Of a stretch of 64,000 nt of DNA, positions 1 through 64,000 are shown one piece after another. The translations under genes were made by a program, and so were the position numbers. Numbering within the stretch: the stretch's first letter is position 1; every line of letters begins with the position of its first letter. The notes below the pieces were generated by a model, which did no database searches, had not been told where the DNA came from, and was given only the letters and a program-made list of their open reading frames with translations. The stretch covers positions 1,026-65,025 of the forward strand of contig JAXHVC010000144.1 in the NCBI GenBank assembly GCA_034189315.1. The letters are read 5' to 3'. The DNA comes from Chloroflexota bacterium (lineage in GTDB: Bacteria > Chloroflexota > Dehalococcoidia > UBA2247 > JAXHVC01).

Positions 1-237
1 ACGATATGGCTATGACGTTTAAGCACATTGATATATATATTGTTTGGATGATAGTCATTTTCAGTTTCTCTAGGAAGTAAAGCTATATCTCCCTACGCTG
101 GTTTACGATACTGATATACGCTTCACTACATGGCAGGTAATTCCTTTACCCAGTAGATAATCACTGGCACAAGCTTACGATCCTCAGCGTTAATCAACAA
201 ACATATGACGTGTCCCTTTGCTTCTGTAGATGAAAGC

Positions 238-1440
238 CTATTTGGCGATACCCACTCCATTCACCAACATGTCCATTAAGACATGCCCCTGCTCGATAAT
301 GAGGTCTGTGCTACTAGCTTCAATCTCACTATATGCTCTTGTCCCATTACCCTGAAAACCATCTCCCCATAGAATGAAAGGAACAGGATCCGATACGTGG
401 GTCTTGATATCTATTGGTGTTGGATGGTCTGGCATGATAAGCATACGGAATCCATTCTTTTTCCTTGATATCAGTCGACCTACCACCTCACGATCGATCT
501 TCTGAATAGCATGAACCTTTTCTTCAACAGAGCCGTTATGACCTGCTTCATCAGGAGACTCAATATGGATGATCACCAGGTCGTGTTTATCTAGGGCCTG
601 CAATGCGCCCTCTGTTTGAACAATGTAGTCAGTATCGGCCCCTGCGGTAACCCCTGGTATGTCCAGTATCCCTATCCCCGATAGCTTTGCCAGTCCGCGC
701 AATAGGTCAACTCCAGAAGTAATAGCTGCGTCGATGCCATGGAGATCATGGAACGGGGGAAGGTCCTGACACTGTGTTCCTCCCCAGAAGGGCCAAATGG
801 TTGTTGCAGCAATCTCTCCACGAGCTTGCCTCGCAATGTTAACAGGATGATTCTTCAAGATTGGCTCTGAGCTACTCATGAGATTCTTGAGGAACGCACT
901 TCCTATACCATGAGGGAGGAAACCCCGTATCAGTTTACCTGATATATCATGTGGAGGTGTACAGATGGCCTTCAACGTATTTGATTGATTCGTAATCCTG
1001 CAAATGTGCCGATATCCAACACCAGGATAGAATTGTACGTGTCTATTTTTAATGCCAGCATTCAATGCTTGTATCAAAGGATGGGAGTCCTCATCGCCTA
1101 TACCGCCACAGTTGTAGCTCCACATCCTACCGTGACGAATAGCAACGAGATTGCAGCGAAAGACTACGTCTTCTGATGTCATTTGGATGCCCATACTCCT
1201 AGCTTCTATGGGCCCCCTTCCACTGTAGTAGACATCTGGAGCATAGCCCATTATGGCCATACAAGCGCAAGCGCTACTGGGTTCCATCCCTGGGGGTACG
1301 GTGCGTGCCAAGCCGACAACACCTTGTTGTGCTAGGCTGTCCAAGTTTGGTGTGTGAGCCAGCTGGAGAGAGGTCTTATCATCATATTGAGCGAGAGGCC
1401 ATCCTGCTGCTCCATCCATGATGAGAATACAGTATTTCAT
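238..1440 (-). CDS. apgM: 2,3-bisphosphoglycerate-independent phosphoglycerate mutase, archaeal-type (ApgM family)
   Basis: 400-aa ORF. The N-terminal MDGAAGWP motif and overall length match the ApgM form of iPGM. TAG stop. Confidence 0.75.
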   Translation of the reverse strand: MKYCILIMDGAAGWPLAQYDDKTSLQLAHTPNLDSLAQQGVVGLARTVPPGMEPSSACACMAIMGYAPDVYYSGRGPIEARSMGIQMTSEDVVFRCNLVAIRHGRMWSYNCGGIGDEDSHPLIQALNAGIKNRHVQFYPGVGYRHICRITNQSNTLKAICTPPHDISGKLIRGFLPHGIGSAFLKNLMSSSEPILKNHPVNIARQARGEIAATTIWPFWGGTQCQDLPPFHDLHGIDAAITSGVDLLRGLAKLSGIGILDIPGVTAGADTDYIVQTEGALQALDKHDLVIIHIESPDEAGHNGSVEEKVHAIQKIDREVVGRLISRKKNGFRMLIMPDHPTPIDIKTHVSDPVPFILWGDGFQGNGTRAYSEIEASSTDLIIEQGHVLMDMLVNGVGIAK

Positions 1441-1472
1441 CTCAATATCCCACTGGGTGATAGGTCCAAAAT

Positions 1473-2408
1473 CTAATTCAGGCTCTCTTTCGAGCTAAAC
1501 AGCACTTTCCCTATCAGTTCCAGTTTCTCCTCTCCCTTAATCTCATGGGGGAACAGGGGTAGCTCAACTATCCCCATGCTTCCGTATTTTTCGTGTAGGC
1601 TTGTTAAATATCCTTGTTGCTGAGCCCTCTTTTCTTCGAGGAACGCCGAATCGACGTTTGCTATGACGTTGTTTACTACAAGGTGCTTGAATCTAAAATC
1701 CTGCTCTTCTGCCTCTTTGAAGATGCCTTCCAATTGCTGTGCTGCTAATGCCTCTGGGATGGTGACCATGACGTAGTCTACTTCTGACCGAAGGAAATCT
1801 ATATCTTCATTGGATAGTTTCTCCCAGCGCTTGATTATATCCATAATTGGTCGTCGTCTGCGGTGGCCCAACCGGAGTCTGGAATAGATTCTGGGAGCAG
1901 GTTTGAGATGCTCTCTGATCATACCGGGAGTATGCAGTAGGTCCATGGTTTGACCTAGCGGTGCCGTATCCCATACCACCCTTTCGTAGGTACCACTCCT
2001 GGTGAGCTCCTTAATATAGTCCACCATGAATTCCTCTCTCAGACCAGGTAATATGGAGGTGATGAAGTCGACGAACTCAGGATATTCTATCGATACTACT
2101 GCTGAAAAGACCTCGTATACTTCTCGGCCGAATTTCTTGTCCCACTTCTGCTTTACCTCATTCATACCCAGCTCTGCAAGATACAGGTTCTCCGTTACCT
2201 TAGCTGGTTTCTCTTTGGAGTGCACTTCGAATATGTCCGAAAGCGATGGGGTTGGATCTGTTGATAAAACCAGGGTTCTTTCCCCACGTTGAGCAAAATA
2301 TAATGCTGTAGCACCAGCACAGGTAGTCTTTCCTACTCCTCCCTTGCCACTGAACATGGTGACTCGTTTTTCCTTATCTACTAACAAGCCCGAATGGTCT
2401 CTTTCCAC
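1473..2408 (-). CDS. ArsA/Get3-family P-loop ATPase
   Basis: GKGGVGKTT deviant Walker A near the N-terminus and ArsA-like length (311 aa). The true start may be the internal Met (MFSGKGG...). Confidence 0.65.
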   Translation of the reverse strand: MERDHSGLLVDKEKRVTMFSGKGGVGKTTCAGATALYFAQRGERTLVLSTDPTPSLSDIFEVHSKEKPAKVTENLYLAELGMNEVKQKWDKKFGREVYEVFSAVVSIEYPEFVDFITSILPGLREEFMVDYIKELTRSGTYERVVWDTAPLGQTMDLLHTPGMIREHLKPAPRIYSRLRLGHRRRRPIMDIIKRWEKLSNEDIDFLRSEVDYVMVTIPEALAAQQLEGIFKEAEEQDFRFKHLVVNNVIANVDSAFLEEKRAQQQGYLTSLHEKYGSMGIVELPLFPHEIKGEEKLELIGKVLFSSKESLN

Positions 2409-2603
2409 GTCTAATCCTTTCTCTCCTTTGAGGAATCCTGCAAGGGGCAGTTGGAGCAGTACAAGTGCCCTAAATAATTCTAGTATGCATATAAAGAAGG
2501 CTAAACCAAGTAATTGCCATTGTGAAGGATAGTATGGTTATTGCACCATGGTTTATTCTATGATAATTTTCATCTGGTTATCTATTCTACCGATAGACGG
2601 TGG

Positions 2604-3590
2604 TTATACATGAAACTCGAGGACGTCACCATCCTGAAGGATGTGACCTCTTTTTACTCGTTGTCCATCGTATTTACCTGAGCCCCAAAGTACTGCATAC
2701 TTCAGTTGTTGGCGAAAATCCTTATGAACCGCTGCTGCTGCCTCCTCTACCTTGCTACCTTTCTTGAGAATAAAGGGTGCGGTAGTATCTGTCTTAGAAC
2801 CTGGAGCTTTAGTATATACTCTAATAATATCCAGGGTGTGAAAGAGTGCAGCACCCAGTTGGTCCAGCCCTGTCATTTCCTCGGCAGAGGTTGGGACAAT
2901 GGGGAGTTTCTCCCCATATATTTGCCTTAGTTGATCCAGCCTTTGAGCGGAACCTTCAAGGTCAGTCTTGTTGGCCACGATCAATGCCTTTTTTTCAGTA
3001 CTTCCGGGTATGGACTCCTGTCTGTTTCTATTCTCTAGTACGAGCACTCTTCGGTTTTGAAGTTCTTCTAAAATGATATTCATTTGATCCAAGGGATCTT
3101 CACCGAGGTCGATTACCAATAGGAGGGCATCTGCATTCCTGAAGGTGTTGTTCAACCATGCTCGCGCATTGCGATTGGTTGGAGCAGGTGCGTCTACGAG
3201 CTGTATTTGAATGTTCTCATACTTCATCATTCCGGGGATTAGAACCTGTGTCGTGAATGGGTAGGGCGCGGTATCGGAGGTTGCCTCTGTTACACACGTG
3301 AGTAACTGGGATTTTCCTGCATTGGGGAGGCCCACTAGTACTACTTGCCCCGCACCTTCTTTTCTGATCCGATGCGTATCCCCCTTCCTGGTAGTAGCAT
3401 ACTGCTTCTCTGCCTCCTCAGTTAGCTTGGCAATTCGTCTCCTCAAGTCGGCATGGAGTTTATCTGTGCCCTTGTGTTTGGGCATGATTGCCAACATGGT
3501 TTGCAATGCCTCGATCTTCTCTTCGGGATCGGTGGCACTACGATATCGTTTTTCTGCTTCGTGATATTGTGGTGGCAGATTTGCTGGCAT
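2604..3590 (-). CDS. DRG/Obg-superfamily GTPase with C-terminal TGS domain (COG1163-like)
   Basis: G1 motif GLPNAGKS, a switch Thr (FTTQ) and a C-terminal TGS-like segment (VYTKAPG...DGDVLEF). 328 aa. Confidence 0.6.
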   Translation of the reverse strand: MPANLPPQYHEAEKRYRSATDPEEKIEALQTMLAIMPKHKGTDKLHADLRRRIAKLTEEAEKQYATTRKGDTHRIRKEGAGQVVLVGLPNAGKSQLLTCVTEATSDTAPYPFTTQVLIPGMMKYENIQIQLVDAPAPTNRNARAWLNNTFRNADALLLVIDLGEDPLDQMNIILEELQNRRVLVLENRNRQESIPGSTEKKALIVANKTDLEGSAQRLDQLRQIYGEKLPIVPTSAEEMTGLDQLGAALFHTLDIIRVYTKAPGSKTDTTAPFILKKGSKVEEAAAAVHKDFRQQLKYAVLWGSGKYDGQRVKRGHILQDGDVLEFHV

Positions 3591-3938
3591 TCACCTACTC
3601 CAACCTAATTTTAACATACACATTTGCTGATCAGAACCTAGTAGTATCTAGTGGCTGACTGTTTTTATAATTATGGTGACAAAATCCGAAATCTGAATCT
3701 CTAAACACTACACAGTATGAAAACCCAGAATATCAATCCCTGAAGCTTGGAAGGTTTTTGGTATTCAAGATTTACATTTGTTTTAGATTTTGTCTTCGGA
3801 ATTTTGTATTTGAAGTCCTGGGTCTTTTTAGCTTTGGATAGTACACATTAGGAGATATTTATGTACTTTGACCATTCCCAGGACTTACCTGTAGAATTCA
3901 GTATGAGAATACATTATCAAGATTGAGGAACTATTTAT

Positions 3939-5141
3939 ATGGAAGCAGTTATTCTAGCAGCTGGAGAGGGAGAAAGGATGCGCCCTCTTTCTGTCACTAG
4001 ACCTAAGGTGATGATTCCGGTGGCCAATAAGCCCCTATTGGAACATCTAATGCTCAATTTCCGGACAGCTGGTATAAGTGAGTTTGTATTTGTTGTAGGA
4101 TATCGCGAGGACGTGGTTCGTGACTACTTCGGAGACGGTGAATCATGGGGGACCAATATCCGCTATGTTCGTCAGGAAGAACAGCGAGGAACCGCAGATG
4201 CATTGTGGTGCGTTAGGGGCATGGTAGGAGAGAGGTTCCTGCTGGCCAATGGCGATGCAGTTCCTGGTATTGATGATCTGTGTAGGATTGTGGAAAGTGA
4301 GGGGCTATCCGTAGGTGTGGCAGAAGTTCCTAACGCCAAGGGTTTGGGAGTGGTAGAAGTCGCTGATGGAAGGATCGTACGTATTCATGAGAAGGTGGCG
4401 AAGCCCACTACCAATCTGGCCAATGCAGGAGTCTATCTACTTACCACAGATATATTCCAAGCGGTGGAAGAGACTGGCCAATCTACACGAGGTGAGTATG
4501 AAATCGTCGATTCTTTGCACTGGTTGATAGATAGAGGTTTTTCTATTAAATATGATGTATTTGATACTTGGTTGCACTTGACACACCCATGGGAGATACT
4601 GAGTGCAAACGAAACATTGCTGTCTGGACTTGAGCCCAGTAATGATGCACATGTCGAAAGTAATGCTACATTGCATGGTGCTGTGTCTATTGGTACGGGT
4701 ACAACTATTAAATCAGGATCATACATAGTAGGTCCGGTAATAATTGGCAGCCATTGTGATATTGGGCCGAACTGTTTCATCCGACCGGCTACTGCTATAG
4801 GTGACCATTGCCACATCGGTGCTGCTGTTGAAATCAAGAATTCTTTGATAATGAAAAACAGTAAGGTACCACATCACAATTACGTTGGTGATAGCATAAT
4901 AGGAGAAGACTGCAACCTTGGATCGGGTACCAAGATTGCCAATCTGAGGTTTGATAAGAAAGATATCAAGATTAGGGGTAGGAGCACAGGAAGACGTAAG
5001 CTGGGTGCAATATTAGGTGATGGGGTACAGACTGGGATAAATGCTTCGATCAACGCAGGTTCTATTATTAGCCCCGGTGTGTTCATTAGACCCGGAGCGG
5101 TAGCCAGTGGAGAGATAAGCAAGGATTCACGTGTACATTGA
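3939..5141 (+). CDS. sugar-1-phosphate nucleotidyltransferase fused to left-handed beta-helix (hexapeptide) acyltransferase-like domain (GlmU-like)
   Basis: N-terminal AAGEGERMRP nucleotidyltransferase signature. The C-terminal half has repeated [IVL]G-x4 hexapeptide repeats. 400 aa. Confidence 0.7.
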   Translation: MEAVILAAGEGERMRPLSVTRPKVMIPVANKPLLEHLMLNFRTAGISEFVFVVGYREDVVRDYFGDGESWGTNIRYVRQEEQRGTADALWCVRGMVGERFLLANGDAVPGIDDLCRIVESEGLSVGVAEVPNAKGLGVVEVADGRIVRIHEKVAKPTTNLANAGVYLLTTDIFQAVEETGQSTRGEYEIVDSLHWLIDRGFSIKYDVFDTWLHLTHPWEILSANETLLSGLEPSNDAHVESNATLHGAVSIGTGTTIKSGSYIVGPVIIGSHCDIGPNCFIRPATAIGDHCHIGAAVEIKNSLIMKNSKVPHHNYVGDSIIGEDCNLGSGTKIANLRFDKKDIKIRGRSTGRRKLGAILGDGVQTGINASINAGSIISPGVFIRPGAVASGEISKDSRVH

Positions 5142-5185
5142 CCGCAACTTTGGGAAGAATCAGAGGCAGTATCCCATAAGCATTA

Positions 5186-5332
5186 CAGACGTGTCGCAAT
5201 GTCATCGTGAGGAATCCTTCTGGTAATGGTGGGAGGACGTGACGGTCCATTCTTTACGACGAGATTGCTTCACCTCCGGTTCGCAACGACACGGTAAGTA
5301 TGGTTGTTGTTTTATAATTGTGACATAGTTTC
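5186..5332 (-). mobile_element. MITE copy A (short variant, about 147 bp) of a repeat family with TIR GAGACTRTGTCRCAATT
   Basis: Both termini match the TIRs of the copies at 18977, 41898 and 58325. The internal core gattgcttcacctccggttcgcaa is shared. It lies directly downstream of the 3939-5141 gene. Confidence 0.6.
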
Positions 5333-5505
5333 TTAACGTGGAATCCAAAACCCCCTTGCACCCCTTTAATAAAAGGTGGAGGGAAGCCCCCTTTTTTCAA
5401 AGAGGGATCTAGGAGGGATTATCTGTCCGATTCCACTTAAGTTAGTACCTATGTGGCAGTACATATCTGATTAACCTGCAGGATAGTGGTACGTAAGGAG
5501 ATCAA

Positions 5506-5778
5506 ATGCGCAGAACGGGTGGATTTAAGGGATTGGCCGAATTCGAAGCCTTTGCCAAGACTCTAGAGGAGCAAGACTTTCATGTTGAATCCAAATCATT
5601 TGGACTACTGAAGCTGTTCAATGTAAGAGCGGATAATCTATGTGTGGAGCTTCAGTTACGAGAGGCGAATGTCCCGGATGAAGAGGATAGTTTGACTCCA
5701 AGGGATTATCAGCTACTGGAACTGATAAAGCAGAAATATAGGACTGAGGGAAGGCCTAAGATGCAGTTCTCATGTTAA
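5506..5778 (+). CDS. hypothetical small protein (90 aa)
   Basis: ORF preceded by AAGGAG about 8 nt upstream of the ATG. No family recognised. Confidence 0.35.
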   Translation: MRRTGGFKGLAEFEAFAKTLEEQDFHVESKSFGLLKLFNVRADNLCVELQLREANVPDEEDSLTPRDYQLLELIKQKYRTEGRPKMQFSC

Positions 5779-5983
5779 TACTCGTACAGAGAGTGGTAGG
5801 TTATCTTTCATGAACGATATTTATGACAGTCAAATTGGTCTATATGAATAATCATCGAGTGGGGATCGGACTGAATGATTGCTATGATGGGTAGCGCTAA
5901 TCCCAGTTAGTATTGTAATATTAGATGTAGTTGCCCAGTTATCTAACATGTGATAGGATTACTTTTAGCTGAATAAATACTCT

Positions 5984-6160
5984 TGGGGTGCCCGATCGTG
6001 AGTGAGGGCTCAAATGGGTAGCAAGATCGGTGAGATTCCGGCACAGTCCCGCCTACTGTATATAGTCAGAACGCCAGCCCTAACAGTTGATACATCTCGC
6101 GGAGAAGGGGATTGAGATATGGTATATAACCCCCCTTACTCTAGTGAGTGGGGGGTTTTT
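5984..6160 (+). promoter_or_regulatory. cobalamin riboswitch 1 (aptamer about 5984-6082 plus its own intrinsic terminator)
   Basis: GGTGCC...AGGG...GGTGAGATTCCGGCACAGTCCCGCCTACTGTA followed after only 3 nt by the B12-box-like AGTCAGAACGCCAGCC. This matches the conserved core (GGUGnnAAUCC...CCCGCnACUGU...AGUCAGG-CC-GCC) of cobalamin riboswitches and is the compact form without a long P6 extension. Terminator hairpin CCCCCC..GGGGGG plus T5 at 6130-6160. Confidence 0.75.
6130..6160 (+). terminator. intrinsic terminator (expression platform of riboswitch 1)
   Basis: CCCCCCTTACTCTAGTGAGTGGGGGG stem-loop followed by TTTTT. Confidence 0.7.
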
Positions 6161-6212
6161 AATTACCAGCTATTATACTGATGCAATACTCTAAATCGTA
6201 TATATTGATGTA

Positions 6213-6468
6213 GGGGTGCCCGAACGTGAGCAAGGGCTCAAATGGATAGCAAGACCGGTGGAATTCCGGCACAGTCCCGCCTACTGTAATAGTCAGAACA
6301 CTAGCCCTTACTTCCTTCCTGGTTATTAGGATACCATTGGCCATAGTAGTGCCTAGCGGTAATTAGCCAGGGAAACATGCCTCCGCGGAGAATGGAGGAT
6401 GGGATTGACTGATTTAATCACAATGTTAGCAAATCCCTTTTGTTCTCAGGAGCAAAGGGATTTTTTTT
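6213..6468 (+). promoter_or_regulatory. cobalamin riboswitch 2 (aptamer about 6213-6310, expression platform to the terminator at 6433-6468)
   Basis: Second near-identical aptamer (GGTGCC...GGTGGAATTCCGGCACAGTCCCGCCTACTGTAATAGTCAGAACACTAGCC). A TATATT -10-like hexamer sits at 6201-6206. The terminator TCCCTTTTG..CAAAGGGA plus T8 lies immediately before the btuF-like start. Confidence 0.7.
6433..6468 (+). terminator. intrinsic terminator (expression platform of riboswitch 2)
   Basis: 8-bp stem with loop TTCTCAGGAG followed by TTTTTTTT. It overlaps the ORF-track TTG start at 6440, so that start is unlikely to be real. Confidence 0.7.
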
Positions 6469-6490
6469 AATGTGTGGTAGGAGGTTGAGA

Positions 6491-7414
6491 TTGAATAGGA
6501 TTGTTTTTATGATTCTCGTTACAATTATAGCCCTGCCGATTATGGTTGTGGGTATTGCCTGTGAGGAGAATGCCCCAGGGAATATCGTTGACGATTTGGG
6601 GAGGACGGTGAGCGTGGATGAAACCCCGGAACGTATTGTCTCATTAGCACCAAGTATAACCGAGATACTCTATGCCTTGGATCTTGAGGATAGGATAGTT
6701 GGAGTGACGTCATACTGCGACTATCCAGATGCAGCCGCATCCAAACCCAAGGTTGGTGGTTTTTCTACCGTGGACCTAGAAGCTGTTGCTGCAGCAGATC
6801 CAGATGTTGTATTTGCAGCCAACATCCATAAATCAGAAACCATACCTGCCCTTGAGGATCTTGGATATGTAGTAATTACGTTGGCGCCTGAGACTATTGA
6901 TGATGTTCTGGATAATATCGCCTTGGTCGGAGATATTACCGGGGAAAGCCAATCAGCGAATACCTTGATTTCTGATATGACTGCGCGTATTAAAGCTATC
7001 TCTGATGTTACTGGTGATCTGTCTCAATCTCAAATGCCTCATACACTGTATGTTACGTGGCATGATCCCATATATACAGTGGGCTCTGGAACTCTCACTC
7101 AGGACTTGATTGAGAAGGCTGGTGGTATAAACGTAGCACATGATATATCTGGACACGGAGTTATCAGTCTAGAGAGTGCTGTGGCGCGTAATCCTGGAGT
7201 TGTCATTGCCTGTACAGGGCATGGCAGTTCGGAGGATGAACCTTTTGAATGGGCCTTGTACTCTGAAGTGCTTTCGACGATTGATGCCCGTGAGACTAAC
7301 AATGTATATCAGGTCGATGCCGACCAAGCAACGCGTGGAGGGCCTAGAATAATAGAGGGTTTAGAGTGGTTTGCATATTTCCTTCATCCTGATTTATTCG
7401 ATGCACCGGCGTAA
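6491..7414 (+). CDS. btuF: periplasmic corrinoid/siderophore-binding protein of ABC transporter (BtuF/FecB family), probable lipoprotein
   Basis: SLAPSITEILYALDLEDRIVGVTSYCDYP is a classic BtuF-family signature. The signal peptide ends in a lipobox-like VGIAC. The start is uncertain: TTG 6491 with AGGAGG 6 nt upstream, or ATG 6470, or ATG 6509. Confidence 0.75.
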   Translation: MNRIVFMILVTIIALPIMVVGIACEENAPGNIVDDLGRTVSVDETPERIVSLAPSITEILYALDLEDRIVGVTSYCDYPDAAASKPKVGGFSTVDLEAVAAADPDVVFAANIHKSETIPALEDLGYVVITLAPETIDDVLDNIALVGDITGESQSANTLISDMTARIKAISDVTGDLSQSQMPHTLYVTWHDPIYTVGSGTLTQDLIEKAGGINVAHDISGHGVISLESAVARNPGVVIACTGHGSSEDEPFEWALYSEVLSTIDARETNNVYQVDADQATRGGPRIIEGLEWFAYFLHPDLFDAPA

Positions 7415-7581
7415 GGTTCATCGAAGACGATGAATTATGTGTTTCACATCTCTTATAGTGACCAGGTAGATTCGCTAGTAAGTCTGTATTGGGTATGCTA
7501 TGGTGGCTTAAAGCCTATTGTATGGTAATAACTAGAGTTTTAGGGGGATTTTAAGGAAGTGGAGGGGATCGCTTAACCAGA

Positions 7582-8679
7582 TTGTCTAGAAACAGTGTCG
7601 AGGAGCCTCGTACAGAGGAGCAATATATTGCCCTTACGTATAATGGGCATAGACGTTTAGCTGTACTTGCCATATTGACCGCGTTGTTATTCCTGGTGAT
7701 AGGGGTAGCAGTGAGTATCGGCAGTACCCACATCCCTCTTTCTACCACATGGCAGGTGCTACTATCCAAGCTCCCCCTGATCGATATCTCTTCCGGTATA
7801 GATGAGGGTACAGATGTAATTGTGACAGATATTCGCCTTCCCAGGGTAATCCTGGCTGGTATAGCAGGGGCAGCTTTAGCAGTGGCAGGTGCTGCCTATC
7901 AAGGGCTATTTCGTAATCCACTTGCCGATCCGTTCTTAATGGGTGTAGCGTCAGGTGCAGGGATGGGTGCGGTTATCGCCATGGCTTTTACTAGTGGGTG
8001 GTTTGCTTGGCTAGCAACTGGAGTGGTGCCTCCATTTGCTTTTCTTGGAGCCCTGGCGGCAGTAGGGATTGTGTATATGGTATCGAGGGTTGGAAGCAAA
8101 CTGCCCGTGACCATCATGATTCTAGCCGGAGTTGTTGTTGCAGCCTTCTTTAGCGCGATCAGCCACTATCTGATGCTTGCAATAGAGGAACTTGCTCATC
8201 TTGGTTTGAGTTTCTTATGGGGGGCTGGACTGCAAACAGCCAACTGGCGCGAGGTTGTAATAGCTCTTCCTCTTGTTGGTTTGGGTGTGATAATCGTCTC
8301 TCTCTATGGACGTAATCTCAACGTCATGCAACTTGATGAGGAGCAGGCGCAACAGCTGGGTGTGGATGTGGAAAGTGCCAAACGCGTGCTGATTGTGGCT
8401 GCTACGATAATTACTGCAGCTGCTGTATCTTTTGCAGGGGTGATTGGTTTTGTTGGTATTATCGTTCCTCACTTTGTACGGCTTGTCTGGGGGCCAGACT
8501 ATAGATATCTTGTTCCAATATCTATGCTGGTGGGAGCCATCTTCCTTATGGTAGCCGATATGGCTCTGCGTGGATTGCCTGGATCTGAGGAGACTCCAAT
8601 CGGGGTCTTTACAGCTTTGATTGGAGGTCCCTTCTTCTTATACCTATTGCAGAAGAGAAAGGGGGAGGCCCTCTTTTGA
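7582..8679 (+). CDS. btuC: ABC transporter permease, FecCD/BtuC family
   Basis: Multi-TM protein with a FecCD-type hydrophobic profile. 4-nt overlap with the downstream ATPase gene. The start codon is uncertain. Confidence 0.75.
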   Translation: MSRNSVEEPRTEEQYIALTYNGHRRLAVLAILTALLFLVIGVAVSIGSTHIPLSTTWQVLLSKLPLIDISSGIDEGTDVIVTDIRLPRVILAGIAGAALAVAGAAYQGLFRNPLADPFLMGVASGAGMGAVIAMAFTSGWFAWLATGVVPPFAFLGALAAVGIVYMVSRVGSKLPVTIMILAGVVVAAFFSAISHYLMLAIEELAHLGLSFLWGAGLQTANWREVVIALPLVGLGVIIVSLYGRNLNVMQLDEEQAQQLGVDVESAKRVLIVAATIITAAAVSFAGVIGFVGIIVPHFVRLVWGPDYRYLVPISMLVGAIFLMVADMALRGLPGSEETPIGVFTALIGGPFFLYLLQKRKGEALF

Positions 8680-9512
8680 AAGGTGCAACAGTTGAGGTTG
8701 TTGAGCTAGAGCTTCGAGATGTTATGCTGGGTTATGGACCCAGGGTGATCCTGAAGGATATTAGCTTTGAGGTCAGGAAGGGAGAACTTGTGGGATTGGT
8801 TGGGCCCAATGGATCTGGAAAATCTACGCTTATTAAAGGCATCACCAGACTGATCCCTCTGCAATCGGGCCAAATATTGATACGGGGACAGCAGTTGCTT
8901 GGAATGAGCAGAAGCTCACTTGCTCGGAGTATAGCAGTTGTACCACAGTCTCCTGTGTTGCCGGAGTTGTTTACCTCTTTTGAGGTTGTACTTATGGGAA
9001 GGACGCCGCATCTGAAGTTCCTGCAGAGAGAAAGCAAGAAGGATGTTGGTATTGCCTGGCGTGCGATGCAAAAGACTCAAACGGATCATCTGGCCGATCG
9101 CAGAGTGAGTCAACTTTCAGGAGGTGAGCGGCAGCGACTTACAATAGCTCGCGCTCTAACACAAGAAGCGGAGCTTCTGCTCCTTGATGAGCCCACATCA
9201 CATCTCGATCTCAAATATCAGGTTGAGAGTCTGGACTTGGTAAAGGAGCTTTGTATGGATAAAGGTATGGCTGCTCTTGCTGCTATGCACGATCTAAATC
9301 TGGCGGCCCAGTATTGTGATCGCCTGGTAATGTTGGAACATAAGGGTATTCATTCTCAAGGGACCTTGGAAGAAGTTATAACACCTGATGCCATCCGCAA
9401 GGTTTATGGAGCCGAGGTGATGGTATTTCCTCATCCGGTCAACCGTTTGCCAACAACAGTCATAATGCCTCGACATACAAATAATGGTGGTAGCGAGGAA
9501 AAGCGCGATTGA
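8676..9512 (+). CDS. btuD: ABC transporter ATP-binding protein (BtuD/FecE-like)
   Basis: Walker A GPNGSGKST, ABC signature LSGGERQR and Walker B LLLLDEPT. TGA stop overlaps the cbiB ATG. Confidence 0.8.
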   Translation: MKGATVEVVELELRDVMLGYGPRVILKDISFEVRKGELVGLVGPNGSGKSTLIKGITRLIPLQSGQILIRGQQLLGMSRSSLARSIAVVPQSPVLPELFTSFEVVLMGRTPHLKFLQRESKKDVGIAWRAMQKTQTDHLADRRVSQLSGGERQRLTIARALTQEAELLLLDEPTSHLDLKYQVESLDLVKELCMDKGMAALAAMHDLNLAAQYCDRLVMLEHKGIHSQGTLEEVITPDAIRKVYGAEVMVFPHPVNRLPTTVIMPRHTNNGGSEEKRD

Positions 9513-10432
9513 TGGACTATGTGGCCATCCTGCTACTTGCCCTGGCGTTAGACATAGTATTTGGCGAGTTGCCAAACCAAGTTCATCCTGTAGCTGCGAT
9601 AGGGAGAGTTATCTCGTGGCAGCTTAGGTTTGCTCCTAAGAACAATAAAGAGGCGTTCTTCTATGGAATATTCATAGCTCTATTTACGATAGCTATATTC
9701 TCCGTACCCATCTATATCCTATTGTGGTACCTGAGGGATATCAACGCAGTTCTCTTTGTATTAGTAGGTGCAGTCTGTTTGAAGAACACATTTTCCTTGA
9801 AAGAGCTTGGTTGTGCAGCTAGGCGGGTGCAGAGCCCCTTGCGTGTGGGTGAGCTAACCAAAGCAAGGGAGGCAGTGGGGAGAATCGTCAGTCGCAACAC
9901 TTCTTGTTTGGAGAGAGATGCTGTGGTGGCTGCCACCATAGAATCGGTATCGGAGAATACCTCAGACAGCTTTGTAGCACCACTCTTCTATTTCTTACTA
10001 CTGGGAGTACCTGGTGCTTTGGCCTATCGAGTAGCCAATACCCTTGATGCGATGGTTGGATATCATGGTGAGTATGAATATTTGGGAAAGTTCTCTGCTA
10101 GAATGGATGACATCTTGAATTATATACCCTCTCGTATTAGTGGACTGTTAGTTGTACTCGTGGCAAATCTTGCACGGGGTAGTATGGCAAGGGCTTGGCA
10201 TGTTATGTGGAGAGACCATGCTAATACAGAGAGTCCCAATGCCGGTTGGACTATGTCTGCTACTGCTGGTGCATTGGGTTTGAGGTTGGAGAAAGAAGGG
10301 CAATACTCACTTGGTGATACTATCGTACCGGTATCCGTAGAAGCTATTAGCCAGGGTGTGAGAATAATGTGGCTCTCAGCATGTGTGTGGACAATAGTAT
10401 GTTCGTTCATTACATGGATGGTTCTAGCCTAG
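9509..10432 (+). CDS. cbiB: adenosylcobinamide-phosphate synthase CbiB/CobD family (membrane)
   Basis: The N-terminal LALALDxxFGELPNxxHPV motif and polytopic membrane profile are typical of CbiB. The real ATG is probably at 9512. Confidence 0.75.
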   Translation: MMDYVAILLLALALDIVFGELPNQVHPVAAIGRVISWQLRFAPKNNKEAFFYGIFIALFTIAIFSVPIYILLWYLRDINAVLFVLVGAVCLKNTFSLKELGCAARRVQSPLRVGELTKAREAVGRIVSRNTSCLERDAVVAATIESVSENTSDSFVAPLFYFLLLGVPGALAYRVANTLDAMVGYHGEYEYLGKFSARMDDILNYIPSRISGLLVVLVANLARGSMARAWHVMWRDHANTESPNAGWTMSATAGALGLRLEKEGQYSLGDTIVPVSVEAISQGVRIMWLSACVWTIVCSFITWMVLA

Positions 10433-10491
10433 TTGATTGTATTGCATAGTGGTTCAATCTATCCCAGTAGTGCATGACAGGAGGTTATGAG

Positions 10492-11037
10492 ATGACAGAG
10501 CTCTCACATCCTTTTGGCAGAGGATGTGTTCAAGTATATACAGGGAATTGCAAGGGTAAGACCACTGCGGCCCTTGGCCTGGCATTTCGTGCCATGGGCA
10601 GGGGATTCAAGACCTATATCGGCCAGTTTATGAAGGGATTGCCATATGGTGAGCTAGAAGCAGCCAAGATGACGGAGCCTCATATTACCATCGAGCAGTA
10701 TGGAAAGAATGCCTTTGTGCATGTGCAGAATCCCCCGCTAGAGGAAGATGTCGCAATGGCTTCGGTAGGTTTGTCCAAGGCGAGAGCTGCAATGCTTTCT
10801 GGTGAATACGACATAATAGTATTCGATGAGATACTCACTGCGCATGGATTTCACTTGATCACGGTTCAGGATATGTTGGATATAATTAAAGATAAACCCG
10901 ATGGGGTGGAGGTTGTATTCACTGGGAGGAATGCACCACCAGAGATAATTGCAGCAGCAGACCTTGTAACTGAAATGGTGGAGGTCAAGCACTACTATCA
11001 GAATGGGATAGAAGCACGCGATGGTATTGAGCGGTGA
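10492..11037 (+). CDS. cobO: cob(I)yrinic acid a,c-diamide (corrinoid) adenosyltransferase, CobA/CobO/BtuR type
   Basis: QVYTGNCKGKTTAALG P-loop and about 180 aa length. ATG 10492 has AGGAGG 7 nt upstream (the ORF track started at 10474). Confidence 0.8.
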   Translation: MTELSHPFGRGCVQVYTGNCKGKTTAALGLAFRAMGRGFKTYIGQFMKGLPYGELEAAKMTEPHITIEQYGKNAFVHVQNPPLEEDVAMASVGLSKARAAMLSGEYDIIVFDEILTAHGFHLITVQDMLDIIKDKPDGVEVVFTGRNAPPEIIAAADLVTEMVEVKHYYQNGIEARDGIER

Positions 11038-11161
11038 TCTGAAGATTCGGAAGTATCGTACTTACTCGCCAAATATGCCATGGTGAATAGTGACCTTTAT
11101 CGATCGGAGCCGGATGGACTTCATGTGGATATGGTGAGAAATACAATTTAGGAGTATCGGT

Positions 11162-12538
11162 GTGACTGTCTCTATTCCCAGAATTCTCATTGCAGGTACT
11201 AGTAGTGGCGTAGGCAAAACCACTATAGCTACTGGTATCGTAGCTGCGTTGAGAAAAAGAGGACTGCGGGTACAACCTTTTAAGTGTGGACCTGACTATA
11301 TTGATCCCAGTTATCTATCCTTAGCAGCCGGTATTCCCACGCGCAATCTGGATAGTTGGATGATTCCACCTTACCATATGCTAGATCTCTTTAAGCACGC
11401 AGTTGTGAGTAAAGATATTGCCGTGGTGGAAGGAGTAATGGGGCTCTATGATGGTAGAGGGGGGGCGGAACTCGAGGGTAGTACTGCTGAGATCGCCATG
11501 CTGTTGCGCACACCTGTCGTCCTGGTGATCGATGTCGCAAAGATGTCTGGCAGTGCGGCTGCAGTAGCTTTGGGATATCGGGATTTGGAGCCGAATCTGA
11601 ACATAGTGGGTGTGATCTTGAATAATGTCGGTAGCGATAACCACCTACGTTGGGCTAGTGAAGCGATTGTCAAGAGAGTTGGCCTGCCAGTTTTGGGCTG
11701 TCTTCACAAGCAGGCGGAGGTCGCTTTGCCGGAGCGTCATCTTGGGCTAGTGCCTGCTATAGAGGAAGAGGTGTCCCGAGAGGCGGTAGATCGGATTAGG
11801 GATTATATAGAAGCATCTGTTGATGTGAATGAACTTCTTCGGTTGGCTAGAGTGGCAGAAGAGATTCCCGAAGCTAGTGGTAGCGGGCTTTTTCCTAAGA
11901 GGGAGGAGAGACAAGAAGTCACCTTAGCAGTTGCTCGTGATAGGGCTTTTGACTTCTACTATGAAGACAACCTAGATCTCCTCTCTGCCTGGGGAGCACA
12001 ATTACAGTACGTGAGTCCATTAGAGGACAAGGCATTACCATCTGACCTTAGAGGCCTATACATCGGTGGTGGTTTCCCTGAAATGTATGCTAGAGAGCTA
12101 TCTGCTAACAAGGCATTTCATCATTCTGTTGTGGATGCAGTACAATCGGGTATTCCTATTTACGCTGAGTGTGGGGGCCTTATGTACCTGACAGAGGGGA
12201 TAATCGATTTCGAAAAGCGCGAGCATGCCATGGTAGGGGTTGTTCCCGGTAAGTCGGTGATGAGAGACAGACTCACAAGAATGGGATACGTTGAAGCCGA
12301 GGTGCTGCGAGATACTCCTTTGGCGATCAAAGGGCAGAGATTACGGGGCCATGTATTTCATTGGTCTCAATTGCCTGCTCCAAAGGAAGGTGCAGCCTAT
12401 TGCCTCCGAAATTCGGAGCAGCAATCGGAGGGGTATGTTCTTGGCCCTTGTGATAATGTTCTTGCTTCGTATGTACATCTTCCTTTTGGCGGTGATGTTT
12501 CACTAGCGAAGCGATTTGTGGAGTCATGCCATGGATAG
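11162..12538 (+). CDS. cbiA: cobyrinic acid a,c-diamide synthase (CbiA/CobB)
   Basis: N-terminal IAGTSSGVGKTT plus FKCGPDYIDPSY (a CbiA-specific motif) and a C-terminal class-I glutamine amidotransferase-like domain. 458 aa. Confidence 0.75.
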   Translation: MTVSIPRILIAGTSSGVGKTTIATGIVAALRKRGLRVQPFKCGPDYIDPSYLSLAAGIPTRNLDSWMIPPYHMLDLFKHAVVSKDIAVVEGVMGLYDGRGGAELEGSTAEIAMLLRTPVVLVIDVAKMSGSAAAVALGYRDLEPNLNIVGVILNNVGSDNHLRWASEAIVKRVGLPVLGCLHKQAEVALPERHLGLVPAIEEEVSREAVDRIRDYIEASVDVNELLRLARVAEEIPEASGSGLFPKREERQEVTLAVARDRAFDFYYEDNLDLLSAWGAQLQYVSPLEDKALPSDLRGLYIGGGFPEMYARELSANKAFHHSVVDAVQSGIPIYAECGGLMYLTEGIIDFEKREHAMVGVVPGKSVMRDRLTRMGYVEAEVLRDTPLAIKGQRLRGHVFHWSQLPAPKEGAAYCLRNSEQQSEGYVLGPCDNVLASYVHLPFGGDVSLAKRFVESCHG

Positions 12539-13658
12539 GATTGCAGAGACTCACATTAGCAATACCTTACCTAGGACTATAAGGCCTAGGCAAGGTGTGG
12601 AATCCCTAATACCTTGTTATCATGGTGGCCCCGACTACATAGAGTTAGAAACCTATGGGATTGCTCTGGATCAGGTGAAGGATTTTAGCTCTAACACCAA
12701 TCCCTTTGGGCCACCGCCAGGTGTAAAGGAAGCCTTATCCAAAGTGGATATCTCCCAGTATCCAGATTCCAATGCCACTGAACTCAGGCGTGCATTGACA
12801 TTGAATCTAGGAATTGGGTTGGATAGTATCATCGTGGGTGCGGGGTCGACGGAGTTGATACGTCTCTTGGCACTAGCCTATTTGGGAGTGGGAGATAAGG
12901 TGGTTATTATTGATCCTGCCTTTGGTGAATATGAGGCTGCGTGTGCGGTAGTGGGGGCATCTGCTGTTAGGCACAATATAGCACGGAATAAGGGATTTCA
13001 ACTGAAGGTGAGGGGAATCGTCTCCTTGATTAAAAAATCATCACCCAAGATTGTTTTTCTCTGCAATCCGAATAATCCCACAGGACAATACCTCGAGAAG
13101 CATGAGGTTGAAACCATATTGCAGGTGACTGAAGGCGGCCTGGTTGTCCTCGATGAAGCCTATATCCCCTTTGTAGAAGAACCCTGGTCGTCGTTGGACC
13201 TGCTGGCATCTGGAAACCTGGTAATCCTACGTTCGATGACCAAGGATTTTGCGCTCACCGGACTTCGCTTGGGATATGCTATAGCTTGGCCGGAGATCAT
13301 CTCCAACTTGAGGCGAGTATGCCCGCCATGGAACGTTAATATACTGGCGCTCAGAGCAGGTATGATTGCTCTGGAAACTGGTGAGTATCTCAATCGATGT
13401 GCAAAGGAACTGAAACAGGCGAAGGACTACCTAGTCGAAGAACTATCTAGTCTAGGGTACCGCATCCTTCCATCGAGGGCTAATTTCTTTATGATGGAAG
13501 TGGGCGATGCTGCAAAGTTGAGGCAAGGGCTGCTAAAACAGGGATTCTTGGTGCGGGATTGCACATCTTTTGGTTTACCTCGATATGTGCGCATCGCACC
13601 ACGCACGATACCGGAGTGTGAGGCTTTGGTTGAGGCAATACGTGAGAGTAATTCGTGA
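12516..13658 (+). CDS. cobD: PLP-dependent class II aminotransferase-fold enzyme, probably L-threonine-O-3-phosphate decarboxylase CobD (alternative: HisC)
   Basis: Aminotransferase class I/II fold with the PLP lysine in SMTKDFALTGLRLGY. The CobD assignment comes from position inside the corrinoid operon. The start possibly lies at the Met 5 codons downstream. Confidence 0.55.
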   Translation: MWSHAMDRIAETHISNTLPRTIRPRQGVESLIPCYHGGPDYIELETYGIALDQVKDFSSNTNPFGPPPGVKEALSKVDISQYPDSNATELRRALTLNLGIGLDSIIVGAGSTELIRLLALAYLGVGDKVVIIDPAFGEYEAACAVVGASAVRHNIARNKGFQLKVRGIVSLIKKSSPKIVFLCNPNNPTGQYLEKHEVETILQVTEGGLVVLDEAYIPFVEEPWSSLDLLASGNLVILRSMTKDFALTGLRLGYAIAWPEIISNLRRVCPPWNVNILALRAGMIALETGEYLNRCAKELKQAKDYLVEELSSLGYRILPSRANFFMMEVGDAAKLRQGLLKQGFLVRDCTSFGLPRYVRIAPRTIPECEALVEAIRESNS

Positions 13659-13976
13659 CTCGGTTTATATAGCATCCTGATATCCTATCTTTAATAATCC
13701 TATGTTGGTATTGACTGGTTAGATCAGCATTGGCTCAGCTAGAGACCTATATTAGTCATCGCCTTCAATGTTGCGATAGAACACTAGCTTTCGAAAGACT
13801 AAGCCTTCAAACTCAGCAGCGACCATATGTCTGCCTCACAAACGTTATGACCCCTCCTTGTGTCATCAATAATCATGCTCAGTTGGCTAATTGCTCATTT
13901 AAAGTGGACCCAAGTGGCAGGTTTGAGTTATACTTCATCAACTTAACAAAAGCTACATAGAAGGAGAGTTGGTGGT

Positions 13977-16900
13977 ATGAAGGTTGTCGAGTCTACAAGT
14001 AGTTCAGGAATGGATAGGGTGATACTACAGATTATCAGTATAGTTGTAGTATTGGTCTTATTATCGGCCAGTGTTATCACTACCGGATTGTTGCAGATTG
14101 CCCGTGGCGCAGATGATGTCTTGGATGAGTTGATGATATATGACGATGCCTTGCAGAATGGATTTGCCTACAACGAATGGGGAGAGGGGTGTCTTGTCAG
14201 CCTGTCCTATGAGGATGCTGCAGTGGGCACATATTCTTTAGCAACAGACCTTAATAACTATCTCACACTATTCCTGTACACAGACACGACTTTCGCCAGG
14301 GGCACCTACTCAGATGTGGAATTCTACATTCGGGGAATCTCTCCGGTTAACGAAAGCTTCGATGTTCGTCTTGCTTCGAATAGCTATACCCGGATAGGTA
14401 GCCCTCTGCCCATAGGCGACTACGTAGACGTTTCGGATAGTTGGCAGCATGTCCGGATTCCTCTGAAGGATTTTGGAGTTGAACCGGATGCTTTGGTTGC
14501 GGGATTGGTGTTCAGGGACAATGCAGGGGTGACAGGAAGGGGATACGTCCTCCTGGATAGTATCCGATTTGTGGAGCTAATGGATACCACTGCACCCGAG
14601 ATTACTTCAGCGAGTGCCATCAGCCTCGATCAGGTTACGCTCACGTTCAATGAGAAGATGGATCCGATTGGTGTGGCGGATGTCAATAGCTATTCGATAA
14701 CCTCAACTACAGACATCAACTATGAGAGTGGGAGGAATCCTGTCTCTTCGTCGTTGCTGACGAATGAATGGCAGGCTCTATTAACAGTCAGCCCAGAACT
14801 TCAAGATGGGAATACCTATACAGTAAGTGTCAATGGTCTTCAGGATCTGGCCGGCAACACCATACCGCCAGATTCTGAGGTTTCTTTCGATGTGGCAATT
14901 GAAACCGTGACCCTTTCGGTCGATGCCGAGGTTAGTATCTATCCTTTTAATTCGATGATGCGCGGTTCTGCCTTGGTTAACTGGATGCATTCGTGGAACA
15001 GGCCTTTCCCTGGAGAGATAGAGGGGCTGGTGGAACTCACCAAGGTCCTCAATCCCGGCATTATGAGGTATGGTGGAGGGCTATGGGTCAACGGTGTTGG
15101 CTTCGATCGCAGCAATAGCCACAGATCCGGCGATGCCTGGACCTATGTCGATCCCGATACTGGCGATGAATACTGGTACAACCACTGCCTAAGAGCAGAC
15201 GAAATCGATTCCTTTGTCAGTTTTTGTGAGCAGGTAGGGGCAGAACCGTTGATACAAGTGAATCTGGCTTCCTCCTCCGATGGGCATAGCAATCCTAAGA
15301 TGTGGGCAGACCTTGTAAGATACTGCAATGTAGACAATGACTACGATGTGAAGTATTGGGAGCCGGGCAATGAGTGGGACTACGCTGGCATTCTGGATGA
15401 AAACGAATATGCGCAGCGCTTCGTTACCTATCAAGATGCAATGCTAGAGGTAGATCCGACGATCCAGTTCATGGGCCCGGTATCCGCGGGCTTCCACACC
15501 GACTGGTTTGATCCCCTGCTATCTGCTACACACGATGCAGGACACGACTTGGATGTCCTGGACTGGCATTGGTATCAACTCCTCAATTACAGTGGGGATT
15601 CGAGGCACAACGCTCCTGAGAACCTCTTCAAATACGATGACAGCGGCGAGGCTGATTGGCTGCGCAGATATCGCCGTGTGTATGCCGAAGACATGATGAA
15701 TGTGGTAAAGAACGATTATCTGCCAGGCTACCCCAACATGTTCACCGCGCTAACTGAGCTTGGCACCGGTGTAGGTCAAGATGCACCCATGCAAAGTGAT
15801 TTCGCTGCTGCCTTGTGGCTTGCCGATATGCTGGGAAGGTTTTCATATAATGGACTTGACATATGTACTACCTGGGACCTCTATGATGTCACCTACTGGG
15901 GGCATACCTATCCGGATGATTCCATGTACCCGGATGATGTGTATGTGCGACCTATATACTACACAAAGCTGATGTATGGCCAATACTTCGGCGATCAGAT
16001 GGTCGAGAGCAGCACAAGCGATCCGGAGAAGATGTTAACCATCTGGGCGAGTACTGATGTGGATGAGCCAGACACGCTGAAGCTCATGGTTACCAACCTC
16101 AATGAGAATTCCTGTTATGGTGTCATCAATGTTGATGGTTTTGATCTTCAAGGGGGCGAATACTATAGATTGACCAATCCCGATCCTCTATCTGGCTATT
16201 CACCATCTTTTGGTACCGTGCCCAATCAGGATTTAATGCCAAATGTGAATGGGTATCAGATAGAACCGAGTCATACAGCAGATACTATTATTGCCAGTAT
16301 TCCCCCAATGGACATTAGTGTTATTGGATCGAGTTTTGAGCATTATTTCCCTGCCCATTCCGTTACCTCAATCATTCTAGAGGGCACGTATGATACTGAG
16401 GATAGTACTCCTCCGGTAATCTCCCCTGTGCAAGTGATAGATGCCACTTCATCGTCGGCTACTATTACGTGGACCACGGATGATATGAGCGATTCCGCGA
16501 TCAACTACGGTGAGACAGAATCCCTAGGCACTATAGTGTCAGATTCCAGCCTTGTCACCAGTCACACTATGGAGTTGACGGGCCTATCCAGCAACACAAC
16601 CTACTATTATCAAGTCACTTCAACCAATTCCGATGGCTATTCCTCAACCTCTGGTCTCTACACTTTCACTACGCTTGAATCTGAGCCTGAAGTCAATAGA
16701 CTTCTCGTCTATGATGAATCCTTGGTGAATGGCTTCTCGTACAATGAATGGGGCGAGGGTTGTCTGGTCACTACCTCCTATGCTGATTCAGCATACAGTG
16801 GGTCCTACTCGTTGGCCACAGATTTGAATAATTACAAAACGTTGTTTCTCTACACATACGACATGTTTGATGTGGCCGAGTATTCAGACTTGGAGTTCTA

Positions 16901-17153
16901 CATTCGTGGGAACACGCCGCCCAATAACACCTTCCGTATCAAACTTGCCACGAGTTCCTATGGATCAACTGGTAGTTCGCTTCCTATAAGCGACTACGTG
17001 ACCGTCGGGGAAGAGTGGCAGTATGTGAAGATTCCTGTCGGCGCGTTTGGTGTGGCTCCCGGGACGCAAATCGCGGGATTTCGCTTGAGGGACGATACGG
17101 GCGGGAACGACTCTGGGTATGTATTGCTTGATGAAATACACTTCAGTGAGTAG
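13977..17153 (+). CDS. membrane-anchored multidomain putative glycoside hydrolase (GH-A clan-like TIM barrel) with Ig-like and FN3 domains and a duplicated terminal ~150-aa putative carbohydrate-binding module
   Basis: N-terminal signal anchor (IISIVVVLVLLSASVITTGLL). The YWEPGNEWD NE(W/P)-type acid/base motif lies in the central domain. An FN3-like segment (ATITWTTDDMSDSAINYGETESLGT...TYYYQVTSTNS) follows. A ~150-aa module at aa ~50-200 is repeated at the extreme C-terminus (NGFAYNEWGEGCLVSLSYEDAAVGTYSLATDLNNY vs NGFSYNEWGEGCLVTTSYADSAYSGSYSLATDLNNY). Confidence 0.6.
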   Translation: MKVVESTSSSGMDRVILQIISIVVVLVLLSASVITTGLLQIARGADDVLDELMIYDDALQNGFAYNEWGEGCLVSLSYEDAAVGTYSLATDLNNYLTLFLYTDTTFARGTYSDVEFYIRGISPVNESFDVRLASNSYTRIGSPLPIGDYVDVSDSWQHVRIPLKDFGVEPDALVAGLVFRDNAGVTGRGYVLLDSIRFVELMDTTAPEITSASAISLDQVTLTFNEKMDPIGVADVNSYSITSTTDINYESGRNPVSSSLLTNEWQALLTVSPELQDGNTYTVSVNGLQDLAGNTIPPDSEVSFDVAIETVTLSVDAEVSIYPFNSMMRGSALVNWMHSWNRPFPGEIEGLVELTKVLNPGIMRYGGGLWVNGVGFDRSNSHRSGDAWTYVDPDTGDEYWYNHCLRADEIDSFVSFCEQVGAEPLIQVNLASSSDGHSNPKMWADLVRYCNVDNDYDVKYWEPGNEWDYAGILDENEYAQRFVTYQDAMLEVDPTIQFMGPVSAGFHTDWFDPLLSATHDAGHDLDVLDWHWYQLLNYSGDSRHNAPENLFKYDDSGEADWLRRYRRVYAEDMMNVVKNDYLPGYPNMFTALTELGTGVGQDAPMQSDFAAALWLADMLGRFSYNGLDICTTWDLYDVTYWGHTYPDDSMYPDDVYVRPIYYTKLMYGQYFGDQMVESSTSDPEKMLTIWASTDVDEPDTLKLMVTNLNENSCYGVINVDGFDLQGGEYYRLTNPDPLSGYSPSFGTVPNQDLMPNVNGYQIEPSHTADTIIASIPPMDISVIGSSFEHYFPAHSVTSIILEGTYDTEDSTPPVISPVQVIDATSSSATITWTTDDMSDSAINYGETESLGTIVSDSSLVTSHTMELTGLSSNTTYYYQVTSTNSDGYSSTSGLYTFTTLESEPEVNRLLVYDESLVNGFSYNEWGEGCLVTTSYADSAYSGSYSLATDLNNYKTLFLYTYDMFDVAEYSDLEFYIRGNTPPNNTFRIKLATSSYGSTGSSLPISDYVTVGEEWQYVKIPVGAFGVAPGTQIAGFRLRDDTGGNDSGYVLLDEIHFSE

Positions 17154-17174
17154 CCCTGTGTTGTTCAATTCTAG

Positions 17175-17205
17175 GGTAGTGGCGAACTAATTCGCCACTA
17201 CCCGT
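17175..17205 (+). terminator. strong hairpin downstream of the 13977-17153 gene (candidate terminator, no T-run)
   Basis: GGGTAGTGGCGAA-CTAA-TTCGCCACTACCC, a perfect 13-bp stem. Confidence 0.4.
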
Positions 17206-17881
17206 ACATTCAGATCGCCAAAAGCAGGTATAGGGTGTGCCCATAATTCTGCCTAGTCCTGTTTATATCCCAAAGATTGGTGGGCACAACCTCATAAGCG
17301 CCAGGTTTGGTTAATATGCGCAAAATGGTCCTTCCCGTGAAGCTTGTCACCGATTTGATCGGGGACAAGGAATCCACATCGCTTACTGGGGCAAGTGCTC
17401 CCTGGATTCCCGTTTGCACGGGAATGACAGTCTTGAGTGTGCTCTGAGCTAGTTCTAATGCGGCGTAGCCCTCCCTATGTCTTTGATGCAAGCAAAGCCT
17501 AGCGAGGTTTCCCATCGGAGTCTGGAACGATATCGGCGTAACGAGCTCAAATCAACATGTCATTCCCGCGAAGAGAGTGTGTCACAGTCCCTGCATATCT
17601 GTCATTGCAGGGAGTGAAAGGACGGAGTAATCTCAGGGTGGGGTGATAAGATTGCCGCGATTCCCTCACGATTGTAATTTGTTTGGAAACGGGTGCTTGG
17701 GATTTGGATTTTCATTCATATACAGTGAGACATGGAAATCTGACGGCATTTTTTCTGGGCTGAACTTAATGACAGTGTCATTGAAGTGAGGATCCAGGTG
17801 ATTTCTCTCTTGACAAAGGCGTGAGATTGCAAAGATCATTACTAGACACTACACTAGTGAACACTATTGAGGAGCGTTAGC

Positions 17882-18403
17882 GTGAAGCAAGGATCGAGAG
17901 GTCTCATTCAGGTCTATACAGGTGATGGCAAAGGTAAAACCACGGCAGCCCTTGGATTGGCTATACGAGCAGCTGGTCGTGACCTCCTAGTAATAATGAT
18001 TCAATTCCTAAAGGGCGAGGAAAGCGGAGAACATCTATTTCTATCCCGTCAGAAACAGATTGAGATCCTCCAACTCAATACGGATAATTGCTTCCAGCAG
18101 TCAACAGCGGAGCTCCAACAGATTGTCGAAAAGACCTGGAGCTGTTCTAGAGAAAAGGTCATGGGTGGAGAATACGATGTCGTTATATTAGATGAGGTGT
18201 TTGTGGCCATTAGTCGAGAGATGCTTTTGATTGCTGACGTACTTGATCTGATGAGACAAAAGCCAGACCATGTAGAATTAGTACTCACCGGGCGTAACGC
18301 ATCTCCTGAAATCGTAAGAGAAGCAGACTTGGTAACAGAGATGCTCATGATCAAACATCCTCACACCGAAGGCATAGGCCAGCGTATAGGTATTGAGTTG
18401 TGA
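17882..18403 (+). CDS. cobO: second corrinoid adenosyltransferase paralog (CobA/CobO type)
   Basis: QVYTGDGKGKTTAALG P-loop, about 45-50% identical to the 10492-11037 product. GTG 17882 has GAGGAG 6 nt upstream (the ORF-track TTG 17867 is also possible). Confidence 0.7.
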   Translation: MKQGSRGLIQVYTGDGKGKTTAALGLAIRAAGRDLLVIMIQFLKGEESGEHLFLSRQKQIEILQLNTDNCFQQSTAELQQIVEKTWSCSREKVMGGEYDVVILDEVFVAISREMLLIADVLDLMRQKPDHVELVLTGRNASPEIVREADLVTEMLMIKHPHTEGIGQRIGIEL

Positions 18404-18505
18404 AGAGAAGGAAGATCCTCGATACAAACTATAGTGGTTAGATGTCTAAGTGTTCCTTCTTAAAAGAGACATGCACGTGAATGGTTATTATCGTGCGAGA
18501 TAACC

Positions 18506-18898
18506 TTAGATCATAGCCCTGTTACGCAATTCTACAAGATTATGAATGATGTAATGCCCGTTTTTAACACTTAAGATGTGGGCATCTTCGAACAGGCGTT
18601 GTGCGTCGGCGACCGACGACATGGTTGTCCCAATCATACCTGCCAGCTCAGCTTGAGGGAGGCGCATAGATATTACGCATCCCTCAGATGTTTCATGACC
18701 ATGAGATTCCATCAGCTCCAACAGCTTTCTTGCCATACAGCTTGGTGGCTCGGTGAAGACCACACTTTCAATTTGAGAAGTGGCATTGCGCAGCCATTGG
18801 GCTAGTACGGCAAGGAGGCGAATTGCCATATCTGGATACATCCTTATAAACTCCAAGAAATCCTCTCGCTCCAGAGCTGGTGTTTCTACAGGTTTCAT
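18506..18898 (-). CDS. Crp/Fnr-family regulator, C-terminal half only (dimerisation helix plus HTH), likely truncated
   Basis: FLEFIRMYPDMAIRLLAVLAQWLR and the downstream HTH-like segment resemble the C-terminal ~130 aa of Crp/Fnr proteins. No cNMP-binding beta-roll precedes it. A MITE copy lies immediately upstream. Confidence 0.45.
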   Translation of the reverse strand: MKPVETPALEREDFLEFIRMYPDMAIRLLAVLAQWLRNATSQIESVVFTEPPSCMARKLLELMESHGHETSEGCVISMRLPQAELAGMIGTTMSSVADAQRLFEDAHILSVKNGHYIIHNLVELRNRAMI

Positions 18899-18976
18899 TG
18901 CAGTTGCTGCTGCAGACAGACTGTGTCACAATCTGTCCTTGTCCTTAAGCAGATTGTAATTGCTATCCTGGATTTG

Positions 18977-19182
18977 GAGACTATGTCACAATTATAAAAT
19001 GCCAACCAGATTTACCATGTCATTGCGAACCGAAGGTGAAGCAATCTCATCCTAAAGAGGAGATCGCCACATCCTCCTTCCGTCACCGGAAGGACTCCTC
19101 CTAAGAAACTGGAGGTTTCTTCCACTAATAACCCGTGTCCCTCAAGTGTCCCGTGCTCGCGATGACATTGCGACACAGTCTC
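18977..19182 (+). mobile_element. MITE copy B (full-length, 206 bp)
   Basis: 5' GAGACTATGTCACAATT ... AATTGCGACACAGTCTC 3' imperfect 16-17 bp TIRs. About 90% identical to the copy at 58325-58531 in opposite orientation. Internal palindromes CCTTCCG/CGGAAGG and AGAAAC/GTTTCT. An extra solo TIR-like CAGACTGTGTCACAATC lies at 18917-18933. Confidence 0.65.
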
Positions 19183-19895
19183 AAAGGGCTTCCCACAGAG
19201 GATGTAGTCTTCAACATACACTTGTCTCCCAAAAGTCTACAAAAAATCATACTTTAGGTGACATACAAGGTTACTCATTGTATGTCAGAATAATCTGATA
19301 TATGCAGAATTCCTGGGCGAATACCGCAGCGCTTCACTATCCGATGATGGGACAATCTCCTGCAAGTCAGGCGGCACCCGAAGGTGCCGTGCGAAACTTG
19401 GAACACGATTGAAGGATACGGCTATCTTACTCCTCTCAAACGCAGCATTAGTCTTTTACTACATTGATCTTCCCTATGACGTTTTGGTTCCCTTACAAAG
19501 ACATGTGTTCGTGGTAACAAACCTGGCTTGGTCAGAACCGAAATAAATCTGTAATGATTGGAAGTAATAAATGTACGTAAATCGCATTTTCTGTGATCGA
19601 TGGTAAAGTCTCCTCCCAACAACGTAGTATCCTATCGATAGTCCTCTTATGGCAGGAGAGGACACATTACGATTCATTAACTTAACCATAGTGCTCCAAG
19701 CTTGTGGTATATTGACTTTAATCAATCTAGTGCAATAATGTGATACACAATGTTCATGTTAAGTAGTTTGGTGATATATATATACTTATATGCATGAAAA
19801 TGACCGTTATTTACAATAAGGTGGAATAATCATCGGTGGCTATCATTGCACCATAATAATGCGCTGATCGATTCGGGGTTGCGGAGGAATTCTCA

Positions 19896-20768
19896 ATGAG
19901 AATAAAGAAATTAGCTCCATCTCTATTGCCAGTACTAATCATTGCAGTGGTACTGATGATGCCGATTCCTACGAGCAAGGTTACAAATCAAGCAGCACAG
20001 GCTACTGGGGGAGATAGTGTGCTCGACAGTGTTCTTGGTTTGCAGGTACCCTTCGTACAGAACCTGGGACAAGTTGAACAGGATACGGTTAGATTCTATT
20101 CTCATACGTTTGGAGGGACCGTCTTTATCGAGGATGATGGTGTTCTAACCTATCATCTACCTAGTGAGGATGGAGCCTGCTTTGTAATTAAGGAATATGT
20201 TGCAGATGCAGCGCCAGTCATACCACAAGGAACTGAACAGTCACCTACGGGTGTGAGTTACTTCGTGGGTAACGATCCACAGAATTGGGATACGGATATT
20301 CCTACCTATAATTCAGTATTGTTTAGTGAGGTCATTGAGGGTGTTAGTGTTTCCTTGAAGGCCTATGGCAATAATATTGAAAAGGTATTCATCGTTCAGC
20401 CTGGAGTGTCTCCCCAGACAATAGTCATGGGGGTTGATGGGGCTGAAGAGCTTAGCATTAACCAACAAGGGCAGTTGGAGGTAATCACTCCTAAAGGGAT
20501 AGTAGCATTCACAGAGCCTGTTGCCTATCAAGATAATGGGGGAAAGAGGCAAGACGTAGAGGTGGCATATGTCTTGCATGATGAGGATCACTATGGATTT
20601 GAGATTGGAGACTATGATCCATCTCTTGTTTTGACCATTGATCCCCTTCTTGCTAGTACCTATGTTGGTGGTACGGATGATGATGCTGCTCGATCCATAG
20701 CAATTGGAAACGATGGGTCTATCTATATAGCGGGGTATGCTTTATCGGACGACTATCCCCATGTCTGA
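19896..20768 (+). CDS. N-terminal part of a large SBBP (beta-propeller repeat) surface protein, ending at an in-frame TGA
   Basis: Signal peptide (LLPVLIIAVVLMMPIP), then repeat units of type YIAGYALSDDYP. It is in the same frame as the downstream 20832-23987 ORF. The 21 codons between them (GGYDCEPGGSSDGFVNRFNSSL) continue the SBBP repeat consensus. Confidence 0.6.
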   Translation: MRIKKLAPSLLPVLIIAVVLMMPIPTSKVTNQAAQATGGDSVLDSVLGLQVPFVQNLGQVEQDTVRFYSHTFGGTVFIEDDGVLTYHLPSEDGACFVIKEYVADAAPVIPQGTEQSPTGVSYFVGNDPQNWDTDIPTYNSVLFSEVIEGVSVSLKAYGNNIEKVFIVQPGVSPQTIVMGVDGAEELSINQQGQLEVITPKGIVAFTEPVAYQDNGGKRQDVEVAYVLHDEDHYGFEIGDYDPSLVLTIDPLLASTYVGGTDDDAARSIAIGNDGSIYIAGYALSDDYPHV

Positions 20769-20831
20769 GGGGGATATGATTGTGAACCAGGTGGTTCATC
20801 GGATGGTTTTGTAAACAGATTCAATAGTAGT

Positions 20832-23800
20832 TTGACCATGCTTCTTCACACCTCTTTCTTAGGAGATACCGGTGATGATGGTGCGTATGCCATTGAGGTG
20901 GATTCTGCGGGTGATGTGTACGTAACCGGGTATACGACGTCTACTACCTATCCTACCACTGAAGATGCATATGATAGAACGCACAACGGTGATAAGGATG
21001 TCTTTGTCAGTAAGCTTAGTGCCAATTTGAAATACCTACTGGCGAGTACCCTGATAGGGGGGGCTGATGAGGACGTTGGAGCTGATCTTGATTTCGATTC
21101 ATCAGGCAATGTTTATGTTACCGGTCGATCACAATCTTCGGGCTTTCCTACTACTACAGGAGCTTTTAGTGAGGGGCACAATGACTCTGGTGGGGCAGGT
21201 GGAGTTGAAGATGTCTTTGTTAGCAAACTGGATAATCAATTGGAGACGCTTGCTGCAAGTACTTTTGTAGGAGGCAGTGGTATAGACCAGGCTCATGCTA
21301 TTGTTCTGGATTCCTCGGCAAATGTGTACATTGCTGGAGAGTCGGGTGCTACCAACTACCCTACTACAACAGGTGCATATGATATTGTTCATGGAGGTTC
21401 ATCGGATGCTTTCATTAGTAAAGTCAGCAGTGATCTGACTTCTATATTGAAAAGTACGTTCATTGGTGGTGCCGGTGAAGACATAGCTCATGATCTTATC
21501 TTGGATTCTGCTGGAAACGTGTATATCACGGGAGAGACGCGGTCTTCAGGATATCCCACAACATCGGGTGTATATGATGAAAGCCATAATGGTAATACAG
21601 ATGCCTTTGTTAGCAAGTTTGACGGCAACTTGGCAAACCTCGTAACAAGCACATTTATTGGTGGTACAGATGAAGACATTGGGAGATCCATGTCTTTCAG
21701 TGCGTCTGGAGATGTGTATATCACGGGACAGACGAGGTCCGCAGACTTCCCAACTACGCTTGGTGCCTTTAATACAATCCATAATCGTTTGGGTGTTGCT
21801 GGGGAGTACCACGATGCATTCGTGAGTAAGTTTAGTAGTGACTTAAATAGCCTTGAGGCGAGCACGTTTGTTGGTGGTGAGGGTACTGATGGGGCTAATG
21901 ATATTTGTCATGATGCCATGAATGATGTTTACATAACTGGTGGGACATCTTCTTTCTTCTTCCCGACGACGGAAGGTGTGGTCAATCCAAACCTTAATGG
22001 TGCTGAAGATGTATTCATTAGCAAGCTTGATGCGGAGCTCTCAGGAACAGGTGTTTGTACACTTGCGATTTCTGTTAGCGGCAAAGGACAAACCGATCCA
22101 CCTGTTGGACAGTATATCCGTGCTGAAGGTGAAATAGTAGATATCACTGCAACTCCTGATGATGGTTGGCATTTTACCAATTGGACTGGAGATGTCGATG
22201 ATCCGGATTCTGCTGAGACTACCGTGACCATGGATTTGGATAAGACGGTGACTGCCAATTTCGCTATTAATACACATACTCTGACTATGTCTTCTGTTGG
22301 CGATGGGAGTACATCGCCTGTATCTGGATCTCACACCTATGATTATGACACAGTGGTTCCTATTACTGCCACACCTTCGGATGGATGGCAGTTTGTGAGA
22401 TGGAAAGGTGATGTAGATTCCCCCACTTCGTCATCGACCACTGTGACTATGGATGACGATAAGACGGTTACTGCTACCTTTGCTCAGGAAGTGCAGATGT
22501 TGACAATGTCGACTAATGGCTCTGGTACGACCACACCGGAATCAGGATCTCATTCCTATGCTAAGGATGATATCGTTGATATTACTGCCGATCCTGCAGA
22601 TGGTTGGGAATTTGCAAATTGGACTGGTGATGTTGCAGACCCTGATTCATCTTCTACTACAGTGGCTATGGATTCGGACAAGACTGTAACTGCCAACTTT
22701 GTTTTAGCTACGTATACCTTGTCCATATCAGTTAACGGGGATGGGACCACCGATCCACAACCAGGACAGTATTCCCACGATGCAAATACTGAGGTTGTCA
22801 TTACCGCAACTCCGGACAGCGGCTGGAAATTCACTGGCTGGGCTGGTGATGTTACTGATACGAGTCCTGAGATTACTGTAGAAATGACATCAGATATGAC
22901 AGTGGTCGCCAACTTCGCAGAAAAGACATTCGCCCTAACCATAACAATCAATGGTGAGGGTTTTACTACTCCTATGGTTGGTAAGAGTGATCATACTCAG
23001 AATAGTGTTGTTAATCTTACAGCTGAGCCAGCAGATGGTTGGCAGTTTGTCAGCTGGACTGGGAATGTGGCAGATACCGCCTCACCGAATACTACAATAA
23101 TCCTGAGTTCTGACCAGGCGGTGGTGGCCAACTTTGTACAAGTGACCCGAACTCTGTCTATGGCGGTGAATGGAAATGGTACTGTCACACCTGATGTTGG
23201 TGAACATGATTATAACGATAATGAGGTCGTCTCTATTAGCGCGAATCCGGCAGAAGGTTGGCTGTTCGATGGATGGACGGGAGATGTGGCAGATCCCAAT
23301 TCGTCCTCTACCACTATTACAATGGATGACTCCTATGCCGTGATTGCCAATTTCTCTCAGAGTATTCACACCTTAACCATTGTGATTGACGGTAGAGGTA
23401 TCACGAATCCGGGTGCAGGGGAATATACTTATGCCCATAAGGAAGGAGTTGAGCTTAGCGCCAATCCGATAGATGGGTGGAGATTTAAAGGGTGGTTTGG
23501 CGACATTGGGCAATCCGAATCACGTACGATTCTTGTTATTATGGATTCTGATAAGACAATAACTGCCGAGTTTGTACCTCCAAATTCGCCACCTGCAGCA
23601 TTCAATCAGACAGTGACCACCCTTCGCGAATCACCGGTGAATATCACTATTACTGGTTCGGATGTGGATGGTGACACGTTAACATTTAAGATAGTCAATG
23701 AACCAGCCCATGGCAAGTTGGAGGGTACTGCCCCGGATCTAACCTATATACCTGATCTTAACTACGTGGGACCGGACAGTTTTGCCTACAAAGTTCATGA

Positions 23801-23987
23801 TGGCACAGAGTATTCCAACGTTGCCACAATTGGTGTCACAGTGGAAACACGGAGCGCTGCAATGGAGGATGGTGATGATGAAGATGGTGAAGGCATGTCT
23901 CTCTGGATTTTGGCGGTCATTGCTGCTGCCGTCCTGATTGTAGGTGTGGTAGTACTTCTTGTAGCCCGTGGAAGCCTTAGGTCATAG
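20832..23987 (+). CDS. continuation of the SBBP beta-propeller surface protein, with 7 tandem Listeria-Bacteroides (InlB B-repeat/Flg_new-like) domains, a cadherin/Ig-like domain, an acidic linker and a C-terminal TM anchor
   Basis: Repeated YxTGxTxSxxFPTTxGAYDxxxxGxxDAFVSKL units (about 8 copies). Seven ~73-aa repeats of GDGTxxPxxGxHxYxxxxxVxITAxPxxGWxFxxWxGDV...TVTANFA lie at about 22050-23580. An acidic EDGDDEDGEG linker is followed by the TM helix LWILAVIAAAVLIVGVVVLLVA. Confidence 0.65.
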   Translation: MTMLLHTSFLGDTGDDGAYAIEVDSAGDVYVTGYTTSTTYPTTEDAYDRTHNGDKDVFVSKLSANLKYLLASTLIGGADEDVGADLDFDSSGNVYVTGRSQSSGFPTTTGAFSEGHNDSGGAGGVEDVFVSKLDNQLETLAASTFVGGSGIDQAHAIVLDSSANVYIAGESGATNYPTTTGAYDIVHGGSSDAFISKVSSDLTSILKSTFIGGAGEDIAHDLILDSAGNVYITGETRSSGYPTTSGVYDESHNGNTDAFVSKFDGNLANLVTSTFIGGTDEDIGRSMSFSASGDVYITGQTRSADFPTTLGAFNTIHNRLGVAGEYHDAFVSKFSSDLNSLEASTFVGGEGTDGANDICHDAMNDVYITGGTSSFFFPTTEGVVNPNLNGAEDVFISKLDAELSGTGVCTLAISVSGKGQTDPPVGQYIRAEGEIVDITATPDDGWHFTNWTGDVDDPDSAETTVTMDLDKTVTANFAINTHTLTMSSVGDGSTSPVSGSHTYDYDTVVPITATPSDGWQFVRWKGDVDSPTSSSTTVTMDDDKTVTATFAQEVQMLTMSTNGSGTTTPESGSHSYAKDDIVDITADPADGWEFANWTGDVADPDSSSTTVAMDSDKTVTANFVLATYTLSISVNGDGTTDPQPGQYSHDANTEVVITATPDSGWKFTGWAGDVTDTSPEITVEMTSDMTVVANFAEKTFALTITINGEGFTTPMVGKSDHTQNSVVNLTAEPADGWQFVSWTGNVADTASPNTTIILSSDQAVVANFVQVTRTLSMAVNGNGTVTPDVGEHDYNDNEVVSISANPAEGWLFDGWTGDVADPNSSSTTITMDDSYAVIANFSQSIHTLTIVIDGRGITNPGAGEYTYAHKEGVELSANPIDGWRFKGWFGDIGQSESRTILVIMDSDKTITAEFVPPNSPPAAFNQTVTTLRESPVNITITGSDVDGDTLTFKIVNEPAHGKLEGTAPDLTYIPDLNYVGPDSFAYKVHDGTEYSNVATIGVTVETRSAAMEDGDDEDGEGMSLWILAVIAAAVLIVGVVVLLVARGSLRS

Positions 23988-24017
23988 TTTATACGTAACT
24001 TCGGTAGAATGTGAATG

Positions 24018-24048
24018 CCCCACTCTCGATTTCTTGAGTGGGGTTCTT
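24018..24048 (+). terminator. intrinsic terminator after the surface-protein gene
   Basis: CCCCACTC-GATTTCTT-GAGTGGGG followed by TTCTT. Confidence 0.5.
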
Positions 24049-24309
24049 CACATCTGAATGACCATTGTAAGTCTAACTGCAGCCTGCAACCTGTGACCAT
24101 ACTACAAGAGTGACAACGAAAGCATGTCTACTGCAACCTCTCAGGGTATATCCAATGAATTTGACTTGAGCCCTATTTTACTACTCTTCTAGATTCCATC
24201 CTCACTAATCCTAGGCTAATAGCATTAGGATTTGCTGTAGAAAAGAATAACGTTTGAAGTCCAGAGTACACTTGCAAATGTAGTACTCTGGGATGCATCA
24301 TTAGAGTAT

Positions 24310-25356
24310 ATGAAGGCAGCGATTTTGAAGGATGTTGGCAATCTAGAAATTGCCAATACTAATGTCCCTATATGCCAAGCTGGGGATGTATTGATCAAGG
24401 TGGAAGCGTGTGCTATTTGTAAGACCGATACCAAGATGTATCGAGTTGGGCAGAGAGACCTCAGAATGCCCAGGATTCTAGGTCATGAGCTCTCTGGTGT
24501 TGTAGTACAAGTGGGACAGTATGTATCCGGAGTATGTGAGGGAAAACGTGTTCAGGTCGCCCCTGGACTCCCTTGTGGCCATTGCTACTTCTGCCTCAAA
24601 GGAGTAACGAATCTCTGCGATAACATGTCGATTATAGGATTCCATTATGATGGTGGCTTTGCAGAGTATGTACTGATTCCTCAGAATGGTGTTGTAAGCG
24701 GTTGTCTGAGTGTTGTTCCTGAGGGACTGTCTTTTGAGGAAGCTGCATTGGCAGAACCTATTGCTTGTTGCCTAAACGCGCAGCGCTTATGTGGAGTGGG
24801 TTTTGATGACAGCGTGGTTATTATAGGGGCAGGTCCCTTAGGTCATATGCAAGCTCAAGTGGCTAGGGTTTTGGGGGCTACCACTATTACATTAATCGAG
24901 AGTGATTCCTGCAGACTCTCCTTTGCTGCGAATGGTACCTATGACTGGATTATAGATACTTCTCATTATGATCCGGTCCGAGAGGTTCTCGAAATAACTC
25001 AGGGTAGGGGGGCCGATGTAGTATTGTGTACTTCTGCCGATCCCCATGTACCTTTGCAGGGGATAAACATGCTTAGGAAAGGTGGGCGACTCTCCTTCTT
25101 TTCTGGGCTCCCGCATGGAGAAGAGCAGATAGCGCTAGATCATAATCTGGTACATTACAGACAACTCCAACTCTATGGTGCTTATGGATGTACTTCGGAA
25201 CAGAACAGGACAGCCATAGATATGCTGGCTAGCAAGACAATTAATGTGGATTGGCTGATCTCTCATCGTATTTCCCTCGATGAAATCATAGAGGGTTTCA
25301 CGTTGGTTGATAATCATGATGCGATGGTGGCGGTTGTTACACAATTTAATAATTAA
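24310..25356 (+). CDS. Zn-dependent medium-chain dehydrogenase (L-threonine 3-dehydrogenase/sorbitol dehydrogenase-like)
   Basis: Catalytic Zn ligands (C..GHE), a structural Zn motif CGHCYFCLKGVTNLC and a GAGPLG Rossmann motif. 348 aa. Confidence 0.7.
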   Translation: MKAAILKDVGNLEIANTNVPICQAGDVLIKVEACAICKTDTKMYRVGQRDLRMPRILGHELSGVVVQVGQYVSGVCEGKRVQVAPGLPCGHCYFCLKGVTNLCDNMSIIGFHYDGGFAEYVLIPQNGVVSGCLSVVPEGLSFEEAALAEPIACCLNAQRLCGVGFDDSVVIIGAGPLGHMQAQVARVLGATTITLIESDSCRLSFAANGTYDWIIDTSHYDPVREVLEITQGRGADVVLCTSADPHVPLQGINMLRKGGRLSFFSGLPHGEEQIALDHNLVHYRQLQLYGAYGCTSEQNRTAIDMLASKTINVDWLISHRISLDEIIEGFTLVDNHDAMVAVVTQFNN

Positions 25357-25362
25357 AAGATA

Positions 25363-26490
25363 GTGAGGAGATATAAGCCTTTGTTTGATGAACAGAAGAT
25401 ACGGGAATTCGGGAGAATAATCGGTTTATTAGGTAAAGGGCAGAACCTGTCTCGCAGCCAAACTAAAGAATGCTATCGTCAAGTGGTTCTCAATGAGCAG
25501 CCGGAATTACAACAAGGTGCTTTCCTTGTGGCCCATCTTATTAAGGGGCCTACTACCACAGAAATGGCTGGGGCATGGGATGCTATGATGGAATATGATA
25601 TGGAGCACATTGCTCCAAAAACCCCTGAGCCTAGCTGTGATATTGTGGGTACGGGATCAGATGCAGTCAAAACTGTCAATGTTTCTACACCATCCGCGCT
25701 TATTGCGAGTGCATGTGGGGTGCCTATGGCAAAGAAAGGGGCGAGGCTTGTAACCGGAGTCTCTGGTGCATCAGATGTATTGGAGGTGTTTGGGGTTGAT
25801 TTGGCGACTCCCTTAGATCGAGTTGAAAAGGGCATCGAGCAAGATGGCATTGGCTATTTACCAGGAGAACAATTCCTGAAATCGGGATGGAGTCGCCTCA
25901 TCACTGTAATGAGGTTCACCACAGTTTTCAATATCATAGGACCAATCACGATGCCTTGTGATACCACAAAGCATATCGTGATAGGGACTTTTGCTCCCGA
26001 TGTTTGTGTAAAGACTATCGACATACTCAGGGAAATAGGTATGAAAACTGCAATGTCGATGTATGGTATGAGCGATGATCATGAGGAGAACCTTGGCATC
26101 GATGAGATATCGATTTGTGGACCGACTAGGGTATGGGAGCTCCGCGACAAGAAGATTGATAATTACACACTGAGTCCTGTTGATTTTGGTATCAAACAGG
26201 CAAAGTACATAGACGTTGCTTCAAGGGATACATGTGAAGGCAATGCACAAGTGATTCTGAGCGTGCTCAAAGGGAAAGATGAAGGTCCCCTATTAGATCT
26301 GTTCTGTGTTAATGCGGCTGTAGCGCTTTACATAACGAATAAGGTGGGCAGCCTTCCCCAAGGGGTGGACATTGCCAAACAAGCTGTTGCAAATGGGACA
26401 GCTTTAGAACAACTGAGACATCTAGTAGCTAATCAAAGTAGTTCTAAAGAGGGGCAGGAGAGATTAGAGCGATTGATACAGTCAGCATAG
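25363..26490 (+). CDS. glycosyltransferase family 3 protein (anthranilate phosphoribosyltransferase TrpD-like, divergent)
   Basis: N-terminal helical domain plus a core GTGSDAVKTVNVSTPSALIASACGVPMAKKGARLVTGVSGASDVLEVFGV that aligns with the TrpD GTGGDGANTFNISTASA...KHGNR...SGSADVLEALGV region. The PRPP loop is GTGSD instead of GTGGD. Confidence 0.55.
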   Translation: MRRYKPLFDEQKIREFGRIIGLLGKGQNLSRSQTKECYRQVVLNEQPELQQGAFLVAHLIKGPTTTEMAGAWDAMMEYDMEHIAPKTPEPSCDIVGTGSDAVKTVNVSTPSALIASACGVPMAKKGARLVTGVSGASDVLEVFGVDLATPLDRVEKGIEQDGIGYLPGEQFLKSGWSRLITVMRFTTVFNIIGPITMPCDTTKHIVIGTFAPDVCVKTIDILREIGMKTAMSMYGMSDDHEENLGIDEISICGPTRVWELRDKKIDNYTLSPVDFGIKQAKYIDVASRDTCEGNAQVILSVLKGKDEGPLLDLFCVNAAVALYITNKVGSLPQGVDIAKQAVANGTALEQLRHLVANQSSSKEGQERLERLIQSA

Positions 26491-26660
26491 TAATCATTCC
26501 ATGACAGTGTACTGTTTGTATCTAGTAGGGAGCGTATACGTTAGGAGCTGGTCGATTTGGAGACCTACGCATAAAAACCCTGGGGTTTTACCGAACACTA
26601 GCTAAAATGATTTTGTATGGAGCGCAGCATATCGCGTTCTTGATCACAGGAGGAAGATAT

Positions 26661-27719
26661 ATGGGAACATCTCTAACGCGTATACTGGAGCAGATCCAAC
26701 CATTGGACAAATCGGCCATGGCCGCCGCGAAAAAACGGCAGAATAGTCTAACCAAACCTCATGGCAGCCTTGGGAGGTTGGAGGACCTTTCCATACAGAT
26801 TGCGGGGATGACTGGCAATCCACTCCCAAAACTTGAAAAAAAGGCCGTTATCACCATGGCTGGGGATCATGGGGTGGTTGCTGAGGGCACAAGTCTATAT
26901 CCCCAAGAGGTAACCCCCCAAATGGTATACAACTTCCTAGATGGTGGGGCTGCGATAAATGTGCTGGGGCGACATGTTGGTGCTAGGGTAGTGGTTGTGG
27001 ATATGGGAGTCGCCGCAGGATTACCGGAACATCCTGAAATGGTATGCAAAATGATTGGTTTGGGGACGGAGAATATGGCTAAGCGTCCAGCGATGAGCCG
27101 AGATCAGGCTGCTGATTGCATTCAAATGGGGATTGATGTATTTGAAGATGAGCTTGCTAAGGGCTTAGATATTGTAGGGACTGGAGACATGGGCATTGGG
27201 AACACCACTGCAAGCAGTGCTGTGGGCGCTGTCATCACTGGGGAACCTGTAGAAGCTGTCACGGGACGAGGAACCGGTTTGGATGATGAAGGTCTAGCTC
27301 ATAAGATTGATGTGATTCAACAAGCAATCAAGGTCAACAAACCAGACCCCAATGATGCTATCGATGTCCTATCAAAGGTTGGGGGATTTGAGATTGGTGG
27401 AATAGCTGGGGTGATTCTGGGAGCTGCTGCTCATCGTATTCCTGTGGTGATCGATGGATTTATCTCGGGAGCAGGAGCCCTTATTGCGGCTGGCCTGTGC
27501 CCACTTTCTAGAGAATATATGATCCCTGCACACGTATCCGTTGAGATAGGTCACCAGGTGATTCTAAGACATCTTGGACTGGATCCACTTGTTTCCCTTA
27601 ATATGCGTCTTGGGGAAGGAACTGGGGCTGCTTTGGGTATTAGCTTAGCGGAAGCCTCCACCAAGATACTTGCTGAGATGGCTACCTTTGGAGAGGCTGG
27701 TGTGACAGAAGCTGAATAG
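26661..27719 (+). CDS. cobT: nicotinate-nucleotide--dimethylbenzimidazole phosphoribosyltransferase
   Basis: CobT-family sequence throughout (MAGDHGV, DMGIGNTT, IDGFISGAGAL). ATG 26661 has GGAGGA about 8 nt upstream (the ORF track starts earlier at 26607). Confidence 0.8.
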   Translation: MGTSLTRILEQIQPLDKSAMAAAKKRQNSLTKPHGSLGRLEDLSIQIAGMTGNPLPKLEKKAVITMAGDHGVVAEGTSLYPQEVTPQMVYNFLDGGAAINVLGRHVGARVVVVDMGVAAGLPEHPEMVCKMIGLGTENMAKRPAMSRDQAADCIQMGIDVFEDELAKGLDIVGTGDMGIGNTTASSAVGAVITGEPVEAVTGRGTGLDDEGLAHKIDVIQQAIKVNKPDPNDAIDVLSKVGGFEIGGIAGVILGAAAHRIPVVIDGFISGAGALIAAGLCPLSREYMIPAHVSVEIGHQVILRHLGLDPLVSLNMRLGEGTGAALGISLAEASTKILAEMATFGEAGVTEAE

Positions 27720-27761
27720 GAGTAGAATAGGCAGTGATGTCGATATCACTAGATATGGGAA

Positions 27762-28553
27762 TTGTGGCGTGAATTACGAGGAGCGTGCCTAGTATTGAGT
27801 ATTCTGGCGGCGATAAGGTTCCTCACAGTTCTCCCCGTTGTACAGAATCGAGAGTTTAGTACAGAGGAACTAGGTAGATCATCTGCGTGGTTTCCCCTGG
27901 TAGGATTGATGTTGGGCGGTGTTCTAGTTGGGATGGATTTCCTGCTGGAAGACCATCTCAATGGGACCGTACTAAATATGCTGCTGATCATCACCATGGT
28001 GATGATCACTGGGGCATTACATCTCGATGGATTTATTGATACCTGTGATGGGATATTCCTTCGTAGACCTGCAGAGGATAGGCTTCGCATCATGTCGGAT
28101 AGTAGGGTGGGGGGCTTTGGTGTGGTGGGAGCCTGTTGCCTCATTTTATTGAAGTTTGCTGCGCTGCTGGCTCTACCACATGATTTAAGATGGGGTGCAT
28201 TGTTACTTATGCCTTTAATAGGAAGATGGACAATGACCTGTCTCCTATACCTCTTTCCCTATGCTCGTGATGAGGGGAAAGGCCTCATTTTTAAGCAGCA
28301 AGTTAATGGAACTCGGGTTATAATTGCAACATCTATTACGCTGCTTGTGTCTGTAGTGATTGGCTGGACAGGTGGACTGCTTCTATTAGCGGCCACAGGG
28401 TTGATGGTGTTACTCTTGGCCTCATATATAAACCATGGACTTGGTGGATTGACCGGTGATACTTATGGGGCTGCAAATGAAATAGCGGAGGTTGTGATTC
28501 TTATCCTATTTCCTATTGTGTTTGATGCAATCGGAGGGGGGGTGATAGCTTGA
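27762..28553 (+). CDS. cobS: adenosylcobinamide-GDP ribazoletransferase (cobalamin 5'-phosphate synthase)
   Basis: N-terminal AIRFLTVLPV and a polytopic membrane profile typical of CobS. 263 aa. Confidence 0.8.
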   Translation: MWRELRGACLVLSILAAIRFLTVLPVVQNREFSTEELGRSSAWFPLVGLMLGGVLVGMDFLLEDHLNGTVLNMLLIITMVMITGALHLDGFIDTCDGIFLRRPAEDRLRIMSDSRVGGFGVVGACCLILLKFAALLALPHDLRWGALLLMPLIGRWTMTCLLYLFPYARDEGKGLIFKQQVNGTRVIIATSITLLVSVVIGWTGGLLLLAATGLMVLLLASYINHGLGGLTGDTYGAANEIAEVVILILFPIVFDAIGGGVIA

Positions 28554-29251
28554 TTAGGTTGCTTTTAGTTAGGCATGGCGAGACGGACTGGAACAAGAAA
28601 GGTCTTTTTCAAGGTCAGAGCGATATTGAACTCAATACCTATGGATTAGAGCAAGTTCGTATGGTGGGTCAGAGATTGAGCACAGAGGAGATATCCTCAG
28701 TATACAGTAGTGATTTGAAACGGGCTAAACAGACCACGCAGGCTATTACTTCGATTAATGGAAACCAAGGTTTGCCTGTTACATATACTAGACAACTACG
28801 GGAGCTCTATTTTGGAGATTTTGAAGGGAAGAACTTCGAGGAGATAAAAGAGCACTATCTACCGCTGGCCAAGGCCTGGCGTGATGGTGATCTCGATACT
28901 ACGGCGCCTGGAGGTGAAACGCTATCGCAGCTTGGAACAAGAATAATGGCCTTAGCGGATGGTATATATGATCAGCATACTGATGAAACGGTGCTGGTGG
29001 TAGCTCATGGCGGGCCATTACAGTTGATGATGTGCTACTTGATAGGTATAGATATTCAGCATTGGTGGAGATTTCATTTAGATACGGCCTCGATTTCGAT
29101 CGTCAATCTCTATAAGGAATGGAGTGTATTATCACTCATGAATGGTACTGCTCATCTGGCGACCTGTAGTCGCAAGGATTGTAATGATCTTCAACATACG
29201 AAAAAGCCACGCTCAATAATCGAGTCCGAAGTGGAGGGTGAAACCAATTGA
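28550..29251 (+). CDS. cobC: alpha-ribazole-5'-phosphate phosphatase (histidine phosphatase family)
   Basis: LVRHGETDWN catalytic motif and second His in VVAHGG. Translationally coupled between cobS and cobU. Confidence 0.7.
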   Translation: MIRLLLVRHGETDWNKKGLFQGQSDIELNTYGLEQVRMVGQRLSTEEISSVYSSDLKRAKQTTQAITSINGNQGLPVTYTRQLRELYFGDFEGKNFEEIKEHYLPLAKAWRDGDLDTTAPGGETLSQLGTRIMALADGIYDQHTDETVLVVAHGGPLQLMMCYLIGIDIQHWWRFHLDTASISIVNLYKEWSVLSLMNGTAHLATCSRKDCNDLQHTKKPRSIIESEVEGETN

Positions 29252-29826
29252 ATAGAAGGAGTGCTCTTATCATTGGTGGTGCTAGGAGTGGCAAGAGCCA
29301 GTTTGCTCAGGAATTAGCATCACGCATCACAGAGAAGGTCCTTTTCGTGGCTACTGCCGAACCATTAGATGAAGAGATGCAACATCGTATCATCGCACAT
29401 AAAAGGAGCAGACCTAGGCATTGGAGAACCCTTGAGGCGCCGATAAAGGTTTCCTCGCGAATGGCGGAGGAAATCGACGATGCTGAACTTGTAATTATTG
29501 ATTGCATAACTTTACTTGTATCCAATGTGTTGACCGGAGACGAAGGTGATATTGTTCCGATGCGTATTGAGGAGGCCGAAAAAGTAATAGAGGCAGAGGT
29601 CGCCGGAATCGTAGACTATATAGAGCGATCAACGGCATCTTTCCTCATCGTATCCAACGAAGTCGGTTTTGGACTAGTTCCTGGTACTCCACTGGAACGC
29701 TCATACCGAGATAGCCTAGGTAGAGCCAATCAAACCTTGGCTCGGTGTGTTGATTCCGTATACCTAATGGTTGCCGGAATTCCAGTGGATATTAAGGCCT
29801 TGAAATCGGATAACCTAGGTGACTGA
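29248..29826 (+). CDS. cobU: bifunctional adenosylcobinamide kinase / adenosylcobinamide-phosphate guanylyltransferase
   Basis: ALIIGGARSGKSQFAQ P-loop, about 190 aa, CobU/CobP family (bacterial type). Confidence 0.8.
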   Translation: MNRRSALIIGGARSGKSQFAQELASRITEKVLFVATAEPLDEEMQHRIIAHKRSRPRHWRTLEAPIKVSSRMAEEIDDAELVIIDCITLLVSNVLTGDEGDIVPMRIEEAEKVIEAEVAGIVDYIERSTASFLIVSNEVGFGLVPGTPLERSYRDSLGRANQTLARCVDSVYLMVAGIPVDIKALKSDNLGD

Positions 29827-29882
29827 TATGACATATAACATCGCGTGGTACGATCGCCATTATTGAAGAGAGGTATAAGTCC

Positions 29883-30476
29883 ATGCAGGAGCATTGGAGG
29901 GAGCGTTACAAATCTGGTCATACGCCATGGGACACAGGTAAGCCGGATATCAATCTAATAAGAACAATCACCGAAAGACCAATTCAAAGCCGTAAGACAT
30001 TAGAGGTTGGTTGTGGAACAGGTAACAATGCTTTGTGGTTGGCACAGCAGGGTTTTGTAGTTACGGCTATCGATATTACGGATGAGGCTATTATTGCAGG
30101 TAGGAATAAGGCTTGTGAAGTGGGAGCCAATATCCAGTTCGCAGTTGTGGATTTCATGACTGAAGCAATACCAGATTTGCCCTTTGGATTTATCTTTGAT
30201 CGAGGGTGTTTTCATTCCTACCGTACTCACGACGAGCAGAGACTTTTTGCTGAAAAAGTGGCGACATGCTTAGAACCGGAAGGTTTATGGCTGAGCCTCA
30301 TTGGGAGTACCGATGGTCCTCCGCGCGAAGTGGGACCCCCACAGCATTCTGCCAAGGATGTTGTTATAGCAGTGGAACCATCCTTCGAGATACTATCACT
30401 GATATCAAGCCACTTCGACTCTCTGCATCCCCAACCGCCTCGATGTTGGGTATGCCTAATGAAGAAACGAACATAA
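29883..30476 (+). CDS. class I SAM-dependent methyltransferase (thiopurine S-methyltransferase-like fold)
   Basis: WRERYKSGHTPWD N-terminal TPMT-like motif and the SAM motif I LEVGCGTGNNALWLAQQG. Last gene of the cobTSCU cluster. Confidence 0.6.
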   Translation: MQEHWRERYKSGHTPWDTGKPDINLIRTITERPIQSRKTLEVGCGTGNNALWLAQQGFVVTAIDITDEAIIAGRNKACEVGANIQFAVVDFMTEAIPDLPFGFIFDRGCFHSYRTHDEQRLFAEKVATCLEPEGLWLSLIGSTDGPPREVGPPQHSAKDVVIAVEPSFEILSLISSHFDSLHPQPPRCWVCLMKKRT

Positions 30477-31045
30477 CGTTTACTAAGTTTACATCAAGTT
30501 GACGCTGCATAGACTAGTGGTTTGTGTTTTAGCTCAAGAATCATGTACCCAACTCCCCAGGTGTACTAGAGGTAATTCATTTATGGTATGGATTAGTTAT
30601 TTGCTTCATATAACAATAGAAGAGGATAACCGTTTATACGTTATAGGTAGACTGAAATCTTTGTTGCAGCTGGGATTAGACTGCCTGTAAAGCTTGCTGA
30701 GATATTAATGTAAAGCGGGTGCATGTTTATAGATGATTACTTGATAAAAGTTAATCCCCCAATCTCGGTGAGATTGCGACAACGGAAGCAGCTTCGACTA
30801 GTCTATTGATGTGGATATCACCGGCAAAAAGCCGTCACAATATCTTCAGTCAATGTGGAAGGCGGTTTGGAAGCTGCCTCCCATTGTCGCTCTCAATATG
30901 TATGGAATCTATAAAAAGAACCGGAGTCATTGCATCGAGTGCTCGTGGTGCAATGGCGTTATGATTGTGTGTAGAATGCCACGCCGGTTCTATAGAATCC
31001 TAAAAGGTCCTCCTCCTAATGATTCGTTATAATGGTCTGAAGATC

Positions 31046-31690
31046 CTATACCATGAGCGTAACAGGTACAGCTAGAACAAGGTCATCCGTTTCGATAAAA
31101 GACTCTTCTACAAAGAAGAAGTCATGCAGCATAGGATTACAACTCTTCAACTCATCACGAGCCGAATGGATATCCAATATATATGAGTGATGTTCAGTAT
31201 CACCTAGATCGTGGTGGTGGTACACACCTGCGTTTCCAATATCCCTGAACCGCATAGTATGATAATCCCTAGCTATTTCAGGGCGTGATGACATTATAAT
31301 GTAGTTTATTCCGTTCAGATGGCAGTAGCACATGACACTTTTGATGAGTAGCCACTTAATCTCTTTTGAATCGACATGCTTTGGAACGGAAAAACGCGTT
31401 GCTTCGCAACAATGAAGCTCTTCTCCTGAAAACAATGCCTCCATTGGCACATGTGCATCAAGCTCGATACTACCCATTCGTCGATCGAGTATCCTAATAG
31501 TACCTACCATATTATTGTTAGCATCTTCCGCTATGAGAAGAGTACAATGTGGTTCAAAATCGCACTCGTCTATTACCTTATTTTTATCGTCAAAGTATAT
31601 ACGATACCCTTCGTACCGCACGTCATACATCCTCTTGAGGTCCTCCCTTGTTTTCGCAGTGCGAACACGATAGCTATTCCGTGTATCCAT
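31046..31690 (-). CDS. LuxI-like autoinducer synthase / N-acyl amino acid synthase family GNAT
   Basis: RYEGYRIYFDD..IDECDFEPHCTLLIAED...MVGTIRILD matches the LuxI/FeeM-family core (R-Y/F-x-V-F, E-x-D-x-F/Y-D, GT-R-L). 214 aa. Confidence 0.55.
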   Translation of the reverse strand: MDTRNSYRVRTAKTREDLKRMYDVRYEGYRIYFDDKNKVIDECDFEPHCTLLIAEDANNNMVGTIRILDRRMGSIELDAHVPMEALFSGEELHCCEATRFSVPKHVDSKEIKWLLIKSVMCYCHLNGINYIIMSSRPEIARDYHTMRFRDIGNAGVYHHHDLGDTEHHSYILDIHSARDELKSCNPMLHDFFFVEESFIETDDLVLAVPVTLMV

Positions 31691-31868
31691 GTTATAGTTG
31701 CTCCTTTCTTTTCTATGTTCTGTAACTGCTTGATGTATGCGTGGGCAAAAACAAAGTTGCCCAAGATCCCTGTGTCCTCACAGGAGATGCTCTCAAATAT
31801 ATCCGCGCCGATTTGCTCTCAAGTACAGTATTGCTCATTTCTGTCATTTACATGAATAATCTATATTG

Positions 31869-31993
31869 CCACTATGCAATACAATCCCCATTCGCCATGT
31901 TATTGTGAACCGAAGGTGAAGCAATCTTCCTATAAGGGAAGGATTGTCACGTCGTCCTGTAAGGACTTCTTCTAAGGACACAAATCTGCTAAT
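31869..31993 (+). mobile_element. MITE copy C (degenerate, about 125 bp)
   Basis: Contains the conserved core GAACCGAAGGTGAAGCAATC and degenerate ends (ACTATGCAATACAAT ... GACACAAATCTG). Confidence 0.45.
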
Positions 31994-32211
31994 CTGTGTC
32001 CTTTGTTTGCTAACCCGTATTCCTCAATGGACTTGTGCTTATGTGTTACAGCCTATCCGCAGGAATGACGGATATAAGCCATTGAGCACCGTATTATGTG
32101 TATTGTATTTGATGTCAATCGATTGATATCACAGATTGCTATGAGGTAGAAATATACGACTGTTAACTAATCAGGCCTAATCAGTTGCCTAGGTATATCT
32201 CTTAATATAAT

Positions 32212-33393
32212 CTATCCTTGATAGACTCGTTTAACTCTATGACCTAATGTGGAAAGGACCTCATAGCTTATGGTGCCCATCAACCTTGCGAGCTCTTCGA
32301 CCATGGATGAGCCTTCTTTCCCTCCCACTAGTACTACTTCGTCTCCAACTTCAGCCTCTGGAATGTGAGTTACATCGATCATACACGTATCCATACAAAT
32401 GTTTCCGACCACTGGGGCAAATTTATCCCTAACCATAACCTTGGCACGATTGGACAATACTCGACTCAGACCATCGGCATACCCGACCTGGATTACGGCT
32501 ATTCGCCTACACTCTGGGCATATAAAAGACCGTCCGTAGCTTATACTTTCTCCTTGATCAAACAATCGTATTTGTGTAATTCGGGTTCTTATTGAAAGGG
32601 GGAACTGGAGCGAAACCACTTGGTTTAAATGTTCAGCAGGATAGATGCCATAGGTCATTAGACCAGGTCGTACCATATCGAACCATGTCTCGGGATACTG
32701 TAATATGGCGGCGCTGTTAGCTAGATGTCTTACAGGTACATGAATTCCTAGTTCTTCCAGTTCCTCGAGGACACTCAAATATCGTGAGAGCTGGAACAAA
32801 GTATATTGATCATCCTTGACATCTGATGTTGCCAAATGACTATACACGCCTTCGATACGTACATTTGGCAGATTACTGATTTCATAAATATCTTTAGCAG
32901 CTGTTTTCCAAGGAAGGCCTAACCGACCCATACCAGTATCGACTTCAATATGGACAGTTGCTTCTAGACCATGCTTGCACGCTATCTCTGAGATGGTTGA
33001 TGCGATGTGGCGCTCTCCAATGGCAAGGGTTAGATCGTAGGTTAAAGCCGGAAGTATGTGTGTAGGGAGGATACCCCCTAGGACTAGTATAGGACATTGA
33101 ATTCCACTCGCTCGAAGCTCTATTCCCTCATGAACGAATGCTACTGCCATCGCATCTACGAGAGGTTCTATAGCTTGGGCTACTGGTACGGCCCCATAAC
33201 CATAGGCATTTGCTTTGACAGCTTGCATGATCATTACATTTGAACCAACCAAACCTCGAATTTGTAACAGGTTTGATTTGATGGCATCTAAGTTGATTTC
33301 AGCAACCGTAGGAGGGAGTATCTGCATTTCGGTAAAACAGGTTTGACTCTGGTATGTGGAGTTTGTCCTGGGGGAATGCAGTGCAGTTACCAT
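32212..33393 (-). CDS. alr: alanine racemase
   Basis: PLP-lysine motif AVKANAYGYG and a C-terminal beta-strand domain. The start is possibly the internal Met (MQILPPTVAEINLDAI...), about 22 codons downstream. Confidence 0.75.
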   Translation of the reverse strand: MVTALHSPRTNSTYQSQTCFTEMQILPPTVAEINLDAIKSNLLQIRGLVGSNVMIMQAVKANAYGYGAVPVAQAIEPLVDAMAVAFVHEGIELRASGIQCPILVLGGILPTHILPALTYDLTLAIGERHIASTISEIACKHGLEATVHIEVDTGMGRLGLPWKTAAKDIYEISNLPNVRIEGVYSHLATSDVKDDQYTLFQLSRYLSVLEELEELGIHVPVRHLANSAAILQYPETWFDMVRPGLMTYGIYPAEHLNQVVSLQFPLSIRTRITQIRLFDQGESISYGRSFICPECRRIAVIQVGYADGLSRVLSNRAKVMVRDKFAPVVGNICMDTCMIDVTHIPEAEVGDEVVLVGGKEGSSMVEELARLMGTISYEVLSTLGHRVKRVYQG

Positions 33394-34107
33394 GTCTCTC
33401 CTTTAGAAGTAACATAAGCTGGAGCCTGTGTATTGTATTCTACCTCTGCTTATTGATCTCCCTATTCCTCAATCTTGTTAAGAACCAATACATATCCTAC
33501 AGAGGCTACAGTGTATCTGTCATGAGTGGTAATACGTAATTCTGTTCGATTAGACCGACCTTTCTCCTATCTAGATACCGACATATCGTCGCTGTCGGAT
33601 TGTCGACATATTACCACTGATATGAATTAATAAAGCCTGAGTTCGATCTGGTCTTGTTCAGGATTAATTTGAAAACGTATGTGGTGGATTAGCTTGAAGT
33701 TATGTAGAGAGAGCAAGCAAATATTCGCCGACAGGTGGATACGTAGTTTCCGTCACGATTAGGGTACAAATGTGCTGATTGGGAAAAATGAAAGGTCCTG
33801 TAGTGTGTTCGAATTTGCATTATCCCGTCTTTAGTCATTTCTGTGGGAGTGGGATAGGATATAGTGCATGGACCTATTATATGGCTATCACATGTTGGTG
33901 ATAGTATCTAGACTACGTATCAAAGATCGGGCATGTATTTGTAGCAATACTTATACGGGAATGGAACTGCCAAGTGGGTGCAATTTGTTTTCAAACTGGC
34001 CAGTTGTTGGCTCTTATGGACATTGTATCTACGAAGTAGGACTCTTAAAAAGAGGAGATTATGGGGCAGTATGTGAAAGTGCCATACCTGAGATACTGTT
34101 TTGAGGA

Positions 34108-34932
34108 CTAGGCAGTACTATCTCTACTCTTGTGACGTTTTCTAGAGATTATTAATGAGAGTAGGAATAGTGTGGCACTTGTCAGAATGATAGTAGCTCC
34201 AGAGGCGATATCGGTCTCATAGGAGAGCCATAATCCTGTGATGGTGAAGAAGATACCAATGACAATTGAAAGAAGCATCATTAGCCATAGCTTATGCGTA
34301 TATCGACTAGCTATTGATGATGGGATAGTCAATAGGGCTATGACTAGGATTATGCCTACCACCTTTATGAGTACTACTACTGTGATGGCAATCAGACATA
34401 AGAGAACGTAATAAAGGTAATTCATAGGTGCGCCCACGACTGTTCCGAATTCCTCATCGAATGATAGTGCTAGAAATTCCTTGTAGAGCAGAATTACCGT
34501 CAGCGTTGTTAGCAATGCTATTATGGCGATAAGGCCTACATCGCTCGGTGATACAAATAGGATATCCCCAATAAGATATCCAAATAGTTCATCGGCATAG
34601 CCTGGTTTCAAATCGATGAACAGTATTCCCAAAGCCATCCCTACAGCCCACATAATACCAATGAGTGTATCTTCTGCTATCTTGATCCTTCTGGACACAA
34701 AACCCATACTCAGAGCGGAGAATATGGCGAAGAGCATTGCCCCCAGAAGGGGATTGATTCCGAGGTACCAACCGAGGCCAATACCACCAAATGATGCATG
34801 GGAAATACCTCCACTAATAAAAACCATCTTCCTTACAACGATGTAGACTCCAATGATGCCACACACGATAGAAGCCAATACGGCAGTTAATAATGCACGT
34901 TGCATGTATTCATATTGAAGGGCATCTATCAT
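34108..34932 (-). CDS. znuB: zinc/manganese ABC transporter permease (ZnuB family)
   Basis: ABC-3 family membrane protein profile, 274 aa, in an operon with znuC/znuA. Confidence 0.7.
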   Translation of the reverse strand: MIDALQYEYMQRALLTAVLASIVCGIIGVYIVVRKMVFISGGISHASFGGIGLGWYLGINPLLGAMLFAIFSALSMGFVSRRIKIAEDTLIGIMWAVGMALGILFIDLKPGYADELFGYLIGDILFVSPSDVGLIAIIALLTTLTVILLYKEFLALSFDEEFGTVVGAPMNYLYYVLLCLIAITVVVLIKVVGIILVIALLTIPSSIASRYTHKLWLMMLLSIVIGIFFTITGLWLSYETDIASGATIILTSATLFLLSLIISRKRHKSRDSTA

Positions 34933-35150
34933 CTGGAAGACCTCATATATTAGGGCTTCTTATACTCGGTATATCTGAGGGATCCTATTGTAGTTCTTGT
35001 AGAAGATGAAACCAAGTGCTCCATAGACTGTATTCCATATCGAGCATGGAACGATGAAGAAACACACGAGAATGGTTATCAACTAAAGAGGAGAGATTAC
35101 TAGGGAGTGTGTCGGATTGTACAAGAGCAGTAAACGCTGTGAGTGACATC

Positions 35151-35906
35151 TCAATGCTCTCTTAGTATGCGGTGAGGTATGCCATGGGCGATCATATCCA
35201 CGGGACAGTTGTATGTTGCCTCTAGCTCATCCGAGGGTATTTCCTTAGAATTGTGATAGAACAGTCGGCGATTCAAACAAGCAATCTTTTCCACATGTAC
35301 GGATACAGCACTTAAGTCGTGAGATACTAGGATAATTGTTAGTTTGTGTTTCAACTCTGCTAATAGATCGTAGAATTCGCTCTGAGCCGATGTGTCTATG
35401 CTGGCAGTAGGCTCATCGAGTAATAGTATTTGGGGATCGGTTGTCAGTGCTCTAGCAACAAGAACACGTTGACGTTGGCCGCCGGAAAGCTTTCCGATTT
35501 GTCTGTCCCTATACTCCAGCATCCCCACGGTACTGAGAGCATGTTTGGCTGCATCTCGGTCTTCATTGCCATATCTACGGAAAAGTCCCGCACGGTGCAG
35601 CCGGCCCATCAGTACTGCATCCCATACACCAATAGGGAATGCATGATCAAAATTGCTGTGTTGTGGCACATAACCAATGTGCTTCCTGCCCCTCTCCGGA
35701 GTATCACCAAACACGGTGATTTTTCCTTTGTTAGGTTTAACTAGCCCCAAGATCACTTTTAATAATGTACTCTTACCGCCACCATTTGGACCAATAATAC
35801 CCAGGAAGTCATATTGTCTCACGGTTAGACAAGCTGCTTCTAGTGCAGGTATACCTTCGTAATCTACCCACACGTCTTGTAGCTTTATTACTGCTTCTGA
35901 GTCCAC
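35151..35906 (-). CDS. znuC: zinc ABC transporter ATP-binding protein
   Basis: Walker A GPNGGGKST, LSGGQRQR and LLLDEPT. Confidence 0.75.
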   Translation of the reverse strand: MDSEAVIKLQDVWVDYEGIPALEAACLTVRQYDFLGIIGPNGGGKSTLLKVILGLVKPNKGKITVFGDTPERGRKHIGYVPQHSNFDHAFPIGVWDAVLMGRLHRAGLFRRYGNEDRDAAKHALSTVGMLEYRDRQIGKLSGGQRQRVLVARALTTDPQILLLDEPTASIDTSAQSEFYDLLAELKHKLTIILVSHDLSAVSVHVEKIACLNRRLFYHNSKEIPSDELEATYNCPVDMIAHGIPHRILREH

Positions 35907-35927
35907 GATTTGGTTAAGTCAGTCCAA

Positions 35928-36902
35928 TCATACTGCTATGCATTTCTCAAGTCCCCTTATGAGCCCATCGGTTCGCATTGGGTGGGCGATCACTATAATC
36001 ATAGGTTGTATGGCCTGATCAGTATCAAAGGGAACAATAGTATACTGTTTTTGGATGGCTTGGATCTCGAACATTCCCACCTCATTTTGGAGCTGTACAA
36101 ATCCCTTGACTCTGACTACGCTAGGTGGAAGTGTGCTTAGCCATCTCTCGAAAGTCGGTCTAGAAAGGGGATTGTCTATTAGAAACGCGAACGATCTATA
36201 CTGATCTGAGGTTCTTTCAGTTGATTCATAAGGAACAAAAGCGGTCTCTCCCCGGATTATATCTTCTGGTTCTAACATGCAATTCACAGTTGGCATCACT
36301 ATAACTGATGGATTCACCTTAGCTATGTCATCAGCTATACATTTGATCTCTTGCTTTGTAACCAGGTCGCATTTGTTAAGCACAATAATATCTGCCCTGC
36401 TTAGTTGCCTTTGTACCAAAGCTTGATCCCTACCCATGGTCCAGTGGCGACTTGCATCATACACCACTACTATCTTACCAATATCGAATACACCACCGTT
36501 AGTCATAGCGGTAAGTGCCTCGAAGATTCCGGCCGGATCTGCCACCCCAGTGGCTTCAATATAGATACGAGGCGACTGTTCTGAAATCATAGCATGCTTG
36601 AGGCTGTTCGCAAGTTCCTCCCGTAGATCGCAGCAAGTACAGCCGCCCAGAACTCTGGTTACTACTACGCGCTTATCACGTATGAGCAGTCCGTCTACGT
36701 CAAGATCACCGAACTCGCTCATTATCACCTGTGGAGTAACTTCGTGTTCCAATTCCCAGGCAAGCATCCTGTTAAGAAGGGTGGTCTTTCCACTTCCCAG
36801 GAATCCACAGATTATCATAACCTTTGTCACTTCTTGTGTGACAGTAGAACAAGACTCTTTATACGATTGCTCGATATCCACCCTCATCTTACCAGCAGGC
36901 AT
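35928..36902 (-). CDS. COG0523 (CobW/ZigA-like) G3E-family GTPase, putative zinc metallochaperone
   Basis: GFLGSGKTTLL P-loop and the GGCTCC (GCxCC) metal-binding motif. It is embedded in the znu operon. Confidence 0.7.
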   Translation of the reverse strand: MPAGKMRVDIEQSYKESCSTVTQEVTKVMIICGFLGSGKTTLLNRMLAWELEHEVTPQVIMSEFGDLDVDGLLIRDKRVVVTRVLGGCTCCDLREELANSLKHAMISEQSPRIYIEATGVADPAGIFEALTAMTNGGVFDIGKIVVVYDASRHWTMGRDQALVQRQLSRADIIVLNKCDLVTKQEIKCIADDIAKVNPSVIVMPTVNCMLEPEDIIRGETAFVPYESTERTSDQYRSFAFLIDNPLSRPTFERWLSTLPPSVVRVKGFVQLQNEVGMFEIQAIQKQYTIVPFDTDQAIQPMIIVIAHPMRTDGLIRGLEKCIAV

Positions 36903-37091
36903 ATATCCTCCCTAATTATGATCTTGGACTTTTATACCTGAATACCGTGCTACGAATATAGTCCTGGTCAATTGATATCTATAAATCGCCCTTAGTGATC
37001 CTTATTGAGCATGCTCAGCCTAGATTTGATAGTGTGTATGTCGTCAAAATCTGTGACATCAGGTTTTCTATGCGGATCCCATTACCTGGAC

Positions 37092-38027
37092 TTACTCCAT
37101 CGCCTGAACCATTTCCTCCAATACATTATGGAGATTATCAATATAGTCTTTAGCTAGAGGATCTATTGTTACTACACTTCCGTCGATATCTGCGGCAATG
37201 ACCTCTGCACTTCGGGCATTGAACTGAGGGGAGACGAAGATTATCTTGATATCATGTTCTTGTGCTTCCTCTATTACATGAGCGAGATCACGAGCACTGG
37301 GGTCCTTACCCTCTACTTCTATTGGTATCTGCTCTAGGTCATATTCGTGGGCGAAGTAACCCCATGCTGGATGGAATACGATAAAGTGCCTATTGGTGAT
37401 CGCCGATAGACCACTCGATATGTCTGCATCTAGTTTATCCAACTGCTGCAAGTAATCGTCCCGATTCTGTTTGTAGAAGCCCTCGTTATCTGGATCAACT
37501 TCAACCAGACCGTTGCATATATTGCTCACGATGGTTTTAGCATTCATTGGCGATAACCATATGTGAGGATCTTTAGTGCCATGATCGTGATCGCGCTCAT
37601 GGTCTCCATCATCATCTTCGTGATGGTGTTCCGCCATTTCTATTAACTCTATCCCCTCTGAGCTATCGATGATGAGTATCTCCTCGTTTGCCTCCTTTAT
37701 CGTGTCCAGGTGATTTATTTCAAAACTAATACCAGAGCCAACTTCAACATACATGTCTGCGTCGCTGACTTTTGTCAACTGGCTAGGGGTTGGAGCATAA
37801 GCATGAGGGCTGGTTCCGGGAGGTACCATGGTATTAACGATTATCCTATCTCCTCCAACCTGTTCTACGAAACCAGCTAAAGGTTGCAGGGTTACCATGA
37901 CCTCTACTACTTCTGCATCGGCAGGAGATGTATCGTTGTTGCAAGAGAGCCCAGAAAACACGAGTGTTACAGTAACTACGAGAGAGAAAAGGGGTGATAT
38001 CTGACGGATTAGTTCTTTCTTTTTCAA
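37092..38027 (-). CDS. znuA: zinc ABC transporter substrate-binding protein with His/Asp-rich loop
   Basis: Signal peptide plus lipobox-like LSC. A central HHHEDDDGDHERDHDHG loop is typical of ZnuA. TTG start with GGGAGGA upstream. Confidence 0.75.
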   Translation of the reverse strand: MKKKELIRQISPLFSLVVTVTLVFSGLSCNNDTSPADAEVVEVMVTLQPLAGFVEQVGGDRIIVNTMVPPGTSPHAYAPTPSQLTKVSDADMYVEVGSGISFEINHLDTIKEANEEILIIDSSEGIELIEMAEHHHEDDDGDHERDHDHGTKDPHIWLSPMNAKTIVSNICNGLVEVDPDNEGFYKQNRDDYLQQLDKLDADISSGLSAITNRHFIVFHPAWGYFAHEYDLEQIPIEVEGKDPSARDLAHVIEEAQEHDIKIIFVSPQFNARSAEVIAADIDGSVVTIDPLAKDYIDNLHNVLEEMVQAME

Positions 38028-38431
38028 TTCATCCTCCCTGTACGGTTAACGTTTTCTCCCAAAGTTATAATGAGAGTGAGATGTTTCGCTGCTAATGCGA
38101 CATTGTAATGGCTTTGTAAATGCCATCAGTTTTCAATTACAAATCCAAAAAAGAAGAAACACATTGCATTACCTATAAGGGCAATGTGGTTCGATCAGAC
38201 CCAGAACAATCGCCATCAAATTCCCTATGTTGCATTATGCGCAAATAGAATCCCAGATCCCAAGCCCTAATCTCCAAACAAATTCCAATAACCCAAGCTC
38301 AAAAGAGGAAGGTAGTCAATAGTGTTTTGATTATTGGAGCTTGGATATTGTCTGGGATTTGGGATTGAAACATCCAATTGCCTCCGACAATGGCAATTAC
38401 TTAACTTGATAACATTGGCCTTTAGGGATGA

Positions 38432-38872
38432 CTATGATGGCGTTGTCTTCTGACAATTACGACAACAGCCTACAAATTCCAGGAGATGATCGTGGATTTC
38501 GAAACCGGTTTTTTGGCACAACCGCTCCTGTAATTCCTCCACACCGCAATCGACGAAATCCACGACAGTACCACATTGGGAGCAAAGAAGATGGTGGTGG
38601 TGTTGTTCTGATGGCCTTTTAACTAGGTAGCTATGACAATTGCCTTCGGCATGCACCTCGCAGATAAGTCCTAGTTTGGTGAGCAAATCCAAGGTGCGGT
38701 ATACAGTGACCAAGCCAACATCAGGAGATTCTTGGTGAACCCTTTCATAGATGTTATATGGAGTGAGATGGTCGTAACTCTGGGTGATGACTTTCAGTAT
38801 TGCCTTGCGTTGTGGAGTAAGCTTATATCCCCGCTTCTTTAGGATAGATGTTATTTGACGCTCTGTTATCAT
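38432..38872 (-). CDS. zur: Fur-family metalloregulator, probably Zur
   Basis: Fur-fold winged HTH and CxxC...CxxC pairs (CSQCG, CRNC). The Zur call comes from its position at the head of the znu operon. Confidence 0.6.
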   Translation of the reverse strand: MITERQITSILKKRGYKLTPQRKAILKVITQSYDHLTPYNIYERVHQESPDVGLVTVYRTLDLLTKLGLICEVHAEGNCHSYLVKRPSEQHHHHLLCSQCGTVVDFVDCGVEELQERLCQKTGFEIHDHLLEFVGCCRNCQKTTPS

Positions 38873-39392
38873 CTCGTAAAGCTACAAATGAAAACTGTTT
38901 ACGTTTATAGATATGATATCAACCATATGGCTTTCTGTCAATAATGGGGTCGTGTAATTTGGACACCAACCTTTTCCGGATTCAGATTTCGAGCTTTAGA
39001 GGCTTGTGCCAGTTGCTTCGTTCTCACCAATGTCATAGGGTTTAAGAATTTCAAGATTGATGGCCACTGCCACTGTAATTGGATGGTCCTCGCCCAAGTG
39101 TGCTTCGAGTATCCGTAGTACATACTTGATGCATTCCTTGGATCTCTTGTGATCACCCTGTGACGATTCCACGGAAAAATGCATGCATCGGCCTGCTGCC
39201 CCTATCTGCTGAATTTTTAGTCCTGCTCAAGTCAGGGGGTATTCAGCCGAATCAGGATTCAAGACTCGACCCCACTCACCTACGCAGGGATTAAATCTTT
39301 CTTTCGAGGAAGGGGTGCATACATAACAATTACACTGTGGACAAATGGTATGAGCCCCTAATAAGCATTCCTCTGTGAGTTAATAGCGAAGC

Positions 39393-40025
39393 CTAAACAG
39401 AAAGGCCATCGAGTCCAAGACGACTCAATGTCTCCGATGTTGGCACGCCGCTCTTTTTGTCCCATCCCCTTTCGTCATAGTACTCATCCAGCATCTCCTG
39501 CACATCATCCCTGGAGATCGTCTTGGCCCTGTAATAGTCCATCAGGGACAACTCTACGAATCCGATTTTGAGTGGTTCGACCCATGCTTGAGGTGGTTCA
39601 TCGTCCTTACGGCTGAAGCCCAACCTAGTATTGAGAAGTCGGTGCAGGTTCCATATCTGCTCGCCTTGCTTGAGGAGCTGAGCCGGGCTCGTTTCCAGTC
39701 CGGTGATGGCGGAATAGAATTCGACAGAAGTATCAATGCTATGAAAGCGGTGTATATAGAGGTGATGGCATTGTCCAAGAGTATTGAATAGGGAATACCA
39801 GTCCTCGCCATATTTGGTGAGCCTTCCCAAATTGAAGGAACTGGTGGTAAAGATACGTTTGATGGCCTCCTCCTGAATCCCTATACGATGGGCATTAGAC
39901 ACGAACTGGTCTATAGGCCGACCCTGCATGTAAATGCCGACTCCCCCGCAGGCATAGTTGGGACGTCCCGGGTGCACAAGCTGGGCTATTGACATCGTGT
40001 GCATGGTATCTACACGGGGGTCCAT
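39393..40025 (-). CDS. aldehyde:ferredoxin oxidoreductase (AOR family), C-terminal domain fragment
   Basis: Same frame as 40056-41267. The intervening 10 codons (AIHIKRCAPF) align with the conserved AOR AxHVKG region. Confidence 0.65.
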   Translation of the reverse strand: MDPRVDTMHTMSIAQLVHPGRPNYACGGVGIYMQGRPIDQFVSNAHRIGIQEEAIKRIFTTSSFNLGRLTKYGEDWYSLFNTLGQCHHLYIHRFHSIDTSVEFYSAITGLETSPAQLLKQGEQIWNLHRLLNTRLGFSRKDDEPPQAWVEPLKIGFVELSLMDYYRAKTISRDDVQEMLDEYYDERGWDKKSGVPTSETLSRLGLDGLSV

Positions 40026-40055
40026 GAAGGGTGCACATCTCTTGATATGGATGGC

Positions 40056-41267
40056 TTATACCTTGGCACCACGTCCAATCTTCTGCGACGCTAAAGGGCC
40101 CTCGGCCATGATATCCCCGAAGCCTTCACGATGAGCCGTCATGCCAATGAGCTGCAGAACGGTGTCATAGTATTGCTTTATCTCGATGCCTCCCGTGTCC
40201 TCCTTGGTGATGATCCCCTGGTCATACAGTGACACCATGAGGTTCATAACGTTGTAGAAATTGGATCGACAGATACCATTTCGATTAAAGACTGCTAGCC
40301 GTTTGACTGCCCGATTATGATTGTCCAAAGCGCTCTCGGTACTGGCTTCAGTCTCTGCCATGAAGTCTGTCAGGTAAGCTACCAAAGGGGCGTGTTCACC
40401 TTCTGTGAGGCGGTTGATTTCTTTGTCTCCCATTGGGCAACTGGGGCAGGCGAGGGTTTTTCGGCATCTCCTGTGTATGTCATCCCAACCAGCGATGGGC
40501 ATGCCCATCCCTTCTAGCCATTTCGAAGTCATAGAAAATGTTACACCCTCAAGAAGCTGCGGCCGCAACCGGTAGCTGACGACTTCTTCTATCATCTGAT
40601 CCACTGCCTTTTGCAACCTGAGGTGGTCTGCAACTTGTATTCCCTTGTCCCCCTGGCATGCCACCATTGCTTTCAGATTCTTGGAGCCCACAACAGCTGC
40701 CAGACCGCCGAAACCCAGCGTGCCCCCCTTATCAATGAAGGTCATTGATATCCTGCCCATATTCTCCCCTGAGGGCCCTATGGGGATGATGCTGCAAGGC
40801 TCGTACATTGGCCGAAGCTCATCCACTGTTTCATAGGCATCCAGTCCCCACAGGTTGCTGGCATCGCATAGGGTTACATCATCACTCGTAATCTCGAGGT
40901 AGACTGGTTTGGAAGCTCTACCGCTGATAACAATGTGGTCATAGCCGCAGGTTTTGAGCATGATGGGGAAATGACCTCCGCCACAAGCCGTACCGATACC
41001 GCCACTCAAGGGTAGTTTAGTGGGCACAACCAGCTCGGCCGAGCCAAGGACAATCGTGCCGGAAAAGGGACCTGTGCCCACGATAATTGCGTTCTCCGGG
41101 GAGAGGGATTCGGTGTGGGGTGGTATGTGATTGTAGGCAAGCCTGCCATTTATACCCCAACCGCCAAGGAAATCTGCCGCAAGTTCGCGGTCGAGAGATT
41201 CCTTCGTTATCCTACTGTTGGTGAGATCCACATACAGGATATGACCAGCGTATCCTGGCAGGTTCAT
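40056..41267 (-). CDS. aldehyde:ferredoxin oxidoreductase (AOR family), N-terminal and central part, ending at an in-frame TAA
   Basis: The N-terminal AOR domain (MNLPGYAGHILYVDLT...) and the central domain are present. The stop (TAA at 40056-40058) aligns with a conserved Tyr position in AORs. Confidence 0.65.
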   Translation of the reverse strand: MNLPGYAGHILYVDLTNSRITKESLDRELAADFLGGWGINGRLAYNHIPPHTESLSPENAIIVGTGPFSGTIVLGSAELVVPTKLPLSGGIGTACGGGHFPIMLKTCGYDHIVISGRASKPVYLEITSDDVTLCDASNLWGLDAYETVDELRPMYEPCSIIPIGPSGENMGRISMTFIDKGGTLGFGGLAAVVGSKNLKAMVACQGDKGIQVADHLRLQKAVDQMIEEVVSYRLRPQLLEGVTFSMTSKWLEGMGMPIAGWDDIHRRCRKTLACPSCPMGDKEINRLTEGEHAPLVAYLTDFMAETEASTESALDNHNRAVKRLAVFNRNGICRSNFYNVMNLMVSLYDQGIITKEDTGGIEIKQYYDTVLQLIGMTAHREGFGDIMAEGPLASQKIGRGAKV

Positions 41268-41268
41268 C

Positions 41269-41481
41269 TCAGTCAGCTCCTTTCCCCTTTTCTTGGATCA
41301 GGGCACCGTAGGGACACCACCTGGCGCAGATGCCGCAGTTGTCACATTCTTCCGTGAAGCTGATGGCATATTCAGTATCGGCACCCACTAGCCTACGGAT
41401 TCTTACTCTAGCCTTGACTGGATTGAATGTATTTCCACCCTTAGTGAACAGCGTAACTCGCAGGTGAGACAACCTGCACAT
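41269..41481 (-). CDS. small 4Fe-4S cluster-binding protein, translationally coupled to the AOR gene
   Basis: CDNCGICARWCP (CxxCxxCxxxCP) motif. Its stop overlaps the AOR start. Confidence 0.45.
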   Translation of the reverse strand: MCRLSHLRVTLFTKGGNTFNPVKARVRIRRLVGADTEYAISFTEECDNCGICARWCPYGALIQEKGKGAD

Positions 41482-41897
41482 TTCTCCGAATGGGCCTCTG
41501 TAGGAGGGCCCTTCTTCGTCTCGGTTGTCATGTTTGCCTCCTCATCAGGTACTCATGTAAATCCACAATTGCCTGTTGTTTTAGGGCTTCATTATTACAG
41601 ATCCAGACATGAGTGGAGAGGAACCAAAGCCATACTGGATTGAATTCCCTTCATAACAATATAACGGAACAAGCTCGTCGCATTCTAAGCTTTCGATATC
41701 TTCAATAAGACGGGTAGGTATGTTGTGTGGTTTCTTGGTCTGAGATTGGCCACAGCAGATTGTCGTCTAGTTTCAATGAGAGTATTGGAAGATGGGGTAA
41801 ACTAATTTTACATATGATTATGGCTTGGGTAATGTTTCCTGTCAATTTCCTAGAAGTATTGCCTTGATAATGTGTGGAACTTACATGCGCCCAATAA

Positions 41898-42095
41898 GAG
41901 ACTGTGTCATGACTATGAAACACTAGTCCAATGTACTAGGTTATTACAAACCGAAGGTGAAGCAATCTCATCCTGGTGGACAGGTCTGCAAGTTGTCTTG
42001 GGTGGACTTTCTCCTAAGAAACCCGAGGTTTCTTTTACTAACAACCCATGTTCCTCACGAGTCCAGTGCTCGTGGTGACATTGTGACCCAATCTC
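41898..42095 (+). mobile_element. MITE copy D (198 bp)
   Basis: 5' GAGACTGTGTCA ... conserved core ACCGAAGGTGAAGCAATCTCATCC ... AGAAACCCGAGGTTTCT ... 3' ATTGTGACCCAATCTC. It lies between the AOR operon and the OYE-family gene. Confidence 0.6.
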
Positions 42096-42194
42096 TTGGC
42101 CTTAATTGCATCAAGTTTTACATCTGTAAAAACATGTCGTGATTCACTGGTGATTACTTGGTGTCATGAGCGCTATTTATGGGTGAACGGCTGC

Positions 42195-42231
42195 AAATAA
42201 AAAGAGGGCAAGGTTACAGACCTTGCCCTCT
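42195..42231 (-). terminator. intrinsic terminator downstream of the enoate-reductase/acyl-CoA gene cluster
   Basis: AGAGGGCAAGG-TCTGTAA-CCTTGCCCTCT 11-bp stem followed by TTTTATTTG on the minus strand. Confidence 0.55.
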
Positions 42232-42399
42232 GGCGATACTAGTGTAATATTTCAGAGAAGGCTTTACAATTGCATTCCCCTATCAGGAAAGAGAAATCAC
42301 CCTCACTCAGCCTCTCTTCAAGGGAGAGGAATTTGAGAGGATGTGAAACACTGCTTTGTAAATCTATTTCTGAGACATAGTACTGGTACATTGACTTAT

Positions 42400-44403
42400 C
42401 TAAATCTTCCTGGCGACTTCGTTAGCAGTCCAAATTGCGCCATGGATATCTTCGACCCTAGCACAGTCTCCAATCTGGTGCAGCTCCGAAACCTTTCCTT
42501 GAAGTGCTTCTACCAGGGAAATGTTGCTTTTTCTGCCCAGAGATACGATTAGGGTATCGTAGGGCAGGGCAGTCTTGGCTCCTTCTTTATCTACAACAAT
42601 AACTTCTCTGGGGGTAACTTCGTCTACGGTCACCTCCTTGAGTACCTTGGGATTATCCACCTTCTTCTGCCGCGGCAACTCTTTGACGAAGTTCATGTCT
42701 GTCAGCTTCCTTTGGACGTAGATCCTTCTTACCATGGGCAATGGCATTGCCAAATCTGTTCCCTTACCAAATAGGGTTACATCTTTCCCCTCCTCAGCCA
42801 GGGAGAGCGCTAGCTCACAACCATAACCTAATCCTTGAACCAACACCTTTTGCCCGATCTCTTCTTTTCGTCTCAATGCGTCGACGTGGTTCATTATGCC
42901 TGGCTTGCCTGCAGATACCTCGGGGATTGTCATTGTAGAACCAGTTGCCAAGATGACAACATCTGGATTTAACTCTGTTATATCGTTAACTGTGGCCTCT
43001 TTGCATATTCTAACGTCAACCTTCTGCTTCTTTAATTGGGTGGCAAGATAGTTTACGAGGTTTCCGAATTCTGCCTCTATCGGAGCACGAGCAAGGGCAG
43101 CTACGATTCCTCCAAGTTCCGCCTCTTTTTCCATGAGAGTTACGCTGTGGCCTCTCTGGGCAGCTACTGTAGCCGCTTCCATTCCGGCTACTCCGCCACC
43201 TATTACGAGAACCTTCTTTGCCTTCTCTGCGGGAGTCAGGGGAATGGGCTCATCTTGAATATCGTAGTTAATGGCACAGGGCCTACCACATGAGCCAATA
43301 CCATAGAGGCATCCGATGCATTTGCGGATGTCTTCTGGTCTGCCATCAAAGTATTTCTTGGGAGTCTCTGGATCTGAGGTCAGTTGTCTACCCAGATAGA
43401 TGATATCAGCTTTCCCCTCTTGCAAGTATTTCTCGGCCACATCCATGCTAAGTATTCTGCCAACTCCAATTACCGGTAGCTTTGTGACCTTCTTGACTGC
43501 CTCGGCTAGATGAATAAAGCACCCTTCGGGATAGTACAAAGGTGTCAGTATCCCCTCAGGGCTATATGTCATAGACCCCATAGATACATCTATGCAGTCT
43601 GCTCCGGCTTTCTCTAGAGCGGGAACAATGATCTCAGTGGTATCCTTGAGAGTAATACCTAAGTCTCCTAGCAATTCGTCGGCACTGATTCTGACCATTA
43701 TGGGGTAGTCTTCGCCAACAGCCTTCCTCATCTTTTGCAGTGCTTCCAAAGGAAAGCGAAGCCTGCTTTCCCAGTCACCTCCATACTTATCCGTCCTTCT
43801 GTTGCAGAACGGAGATATGAATGCACAGCATAGAGTGGCACTGCCGTGGGCGCAGTGCAGCTCCACACAATCGATACCTGCGGATTTAGCTCGGGCTGCT
43901 GTTGCGGCCAGGTCATCTCCCCATTGTTCAAGCTCCTCTACAGACACCTCTCTGGCACCCATGGACATACCGCCCATTAGAGCCTCGATTAAATCCATTT
44001 TAGGATTGTCTGGGGTGGGGAACGGTGAGGGTGATGGTCCCATCATGGCCATCGGACCTGGTAGTGCAATCTGGATTCCGATCTTGGTTCCGTATGCATG
44101 CATCGCCTCTGCTAGCTGAACATAACCTGGGATGTACTTATCATCGTGAAGAGTGGGGCCCATACCGAGTGGGGACATTGCAGCTAAAGGGGCCAACATA
44201 TCGTATACCGAACGACTGGGATTGATGGTCCCTGTCATTATAAAGCCGGTTTCTCCCTTGGCTCTTTCTGCGAACCATCGAATGGTCGTTTCGGTTATAG
44301 TACCCTCTTCCCCAGAGGGCATGTTTAAGAAAGGAGCAAATGCTATCCGGTTTTTGAGCTCCATGTTTTTAATTTTAATTGGTTCCTCTAGTTTCCTGCT
44401 CAC
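42400..44403 (-). CDS. Old Yellow Enzyme-family FMN oxidoreductase fused to FAD/NAD(P)-binding domain (2,4-dienoyl-CoA reductase / 2-enoate reductase-like)
   Basis: OYE TIM-barrel N-terminal half, a Cys cluster CIGCLYGIGSCGRPC and a C-terminal VLVIGGGVAGMEAA dinucleotide-binding domain. 667 aa. Confidence 0.75.
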   Translation of the reverse strand: MSRKLEEPIKIKNMELKNRIAFAPFLNMPSGEEGTITETTIRWFAERAKGETGFIMTGTINPSRSVYDMLAPLAAMSPLGMGPTLHDDKYIPGYVQLAEAMHAYGTKIGIQIALPGPMAMMGPSPSPFPTPDNPKMDLIEALMGGMSMGAREVSVEELEQWGDDLAATAARAKSAGIDCVELHCAHGSATLCCAFISPFCNRRTDKYGGDWESRLRFPLEALQKMRKAVGEDYPIMVRISADELLGDLGITLKDTTEIIVPALEKAGADCIDVSMGSMTYSPEGILTPLYYPEGCFIHLAEAVKKVTKLPVIGVGRILSMDVAEKYLQEGKADIIYLGRQLTSDPETPKKYFDGRPEDIRKCIGCLYGIGSCGRPCAINYDIQDEPIPLTPAEKAKKVLVIGGGVAGMEAATVAAQRGHSVTLMEKEAELGGIVAALARAPIEAEFGNLVNYLATQLKKQKVDVRICKEATVNDITELNPDVVILATGSTMTIPEVSAGKPGIMNHVDALRRKEEIGQKVLVQGLGYGCELALSLAEEGKDVTLFGKGTDLAMPLPMVRRIYVQRKLTDMNFVKELPRQKKVDNPKVLKEVTVDEVTPREVIVVDKEGAKTALPYDTLIVSLGRKSNISLVEALQGKVSELHQIGDCARVEDIHGAIWTANEVARKI

Positions 44404-44446
44404 CTTTGTACTCCTTTATACTAGGATCAACCTGGGGAACCCTGCT

Positions 44447-45739
44447 CTATAGTTTCTGTGAGGCTACATAAGCGAGTACGTCCACAGGAAGATCGCAAGG
44501 TATCATTGGTTGTGCGTCTCTGAGAAGTTTCTCCAGCATATGTTCTTTGGAGAGGCCATATCCTCCCATGACTTCTACTGCGTCCATAGTGACTTTTTGC
44601 GCCATTCGAGGGGGGAAGACCTTACATGCAATGCCCAAGGCTGCATTAGGTGGGAAACGATTGCTGTTCTCCCATACTGACTTATAGATGAAGGTTCGTG
44701 CCGCCTCAATGGCAATGTACATATCAAGTAGCCTCAATCCGATGATCTCATGCTTTATTATGGGCACTCCTCCCTGTATCCGCTGCTTGGCATAGTCCAG
44801 AGCGATCTCATAGGCAGCACGTGCCATACCGACACACATGATGCCTACTGAAGGATTGCTGAAGGAAAGGAGAAGGGGCCCGAAATCCGCCATAAAGTCT
44901 CCTTGTTCAGGAGGCAGTGGTTCCATGAGGAGGTATTCTTCAGGCACTTCTACGTTGTCTAGAAAGATCTCTCCCTGATTGTGTGCTCTCATGCCTATTT
45001 TGTTAAATGGCTTGCCCTTGGATACTCCAGGCAAGTCTGCTGGTACAACAAAGGTGCCTTGACCACCTACTCCTCGGGAAGCATCGATCGTGGCATGAAT
45101 AACATACTGCGTAGCTATTGTTCCATTGGTGGGGAAGGCAGATTTGGACCCGTTCAAGATATATTTATTGCCAACCTTCCTAGCGGTAGTCTTGAAGGTA
45201 TATTGGGGATCGGGATTCGCCATATATAGTCCAAGGTCGCTGGAGCACTCTGGCTCGGTAGCTCCCCAGGAACCGACATGACGAGCCTCTTTGTCGGCAC
45301 AGAATGGGCGAACGAACTTATCGATCACTGCCTCGGAAACACCTTGTCCTCCAAATAGCGGTCCCATTTTCCCCAGAAAACTGACCATCACACCCACAAA
45401 AGGACATACAGATATGTTAAGGGCGATTCCAGCTCCACCCCAGGCTAGCTCCTCCAAAACCACCAGTTCAGTAAGGATCTCTGTATTAGCGCCGGTGCTT
45501 AGTCCCCCATAGGCTTCCGGAATCATAGTGCGATGGAGGTCTACCTCATAGGCCTTTTTCATAACTCCCCAGAATAGGTCACTCTTAAACACGTCCTCTG
45601 GATCTGGCCAGCGATCTAGCTCGATCTCAGCCGGGCGAATTTCCTTTTCGGCGAATTCATGGGCCATCCTTTGCATTTGTATTTGTTCCGAGGTTAGCTC
45701 AAAGTCTATCATTGGTAGTCCTCCTCTTCTCGGGCCCAT
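44447..45739 (-). CDS. acyl-CoA dehydrogenase family protein
   Basis: Three-domain ACAD layout, 430 aa. Confidence 0.7.
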   Translation of the reverse strand: MGPRRGGLPMIDFELTSEQIQMQRMAHEFAEKEIRPAEIELDRWPDPEDVFKSDLFWGVMKKAYEVDLHRTMIPEAYGGLSTGANTEILTELVVLEELAWGGAGIALNISVCPFVGVMVSFLGKMGPLFGGQGVSEAVIDKFVRPFCADKEARHVGSWGATEPECSSDLGLYMANPDPQYTFKTTARKVGNKYILNGSKSAFPTNGTIATQYVIHATIDASRGVGGQGTFVVPADLPGVSKGKPFNKIGMRAHNQGEIFLDNVEVPEEYLLMEPLPPEQGDFMADFGPLLLSFSNPSVGIMCVGMARAAYEIALDYAKQRIQGGVPIIKHEIIGLRLLDMYIAIEAARTFIYKSVWENSNRFPPNAALGIACKVFPPRMAQKVTMDAVEVMGGYGLSKEHMLEKLLRDAQPMIPCDLPVDVLAYVASQKL

Positions 45740-45849
45740 TCGCCATTACAGATGCCATGGATATAGGCCCTTAATTCTTGCATCTCGACTATATGGATTA
45801 TCTGGCCACAGCCTATATGACACTTGACCTTATAGACGTGATAGCGTAG

Positions 45850-47532
45850 TTAGGACCTCTTGATCTTGTATCCCGCCTTCTCTCTATCCCAAGTCTGTTC
45901 AGTAACGCCTGCTGCCTTTAGCTTGTACTTCTCGATACGATGGGTTTCTGTCTTTGGTAGCTCGTCGACTATCTCTACATAGCGGGGTATCATATAGTAT
46001 CCCATTCTGGATTCACACCAAGCCATTAGTTCTTCTGGTTCCAGCTTCATACCCGGATGAAGTTGAATTGAAACCTTAACCTCATCCTCTCCCAAATCCG
46101 ATTTCACACCAAAGGCTGCGCATTCTAGAACTGAAGGGTGCTTATTCACCACCGATTCGATTTCCCAGGAAGAGATGTTTTCTCCCCTCCTACGAATGTA
46201 GTCCTTCTTTCTATCTACAAAATACAGATAACCGTCCTCATCGTAGTAGACAAGGTCTCCAGTGTGGAACCATCCTCCACGCGTGACCTCTGAGGTCTCT
46301 TCCTCCATCTTGTAGTATTCCACGCTCCTGTTCGTTTGCATAGTAAACCGACCAAGCATCTCTCCTGTCACGTTTGGAGGACAGTCGTTCTCGTTATCAT
46401 CTACTACCCGGATCTCATTTACAGCGGAGAAGGGGACCCCCATGGATGGAACCTTCCTCTTCCACCCGGTACTCAGCGGCAAATTTATCGTAACTGCTCC
46501 TGCCTCTACTGCTCCATACCCCTCCACTATCTCCAATCCAAACCTTTTCTCGAACGGTTCCCAGACGTCCTTGGGGCATGCAGCTCCAAACGCATATCTC
46601 ACCGGATTGTCTGCATCGTTGGGTTTGGGATCTTGGTTGTAGAGTATGGTGGGTATTCCTCCAATGTAATTGAATTCCGTGGCATTGAACTTTCGAATCT
46701 CGTCCCAGAATCGGGACGCGCTGAACTTTTTGCTCATGGCCACCTGAAGATCTCCCAACAGTGCTGGCATGGTTGTTAGCATCTGGGCATTACCATGGAA
46801 GAGGGGCAGGCAGGTGTACATGATATCCCCTTCGCTCAGTCCCATCATAGAGGGTAGTACTCCTGCAAAGACAGAGCCCATATGCTGCTGTTGTACTCCC
46901 TTTGGAGGTCCTGTGGTTCCAGAGGAATAGATAATCTCCATGGTATCCATAGGACTAATATCAACTTCCGGGGGCGTGGGAGTGGCCGTAAGTAGCTCTT
47001 CCAGAGGAACAGCATCCGATGGTAGTTTAAAACTATTGAGGGCATATCTGGTTTCTAGGATCAGTCTTGCGATTCCTGTTAAGTCACTCTCTATAAACCT
47101 ATAATGGCCTATGTATTCGTGACTCAGGAATATAGTATTGGCTTCGGAGTGATTCAGTATATAGGTTAAACCATCACCCCTAAGACTAACATTGATCGGA
47201 ACGAATATAGCTCCGATTTTGCTCACTCCCCACCAACAGTAATAGTACTCAGGGCAATTGGGGAGCATGATAGCCACCTTGTCTCCCTTCTTTACCCCCA
47301 TCTGGGACAGCGCGTTTGCCACTCGATCGGACCTATCATCCATTTGCTTATAGGTCACTTGCTCGTCTTCGAAAAATAGGAATACCTTGTCACCATTTTT
47401 CTCAGCCTTCATCTTTACAAGACGTCCGACAGTGGCGTTCTCCATGCCGATATTCAGCATGGCTTGCATGGCCTTACCCGACATCTCATTCATCAGTCGG
47501 ATCAGTTCAGGGTCTTTCACTTCCACTGGCAT
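45850..47532 (-). CDS. AMP-forming acyl-CoA synthetase/ligase
   Basis: AMP-binding motif IIYSSGTTGPPKGV, about 560 aa. Confidence 0.75.
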   Translation of the reverse strand: MPVEVKDPELIRLMNEMSGKAMQAMLNIGMENATVGRLVKMKAEKNGDKVFLFFEDEQVTYKQMDDRSDRVANALSQMGVKKGDKVAIMLPNCPEYYYCWWGVSKIGAIFVPINVSLRGDGLTYILNHSEANTIFLSHEYIGHYRFIESDLTGIARLILETRYALNSFKLPSDAVPLEELLTATPTPPEVDISPMDTMEIIYSSGTTGPPKGVQQQHMGSVFAGVLPSMMGLSEGDIMYTCLPLFHGNAQMLTTMPALLGDLQVAMSKKFSASRFWDEIRKFNATEFNYIGGIPTILYNQDPKPNDADNPVRYAFGAACPKDVWEPFEKRFGLEIVEGYGAVEAGAVTINLPLSTGWKRKVPSMGVPFSAVNEIRVVDDNENDCPPNVTGEMLGRFTMQTNRSVEYYKMEEETSEVTRGGWFHTGDLVYYDEDGYLYFVDRKKDYIRRRGENISSWEIESVVNKHPSVLECAAFGVKSDLGEDEVKVSIQLHPGMKLEPEELMAWCESRMGYYMIPRYVEIVDELPKTETHRIEKYKLKAAGVTEQTWDREKAGYKIKRS

Positions 47533-47767
47533 GATCTCTTACCTCCTAAGTACACTCGTTATGTTATATTTTCGTGTCACCAGGGTCAAGGTAGGTTTAT
47601 CACAGTGCTCAAGTGCCTGCTCGGGTCGCTACATTTGAATTGGGGTAAGAGAGTTAGTGCGAGATATCCCAATAGTAGCTGAAGATGCACCAAATAGTTT
47701 ATCTATATGTAGATTGTTTCAGTGTGATAACGTCTGTTGTGGAAACACATCTCGGTCACATCCATTC

Positions 47768-48487
47768 TCAATGCTTCAATCTTGCAAGGTAATTGCCATT
47801 TTCTTCCAGGGTGAGAATCTTGCATTGCCAACCAGCTTTCGAGGAATGATGACTCAAGGTCTTTGAATCTACGTATAAGAACGTGAAAGTTGGCCCCTTA
47901 TCTCCTCGATATTCAAAGAATAGGCGAACCTCTCCGAAGTAATGGTCGGCCTGTCGATTGGATTCCTGATAGGCTAGATCCGTCGGATTGATTGTGCGAC
48001 CGACGTCGAGCGAATTCAGCAGAATCTGACCGTCGTGTTTGACTAATCTGTGAATGCCCTGTAGGAATTGATCAAGACCGGACAGGTTTTCGACCATTCC
48101 TATGCCACGGCCCAATATCAGCACTGTGTCGAAAGGGGACATTACCAGATTCATCATGTCCACGCAATGAACGTTCTTCACACCGTGCGTTCGCATCACT
48201 TCGCAGGCTTCGGGTGAGATGTCGACTGCACAAACAGACAGCCCCTGATGTTGGAGGTGTAGACTATGAAGTCCTGATCCGGCGCCAACATCTAGTACAC
48301 AACCCCTGCAATGACTCAGCGCCATCTTGTCGATCGAAAGCTCAGTGCTATGTCTAAAAAAGGTACTTGCAGGTAGATGCGTCACGGAGCCGTCGTCACG
48401 ATGTATGGTAAGAGTCGCATTATCGTCACCATTGGAGAAATCACGTAGCGCTAAACCGTACAAACGCATTGGATTTGGTAGTGTCAT
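47768..48487 (-). CDS. class I SAM-dependent methyltransferase
   Basis: VLDVGAGSGLHSL motif I. 239 aa. Confidence 0.5.
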   Translation of the reverse strand: MTLPNPMRLYGLALRDFSNGDDNATLTIHRDDGSVTHLPASTFFRHSTELSIDKMALSHCRGCVLDVGAGSGLHSLHLQHQGLSVCAVDISPEACEVMRTHGVKNVHCVDMMNLVMSPFDTVLILGRGIGMVENLSGLDQFLQGIHRLVKHDGQILLNSLDVGRTINPTDLAYQESNRQADHYFGEVRLFFEYRGDKGPTFTFLYVDSKTLSHHSSKAGWQCKILTLEENGNYLARLKH

Positions 48488-48505
48488 TTCTCTTGCACTA
48501 TTAGA

Positions 48506-49927
48506 CTACGTGTAGTCGAATACCTTGCCTGGATTCAGGATATTATTTGGATCGAAGGCATTCTTGATTCTCATCATGAGCTTAATAGGTGGTTTTTCCA
48601 TTACGGTATTGAGGTAGGCCTTCTTATCGAAACCTAGCCCATGTTCTCCCGAGACTACACCTCCCAAGGATGCACCTGCCTCGAATATATCATTGAACAC
48701 GTTTGGGAGTTTTGCTTTCCATTGTTCCACGTCCATGCCACGACTCATAGGGTGTACGTGTACGTTCCCATCTCCAGCATGCCCATATGCTACGATGGGG
48801 ACGCCATGCCTTCTTGATATCTCTTTTACCTTGGCTATGAACTCTGGAATCATAGATCGTGGAACCACCACATCTGCGGCTTCGAGTGGACCAGTACTCT
48901 TTGCCGCGGGATAGAACTTCTCCCTTGCCTCCAGAAGATCCCTGGTGGCTCGATCGCTCCCTGGTATGTATGTTTCAACCGCTCCATTCTTCTTGCATAC
49001 TTCCGATATTTGCTGTGAAACCCTATAGAAATCCTCATCGGTATCCACTTCTACAATTATCAAAAGGAATGCTTCCCCATCTCCAAGGGGTACTTCCTTG
49101 CCAGTAAATTCCTGTGCAATTTGTAGAATATCTCTCTCAAGAAACTCTATGCCTACTGGGAGAAACTTGTGCTTTAGGATATCTGGAACAGACTTAATAG
49201 CATCCTCCAGTTTGGCGAATGGTACACATAGCACCTCTCTCCTACTAGGTGGTGCTATAAGCCTTAGCATTATCTTGGTGATTACTGCAAGTGTTCCCTC
49301 AGAGCCGACGATCAATTGTGTCAAATCATAGCCTGTTGATGATTTTACAAATTTGCCCCCTGTGTTGATGATCTCTCCGGTTGGTAGAACAGCCTCTAAT
49401 CCCAGAACGAAGTGCCTAGTGACCCCATGCTTGACTGCTCGTAGCCCTCCGGCATTAGTTGCCACGTTACCGCCGAGGGTTGCTGTCTTTTCTCCAGGAT
49501 ATAGGGGATAGTAGAGACCACGTTCTTCTGTAGCCTGGTATAGATCTGCGAGGGTAACCCCAGGTTCGACAACGGCAACAAAGTTGTTCTCATCGATCTC
49601 TAGGATGCGGTTCATCTCTTCCACGGAGAGTACGATCCCTCCATAAAGTGGCACACATCCACCGCAGACACCAGTGCCTCCTCCCCTTGGAGTAACGGGT
49701 AGATTCTTTTCGGTGCTCAAGGCTAATATTCGTGATACTTGAGAGGCATCACCAGTTTTGACTACAACATCAGGGAAGTGCGTCTTGGTGACCGGCATTT
49801 CATCCCGTGCATACTTAGCTAACTCGTCTTTGGAGGTGAAGACATTTTGTATGCCTGCGATATTCTCTAACTCCCGGACTATCTCATCTGTAACCACGGA
49901 GTATTGGTTGTGCATTGCCTTCTCCAA
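48506..49927 (-). CDS. FAD-linked oxidase (GlcD / D-lactate dehydrogenase family)
   Basis: An FAD-binding PCMH-type N-terminal domain (PRGGGTGVCGG) and a C-terminal FAD-oxidase domain. 473 aa. Confidence 0.7.
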   Translation of the reverse strand: MEKAMHNQYSVVTDEIVRELENIAGIQNVFTSKDELAKYARDEMPVTKTHFPDVVVKTGDASQVSRILALSTEKNLPVTPRGGGTGVCGGCVPLYGGIVLSVEEMNRILEIDENNFVAVVEPGVTLADLYQATEERGLYYPLYPGEKTATLGGNVATNAGGLRAVKHGVTRHFVLGLEAVLPTGEIINTGGKFVKSSTGYDLTQLIVGSEGTLAVITKIMLRLIAPPSRREVLCVPFAKLEDAIKSVPDILKHKFLPVGIEFLERDILQIAQEFTGKEVPLGDGEAFLLIIVEVDTDEDFYRVSQQISEVCKKNGAVETYIPGSDRATRDLLEAREKFYPAAKSTGPLEAADVVVPRSMIPEFIAKVKEISRRHGVPIVAYGHAGDGNVHVHPMSRGMDVEQWKAKLPNVFNDIFEAGASLGGVVSGEHGLGFDKKAYLNTVMEKPPIKLMMRIKNAFDPNNILNPGKVFDYT

Positions 49928-50389
49928 TCTATTGTAGTAGCTGCAAGGAGTATGAATCCTTTCTTGAGAGCTTTGGCTGAAAGGGCGATCTCGTTAAAGG
50001 CTCGACATAATAACAGGGGGTGTGTGGGTGTTATTCCCCTGGGAGCAGCGAAGGAACTGGCCCATAGGCTCTAAGATCCTTTAGTCATGTATAACAGCTC
50101 AACTGTATGCTCTGGTTTAGCACAAGTCAAGGTGGTTGTGCATATGAAAAGACATGTTGTTGTGATGTTTGGTGGTGAGAACTTGCTGGTTGTTAACGAC
50201 TGGATAGTTGGTTTGGTAATGCGTTTAGTTGGGGGTAATTTGAGGATTATTGTACAGCAGCTTAACCTTTGGTATCATCACGGAACTAAAATAATGCAGT
50301 TCCTCGACTATTTAAGATCCCTATTCGATACTGACTATCAGGGAACGTTTGTATGGGTGACCGCTTCTTGACGTTGGGTGCTGATTAAT

Positions 50390-51319
50390 ATGAGCAAGAA
50401 ACAGCAGTTTGTGATCGAGGTTCGGGACCTATTCAAGAGCTATGGTCCGATTAAAGCCGTAGATGGTATCTCTTTCCAAGTTGAGAAGGGGGAGATCTTC
50501 GGGATGCTAGGGCCAAATGGCGCTGGCAAAACCACCACGGTTGAGATAATTGAGGGACTGCGCAAACCGGATAGCGGAAGAGTCGATGTGCTTGGCATGG
50601 ATGCTTTGAAGGACGTACGGTCTGTAAAGGAGCACATTGGTGTACAACTGCAAATCCCTGCTCTCTTTCCTACCCTAAATGTTCAGGAGATTGTTAGTTT
50701 CTTTGGGGGGATCTACAAGACACGCGTGTCTTCGTCTGAGGTCATTCAAATGGTCTCACTTGAGGAAAGTAGTAAGGTGTTGGTGAAAAACCTATCAGGT
50801 GGTCAGCAACAGCGTCTATCTGTTGCCCTAGCCTTTGTCAACGATCCCGATATTGCTTTCTTAGACGAACCAACTACGGGACTGGACCCTCAAGCGAGGC
50901 GTGCTTTGTGGGATGTGATTGAGGGATTTCGCAGTAGGGGCAAAACAATCTTTCTTACTACGCATTATATGGACGAAGCTGAACGATTGTGTGATAGGGT
51001 GGCTGTTATGGATCATGGGAACATTATTGCGTTAGATAGTCCTTCTCACATGATAGAGCACCATTTTAGGGAGAGTGCAATTCAGTTTCGCATATCAAAT
51101 AGTCCTGGTAGTAAGGTTTTGAGTGAGATTGATGGGGTTTCGAATTTGGTGTCAGATGAAGATGAAATCACTCTCTACACTGATAATGTACCGGTGACCA
51201 TATCTGGACTGCTTGCACTTGCTTCAAGCAGGTCAAGCCAGCTATCCGATTTGTTCGTAAGACAAGCGACCCTGGAAGATGTGTTCCTCAAACTAACAGG
51301 GAAGAGGATACGAGATTGA
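50390..51319 (+). CDS. ABC transporter ATP-binding protein (ABC-2 exporter type)
   Basis: GPNGAGKTT, LSGGQQQRL and FLDEPTTGLD. ATG 50390 is in frame with the ORF-track TTG 50378. Confidence 0.75.
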   Translation: MSKKQQFVIEVRDLFKSYGPIKAVDGISFQVEKGEIFGMLGPNGAGKTTTVEIIEGLRKPDSGRVDVLGMDALKDVRSVKEHIGVQLQIPALFPTLNVQEIVSFFGGIYKTRVSSSEVIQMVSLEESSKVLVKNLSGGQQQRLSVALAFVNDPDIAFLDEPTTGLDPQARRALWDVIEGFRSRGKTIFLTTHYMDEAERLCDRVAVMDHGNIIALDSPSHMIEHHFRESAIQFRISNSPGSKVLSEIDGVSNLVSDEDEITLYTDNVPVTISGLLALASSRSSQLSDLFVRQATLEDVFLKLTGKRIRD

Positions 51320-52398
51320 GGATTTTCTTTAACCTATTTATAGCGCATTACAAACAGTTTATACGTGATAAGGCGGCACTATTCTTTACCTTCCTTTTTC
51401 CAATTCTCTTCATACTAGTATTCGGCTGGGCTTTTGGTGATCCATCGCAGAGCTTTGATGTAGGAGTGGTTACCCAAGATACCTCGGATATTGCGTATGC
51501 TGTAGTGGCTGCACTAAATGAGGTCGAAGTCCTGGATGATATAGAAGTTGGAGACTTTAATACGGAGATGGATTTACTTCGGGATGGTGACCTTGAAGCT
51601 GTGATTGTGATACCCGAAGGCTTCGGAGATTCCCTGCAAATGGGACAAGCTGCTAGTCTTGATGTTCACTATGATCCCAGCCAAACATCCACAGTACAGA
51701 TTCTATTGCCATTGCTAGAACAAGTGATGGATGGTATAGAACGTGGCATCACAGGGAATATCAGGCTTATTAGTCTCGAAGAACACATTGTGCAATCACG
51801 CGAATTGAAAATGATTGATTACCTTGTTCCTGGGATACTTGGGATGTCGATAATGTTCAGTGGTATATTTGCATGCATCCCTATTATTCAACAGAGACAG
51901 GCTCAGATAATTAAGCGGCTAGGGTGTACACCCCTGCGGAGATCCTCTCTTGTGTTGTCCGAACTAGCATTTCGCATGATTTTGGTGCTGTTGACCACGG
52001 CTTTAATTGTTCTGGTGGGGCGGTTGGCCTTTGGTGTGGAGATGGTGGGTAACTGGGGTGTGCTTTGTGGACTGTGTATTTTGGGTACACTTGCCTTTGT
52101 CAGTATTGGCTATGTGATTGCGGCCTTCGTTAGGACCGAAGAGAGCGCAATCCCCATTATCAATGTCATCAACTTCCCTATGATGTTCCTCTCTGGCACA
52201 TTCTTTCCGGTATCGAACATGCCGGGCTTCATTGAACCAATAGTAAGTGCGATCCCTCTGACTTACTTGACCGATGCTTTGAGGCAGACAATGGTGGATA
52301 GCACACCGTTTCATCCTATGACAACGAATGTTCTAGTGTTGACGGGGTGGTTGGTGGTATGCCTCTTGATTACAATTCGCTTCTTCCGTTGGGATTAG
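51316..52398 (+). CDS. ABC-2 family transporter permease
   Basis: An N-terminal TM, a large extracytoplasmic loop and a C-terminal 5-TM bundle. Overlaps the upstream ATPase gene by 4 nt. Confidence 0.65.
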   Translation: MRIFFNLFIAHYKQFIRDKAALFFTFLFPILFILVFGWAFGDPSQSFDVGVVTQDTSDIAYAVVAALNEVEVLDDIEVGDFNTEMDLLRDGDLEAVIVIPEGFGDSLQMGQAASLDVHYDPSQTSTVQILLPLLEQVMDGIERGITGNIRLISLEEHIVQSRELKMIDYLVPGILGMSIMFSGIFACIPIIQQRQAQIIKRLGCTPLRRSSLVLSELAFRMILVLLTTALIVLVGRLAFGVEMVGNWGVLCGLCILGTLAFVSIGYVIAAFVRTEESAIPIINVINFPMMFLSGTFFPVSNMPGFIEPIVSAIPLTYLTDALRQTMVDSTPFHPMTTNVLVLTGWLVVCLLITIRFFRWD

Positions 52399-52456
52399 TT
52401 TACGGTATCGATACCCTAAACCCTAAAACTTCAGGGATTTCCCGACCAAGTAATTG

Positions 52457-53641
52457 CTATGTTATGGTTTGTACGAATTTGTTACCCTTGCTGGTGAGTC
52501 CCTTGGTGGGGAGTTGGATCCTCTTTTCTTCATCTGCAACCACATGACCAATCACGTTTGCTGTTATGTCGTACTTATCTGCCATCCTGATGACGGTACC
52601 TGCATCGTACTCATTGATAATGATGCAGAAACCGATGCCCATATTGAAAACCTGGAACATCTCTGCATCATCGATATTCCCGTAATGTTGGATCATAGAG
52701 AATATAGATTGTGGCTCAGGAAGATCGTCGATGATGAATCCTACTTTAGACTCAACTCTAGTGAGGTTTAGCAATCCATCGCCAGTAATATGTGCCATCC
52801 CCTTGACTTGAATACCAGAATCCAAGATGGCCATCACAAGTGGTACGTATATAGTGGTGGGTTCGAGAAGTTCTTCTCCTACCGTTCTGCCAAGTTCAGT
52901 AGAAAATGTGTCTATATTCAGTTTGCCTTTATCGAAGAGGACTTTTCTGGCTAATGTCAAGCCATTGCTGTGAATACCACTGCTTTGGAATCCAACGATG
53001 ACGTTGCCATCTGTGATGTTATCACCAGATATGATTCTGTCTAACGGAACGGTGCCGATTGCTGTTCCAGCTAGATCAAAAGCTATTCCTGGTAGGTCAT
53101 CATCGAGCAATTCTGGAAGTTGGGCCAGCTCTCCACCAGGGATAGAGACCTGTGCTATCTGAGCTCCATCGTGTAGCCCCTTTGCGATTTGTGTAACAAA
53201 GGTGGGATCACTATCTTTCACTGCGAGGTAGTCGACTACCGTGATTGGCTCCGCTCCCACACATAGTACATCGTTAACGTTCATAGCAATGCAATCTATA
53301 CCAACTGTGTCGTACTTATCCATCATTCTGGCTACTATTATCTTAGTACCCACACCATCGGTCGATATAGCTAGACCTTGGCTACTATTGAGCTGGACTA
53401 TACTAGCAAAATACCCGATTCCGATTAATGGAATGCCCACTCGATCGTTACGTAAGGGCAGGGTTTTATCAAGCCAGTGACGCAGACCTGTTAGTGCAGA
53501 TTCTGCCTTTGTTGTGTCTACTCCAACCTCGGAGTATTTCATGCTTTCTTGTTCCATAGTGTGGGGAGCTCCCTGCATTTCATGGCGCCGAATTGTGTCC
53601 GAATTCAGAAGGGGGCAAGGGGAATAGACCCCTTGCTCCAT
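52457..53641 (-). CDS. AIR synthase-related (PurM-like) protein, function unknown
   Basis: PurM-fold N- and C-domains (STDGVGTK, DVLCVGAEP). It has no SelD GCGCK motif and no HypE C-terminal Cys. Confidence 0.5.
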   Translation of the reverse strand: MEQGVYSPCPLLNSDTIRRHEMQGAPHTMEQESMKYSEVGVDTTKAESALTGLRHWLDKTLPLRNDRVGIPLIGIGYFASIVQLNSSQGLAISTDGVGTKIIVARMMDKYDTVGIDCIAMNVNDVLCVGAEPITVVDYLAVKDSDPTFVTQIAKGLHDGAQIAQVSIPGGELAQLPELLDDDLPGIAFDLAGTAIGTVPLDRIISGDNITDGNVIVGFQSSGIHSNGLTLARKVLFDKGKLNIDTFSTELGRTVGEELLEPTTIYVPLVMAILDSGIQVKGMAHITGDGLLNLTRVESKVGFIIDDLPEPQSIFSMIQHYGNIDDAEMFQVFNMGIGFCIIINEYDAGTVIRMADKYDITANVIGHVVADEEKRIQLPTKGLTSKGNKFVQTIT

Positions 53642-53667
53642 CGAGTGCTGCGAGAGTCACTAGATAA

Positions 53668-54642
53668 TCAGTATACATTCAACGAAGATAGATGCTGAAT
53701 TCTCTTGAGCATGTTGGGATGTGTGGTAAACATCTCCATGATCTTGTCCGAAGTTGTTAGCTTGATATCCATTCCTCGGACTGCAATTAGCTCACCAGCG
53801 TCGATAGTTCCGCTCATATCCCTATCCACTTGAGATAGTTCTCTCAGCTCATTATATGCACGTGAGGGATCGTTTACGAAGAATGCCTTCACTCCCTGCA
53901 CTTCCTTCAATTCCTCCCGACCTTGGAAACGTGCGTTTCCATAGACTAGTTTGTATAGTGCACTGGCTAGCTGGTGTGGCTGACTTCCCAGTTCTACGCT
54001 ACCTTTATCTGCATAGTACTCACGGATTCGTGAACCGTACAGGACAAGTAGATTTGTGATCTGGTACAGAATAAACGCTCCAATCCCGATGAGCATTGCA
54101 GCGCCCAGGTCTCCTCTTCTATCGCCAAACATGCCCCTGAAGAATAGTGCCATAGCTATCCAGTACATGATCATAGGTATCGCCGATAGTATCGTGATAA
54201 TAGCCATATCACGATGTTTGATGTGAGCCATTTCGTGCCCTAGAACAGCCTTGAGTTCATCTCTGCTCAATAGACGAAGTATTCCCTCAGTGACACAAAT
54301 CCTCCCATCTCGCTGGGTTCTGCCGAATGCGAAGGCATTGGGGATCCCCATTTGAGAGATGCCCACCTTTGGTTTTGGTAGATTTGCCTTTTGAGCGAGT
54401 TCTCCAACCATTCTATGCAGATCGGGAGCTTCTTCCTCGGAAACCCAGCGAATACGCATAGTATGGGTCACTAGAAACGGTGCAATCATATATTGTATTC
54501 CCATGAACAACACGGCCATCACAATGGCCATAACGACGATATTTCCACCAGTGACTAGCATTGAACCGATTCCTACGATAGCGCCGTAGAGAATGCCAAA
54601 CAGCAATCCCACGAGCAAGAACATTCTTACCTGAAGCCACAT
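53668..54642 (-). CDS. htpX: M48-family membrane zinc metalloprotease (HtpX-like)
   Basis: HEMAH zinc-binding motif (LGHEMAHIKHRD) and multiple TM segments. Confidence 0.7.
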   Translation of the reverse strand: MWLQVRMFLLVGLLFGILYGAIVGIGSMLVTGGNIVVMAIVMAVLFMGIQYMIAPFLVTHTMRIRWVSEEEAPDLHRMVGELAQKANLPKPKVGISQMGIPNAFAFGRTQRDGRICVTEGILRLLSRDELKAVLGHEMAHIKHRDMAIITILSAIPMIMYWIAMALFFRGMFGDRRGDLGAAMLIGIGAFILYQITNLLVLYGSRIREYYADKGSVELGSQPHQLASALYKLVYGNARFQGREELKEVQGVKAFFVNDPSRAYNELRELSQVDRDMSGTIDAGELIAVRGMDIKLTTSDKIMEMFTTHPNMLKRIQHLSSLNVY

Positions 54643-54942
54643 AGTACTTCCTTTCCTCCTTTTATATATTCTAAGTTATGCACATCATCGCATGAGTGTC
54701 ATTACTTAGATATAGAGGTATCATTATGTCTAAGATTATCTGACCAATACCTAACTTAATATTTTCTACTTCCCAAACACCAATAGCAAGTCGACGAAGA
54801 CATGTGATCGATAACAAACACATGATACATCAAGCCTTGATGGTTGACCACAATGATAGGCATGTTACATCGTTTCTGATGCGCATTTGGGCTTGTGAGT
54901 ATGTGATTAGAATAGTGTGATATGGGATTCATCTGATGGAGA

Positions 54943-55614
54943 GTGAAGGGGATTATGAGATTGGGAACTAGGCATATCCAGACATCTAGCATTGTTAGAA
55001 TATCAGGACTATTTGGCATAGCTTCTCAGGTGATGCTAGTAACAGTGATTCTCCTATCGATCATACTATCCCCTTGGTTCAGCTGGACGGAGAACTTTCT
55101 GAGCGTACTTGGTGTTAAGGGTGCTGCGACACTATTGTTCAATTTGGGATTTGTCTGCAGTGGGGTAATGAGTTTGTTATTTGCCATTGGGCTGGGACTG
55201 AACTTCTCATCAAGGCGATTATTGGGCCAAATAGGAGCTGTATGTCTAACGGGAGTATCATTTGGTCTAATTGGGATAGGCATTGTTCCGAGAGACGAGG
55301 GGGCCATACATGACTATGCTGCGGTGTTGTTCTTTGCATGCATTCCATTGGCGTTAGTTCTTATTGGAGTTGAGTTATTTTTGTTATCGTCGAAGGTGTT
55401 AGGGGTGTTTTCCATTGTAGCTGGGGGGCTTGCTATTGGTTTGCAGATGGCACCATGGCCATGGAGTGGGGGAGCTATACCACAAGTGATTTCAAGTCTT
55501 CCATGGACGTTATGGTCTGTAGTTTTAGCAGTGAGGCTGTTGAGGGGGGCAAAGGGATTTGGAAATCACTATTCCCATTCTATTGTAGATGGTGGTTTTG
55601 AGGAGATATCATAG
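54943..55614 (+). CDS. polytopic membrane protein (DUF998-like)
   Basis: 6-7 predicted TM helices. The 3' end overlaps the guaA 3' end on the opposite strand. Confidence 0.4.
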
Positions 55615-57221
55615 ACGACGCGATTTACTTCTGGTACTTCGTTCACAATACGGTTTGATATATTTCTAAGGACCTCGTAAGGGAGTTGTGCCCAATTTGC
55701 AGTCATAGCATCATCGCTTGTCACCGCTCGCACGGCCACCAGATAGCCATAGGTTCTACAATCTCCCATGACACCTACGCTTCTGATAGTAGTGAGCACA
55801 GCAAAGCTCTGCCATAGTTCACGGTAGAGGTTTGCCTTCTTGATTTCATCCATTACAATACCGTCGGCTCTTCTTAGTATATCCAGCCGTTCGCTGGTCA
55901 CGTCTCCTATGATGCGAATTGCCAGCCCAGGTCCTGGAAATGGCTGTCGCCAAACCATGTCTTCTGGTAATCCCAATGCAACCCCTACTTCTCTAACCTC
56001 ATCTTTGAAAAGGTATCTTAGCGGTTCAAGTAGTTTCAGTTTCATATTCGGTGGCAGCCCGCCGACATTGTGATGGCTTTTTATTCTAGCTGATCCTTTG
56101 CTCTCAGGTGTGCTACTTTCGATTACATCTGGGTAGAGCGTTCCCTGAACCAGGAAGTCCACATCTCCTATGTTGGATGCAGACTGCTCGAATACACGGA
56201 TGAATTCCTCTCCTATTGTGAGGCGTTTGGTTTCAGGAGAAACTACCCCATTTAAACGATTGAGAAACCTCTCGGCAGCATCGACATGTACAACATTCAT
56301 GCGGAGGTTCTTCTGAAAAGTGTCCATGATACGCTGTGGTTCATCTCGACGCAGCAGTCCATTGTCGACGAAGATACAGGTTAGTTGGTCTCCCACTGCA
56401 CGGTGAACTAGAGTTGCTGCAACTGCCGAGTCCACTCCTCCTGATAAGGCGCATATGACTCTACCGGCCCCAACCTTTGTGCGAATCTTCTCAATGCTGT
56501 CTGAGACAAAATTACCTGGAGTCCAGTTCGCCTGGCAGCCACAAATGTCTTGCACGAAGTTTTGGAGAATGGTCGATCCATCTGGTGTGTGTGCTACTTC
56601 TGGATGGAATTGGATACCAAACACTGATCGACTCCCATCACCAATAACTGCAGCAGGGGATGTTTCTGTGTAGGCGAGAGCCGAGAATCCCGGGGGAGTT
56701 TCGGCAATTGCATCACCATGGCTCATCCATACTTGGGTGGAAAATGGTACATATTGAAGAAGGGATGATTCTGTGCTCTGGTAGAGCACAGAATGTCCGT
56801 ATTCTCTTTTCTGTGCAGGGACTACCTTTCCTCCCAGTTGATGTGTGATAACTTGCATGCCATAACAGATTCCTAGGACGGGGAGTCTGCTGTCATACAC
56901 ATAAGAGGGAGCTAGAGGGGCATTTATATCGTAGACGCTTGCAGGGCCTCCAGAGAGAATAAATCCCTTTGGGTTAAGAGGTGCAATCTTCTCCCATGGG
57001 GTGTCAAAGGGCATTAATTCACAGTACGCCTGAAACTCTCTCACCCGACGCACAATAAGCATGTTGTATTGGGAGCCGAAGTCTAGAACTATGATAGTTT
57101 CTTTTGGCGCACTTGTCTTATCTTCCAGAGGGGTGGGCTGACCCACCATCTTCTGTTCTGCAATTTCCAAATATGTAGATACTTCTACATCATCACTCTT
57201 GCCAAGGCGGCGACTGCCCAC
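55569..57221 (-). CDS. guaA: GMP synthase (glutamine-hydrolysing), fused GATase plus ATP-pyrophosphatase
   Basis: ILDFGSQY start region, GATase Cys (GICYGMQ) and a PP-loop SGGVDS. The real start is probably the Met 24 codons downstream of the ORF-track start (MVGQPTP...). Confidence 0.85.
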
Positions 57222-57365
57222 TGATCTCTCCTTGGAATGGCATTATACTGGGATTGGGTTCTCACTACAAGTCTGATTGATTCGAAAATGAGTATGTTTG
57301 GATTATGGACTTGTTAGAAATGTCGGTAAACGTTCGAATTCGACTAAACAATGAGGCCGTAGCTC

Positions 57366-57395
57366 TTGACAAGCTAGCTATAGCACGTCTATAGT
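57366..57395 (+). promoter_or_regulatory. sigma70-type promoter (TTGACA-N18-TATAGT) for the small zinc-ribbon gene
   Basis: Perfect -35 TTGACA at 57366-57371 and -10 TATAGT at 57390-57395, about 30 nt upstream of an AAGGAGG SD and ATG 57425. Confidence 0.6.
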
Positions 57396-57424
57396 TACGG
57401 CTATCTAGAAAGGAGGTACCATAA

Positions 57425-57568
57425 ATGCCCCAGGGTTATTGTTTCAAATGTAGAGCAAAGGTAGAGATCAAGAATCCTCAAAAGGTTACCCTAAAGAATA
57501 AGAGGCCTGCGACTCAAGGTGTTTGCCCCAAGTGTGGAACAAAGGTATTTAGAATCGGCCAGTCTTAA
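57425..57568 (+). CDS. small lysine-rich zinc-ribbon protein (47 aa, CxxC...CxxC; DUF5679-like)
   Basis: MPQGYCFKCRAKVEIKNPQKVTLKNKRPATQGVCPKCGTKVFRIGQS has two CxxC pairs. Strong SD AAGGAGG 7 nt upstream. It is absent from the ORF track only because it is under 60 aa. Confidence 0.6.
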   Translation: MPQGYCFKCRAKVEIKNPQKVTLKNKRPATQGVCPKCGTKVFRIGQS

Positions 57569-57583
57569 CCTGAATTGGATTCC

Positions 57584-58282
57584 TTAGCGGGAGGATAACC
57601 TTCTCAATAGCGCTTCGGCATTGCCTGTTAGTATTGATTGAATGACGCTTTGTTCGATACCGCTTCCTCTGAGTATATCAACAGCCAATCTAGTTGTAAG
57701 TAAGTCATTCGAATCGTGAGCGTCGGAATTCAATAACAGGAGATTCTTGGCTTGTTTTGTGACTTTTGCCAAGTGACCGTTTGTTAGAGAGTGGCCTTGC
57801 CTTGCGCTAATCTCGATAAACACTCCCGAGGTGGAAGCTGCCTTTGCCTCCTCGGGAGTTAATATTCCAGGATGGGCGAGTATATCTACGTCCGCAGATT
57901 GTACTGCTTCCATGTTCGTACCATTCTCCACGGGTTCAACGATGGTCTCACCATGAACTACGACTAACCAAGCTCCTAGTTGCTTTGCCTCCTTGGCAGC
58001 CTCCCCTATAGTCTGGGGGGGGAGATGTGTTAGTTCGATGCCGGGGATGGCGATGATATCCCAATACTCTCTGGCGATTCTACAATCCTCGATAGTCTCC
58101 TCTAATACCCTTCTCATTGAACCCAGGCCGACGTGATCAGTGACTGCGATAGCACGATATCCATGCACGAATGCCCGGCGAATCAGTTCTATAGGTGTTA
58201 ATGTTCCATCGCTTAAACACGTGTGAGTGTGAAAGTCACAGATTCTGGTAACTTCTGGAGTCATTGATGTTTGCTCTTTCAC
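57584..58282 (-). CDS. PHP-domain (polymerase/histidinol phosphatase-like) metal-dependent phosphoesterase
   Basis: N-terminal CDFHTHTCLSDG and a later DHV/H motif typical of the PHP fold. 232 aa. Confidence 0.6.
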   Translation of the reverse strand: MKEQTSMTPEVTRICDFHTHTCLSDGTLTPIELIRRAFVHGYRAIAVTDHVGLGSMRRVLEETIEDCRIAREYWDIIAIPGIELTHLPPQTIGEAAKEAKQLGAWLVVVHGETIVEPVENGTNMEAVQSADVDILAHPGILTPEEAKAASTSGVFIEISARQGHSLTNGHLAKVTKQAKNLLLLNSDAHDSNDLLTTRLAVDILRGSGIEQSVIQSILTGNAEALLRRLSSR

Positions 58283-58324
58283 GGATTGGCTCCTTATACA
58301 TACGGTGTTTCAGGTGTGTCCTTG

Positions 58325-58531
58325 CAGACTGTGTCGCAATGTCATCGCGAGCATGGGACTCGTGAGGGACACGAGTTATTAGTGAAAGAAACCTCTAGTT
58401 TCTTAGGATGAGTCTTTCCGGTTACGGAAGGAGGATGTGGCGATCTCCTCTTTATTATGAGATTGCTTCACCTTCAGTTCGCAATGACATGGTAAATTAT
58501 GATTGGCATTTTACAATTGTGATACAGTCTC
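58325..58531 (-). mobile_element. MITE copy E (full-length, 207 bp, inverted orientation)
   Basis: CAGACTGTGTCGCAAT ... AATTGTGATACAGTCTC termini. About 90% identical to copy B over its whole length. Confidence 0.65.
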
Positions 58532-58782
58532 TTAATGGAGGTACCTCCAGCATCTGTGCGATAATGAGATAACTAAATCATTAAATGGAATATCAAATAG
58601 TTTACACCACCTTATCAATTACACAAAGTAATAAGGGATTCCGGTTACCTGTATCATATAGCAAGAGGGGATATCATGGGGTGGGAAGAATATCTTTGCT
58701 TCTTTCAGAAGTATATAAAAGCACCCCTGCCCATGGCAGGGGTGCTCTAAAAACAAATATACTTTAATGCCCTTATACCAAC

Positions 58783-59796
58783 TTACAGCCCCTTGCTTGC
58801 GATTAGCGCAGCTAAATCGGCTAGACGACAACTATATCCCCATTCGTTATCATACCACGACATTACCTTCACCATGTTATCTTCAATGACCATAGTGCTG
58901 GGACAGTCTACGATAGAACTGGCAGCGTTGCCCTTGAAATCTATACTCACGAGTTCTTCATCGGTATAGGCGAGAATACCCTGCAGTTGGTTATTCGCTG
59001 CTTCCCTGAATGATTGATTAATCTCATCTTTAGTTGCGGCTTTTTTTAGATCTGCTACAAAGTCACAAACCGAAACCGTGGTCACTGGAACTCTATAGGC
59101 GAGTCCGTGTATTTTCCCTTTGAGCTCTGGCATGACTTGAGTTACAGCCTTGGCGGCGCCAGTGGACGTGGGGATGATATTGGCTCCTGCGGTACGGGCT
59201 CTGCGCCAATCCTTGTGAAATTGGTCTAGGATTTTCTGATCATTCGTATAAGCATGAATAGTAGACATCAGGCCCTTGCTTACACCAAAACTCTGATGCA
59301 ATACCTTGACAACAGGGGCGATACAGTTAGTAGTGCATGACGCATTGGATATAACATTGTGCTTGGCCGGGTCGTACTGGTCTTCATTGACACCCAGTAC
59401 CACCGTGAGGTCTTCATTGTTTGCTGGTGCGGAGATGATTACCTTCTTGGCTCCACCTTTGAGATGTGCCCCAGCTTTATTTCCGTCGGTGAAGAAGCCA
59501 GTAGACTCGATTACTATATCTACTCCATAGTCCTGCCACTTTATATTTGCAGGGTCTCGCTCTGCTAGCACCTTAACGGACTTACCGTCGACGACAATCG
59601 AATCCTCTGTGTACTCTACTTTCCCCGGGTAGTGCCCGTAGTTAGAGTCGTACTTTAAGAGGTGTGCATTGGTTTTCGTATCCGTAAGGTCGTTAAGTAC
59701 TACTACCTCTAGCTCGGCAGGGCGATTACGTACGATAGCATTAAAGGCAAGCCTGCCTATGCGGCCGAACCCGTTGATACCTACTTTGGTTGCCAA
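58783..59796 (-). CDS. gap: type I glyceraldehyde-3-phosphate dehydrogenase
   Basis: [13 protein letters not shown] motif and the active site SCTTNC. 337 aa. Confidence 0.85.
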
Positions 59797-59960
59797 TTGT
59801 TCCTCCCTTTTATTAACGAATCATCTAAGAATGCATTAGGATCATTGGACAACACATGGTCAAGGCTTCATCCTATGGATGACGTCTTTGCCATCGGCTC
59901 TTTTTGAGTAGTTTACGATGCTTATGCTTGGACATTTTCTTCTCTCTCCACTTGCGAACA

Positions 59961-61004
59961 CTACCCATACAAATTCCCTTCCATCTCTTTTTCCCCTCTA
60001 TTCGGAACGTCTTGCCTACGGCGGACCATGTCGAGGAAAGCTTCGATCTTCGTTTGCAATTGCTGACTTAATATATAATCGTTATTGCCCTCCAAAGTCA
60101 AGACCGGTAGATGGATGGAGTTACGGAAGACGATATCAGCGATTCCTCGATGACAGAATGCTTGTATGTAGTGTATTACACCGGTTACTTGACGCCGATC
60201 TAGCTCTGGTAGGATGTCGTTGAGCCGATCCGAGATAGAATAGGGGTAGGTATAATTGGTGTATTGTTGTGATAGCGAGTCTCCTGGCTCTGGCATGGCG
60301 AATTGCCGTTGTACTTCGTTGAATACCACCCGTGCGCCGTCTCTTTCAATGCAGTTATAGAGATCATAGGCGAATAGGGGGGGGACACCTATGAATGCAA
60401 GTCGGAGCGTATCTTCCGAATATGGTTGGCGATTCTGACATTCCTGTAGCAGATGACGGAGGTTTTTCTCATAGGTGGTATAGTCTGAGTTGAAATCTGA
60501 GCAAGACACTAACCATCGGTGGTTTTCCCAACCGGAGATCACTCCTTTTCTCCAGGTGAGCTCATCGAGCTGCCTAGTAAGCTCTCGACATTTATTTAGC
60601 TCTTCCTTTAAGCTCTCCGCTTCCTCCAACTTAGTTCCCAGAGACTCTGCCAGGGATTCAAGGCAATACCTCATACGAAATTGATTTGGTATATCCGGGT
60701 AAGCAAATGAAATAGTCTCAACTCCCTTTAGTCGAAGTACTTCCATGAGCATAATGGTATTGGAGCAATCTCCAGTGGTAACGCAGATTACAGGATTGAT
60801 TTCATAGATACGACATGCGCCGTAGATACCTTTAATCCACGTGCAGCAGTTTTGGGGAAATCCATCCTGTTCTGCGATTCTAACCAGTCGTTCGGGTGCA
60901 GGATCTCTAATGAACAGATTATTGAGGTCGACAGGACTATATCCTGCTGCCAGCGGAATCTCAATCGGAACGGTTGTAGTTATGCCTAGGTTCTTATTAG
61001 TCAC
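59961..61004 (-). CDS. 2-hydroxyacyl-CoA dehydratase-family protein (HgdB/BcrB/double-cubane-cluster-protein-like), orphan
   Basis: CoA-substrate-specific enzyme activase/dehydratase-family fold with conserved Cys (CCTW, CVTTGDC). No partner subunit or activator is adjacent. Confidence 0.45.
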   Translation of the reverse strand: MTNKNLGITTTVPIEIPLAAGYSPVDLNNLFIRDPAPERLVRIAEQDGFPQNCCTWIKGIYGACRIYEINPVICVTTGDCSNTIMLMEVLRLKGVETISFAYPDIPNQFRMRYCLESLAESLGTKLEEAESLKEELNKCRELTRQLDELTWRKGVISGWENHRWLVSCSDFNSDYTTYEKNLRHLLQECQNRQPYSEDTLRLAFIGVPPLFAYDLYNCIERDGARVVFNEVQRQFAMPEPGDSLSQQYTNYTYPYSISDRLNDILPELDRRQVTGVIHYIQAFCHRGIADIVFRNSIHLPVLTLEGNNDYILSQQLQTKIEAFLDMVRRRQDVPNRGEKEMEGNLYG

Positions 61005-61029
61005 GATTTGCGTTGTCTTGGTACTTCTC

Positions 61030-62067
61030 TTAGCTTAGTCTCATATTATCTGAGTCACAAGCCCGGAGTAGCATCACATCATCCTTCTCGTCCTTTTCCA
61101 TATCTCCTCGTATTAGGAGGAGGACAATATGTGCCATAGTCTCTCCCAGGGCCAGCCACCTATCAAAGGTGCTTAGATCCTTGAAGGATACTATCTTGTT
61201 ATTATCTGTTTCTATTACCCAAGGAATGGACGATGCAATTTCATACCCTGTTTTCATTTCGCCCTGACTGGCATCCAGAATGTCCTGAAGCCTTTGATCG
61301 TGATGAGCGAATAGCTCGTCGACCCTGAGGGGTAAGTTGTTAAAGATGTACTCATGTGCAGGGAAAATGTGATCTACTTCGAGTTTCTTCAATTGATCCA
61401 ATGAAGCAAGGTAATCACCCAGAGGATTCTCTCCCGAGTGTGGGTGGTATCCAATATTAGATGTGATAGTTGGTAATACATGATCACCTGATAGCAGTAT
61501 ATTCTTACTGCGCTCGTAGAGGCATATATGTCCAGGAGAATGCCCTGGTGTCCATATCACCTCGAAGTTGAACAATCCTGTTGAAACGCTCATACCCCCC
61601 TCTAATACTGTATCTGGTACAGCTGCTGGAGGAAAGGCGTCTCTTGTTTGAGGGAAAGCCTTGCCTAGTCGCTCCAGGTCTTCGTTGGGCATTCCAGTGC
61701 TTCTAAGATGCTGCAGCATTCGCATTAATTGAGAGGCGCCATCTTTTGTCTGGCCAAAGCGGAACTCTACGAATTCCCGCTCTTTTTGATGCATGGCAAG
61801 ATGGGCCCCTGACAGCTCCTTGATCTTTGCTGCGAGGCCGTAGTGATCAGGATGGATGTGGGTGATTATGATTTGAGAGATATCTCCAAATCCTACCCCG
61901 ATTGTTCCCAGCTGGTCTTCTATTGACTGAAGCGACTTGGAGGAGTTCCATCCAGTGTCGACTAATAGCCAACCTGCTGCTCCCCGTACTAAATAGGCAT
62001 TTATATATCCTAGTGGGTTATTTGGAATAGGCGATTTGATCTGGTGTATACCTGGGAAAACCTCCAT
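61030..62067 (-). CDS. MBL-fold metallo-hydrolase
   Basis: HIHPDHYG (HxHxDH) motif. 345 aa. Confidence 0.65.
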   Translation of the reverse strand: MEVFPGIHQIKSPIPNNPLGYINAYLVRGAAGWLLVDTGWNSSKSLQSIEDQLGTIGVGFGDISQIIITHIHPDHYGLAAKIKELSGAHLAMHQKEREFVEFRFGQTKDGASQLMRMLQHLRSTGMPNEDLERLGKAFPQTRDAFPPAAVPDTVLEGGMSVSTGLFNFEVIWTPGHSPGHICLYERSKNILLSGDHVLPTITSNIGYHPHSGENPLGDYLASLDQLKKLEVDHIFPAHEYIFNNLPLRVDELFAHHDQRLQDILDASQGEMKTGYEIASSIPWVIETDNNKIVSFKDLSTFDRWLALGETMAHIVLLLIRGDMEKDEKDDVMLLRACDSDNMRLS

Positions 62068-62288
62068 CCGTACCTCCTAATAAACATCCAAGCCAAGATG
62101 TCCCCTTTACTCAATGTCCCCCACACAGATGGTACATGACTGTTGCTTTTAACTACTGCGATGTTTCTATCAGACTGTTATGCGGTGTGTCTGGGGAAAA
62201 GACGGAGTTCACCTAGGGCTGGAGCCTTTTGTTTTCGATTATCTAACCATAATCTCTGTCTAAAACAAATCCGATACTTCTACAGAGG

Positions 62289-64000
<1,712 letters not shown>

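Follow-up and report, generated by a model that had tools for sequence, protein, structure and literature searches.

Pseudo-cooperative regulation is a principle shown for tandem TPP riboswitches. When two riboswitches of the same class with separate expression platforms are arranged in tandem, the response becomes steeper and more digital, hence the term 'pseudo-cooperative' (PMC9481103). Tandems of complete AdoCbl riboswitches are known as well, with 26 doublets described (Sherlock et al. 2022, PMC9481103) and the first of them credited to Sudarsan et al. 2006 (as cited in PMC9481103), and according to Table 3 of the same study the AqCbl class was never found in tandem. A single riboswitch relevant to the present analysis is the yvrC/btuF element of B. 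subtilis, located before btuF-btuC-btuD and an adenosyltransferase gene and described as an 'atypical' Cbl-I/Cbl-II hybrid (Chan et al. 2020, PMC7367189), which in vivo responds only to cobalamin with an adenosyl upper ligand (Kennedy et al., PMC9600662).

The 64-kb stretch of DNA analyzed here (the window), which belongs to an uncultured Chloroflexota bacterium, holds a further example of this already described tandem arrangement. Like the pseudo-cooperative AdoCbl tandems, it has two aptamer-terminator units in one leader, no ORF between the units, a predicted OFF action and a single operon downstream. The gap between the aptamers is about 125 nt, which is below the 300 nt used to delimit tandems in PMC9481103, and the structural features of those tandems are present. 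Unlike them, the window aptamers are compact and lack the P6 extension, and one of the two is assigned to RF01689, the family corresponding to the AqCbl class. The unusual points of the locus are this hybrid subtype without the P6 extension and the fact that Rfam splits the subtype over two families and often misses it.

The two units form a direct repeat, in which positions 6213-6288 are 91% identical to 5985-6060 over 76 nt, and a second stretch (6289-6311 versus 6062-6084) is 87% identical over 23 nt. On reading the sequence, the core GGTGAGATTCCGGCACAGTCCCGCCTACTGTA was located at 6029-6060, and the B12-box-like AGTCAGAACGCCAGCC at 6064-6079 in unit 1 and 6291-6306 in unit 2. The whole 64-kb window was scanned with Rfam 15 at the gathering scores (GA) and also at E-values up to 0.5. 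Two matches at gathering score were obtained, and no others appeared even at E up to 0.5. Unit 1 was matched by RF00174 at 5969-6096 (32.5 bits versus a GA of 31.5, E = 1.7e-4), and unit 2 by RF01689 at 6233-6308 (36.7 bits versus a GA of 36.5, E = 4.9e-5). The search with these two models, which the sequence-only reading had proposed as a check on its two cobalamin riboswitches, places both copies above threshold by small margins (+1.0 bit for unit 1 and +0.2 bits for unit 2), and by their gathering scores both are members of the cobalamin riboswitch clan (Rfam CL00101). The lineage covariance model R1, whose training set in part consisted of the two window copies, scores them far higher and matches only these two copies in the window. 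In particular, R1 detected no third aptamer between btuF and btuC, the place of the second switch in distant relatives. The two aptamers and their elements are as follows.

5983-6083, + strand: aptamer 1, recognized by RF00174 (32.5 bits), R1 (105.9 bits), structure and covariation
5983-5989/6077-6083, + strand: P1 of aptamer 1
5990-6009, + strand: P2 hairpin of aptamer 1
6015-6017/6074-6076, + strand: P3 of aptamer 1
6025-6042, + strand: P4 of aptamer 1, with L4 at 6031-6037
6045-6046/6053-6054, + strand: P5 of aptamer 1, with L5 UCCCGC at 6047-6052
6056-6058/6067-6069, + strand: P6 of aptamer 1, with an 8-nt loop
6210-6311, + strand: aptamer 2, recognized by RF01689 (36.7 bits) and R1 (115 bits)
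6210-6217/6304-6311, + strand: P1 of aptamer 2, 8 bp
6218-6237, + strand: P2 hairpin of aptamer 2
6275-6280, + strand: L5 UCCCGC of aptamer 2, in which the P6 loop has 7 nt

Ten compact aptamers, drawn from the window and Dehalococcoidia loci, were aligned as a family, and the canonical P1-P6 architecture was imposed on them. In this alignment 86.5% of the cells are paired, and 16 of the 29 pairs show changes on both sides, a number reached by none of 500 shuffles and compared with 3-6 in slid controls. The covariation is carried by P1, P2 and P4, with both-side changes in seven of the eight pairs of the P2 hairpin across the family; P5 and P6 are invariant and hence uninformative on covariation. 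Pair changes are also seen between the two window copies: the outer P1 of unit 2 differs from that of unit 1 by U-A to A-U and C.C to G-C changes. Folding and covariation, another check put forward in the earlier reading, thus agree with the canonical architecture in both copies: a four-way junction of P3-P6 with the B12 box, closed by P1.

Two other pairings were considered and set aside. The RF01689 register for P1 of unit 2 (AGGGCU/AGCCCU) shows no covariation, with 113 to 319 of 500 shuffles as good, whereas the combination of P1 and P2 covaries. The P5 suggested by RNAalifold (an ACAGU/ACUGU hairpin) gave way to the canonical P5 (AG/CU) plus P6 (CUG/CAG), both alternatives being invariant and indistinguishable here. 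The minimum-free-energy folds of the whole units are no more stable than those of shuffles (z of -0.10 and -0.82), a measure that is uninformative for a tertiary-structured, alternatively folding riboswitch.

RF00174 devotes 70 model positions to the P6 extension, where the aligned window sequence has 2 nt, and in both units P6 is capped by a loop of 7-8 nt, as in Cbl-IIa. The large P6 extension (P7-P11) of Cbl-I, which shapes the adenosyl pocket, is absent. On the other hand, the P2 loop-stem-loop module of Cbl-I lies between P1 and P3, and the J1/3 bulge that Cbl-IIa has instead of the P2 hairpin is not found. Since the P2 hairpin covaries while the P6 extension is missing, the window aptamers are a Cbl-I/Cbl-II hybrid with a Cbl-I-like P2 module and a Cbl-IIa-like P6. 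The sequence-only reading was right that the aptamers are compact and lack the P6 extension, but its description of this architecture as typical of non-AdoCbl-selective variants is not supported for a hybrid of the yvrC/btuF kind with a covarying P2. The Cbl-IIa/RF01689 aptamers (env8 hydroxocobalamin type) resemble those of the window in the P3-P6 four-way junction, the loop-capped P6 and the kissing loop to P13, and differ in the J1/3 bulge.

A closer resemblance is seen with the B. subtilis yvrC/btuF riboswitch, compared here by its description in PMC7367189. Shared features are the presence of a P2 module alongside a very short P6, the L5-L13 kissing loop, the terminator platform, a linker hairpin between the aptamer and P13 as in unit 2 of the window, and the genomic context of btuF-btuC-btuD with a corrinoid adenosyltransferase. 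Unlike the window locus, the B. subtilis riboswitch is a single unit with a small P7 hairpin on P6; this hairpin is missing in the window aptamers and present in two loci of the family (L010 and L012). By analogy, the ligand is most likely an adenosylated corrinoid, a preference that would also fit the adenosyltransferase gene in the operon. No junction or loop nucleotide of the core differs consistently between the unit-1 and unit-2 orthologues; variation in L4, in the P6 loop and in J6/3 is found inside each set and does not distinguish one set from the other. The simplest view, although no more than suggestive, would be the same ligand for both units.

Behind each aptamer lies an expression platform composed of the following elements.

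6095-6110, + strand: P13/L13 of unit 1, UCUC-GCGGAGAA-GGGG, a weaker version of the family module
6099-6102, + strand: GCGG in L13 of unit 1, complementary to CCGC of L5 at 6049-6052
6130-6160, + strand: terminator 1, with stem 6132-6141/6146-6155, loop UAGU and T-run 6156-6160 (T5)
6316-6373, + strand: linker hairpin from aptamer 2 to its P13, in the minimum-free-energy fold
6380-6405, + strand: P13/L13 of unit 2, with CCUCC at 6380-6384, GCGGAGAAU at 6385-6393 and GGAGG at 6394-6398, the module 6380-6398 being canonical
6394-6405, + strand: antiterminator strand GGAGGAUGGGAU of unit 2
6431-6468, + strand: terminator 2, with core stem 6436-6445/6450-6459 and T-run 6461-6468 (T8)

The assignment of an own terminator to each aptamer in the earlier reading is confirmed, with coordinates correct within 1-3 nt: two terminator-like hairpins with T-runs were found, versus 0.8 expected in shuffles. 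The P13 module CCUCC-GCGGAG(N, N2-4)-GGGGG is kept in about 70 loci and lies behind nearly all aptamers of the family, and the family terminator behind it has the form AAAUCCCC...CUC-loop-GAG...GGGGAUUUU. The complete platforms fold to P13 plus terminator, at -24.0 kcal/mol in unit 1 and -28.6 kcal/mol in unit 2. In platforms truncated so that the terminator lacks its 3' arm, the 3' strand of P13 in unit 1, where GGAGAAGGGG doubles as the antiterminator strand, pairs with 6132-6141 (-13.8 kcal/mol), and in unit 2 the terminator's 5' arm is taken up by the strand 6394-6405 (-20.1 kcal/mol). In the energy calculation the terminator and antiterminator pairings of both units are mutually exclusive.

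The complementarity of L5 and L13, identical in both units, points to a kissing loop that would link each aptamer to its platform. In three loci (L013, L016 and L017) L5 is CCUGCC and occurs together with L13 GCAG, a compensatory change from C-G to U-A, and L006b is a one-sided exception with L13 GCAG opposite L5 CCGC. The L5/L13 covariation is thin and probably reflects a single evolutionary event.

The leader is followed by seven genes, annotated with Pfam and NCBIfam.

6491-7414, + strand: btuF-like substrate-binding lipoprotein (Pfam Peripla_BP_2, 1.3e-29), with a TTG start and the Shine-Dalgarno sequence GGAGG at 6480-6484
7582-8679, + strand: btuC-like permease (Pfam FecCD; best NCBIfam match BtuC)
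8676-9512, + strand: corrinoid-type ABC ATPase, btuD (Pfam, NCBIfam)
9509-10432, + strand: cbiB (NCBIfam, above the curated cut-off)
10474-11037, + strand: cobA/cobO-type adenosyltransferase (NCBIfam, just below the cut-off)
11162-12538, + strand: cbiA/cobB a,c-diamide synthase (NCBIfam CobB, above the curated cut-off)
12516-13658, + strand: cobD/hisC-like aminotransferase (NCBIfam CobD/HisC, just below the cut-off)

Judged by these matches, the operon is one of corrinoid uptake and salvage. The btuF product matches, with 100% identity over its full length, an NCBI protein of 307 aa that is encoded in a Chloroflexota MAG; a look-up of the CobA-like protein returned no exact match. A small conserved hairpin was also observed between btuF and btuC of the window.

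Relatives of BtuF in reference genomes all belong to Dehalococcoidia or Chloroflexota MAGs, show at most 50% identity and are without tandems. With R1, about 90 further aptamers were detected in related loci, and among 88 loci of this aptamer type (29 genome loci from a BtuF scan and 59 metagenome loci from a scan with the L5 core pattern) none has two aptamers within 400 nt. The single riboswitches of other Dehalococcoidia share with the window the aptamer type, the P13/terminator module and the promoter geometry. Unlike in the window, where two units occur in these distant genomes, 1.3-1.7 kb separate them and their target genes differ, one unit lying before btuF and the other before a gene for a secreted protein of ~1089 aa with weak BNR/sortilin-like matches. 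The secreted protein has no counterpart in the window; the ORF of 1058 aa at 13977-17153, considered for this role, is unrelated.

A clade with the tandem was found among metagenomic contigs by a protein search with BtuF and subsequent look-ups of the contigs. In four loci, with BtuF 64-82% identical to that of the window, a two-unit, two-terminator leader precedes the same operon.

L089: unit 1 at 2457-2586, unit 2 at 2695-2819, btuF start at 3001
L091: unit 1 at 652-780, unit 2 at 892-1018, btuF start at 1131
L093: unit 1 at 2581-2708, unit 2 at 2855-2981, btuF start at 3001 as called
L096: unit 1 at 70-198, unit 2 at 314-439, btuF start at 609

The true btuF start of L093 must be later than called, because its second terminator is at 3063-3095. 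In all four loci each unit has its own P13 and terminator; the stem of the unit-1 terminator in L089 contains one A.C mismatch and hence was missed by the scanner. A fifth contig, L092, contains the second unit and the severed end of the first at the contig end, and in L095 (BtuF 62% identical) an aptamer was not detected. The Rfam gathering score is missed by five of these units: the pairs in L089 and L091, and unit 1 of L093. Covariation confined to the tandem clade is modest: in an alignment fitted to the model, 87.6% of the cells are paired and six pairs show both-side changes, a number reached by 6 of 500 shuffles. The unit-2 orthologues have the P1 UGUAGGGG/CCCCUAC in common, and the linker hairpin of unit 2 is found in four of the five genomes, at the same place and with a different sequence in L089, L093 and L096. 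It is not a mobile repeat, as no further copies are present in the window. The two-unit leader with position-specific traits across the clade indicates that the duplication predates the divergence of the clade and that both units were kept. The main claim of the sequence-only reading, two complete cobalamin riboswitches in tandem before a btuFCD/corrinoid operon, is thus upheld by the covariance-model matches, the canonical fold with covariation and the L5-L13 modules, and further by the two terminators, the Pfam and NCBIfam gene identities and the retention of the two-unit leader in relatives.

Very probably, the locus produces one transcript in which two cobalamin OFF riboswitches, each complete and acting independently, follow one another. 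The transcript would start near 5966. A corrinoid-bound aptamer would offer L5 (CCGC) to the P13 loop (GCGG), and the kissing would keep P13 closed, thereby barring the G-rich 3' half of L13/P13 from invading the terminator. The terminator would then form and stop transcription at about 6160 in unit 1 and about 6468 in unit 2. In the absence of ligand, the G-rich strand would pair with the 5' arm of the terminator as an antiterminator, resulting in read-through. As ligand-stabilized kissing would favor termination, by inference from known cobalamin riboswitches (PMC7367189), both units are predicted to be OFF switches. The genes btuF-btuCD-cbiB-cobA-cbiA-cobD would be reached only by those transcripts that escape both checkpoints, and since read-through would then be the product of two probabilities, the operon may be expected to leak less and to respond more steeply to the intracellular corrinoid.

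The units are not built to the same measure, and one could suppose that they are non-equivalent, with differing thresholds or corrinoid preferences, in which case the pair would broaden the response or divide it into stages, as a two-threshold system or a two-input NOR gate, rather than simply sharpen it. The distance from the end of the aptamer to the T-run is roughly doubled in unit 2 (about 149 nt, versus about 72 nt in unit 1) by the linker hairpin that most of the tandem genomes possess, and a longer decision window would be expected to lower the effective ligand threshold of a kinetic switch. In addition, unit 1 is weaker in its P13, which contains two G.U pairs, and in its T-run, with five U's behind the terminator, and for these reasons the efficiency of its termination is uncertain. 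However, no consistent core difference separates the two sets of orthologues, and L5 and L13 do not differ between the units. Non-equivalent units are an unlikely explanation, albeit the likeliest of the rivals.

A bolder variant is a coupled device with two thresholds, the last terminator being under the control of both aptamers. Such a device would also be without precedent as a conserved tandem of cobalamin aptamers that lack the P6 extension. Because the units have the same L5 and L13, cross-unit kissing is conceivable, although speculative: read-through would use up the L13 of unit 1 in the antiterminator, after which aptamer 1 could turn to P13 in unit 2 as its kissing partner, and the long linker hairpin conserved in that unit would provide the longer decision window. 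We regard such coupling as improbable.

The serial reading would be lost if unit 2 had its own promoter, in which case the units would be parallel transcription units rather than serial checkpoints. The candidate sites upstream of the two units are listed below.

5931-5959, + strand: candidate leader promoter from sequence reading, with -35 TTGCCC at 5931-5936, a 17-nt spacer and a TG-extended -10 TAGGAT at 5954-5959
5969-5978, + strand: leader motif CUGAAUAAAU, just 5' of aptamer 1
6161-6209, + strand: inter-unit spacer, with the leader-motif remnant GCAATACTC at 6183-6191 and TATATT at 6201-6206

The candidate leader promoter matches the consensus at 8 of 12 positions and is under the scanner threshold. 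Its geometry, TTGCnn-N17/18-TAnnnT followed after about 9 nt by AYTGAATA, recurs upstream of unit 1 in L089, L091, L093 and L096 and, in about 50 other loci, upstream of a single aptamer, and AYUGAAUAG/A is found 5' of P1 throughout the aptamer family. For unit 2, an internal start could be sought at TATATT, from which independent transcription had been suggested in the sequence-only reading, or at a weak TTACCA-N16-AATACT at 6163-6190, retained in L089. The first site finds no support, as the hexamer is CATATG in L089, the closest relative, and a start about 7 nt past it would cost aptamer 2 its three outermost P1 pairs. The AATACT of the second more plausibly derives from the leader motif ACUGAAUAC, as a displaced remnant; the intact motif is present before unit 2 of L091. 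Between the units, the scanner detected no promoter-like site at its threshold in any of the five loci (the window and the four relatives above). Moreover, with an internal promoter unit 1 would control nothing, yet it is conserved. A separate promoter for unit 2 is therefore quite improbable, and serial transcription of both units is the better reading.

Still less probable is that one copy is a decaying duplicate and the other alone regulates the operon. The 87-91% identity of the cores could suggest a recent duplication, and P13 of unit 1 is degenerate relative to the family consensus, but both copies are intact in core, P13 and terminator even where BtuF has diverged to 64% identity, and the changes in P1 are compensatory. 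Finally, trans action has been described for some terminated riboswitch products, and a stable product of ~195 nt with a terminator hairpin would be expected here whenever ligand is present; a role of this transcript (ending at ~6160) as a small RNA or corrinoid sponge has nothing specific in its favor and is the least probable explanation of all, as the serial arrangement accounts for the conservation without it.

Dehalococcoidia and their relatives depend on scavenged corrinoids, and a conserved double checkpoint before the uptake and salvage operon would represent the tight gating of an expensive system by one clade. The analysis also exposes an annotation gap: the compact, P2-bearing aptamer without the P6 extension is common in Dehalococcoidia, and as it lies at or below the Rfam thresholds and is split over two families, surveys of riboswitches and of their tandems would under-count it. 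The clade naturally offers one switch in both single and tandem form, and by comparing the two the effect of a tandem on the dose-response may be assessed.

The compact cobalamin aptamer type, with a P2 hairpin and without the P6 extension, is under-called by Rfam. Five of the eight aptamers of the tandem clade (both units of the relatives' loci L089 and L091, and the first unit of L093) fall below the Rfam gathering score, and the two near-identical copies in the window are split between families, positions 5969-6096 being assigned to RF00174 and 6233-6308 to RF01689, in whose alignment the register of the closing stem P1 has no covariation support. At locus L095, where BtuF is 62% identical and the btuF-btuC-btuD and cbiB genes are as in the rest of the clade, no cobalamin aptamer upstream of btuF (2755-3000) was detectable by either Rfam or R1, our lineage-specific covariance model of this type.

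Nearly all aptamers of the compact type are preceded, 5-15 nt upstream of P1, by the motif AYUGAAUAG/A, found in the window at

5969-5978, leader motif of unit 1, the first of the two riboswitches
6183-6191, displaced leader-motif remnant of unit 2, the second

The motif looks like an RNA-level element, because it also precedes unit 2 in L091, L093 and L096, where the promoter is absent. An insertion of ~19 nt displaces it in unit 2 of both the window and L089.

Several open reading frames flank or cross the leader:

window 5506-5778, 90-aa ORF that separates the NTP-transferase gene from the riboswitch leader
window 6159-6344 (-), short ORF over the leader
L089:2503-2730 (+), short ORF over the leader
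L093:2756-2983 (-), short ORF over the leader

The 90-aa ORF has no Pfam or NCBIfam matches and is syntenic in L089 (1996-2268). The leader-spanning ORFs vary in strand and position among genomes, and are most likely spurious calls on structured RNA.

Within the operon, a btuF-btuC gap of 145-250 nt is present throughout the clade. In the window it contains

7415-7436, hairpin GGTTCATCGAAGACGATGAATT, immediately 3' of the btuF stop codon

This hairpin, followed by a weak T-rich tract and kept in L089, may be a partial terminator or stabiliser setting the btuF:btuCD ratio.

More distantly related Dehalococcoidia carry a second cobalamin riboswitch of the compact type 3' of btuF, upstream of a gene for a secreted protein of ~1089 aa with no homologue in the window:

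L043:4658-8156, riboswitch and secreted-protein gene (likewise in L006, L013, L016, L017, L030, L032, L076 and L078)

The protein carries a signal peptide, the sequence LKWTRIDTPG and sub-threshold BNR/Sortilin-Vps10 matches. It is a predicted exported, propeller-like, B12-controlled protein that may resemble surface B12 binders of Bacteroides.

Follow-up and report, generated by a model that had tools for sequence, protein, structure and literature searches.

A dehydrogenase and a TrpD-family protein form a conserved gene pair that precedes a nucleotide-loop assembly operon in a Chloroflexota bacterium and belongs to the B12 regulon in several lineages

CobT is the canonical enzyme of lower-ligand activation. 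Work with anthranilate phosphoribosyltransferase (AnPRT, TrpD) has shown that the enzyme is catalytically impaired by substitutions at residues N138 and R193, which also increase its Km for anthranilate (PMC9835598). In Escherichia coli, up to 50% of the phosphoribosylamine (PRA) for thiamine derives from threonine via IlvA and TrpD (PMC4725005). Here, we describe a locus in which a TrpD-family gene adjoins cobT and is preceded by a dehydrogenase gene; we came across no account of this pair in the literature that could be searched.

The window is a stretch of 64,000 nucleotides from a Chloroflexota bacterium (contig JAXHVC010000144.1). Seven co-directional + strand open reading frames at 24310-30476 encode a Zn-dehydrogenase (ADH), a TrpD-like protein (TrpDl), CobT, CobS, CobC, CobU and a methyltransferase (MT), with intergenic distances of 6, 116, 42, -4, -4 and 56 nt in gene order. 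These reading frames bear out the gene layout and coordinates given in a preliminary description, and the overlaps that it reported at 28550/28553 and 29248/29251 are real because the distances there are -4 and -4 nt; cobC shares 4 nt with cobS and 4 nt with cobU. The four central genes are an ordinary nucleotide-loop assembly operon. The cobT product (26607-27719, +), nicotinate-nucleotide:dimethylbenzimidazole phosphoribosyltransferase, scored 447.5 bits against TIGR03160 (cut-off 319.3), and its true start may be Met19, because cobT is called at 352 aa in the close relative L001. cobS (27762-28553, +) encodes cobamide (5'-phosphate) synthase (PF02654; TIGR00317, 144.9 bits, cut-off 110), and cobU (29248-29826, +) encodes adenosylcobinamide kinase/cobinamide-phosphate guanylyltransferase (PF02283; NF004469, 190.9 bits, cut-off 161). 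The cobC-type histidine phosphatase (28550-29251, +; His_Phos_1) is an alpha-ribazole phosphate phosphatase by context, and scored 155.6 bits against TIGR03162 (ribazole_cobC), slightly under the 162.9 cut-off. A terminator-like hairpin at approximately 24019-24050 closes the surface-protein gene upstream of the operon, and no riboswitch was detected before the operon or in the TrpDl-cobT gap.

Outside this operon, the window contains a second cobamide cluster, which is headed by tandem cobalamin riboswitch aptamers at 5969-6308 (+ strand; 5969-6096 and 6233-6308; Rfam RF00174, 32.5 bits, and RF01689, 36.7 bits). The cluster itself, assigned with Pfam, comprises btuF-btuC-btuD-cbiB-cobA-cobQ(cbiP)-cobD (6440-13658, +) for corrinoid uptake and salvage, and shows that linker and loop are rebuilt in this organism.

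MT (29883-30476, +) is a small class I SAM methyltransferase of 197 aa, TPMT/Methyltransf_25-like by Pfam. The preliminary description had tentatively placed it in a lower-ligand module and likened it to BzaC, and neither proposal was supported. Among approximately 160 TrpDl loci, MT was found only in the window and in L001, and four homologues (52-60% identity) lie in non-cobamide contexts. Profile and structure searches returned no match to the BzaC-type O-methyltransferase family (Methyltransf_2) and no radical-SAM or B12-binding domain in MT; the best PDB matches were the uncharacterised methyltransferases 6mro, YtkW and 8gdu. MT is therefore a lineage-specific passenger that lies outside the conserved module and is unrelated to it.

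In contrast to MT, the first two genes proved to be conserved together when we carried out the neighborhood comparison that the preliminary description had proposed. ADH (24310-25356, +; Pfam ADH_N and ADH_zinc_N), the first gene of the pair, encodes a Zn-dependent medium-chain dehydrogenase. TrpDl (25363-26490, +; Pfam, TIGR01245) encodes a paralog within the TrpD family (glycosyltransferase family 3), which is putatively a PRPP-dependent phosphoribosyltransferase whose acceptor site has been remodelled. Genomes and metagenomes together gave 126 distinct TrpDl genes. ADH adjacency could be tested at 103 de-duplicated loci, and at 88 of them ADH lay directly 5' of TrpDl on the same strand. When genome loci were taken alone, ADH was immediately upstream on the same strand in 54/65; the median gap was 8.5 nt, and overlaps of 1-8 nt were frequent. 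ADH and TrpDl are paired in operons in both Bacteria and Archaea. They travel together in more than 100 anaerobic bacteria and archaea, usually as a free-standing bicistron next to housekeeping genes such as ptsI or smpB. Desulfomonile tiedjei, Desulforhabdus amnigena and a Desulfarculus are among the carriers that can be cultivated.

TrpDl contains Glycos_trans_3N and Glycos_transf_3 domains (Pfam), scored 268.7 bits against the TIGR01245 trpD profile (cut-off 199) and is approximately 30% identical to E. coli TrpD. The best PDB matches to its AlphaFold model (pLDDT 90.7) were AnPRTs (TM 0.9); model confidence was lowest (pLDDT 65-69) at residues ~171-190, the segment aligning with the R193 helix. 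We mapped TrpDl onto M. tuberculosis AnPRT, with residue roles taken from PMC9835598. S119, D251 and E252 are retained, while N138 is replaced by Ala127 and R193 by Ile180, and the solved MtuAnPRT variants N138A and R193A/L alter exactly these positions. The GTGSD motif noted in the preliminary description is present and invariant in 82/82 family members, as are AKKGA[RKQ] and G[MI]DExS; GP[LI]TxPC is likewise invariant in the family. As aligned, TrpDl keeps the residues that bind PRPP and Mg2+ and has lost both side chains that hold anthranilate. This residue pattern is compatible with phosphoribosylation of a base or an aromatic amine with PRPP. The preliminary description had also allowed that TrpDl could be a true TrpD with tryptophan genes nearby; blastp with E. 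coli TrpA, TrpB, TrpC/F and TrpE gave no match in the ~160 TrpDl loci.

The same description had called the dehydrogenase "Tdh-like", a label that is misleading because ADH falls far under the Tdh cut-offs, and the active-site residues that its own family conserves are not those of E. coli Tdh. Scores against the Tdh profiles were 204.5 (cut-off 458) and 190.8 (cut-off 380), about half of the cut-offs or less, and ADH is 28% identical to E. coli Tdh. The family-conserved K42, R55, N101 and H282 stand where Tdh has H43, M59, H105 and I277. We therefore rejected ADH as a true threonine dehydrogenase. Its best characterised matches were archaeal TDHs and sorbitol dehydrogenases. The 103 members of the ADH partner family retain the catalytic Zn ligands (C37/H59/E60/E149), the structural Zn cysteines (C89/C92/C95/C103) and the GxGxxG motif, and share K42, R55 and H282 as family-specific conserved residues.

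A locus was considered B12-linked if it had a cobalamin riboswitch nearby, or cobT, cobS, cobU, cbiB or a ThiC/BzaF-like gene within 3 kb. At least 21 of the 126 TrpDl loci had such a link, and these were spread over all six sequence clusters of the family (defined at 65% identity) and reached its deep branches. A cobalamin riboswitch sits directly on the pair in eight loci (L023, L024, L028, L031, L032, L040, L056 and L083; RF00174, 59-98 bits), with the aptamer running up to the ADH start codon, and further riboswitch-bearing pairs occur in L099, L106, L138 and L155. Riboswitches were found in 10/104 ADH leaders compared to 1/1476 control leaders (Fisher p = 1e-11). The pair also lies inside riboswitch-led cob operons (L011, L018 and L049; 76-118 bits), is embedded among cob genes in L012, L139, L145, L150, L153 and L163, and follows hemB-hemL in two further groups (hemB-hemL-ADH-TrpDl in L002 and L163). 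TrpDl directly adjoins cobT in the window, L001 and L049. These arrangements show that in several lineages the pair is riboswitch-repressed by cobalamin, or co-transcribed with cobT, cobS, cobU, cbiB or hemL.

The module combines a Zn/NAD(P)-dependent medium-chain dehydrogenase with a neofunctionalised TrpD-family enzyme, and several lineages have it in their B12 regulon. Because the two genes are conserved together and often under a B12 riboswitch, the pair probably performs an undescribed step in B12-type cofactor assembly. On balance, we favor reading the region as a loop-assembly operon joined at its 5' side to this B12-regulon module, which probably serves cobamide assembly, with MT as a passenger on the 3' side. 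The lower-ligand module envisaged in the preliminary description is supported insofar as the pair is recurrently tied to cobamide genes and cobalamin riboswitches in several phyla, and not with respect to MT. TrpDl would move 5-phosphoribose from PRPP onto a nitrogen nucleophile other than anthranilate, and the acceptor probably lacks an ortho-carboxylate, as would a heteroaromatic lower-ligand base or small amine. ADH may carry out redox chemistry at a secondary alcohol or ketone of the phosphoribosyl (or rearranged ribulosyl) product, or else of a precursor of the acceptor; conservation of Lys42, Arg55 and His282 suggests an anionic substrate. The product of the pair could then enter lower-ligand or nucleotide-loop assembly under cobamide scarcity. 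The pair is not a simple CobT replacement, because cobT coexists with it in several operons. Other points also weigh against a role in cobamide assembly: no riboswitch could be detected on the operon in the window, approximately 80% of loci lack a local B12 link, cobalamin riboswitches control B12-independent substitute enzymes as well as biosynthetic genes, and PRPP chemistry is expected to yield a beta-riboside whereas cobamides require the alpha-anomer.

We considered other roles for the pair. It could be dedicated to making PRA, and through it AIR, for the anaerobic synthesis of benzimidazoles: starting from an amino acid such as threonine, ADH would make an amino-ketone or enamine, TrpDl would phosphoribosylate this compound with PRPP, and hydrolysis would free PRA for conversion by PurD, PurN/T, PurL and PurM into AIR, the substrate of BzaF. 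This scheme has a precedent in the IlvA and TrpD pathway of E. coli, gives both enzymes a role and accounts for B12-responsive regulation, and a ThiC-family gene with its own cobalamin riboswitch lies directly 3' of TrpDl in L008, L009 and L012. We nevertheless regard it as unlikely. ADH is no true Tdh, the AIR need for cobamide is tiny, and the window has no thiC/bzaF-like gene. The ThiC-like neighbor, which HMMs do not distinguish from genuine ThiC, is limited to one clade, whereas most cob-linked contexts have cobT, cobS, cobU or cbiB. Placement within cob operons could instead be secondary if the pair were a cobalamin-repressed, B12-independent substitute or B12-sparing pathway like metE or nrdDG. 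Stand-alone riboswitch-controlled bicistrons in at least eight lineage groups, and the majority of copies lying away from cob genes, are consistent with this idea. It is made rather improbable by the finding, in at least four unrelated clades, that the pair is co-transcribed amid cbiB, cobT, cobS and cobU, and we know of no B12-dependent reaction that a PRPP transferase and a dehydrogenase would obviously bypass.

Most cobamide producers lack the L-threonine kinase (PduX/BluE), and the pair might replace it in supplying the aminopropanol linker, with ADH converting L-threonine through 2-amino-3-ketobutyrate and aminoacetone to (R)-1-amino-2-propanol. Although the closest characterised relatives of ADH are L-threonine dehydrogenases, its low Tdh scores and divergent active-site positions make this route quite improbable; it also leaves the obligately coupled PRPP transferase without a role, and CobD, an enzyme that requires threonine phosphate, is still encoded in the window and at other loci. 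Finally, that TrpDl is the organism's ordinary AnPRT, beside cobT by coincidence, is very improbable despite its AnPRT fold, its score above the trpD equivalog cut-off and the database label "anthranilate phosphoribosyltransferase" on its relatives, given the absence of trp homologues from its loci, its low identity to TrpD, the invariant replacement of both anthranilate-contact residues and the coupling of its family to ADH and cobalamin riboswitches.

The pair resembles several known systems and differs from each of them. Like TrpD/AnPRT, a class IV phosphoribosyltransferase of glycosyltransferase family 3, TrpDl has the two-domain fold (TM ~0.9), passes the TIGR01245 cut-off and keeps the NxST serine, the Lys of the KHGN loop and the DE Mg2+ pair. 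It differs in having GTGSD for GTGGD, KKGAR for KHGNR (N138 to Ala, H136 to Lys), Ile for R193 and xPC for NP, and unlike TrpD it has no trp-operon placement, an MDR dehydrogenase partner (88/103 testable loci) and, in several lineages, membership of the B12 regulon. CobT also transfers a phosphoribosyl group and is encoded in nucleotide-loop assembly operons, but the folds are unrelated (DBI_PRT versus GT family 3), and CobT forms the alpha-anomer from NaMN whereas a TrpD-type reaction with PRPP is expected to give a beta-N-riboside. ADH shares two Zn sites and an NAD-type Rossmann motif with the L-threonine 3-dehydrogenases and polyol(-phosphate) dehydrogenases of the MDR group. PRA formation by IlvA and TrpD in E. 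coli and Salmonella likewise combines a threonine-metabolising enzyme, TrpD and PRPP, and supplies the AIR-derived branch of a cofactor pathway (PMC4725005). There, housekeeping enzymes, among them a PLP dehydratase, form PRA as a side activity, whereas ADH and TrpDl make up a dedicated pair that co-evolves and in which the MDR dehydrogenase is no bona fide Tdh. The bza operon of the anaerobic benzimidazole pathway (BzaAB/F, BzaC, BzaD and BzaE) is similarly a lower-ligand module that clusters with cobT and is under the control of cobalamin riboswitches, and a ThiC/BzaF-like gene adjoins the pair in one clade, but the three extra genes of the window (ADH, TrpDl and MT) fall in no Bza family.

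An ORF scan reproduced the seven same-strand genes of the preliminary description at 24310-30476 on the forward strand, with intergenic gaps of 6, 116, 42, -4, -4 and 56 nt in order. Pfam and NCBIfam assign the first gene (24310-25356, +) to the two-domain Zn medium-chain dehydrogenases (ADH) and the second (25363-26490, +) to glycosyltransferase family 3 of the TrpD type (TrpDl). These are followed by CobT (447.5 bits against a cut-off of 319), CobS (144.9 against 110), a CobC-type histidine phosphatase that overlaps each of its neighbours by 4 nt and is borderline in score (155.6 against 162.9), CobU (190.9 against 161), and a 197-residue TPMT/Methyltransf_25 methyltransferase (MT). All four Cob families are present, tightly packed and co-directional, and cobT, cobS, cobC and cobU thus form a nucleotide-loop assembly operon. 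The surface-protein gene 5' of the operon has its terminator, a hairpin, at about 24019-24050. Searches with Rfam, relaxed to E <= 10, found no cobalamin riboswitch 5' of the operon or between TrpDl and cobT, and no trp operon or thiC/bzaF-like gene occurs within the window. The window derives from a Chloroflexota MAG, and the nearest reference genome in the family scan was Dehalococcoidia UBA2777.

The window's other cobamide cluster, the corrinoid salvage genes btuFCD-cbiB-cobA-cobQ-cobD, is preceded by tandem cobalamin riboswitch aptamers spanning 5969-6308 (5969-6096, RF00174, 32.5 bits, and 6233-6308, AdoCbl-II RF01689, 36.7 bits; both +). Both score barely above gathering, and the aptamers are therefore divergent; an nhmmer profile derived from deltaproteobacterial aptamers missed them. 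The window encodes a pair of paralogous ATP:corrinoid adenosyltransferases (CobA/BtuR; 10474-11037 and 17867-18403, +), and the second of these genes is isolated, with very large surface-protein genes on either side at 13977-17153 and 20832-23987. These surface-protein genes, which encode InlB B-repeat, SBBP and Big_9 domains, separate the two cobamide clusters. A "cobW" gene belongs to a znuA - CobW-family GTPase - ABC ATPase - ABC-3 permease cluster at 34108-38027 (-), which is a zinc-uptake rather than a cobalamin setting. The aldehyde:ferredoxin oxidoreductase gene at 39393-41267 (-) contains one in-frame TAA at 40058-40056. Because the codon is TAA and not TGA, it is not a selenocysteine site; either the gene is a pseudogene or the assembly is in error here.

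The preliminary description had proposed that ADH, TrpDl and MT could form a lower-ligand tailoring or activation module with cobTSCU, and neighbourhood conservation bears this grouping out for ADH and TrpDl only. Database searches placed TrpDl in a large family (52-91% identity) with invariant motifs unlike those of canonical TrpD. In the first three contexts examined, ADH lay immediately 5' of TrpDl in unrelated surroundings: a cobTSCU operon as in the window, the end of a cbiX/C-sirC-hemACDBL operon, and free-standing in Desulforhabdus. We scanned family-specific peptides against a 185,579-species genome collection and recovered 426 matching stretches from Dehalococcoidia, many Thermodesulfobacteriota, Lentisphaerae, Verrucomicrobiia, Caldilineaceae, Bathyarchaeia and Methanocella; scanning metagenomes yielded 80 further loci. 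De-duplication at 95% identity left 126 distinct TrpDl genes, for which about 10 kb of flank was examined per locus, and 103 of them had enough upstream sequence for testing. A same-strand ADH gene lies directly upstream of TrpDl in 88 of these 103 loci (85%). The gap between the two genes has a median of 8.5 nt in the genome loci, and overlaps of 1-8 nt are frequent.

MT occurs with the ADH-TrpDl pair only in the window and in L001, a 91%-identical relative (L numbers denote TrpDl loci from other genomes or metagenomes). Its family is large and widespread, and four homologues with 52-60% identity are found in contexts without cobamide genes. The family matches of MT are limited to generic class I, TPMT and TehB, and its nearest structures are uncharacterised small methyltransferases. 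Pfam and NCBIfam gave neither a Bza-type nor a Methyltransf_2-type match. These family matches and non-cobamide contexts set MT apart from BzaC-like or cob-linked enzymes, and the idea that it modifies the lower ligand as BzaC does is not upheld. We treat MT as a passenger.

The neighbour surveys revealed no general third partner gene. Several candidates for a universal partner recur within clades only. Proteins of the CxxCxxCC family (PF03692/YkgJ-type) are encoded directly 5' of ADH in Syntrophobacterales and Desulfobulbales (L005 7996-8586, L015 8184-8870, L122, L129 and L137), as is a PHP-family histidinol-phosphatase-like protein (NF004981) in Desulfobulbales (L027 2787-3431), and DUF2284 metal-binding proteins adjoin riboswitch-controlled copies of the pair (L028, L031 and L069). 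At one locus only (L150 3386-4216), the gene between TrpDl and cobU codes for a xylose-isomerase-like TIM barrel (AP_endonuc_2), possibly a sugar-phosphate isomerase or epimerase that works with the pair. An apparent 624-residue ADH fusion in L021 proved to be an artefact of a masked stretch.

TrpDl matches PF02885 and PF00591 and scores 268.7 against the TIGR01245 cut-off of 199. Its structural model (pLDDT 90.7) aligns with anthranilate phosphoribosyltransferase (AnPRT) structures at Foldseek TM values of 0.88-0.93, which predicts the two-domain AnPRT fold of glycosyltransferase family 3. In AnPRT, PRPP and Mg2+ are bound by the GTGGD loop, S119, S142/S143 and D251/E252, and anthranilate is bound by R193 and N138, two positions at which substitutions lead to poorer catalysis and a higher Km for anthranilate (PMC9835598). 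Alignment to the Mycobacterium tuberculosis enzyme (MtuAnPRT) showed that TrpDl keeps the equivalents of S119 and D251/E252 and carries T/G in place of S142/S143. The GTGSD motif noted in the preliminary description is present, and the loop has this form, rather than GTGGD, in 82 of 82 family members. This pattern is non-canonical and appears compatible with PRPP binding. N138 of MtuAnPRT corresponds to an invariant Ala127, R193/R194 to Ile180/Thr181 and H136 to Lys; the model is weakest at residues of about 171-190, the segment aligned to the R193 helix. Blastp queries with E. coli TrpA, TrpB, TrpC/F and TrpE had no match among all the ORFs at about 160 loci, which rules out TrpDl as the genuine TrpD of a trp operon. 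We infer that TrpDl is a PRPP-type transferase for an acceptor other than anthranilate, probably one without an ortho-carboxylate.

Bathyarchaeia ("Bathycorpusculum") carry a second divergent TrpD-type paralog (L052 6571-7743, L054 6812-7981, L064 6804-7961 and L073 4709-5899; 26-30% identity). It lies two genes 5' of ADH-TrpDl and is preceded by a gene for a small membrane protein; between it and the pair is a RibD_C-like reductase gene in divergent orientation. This paralog was considered as a canonical TrpD, but its motifs (GGTGGD, IKSGSKSFSS with its KSGSK core, and RIDEFS) are themselves non-canonical, so its presence is no proof that the pair coexists with a housekeeping TrpD.

Cobalamin riboswitches link the pair to B12 directly. 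Rfam detected an aptamer immediately 5' of ADH at L023, L024, L028, L031, L032, L040, L056 and L083, with 59-98 bits against the RF00174 gathering score of 31.5, and the aptamer reaches into the ADH start codon. An nhmmer profile identified further ADH-leader riboswitches at L099, L106, L138 and L155. Riboswitch cores occurred in 10 of 104 ADH leaders compared to 1 of 1476 control leaders (p = 1e-11). Riboswitches also lead cob operons that contain the pair (76-118 bits), namely cobC...cobS-cobD/Q-cbiB-ADH-TrpDl in L011, cobT-cobQ-cbiB-ADH-TrpDl in L018 and cobS-cobT-ADH-TrpDl in L049. In all, RF00174 was Rfam-confirmed at 59-118 bits on the pair, or on a cob operon holding it, at 11 loci. Riboswitch control was found for orthologues of the pair in other genomes, and none was found for the window's own operon.

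Other loci place the pair among nucleotide-loop genes: cobU-ADH-TrpDl facing cobC-cobS-cobT-btuF (L145), cobT-cobS-ADH-TrpDl-TIM barrel-cobU (L150), hemB-hemL-ADH-TrpDl-cobU-cobD (L163), and pairs that adjoin cobS (L139 and L153). At least 21 of the 126 distinct loci are B12-linked, with the hem-operon cases extra. These loci are spread over all six 65%-identity TrpDl clusters, deep branches included, which argues that the association is ancient or recurrent rather than one lineage's accident. The pair is a translationally coupled dehydrogenase/PRPP-transferase that is cobalamin-repressible in several lineages; in other lineages it shares a transcript with nucleotide-loop genes. An 878-residue "CobD" directly 5' of cbiB-ADH-TrpDl (L011 5295-7874 and L012 2819-5455; ORFs of about 860-880 aa) was considered as a clue to the pair, and is a fusion of CobD, a threonine-phosphate decarboxylase-type aminotransferase, with the cobyric acid synthase CobQ/CbiP that is uninformative on this point.

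We favour, with moderate confidence, a model in which TrpDl would transfer phosphoribosyl onto a nitrogen nucleophile other than anthranilate, and the dehydrogenase would have as its substrate either the acceptor's precursor or the phosphoribosyl (or rearranged) product. What the pair makes would then feed lower-ligand or loop assembly. Four specific versions were ranked by our own estimate, and first came a new route by which a lower-ligand base is activated or tailored. Three points count against the model: for most copies of the pair there is no B12 link nearby, cobT occurs together with the pair, and PRPP chemistry yields the beta anomer and not the alpha. We consider it possible, though rather unlikely, that the pair provides a new enzymatic entry to the nucleotide loop of cobamides. 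A lower-ligand base might be activated with PRPP independently of NaMN, with a dehydrogenase-assisted ribose step, such as anomerisation via a keto intermediate, leading to the alpha-ribotide; alternatively, the pair might make a not-yet-described lower ligand or ribotide.

The second-ranked version draws on the genes beside the pair at L008, L009 and L012, where a second cobalamin riboswitch (103-107 bits) right after TrpDl controls a ThiC-family radical-SAM gene (L008 3034-4418, L009 1179-2800 and L012 8723-10326). This gene passes the ThiC cut-offs and falls short of the BzaB exception cut-off; it is probably BzaF, but the HMMs do not split ThiC from BzaF here. Hazra et al. in 2015 reportedly recognised bzaF in such a setting, a ThiC homologue preceded by a cobalamin riboswitch. 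By analogy with the E. coli IlvA/TrpD route (PMC4725005), the pair could supply BzaF through conversion of PRA to AIR. A B12-independent bypass ranked third of the four, and supply of aminopropanol last.

Cobamide structure decides which microbes can share the cofactor and is relevant to organohalide respiration, methanogenesis and syntrophy. If true, either form of the possible new entry to the nucleotide loop would account for some of the predicted cobamide producers, roughly 40%, for which known genes do not reveal the lower ligand. The riboswitch-controlled pair is conserved across lineages as far apart as Chloroflexota, Thermodesulfobacteriota, Bathyarchaeia and Methanocella, and as a candidate for one such gap it can be tested. 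Source databases name TrpDl relatives "anthranilate phosphoribosyltransferase" (database proteins P0007, P0019, P0025, P0027, P0094, P0118 and others), a label that follows from exceeding the TIGR01245 equivalog cut-off. This labelling is probably a systematic mis-annotation, and as a result tryptophan prototrophy could be predicted too often for MAGs.

The cobTSCU part of the operon is textbook, and the ADH-TrpDl module was not found described in the searchable literature on TrpD paralogs, B12-regulon dehydrogenases and the threonine-dehydrogenase route to aminopropanol. The AGeNNT neighbourhood network of the TrpD family reports TrpD, DeoA and YbiB clusters only, and a Chlorobium paper merely lists trpD in a figure legend. 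The module is best described as a variant of two known things, namely a neofunctionalised TrpD subfamily and an accessory module of the cobamide regulon. The dehydrogenase had been called Tdh-like, a name that its sequence does not support: it scores 204.5 against the TIGR00692 cut-off of 458 and 190.8 against 380 for NF003808, is 28% identical to E. coli Tdh, and no kbl gene was seen beside the pair in the neighbour surveys. Both Zn sites and the NAD-type fold are kept across the 103 sequences of the ADH partner family. The HMM scores and active-site residues rule out a true threonine dehydrogenase, since the family conserves K42, R55, N101 and H282 where Tdh has H43, M59, H105 and I277. The substrate may be anionic, and possibly phosphorylated, as suggested by the basic residues among those conserved.
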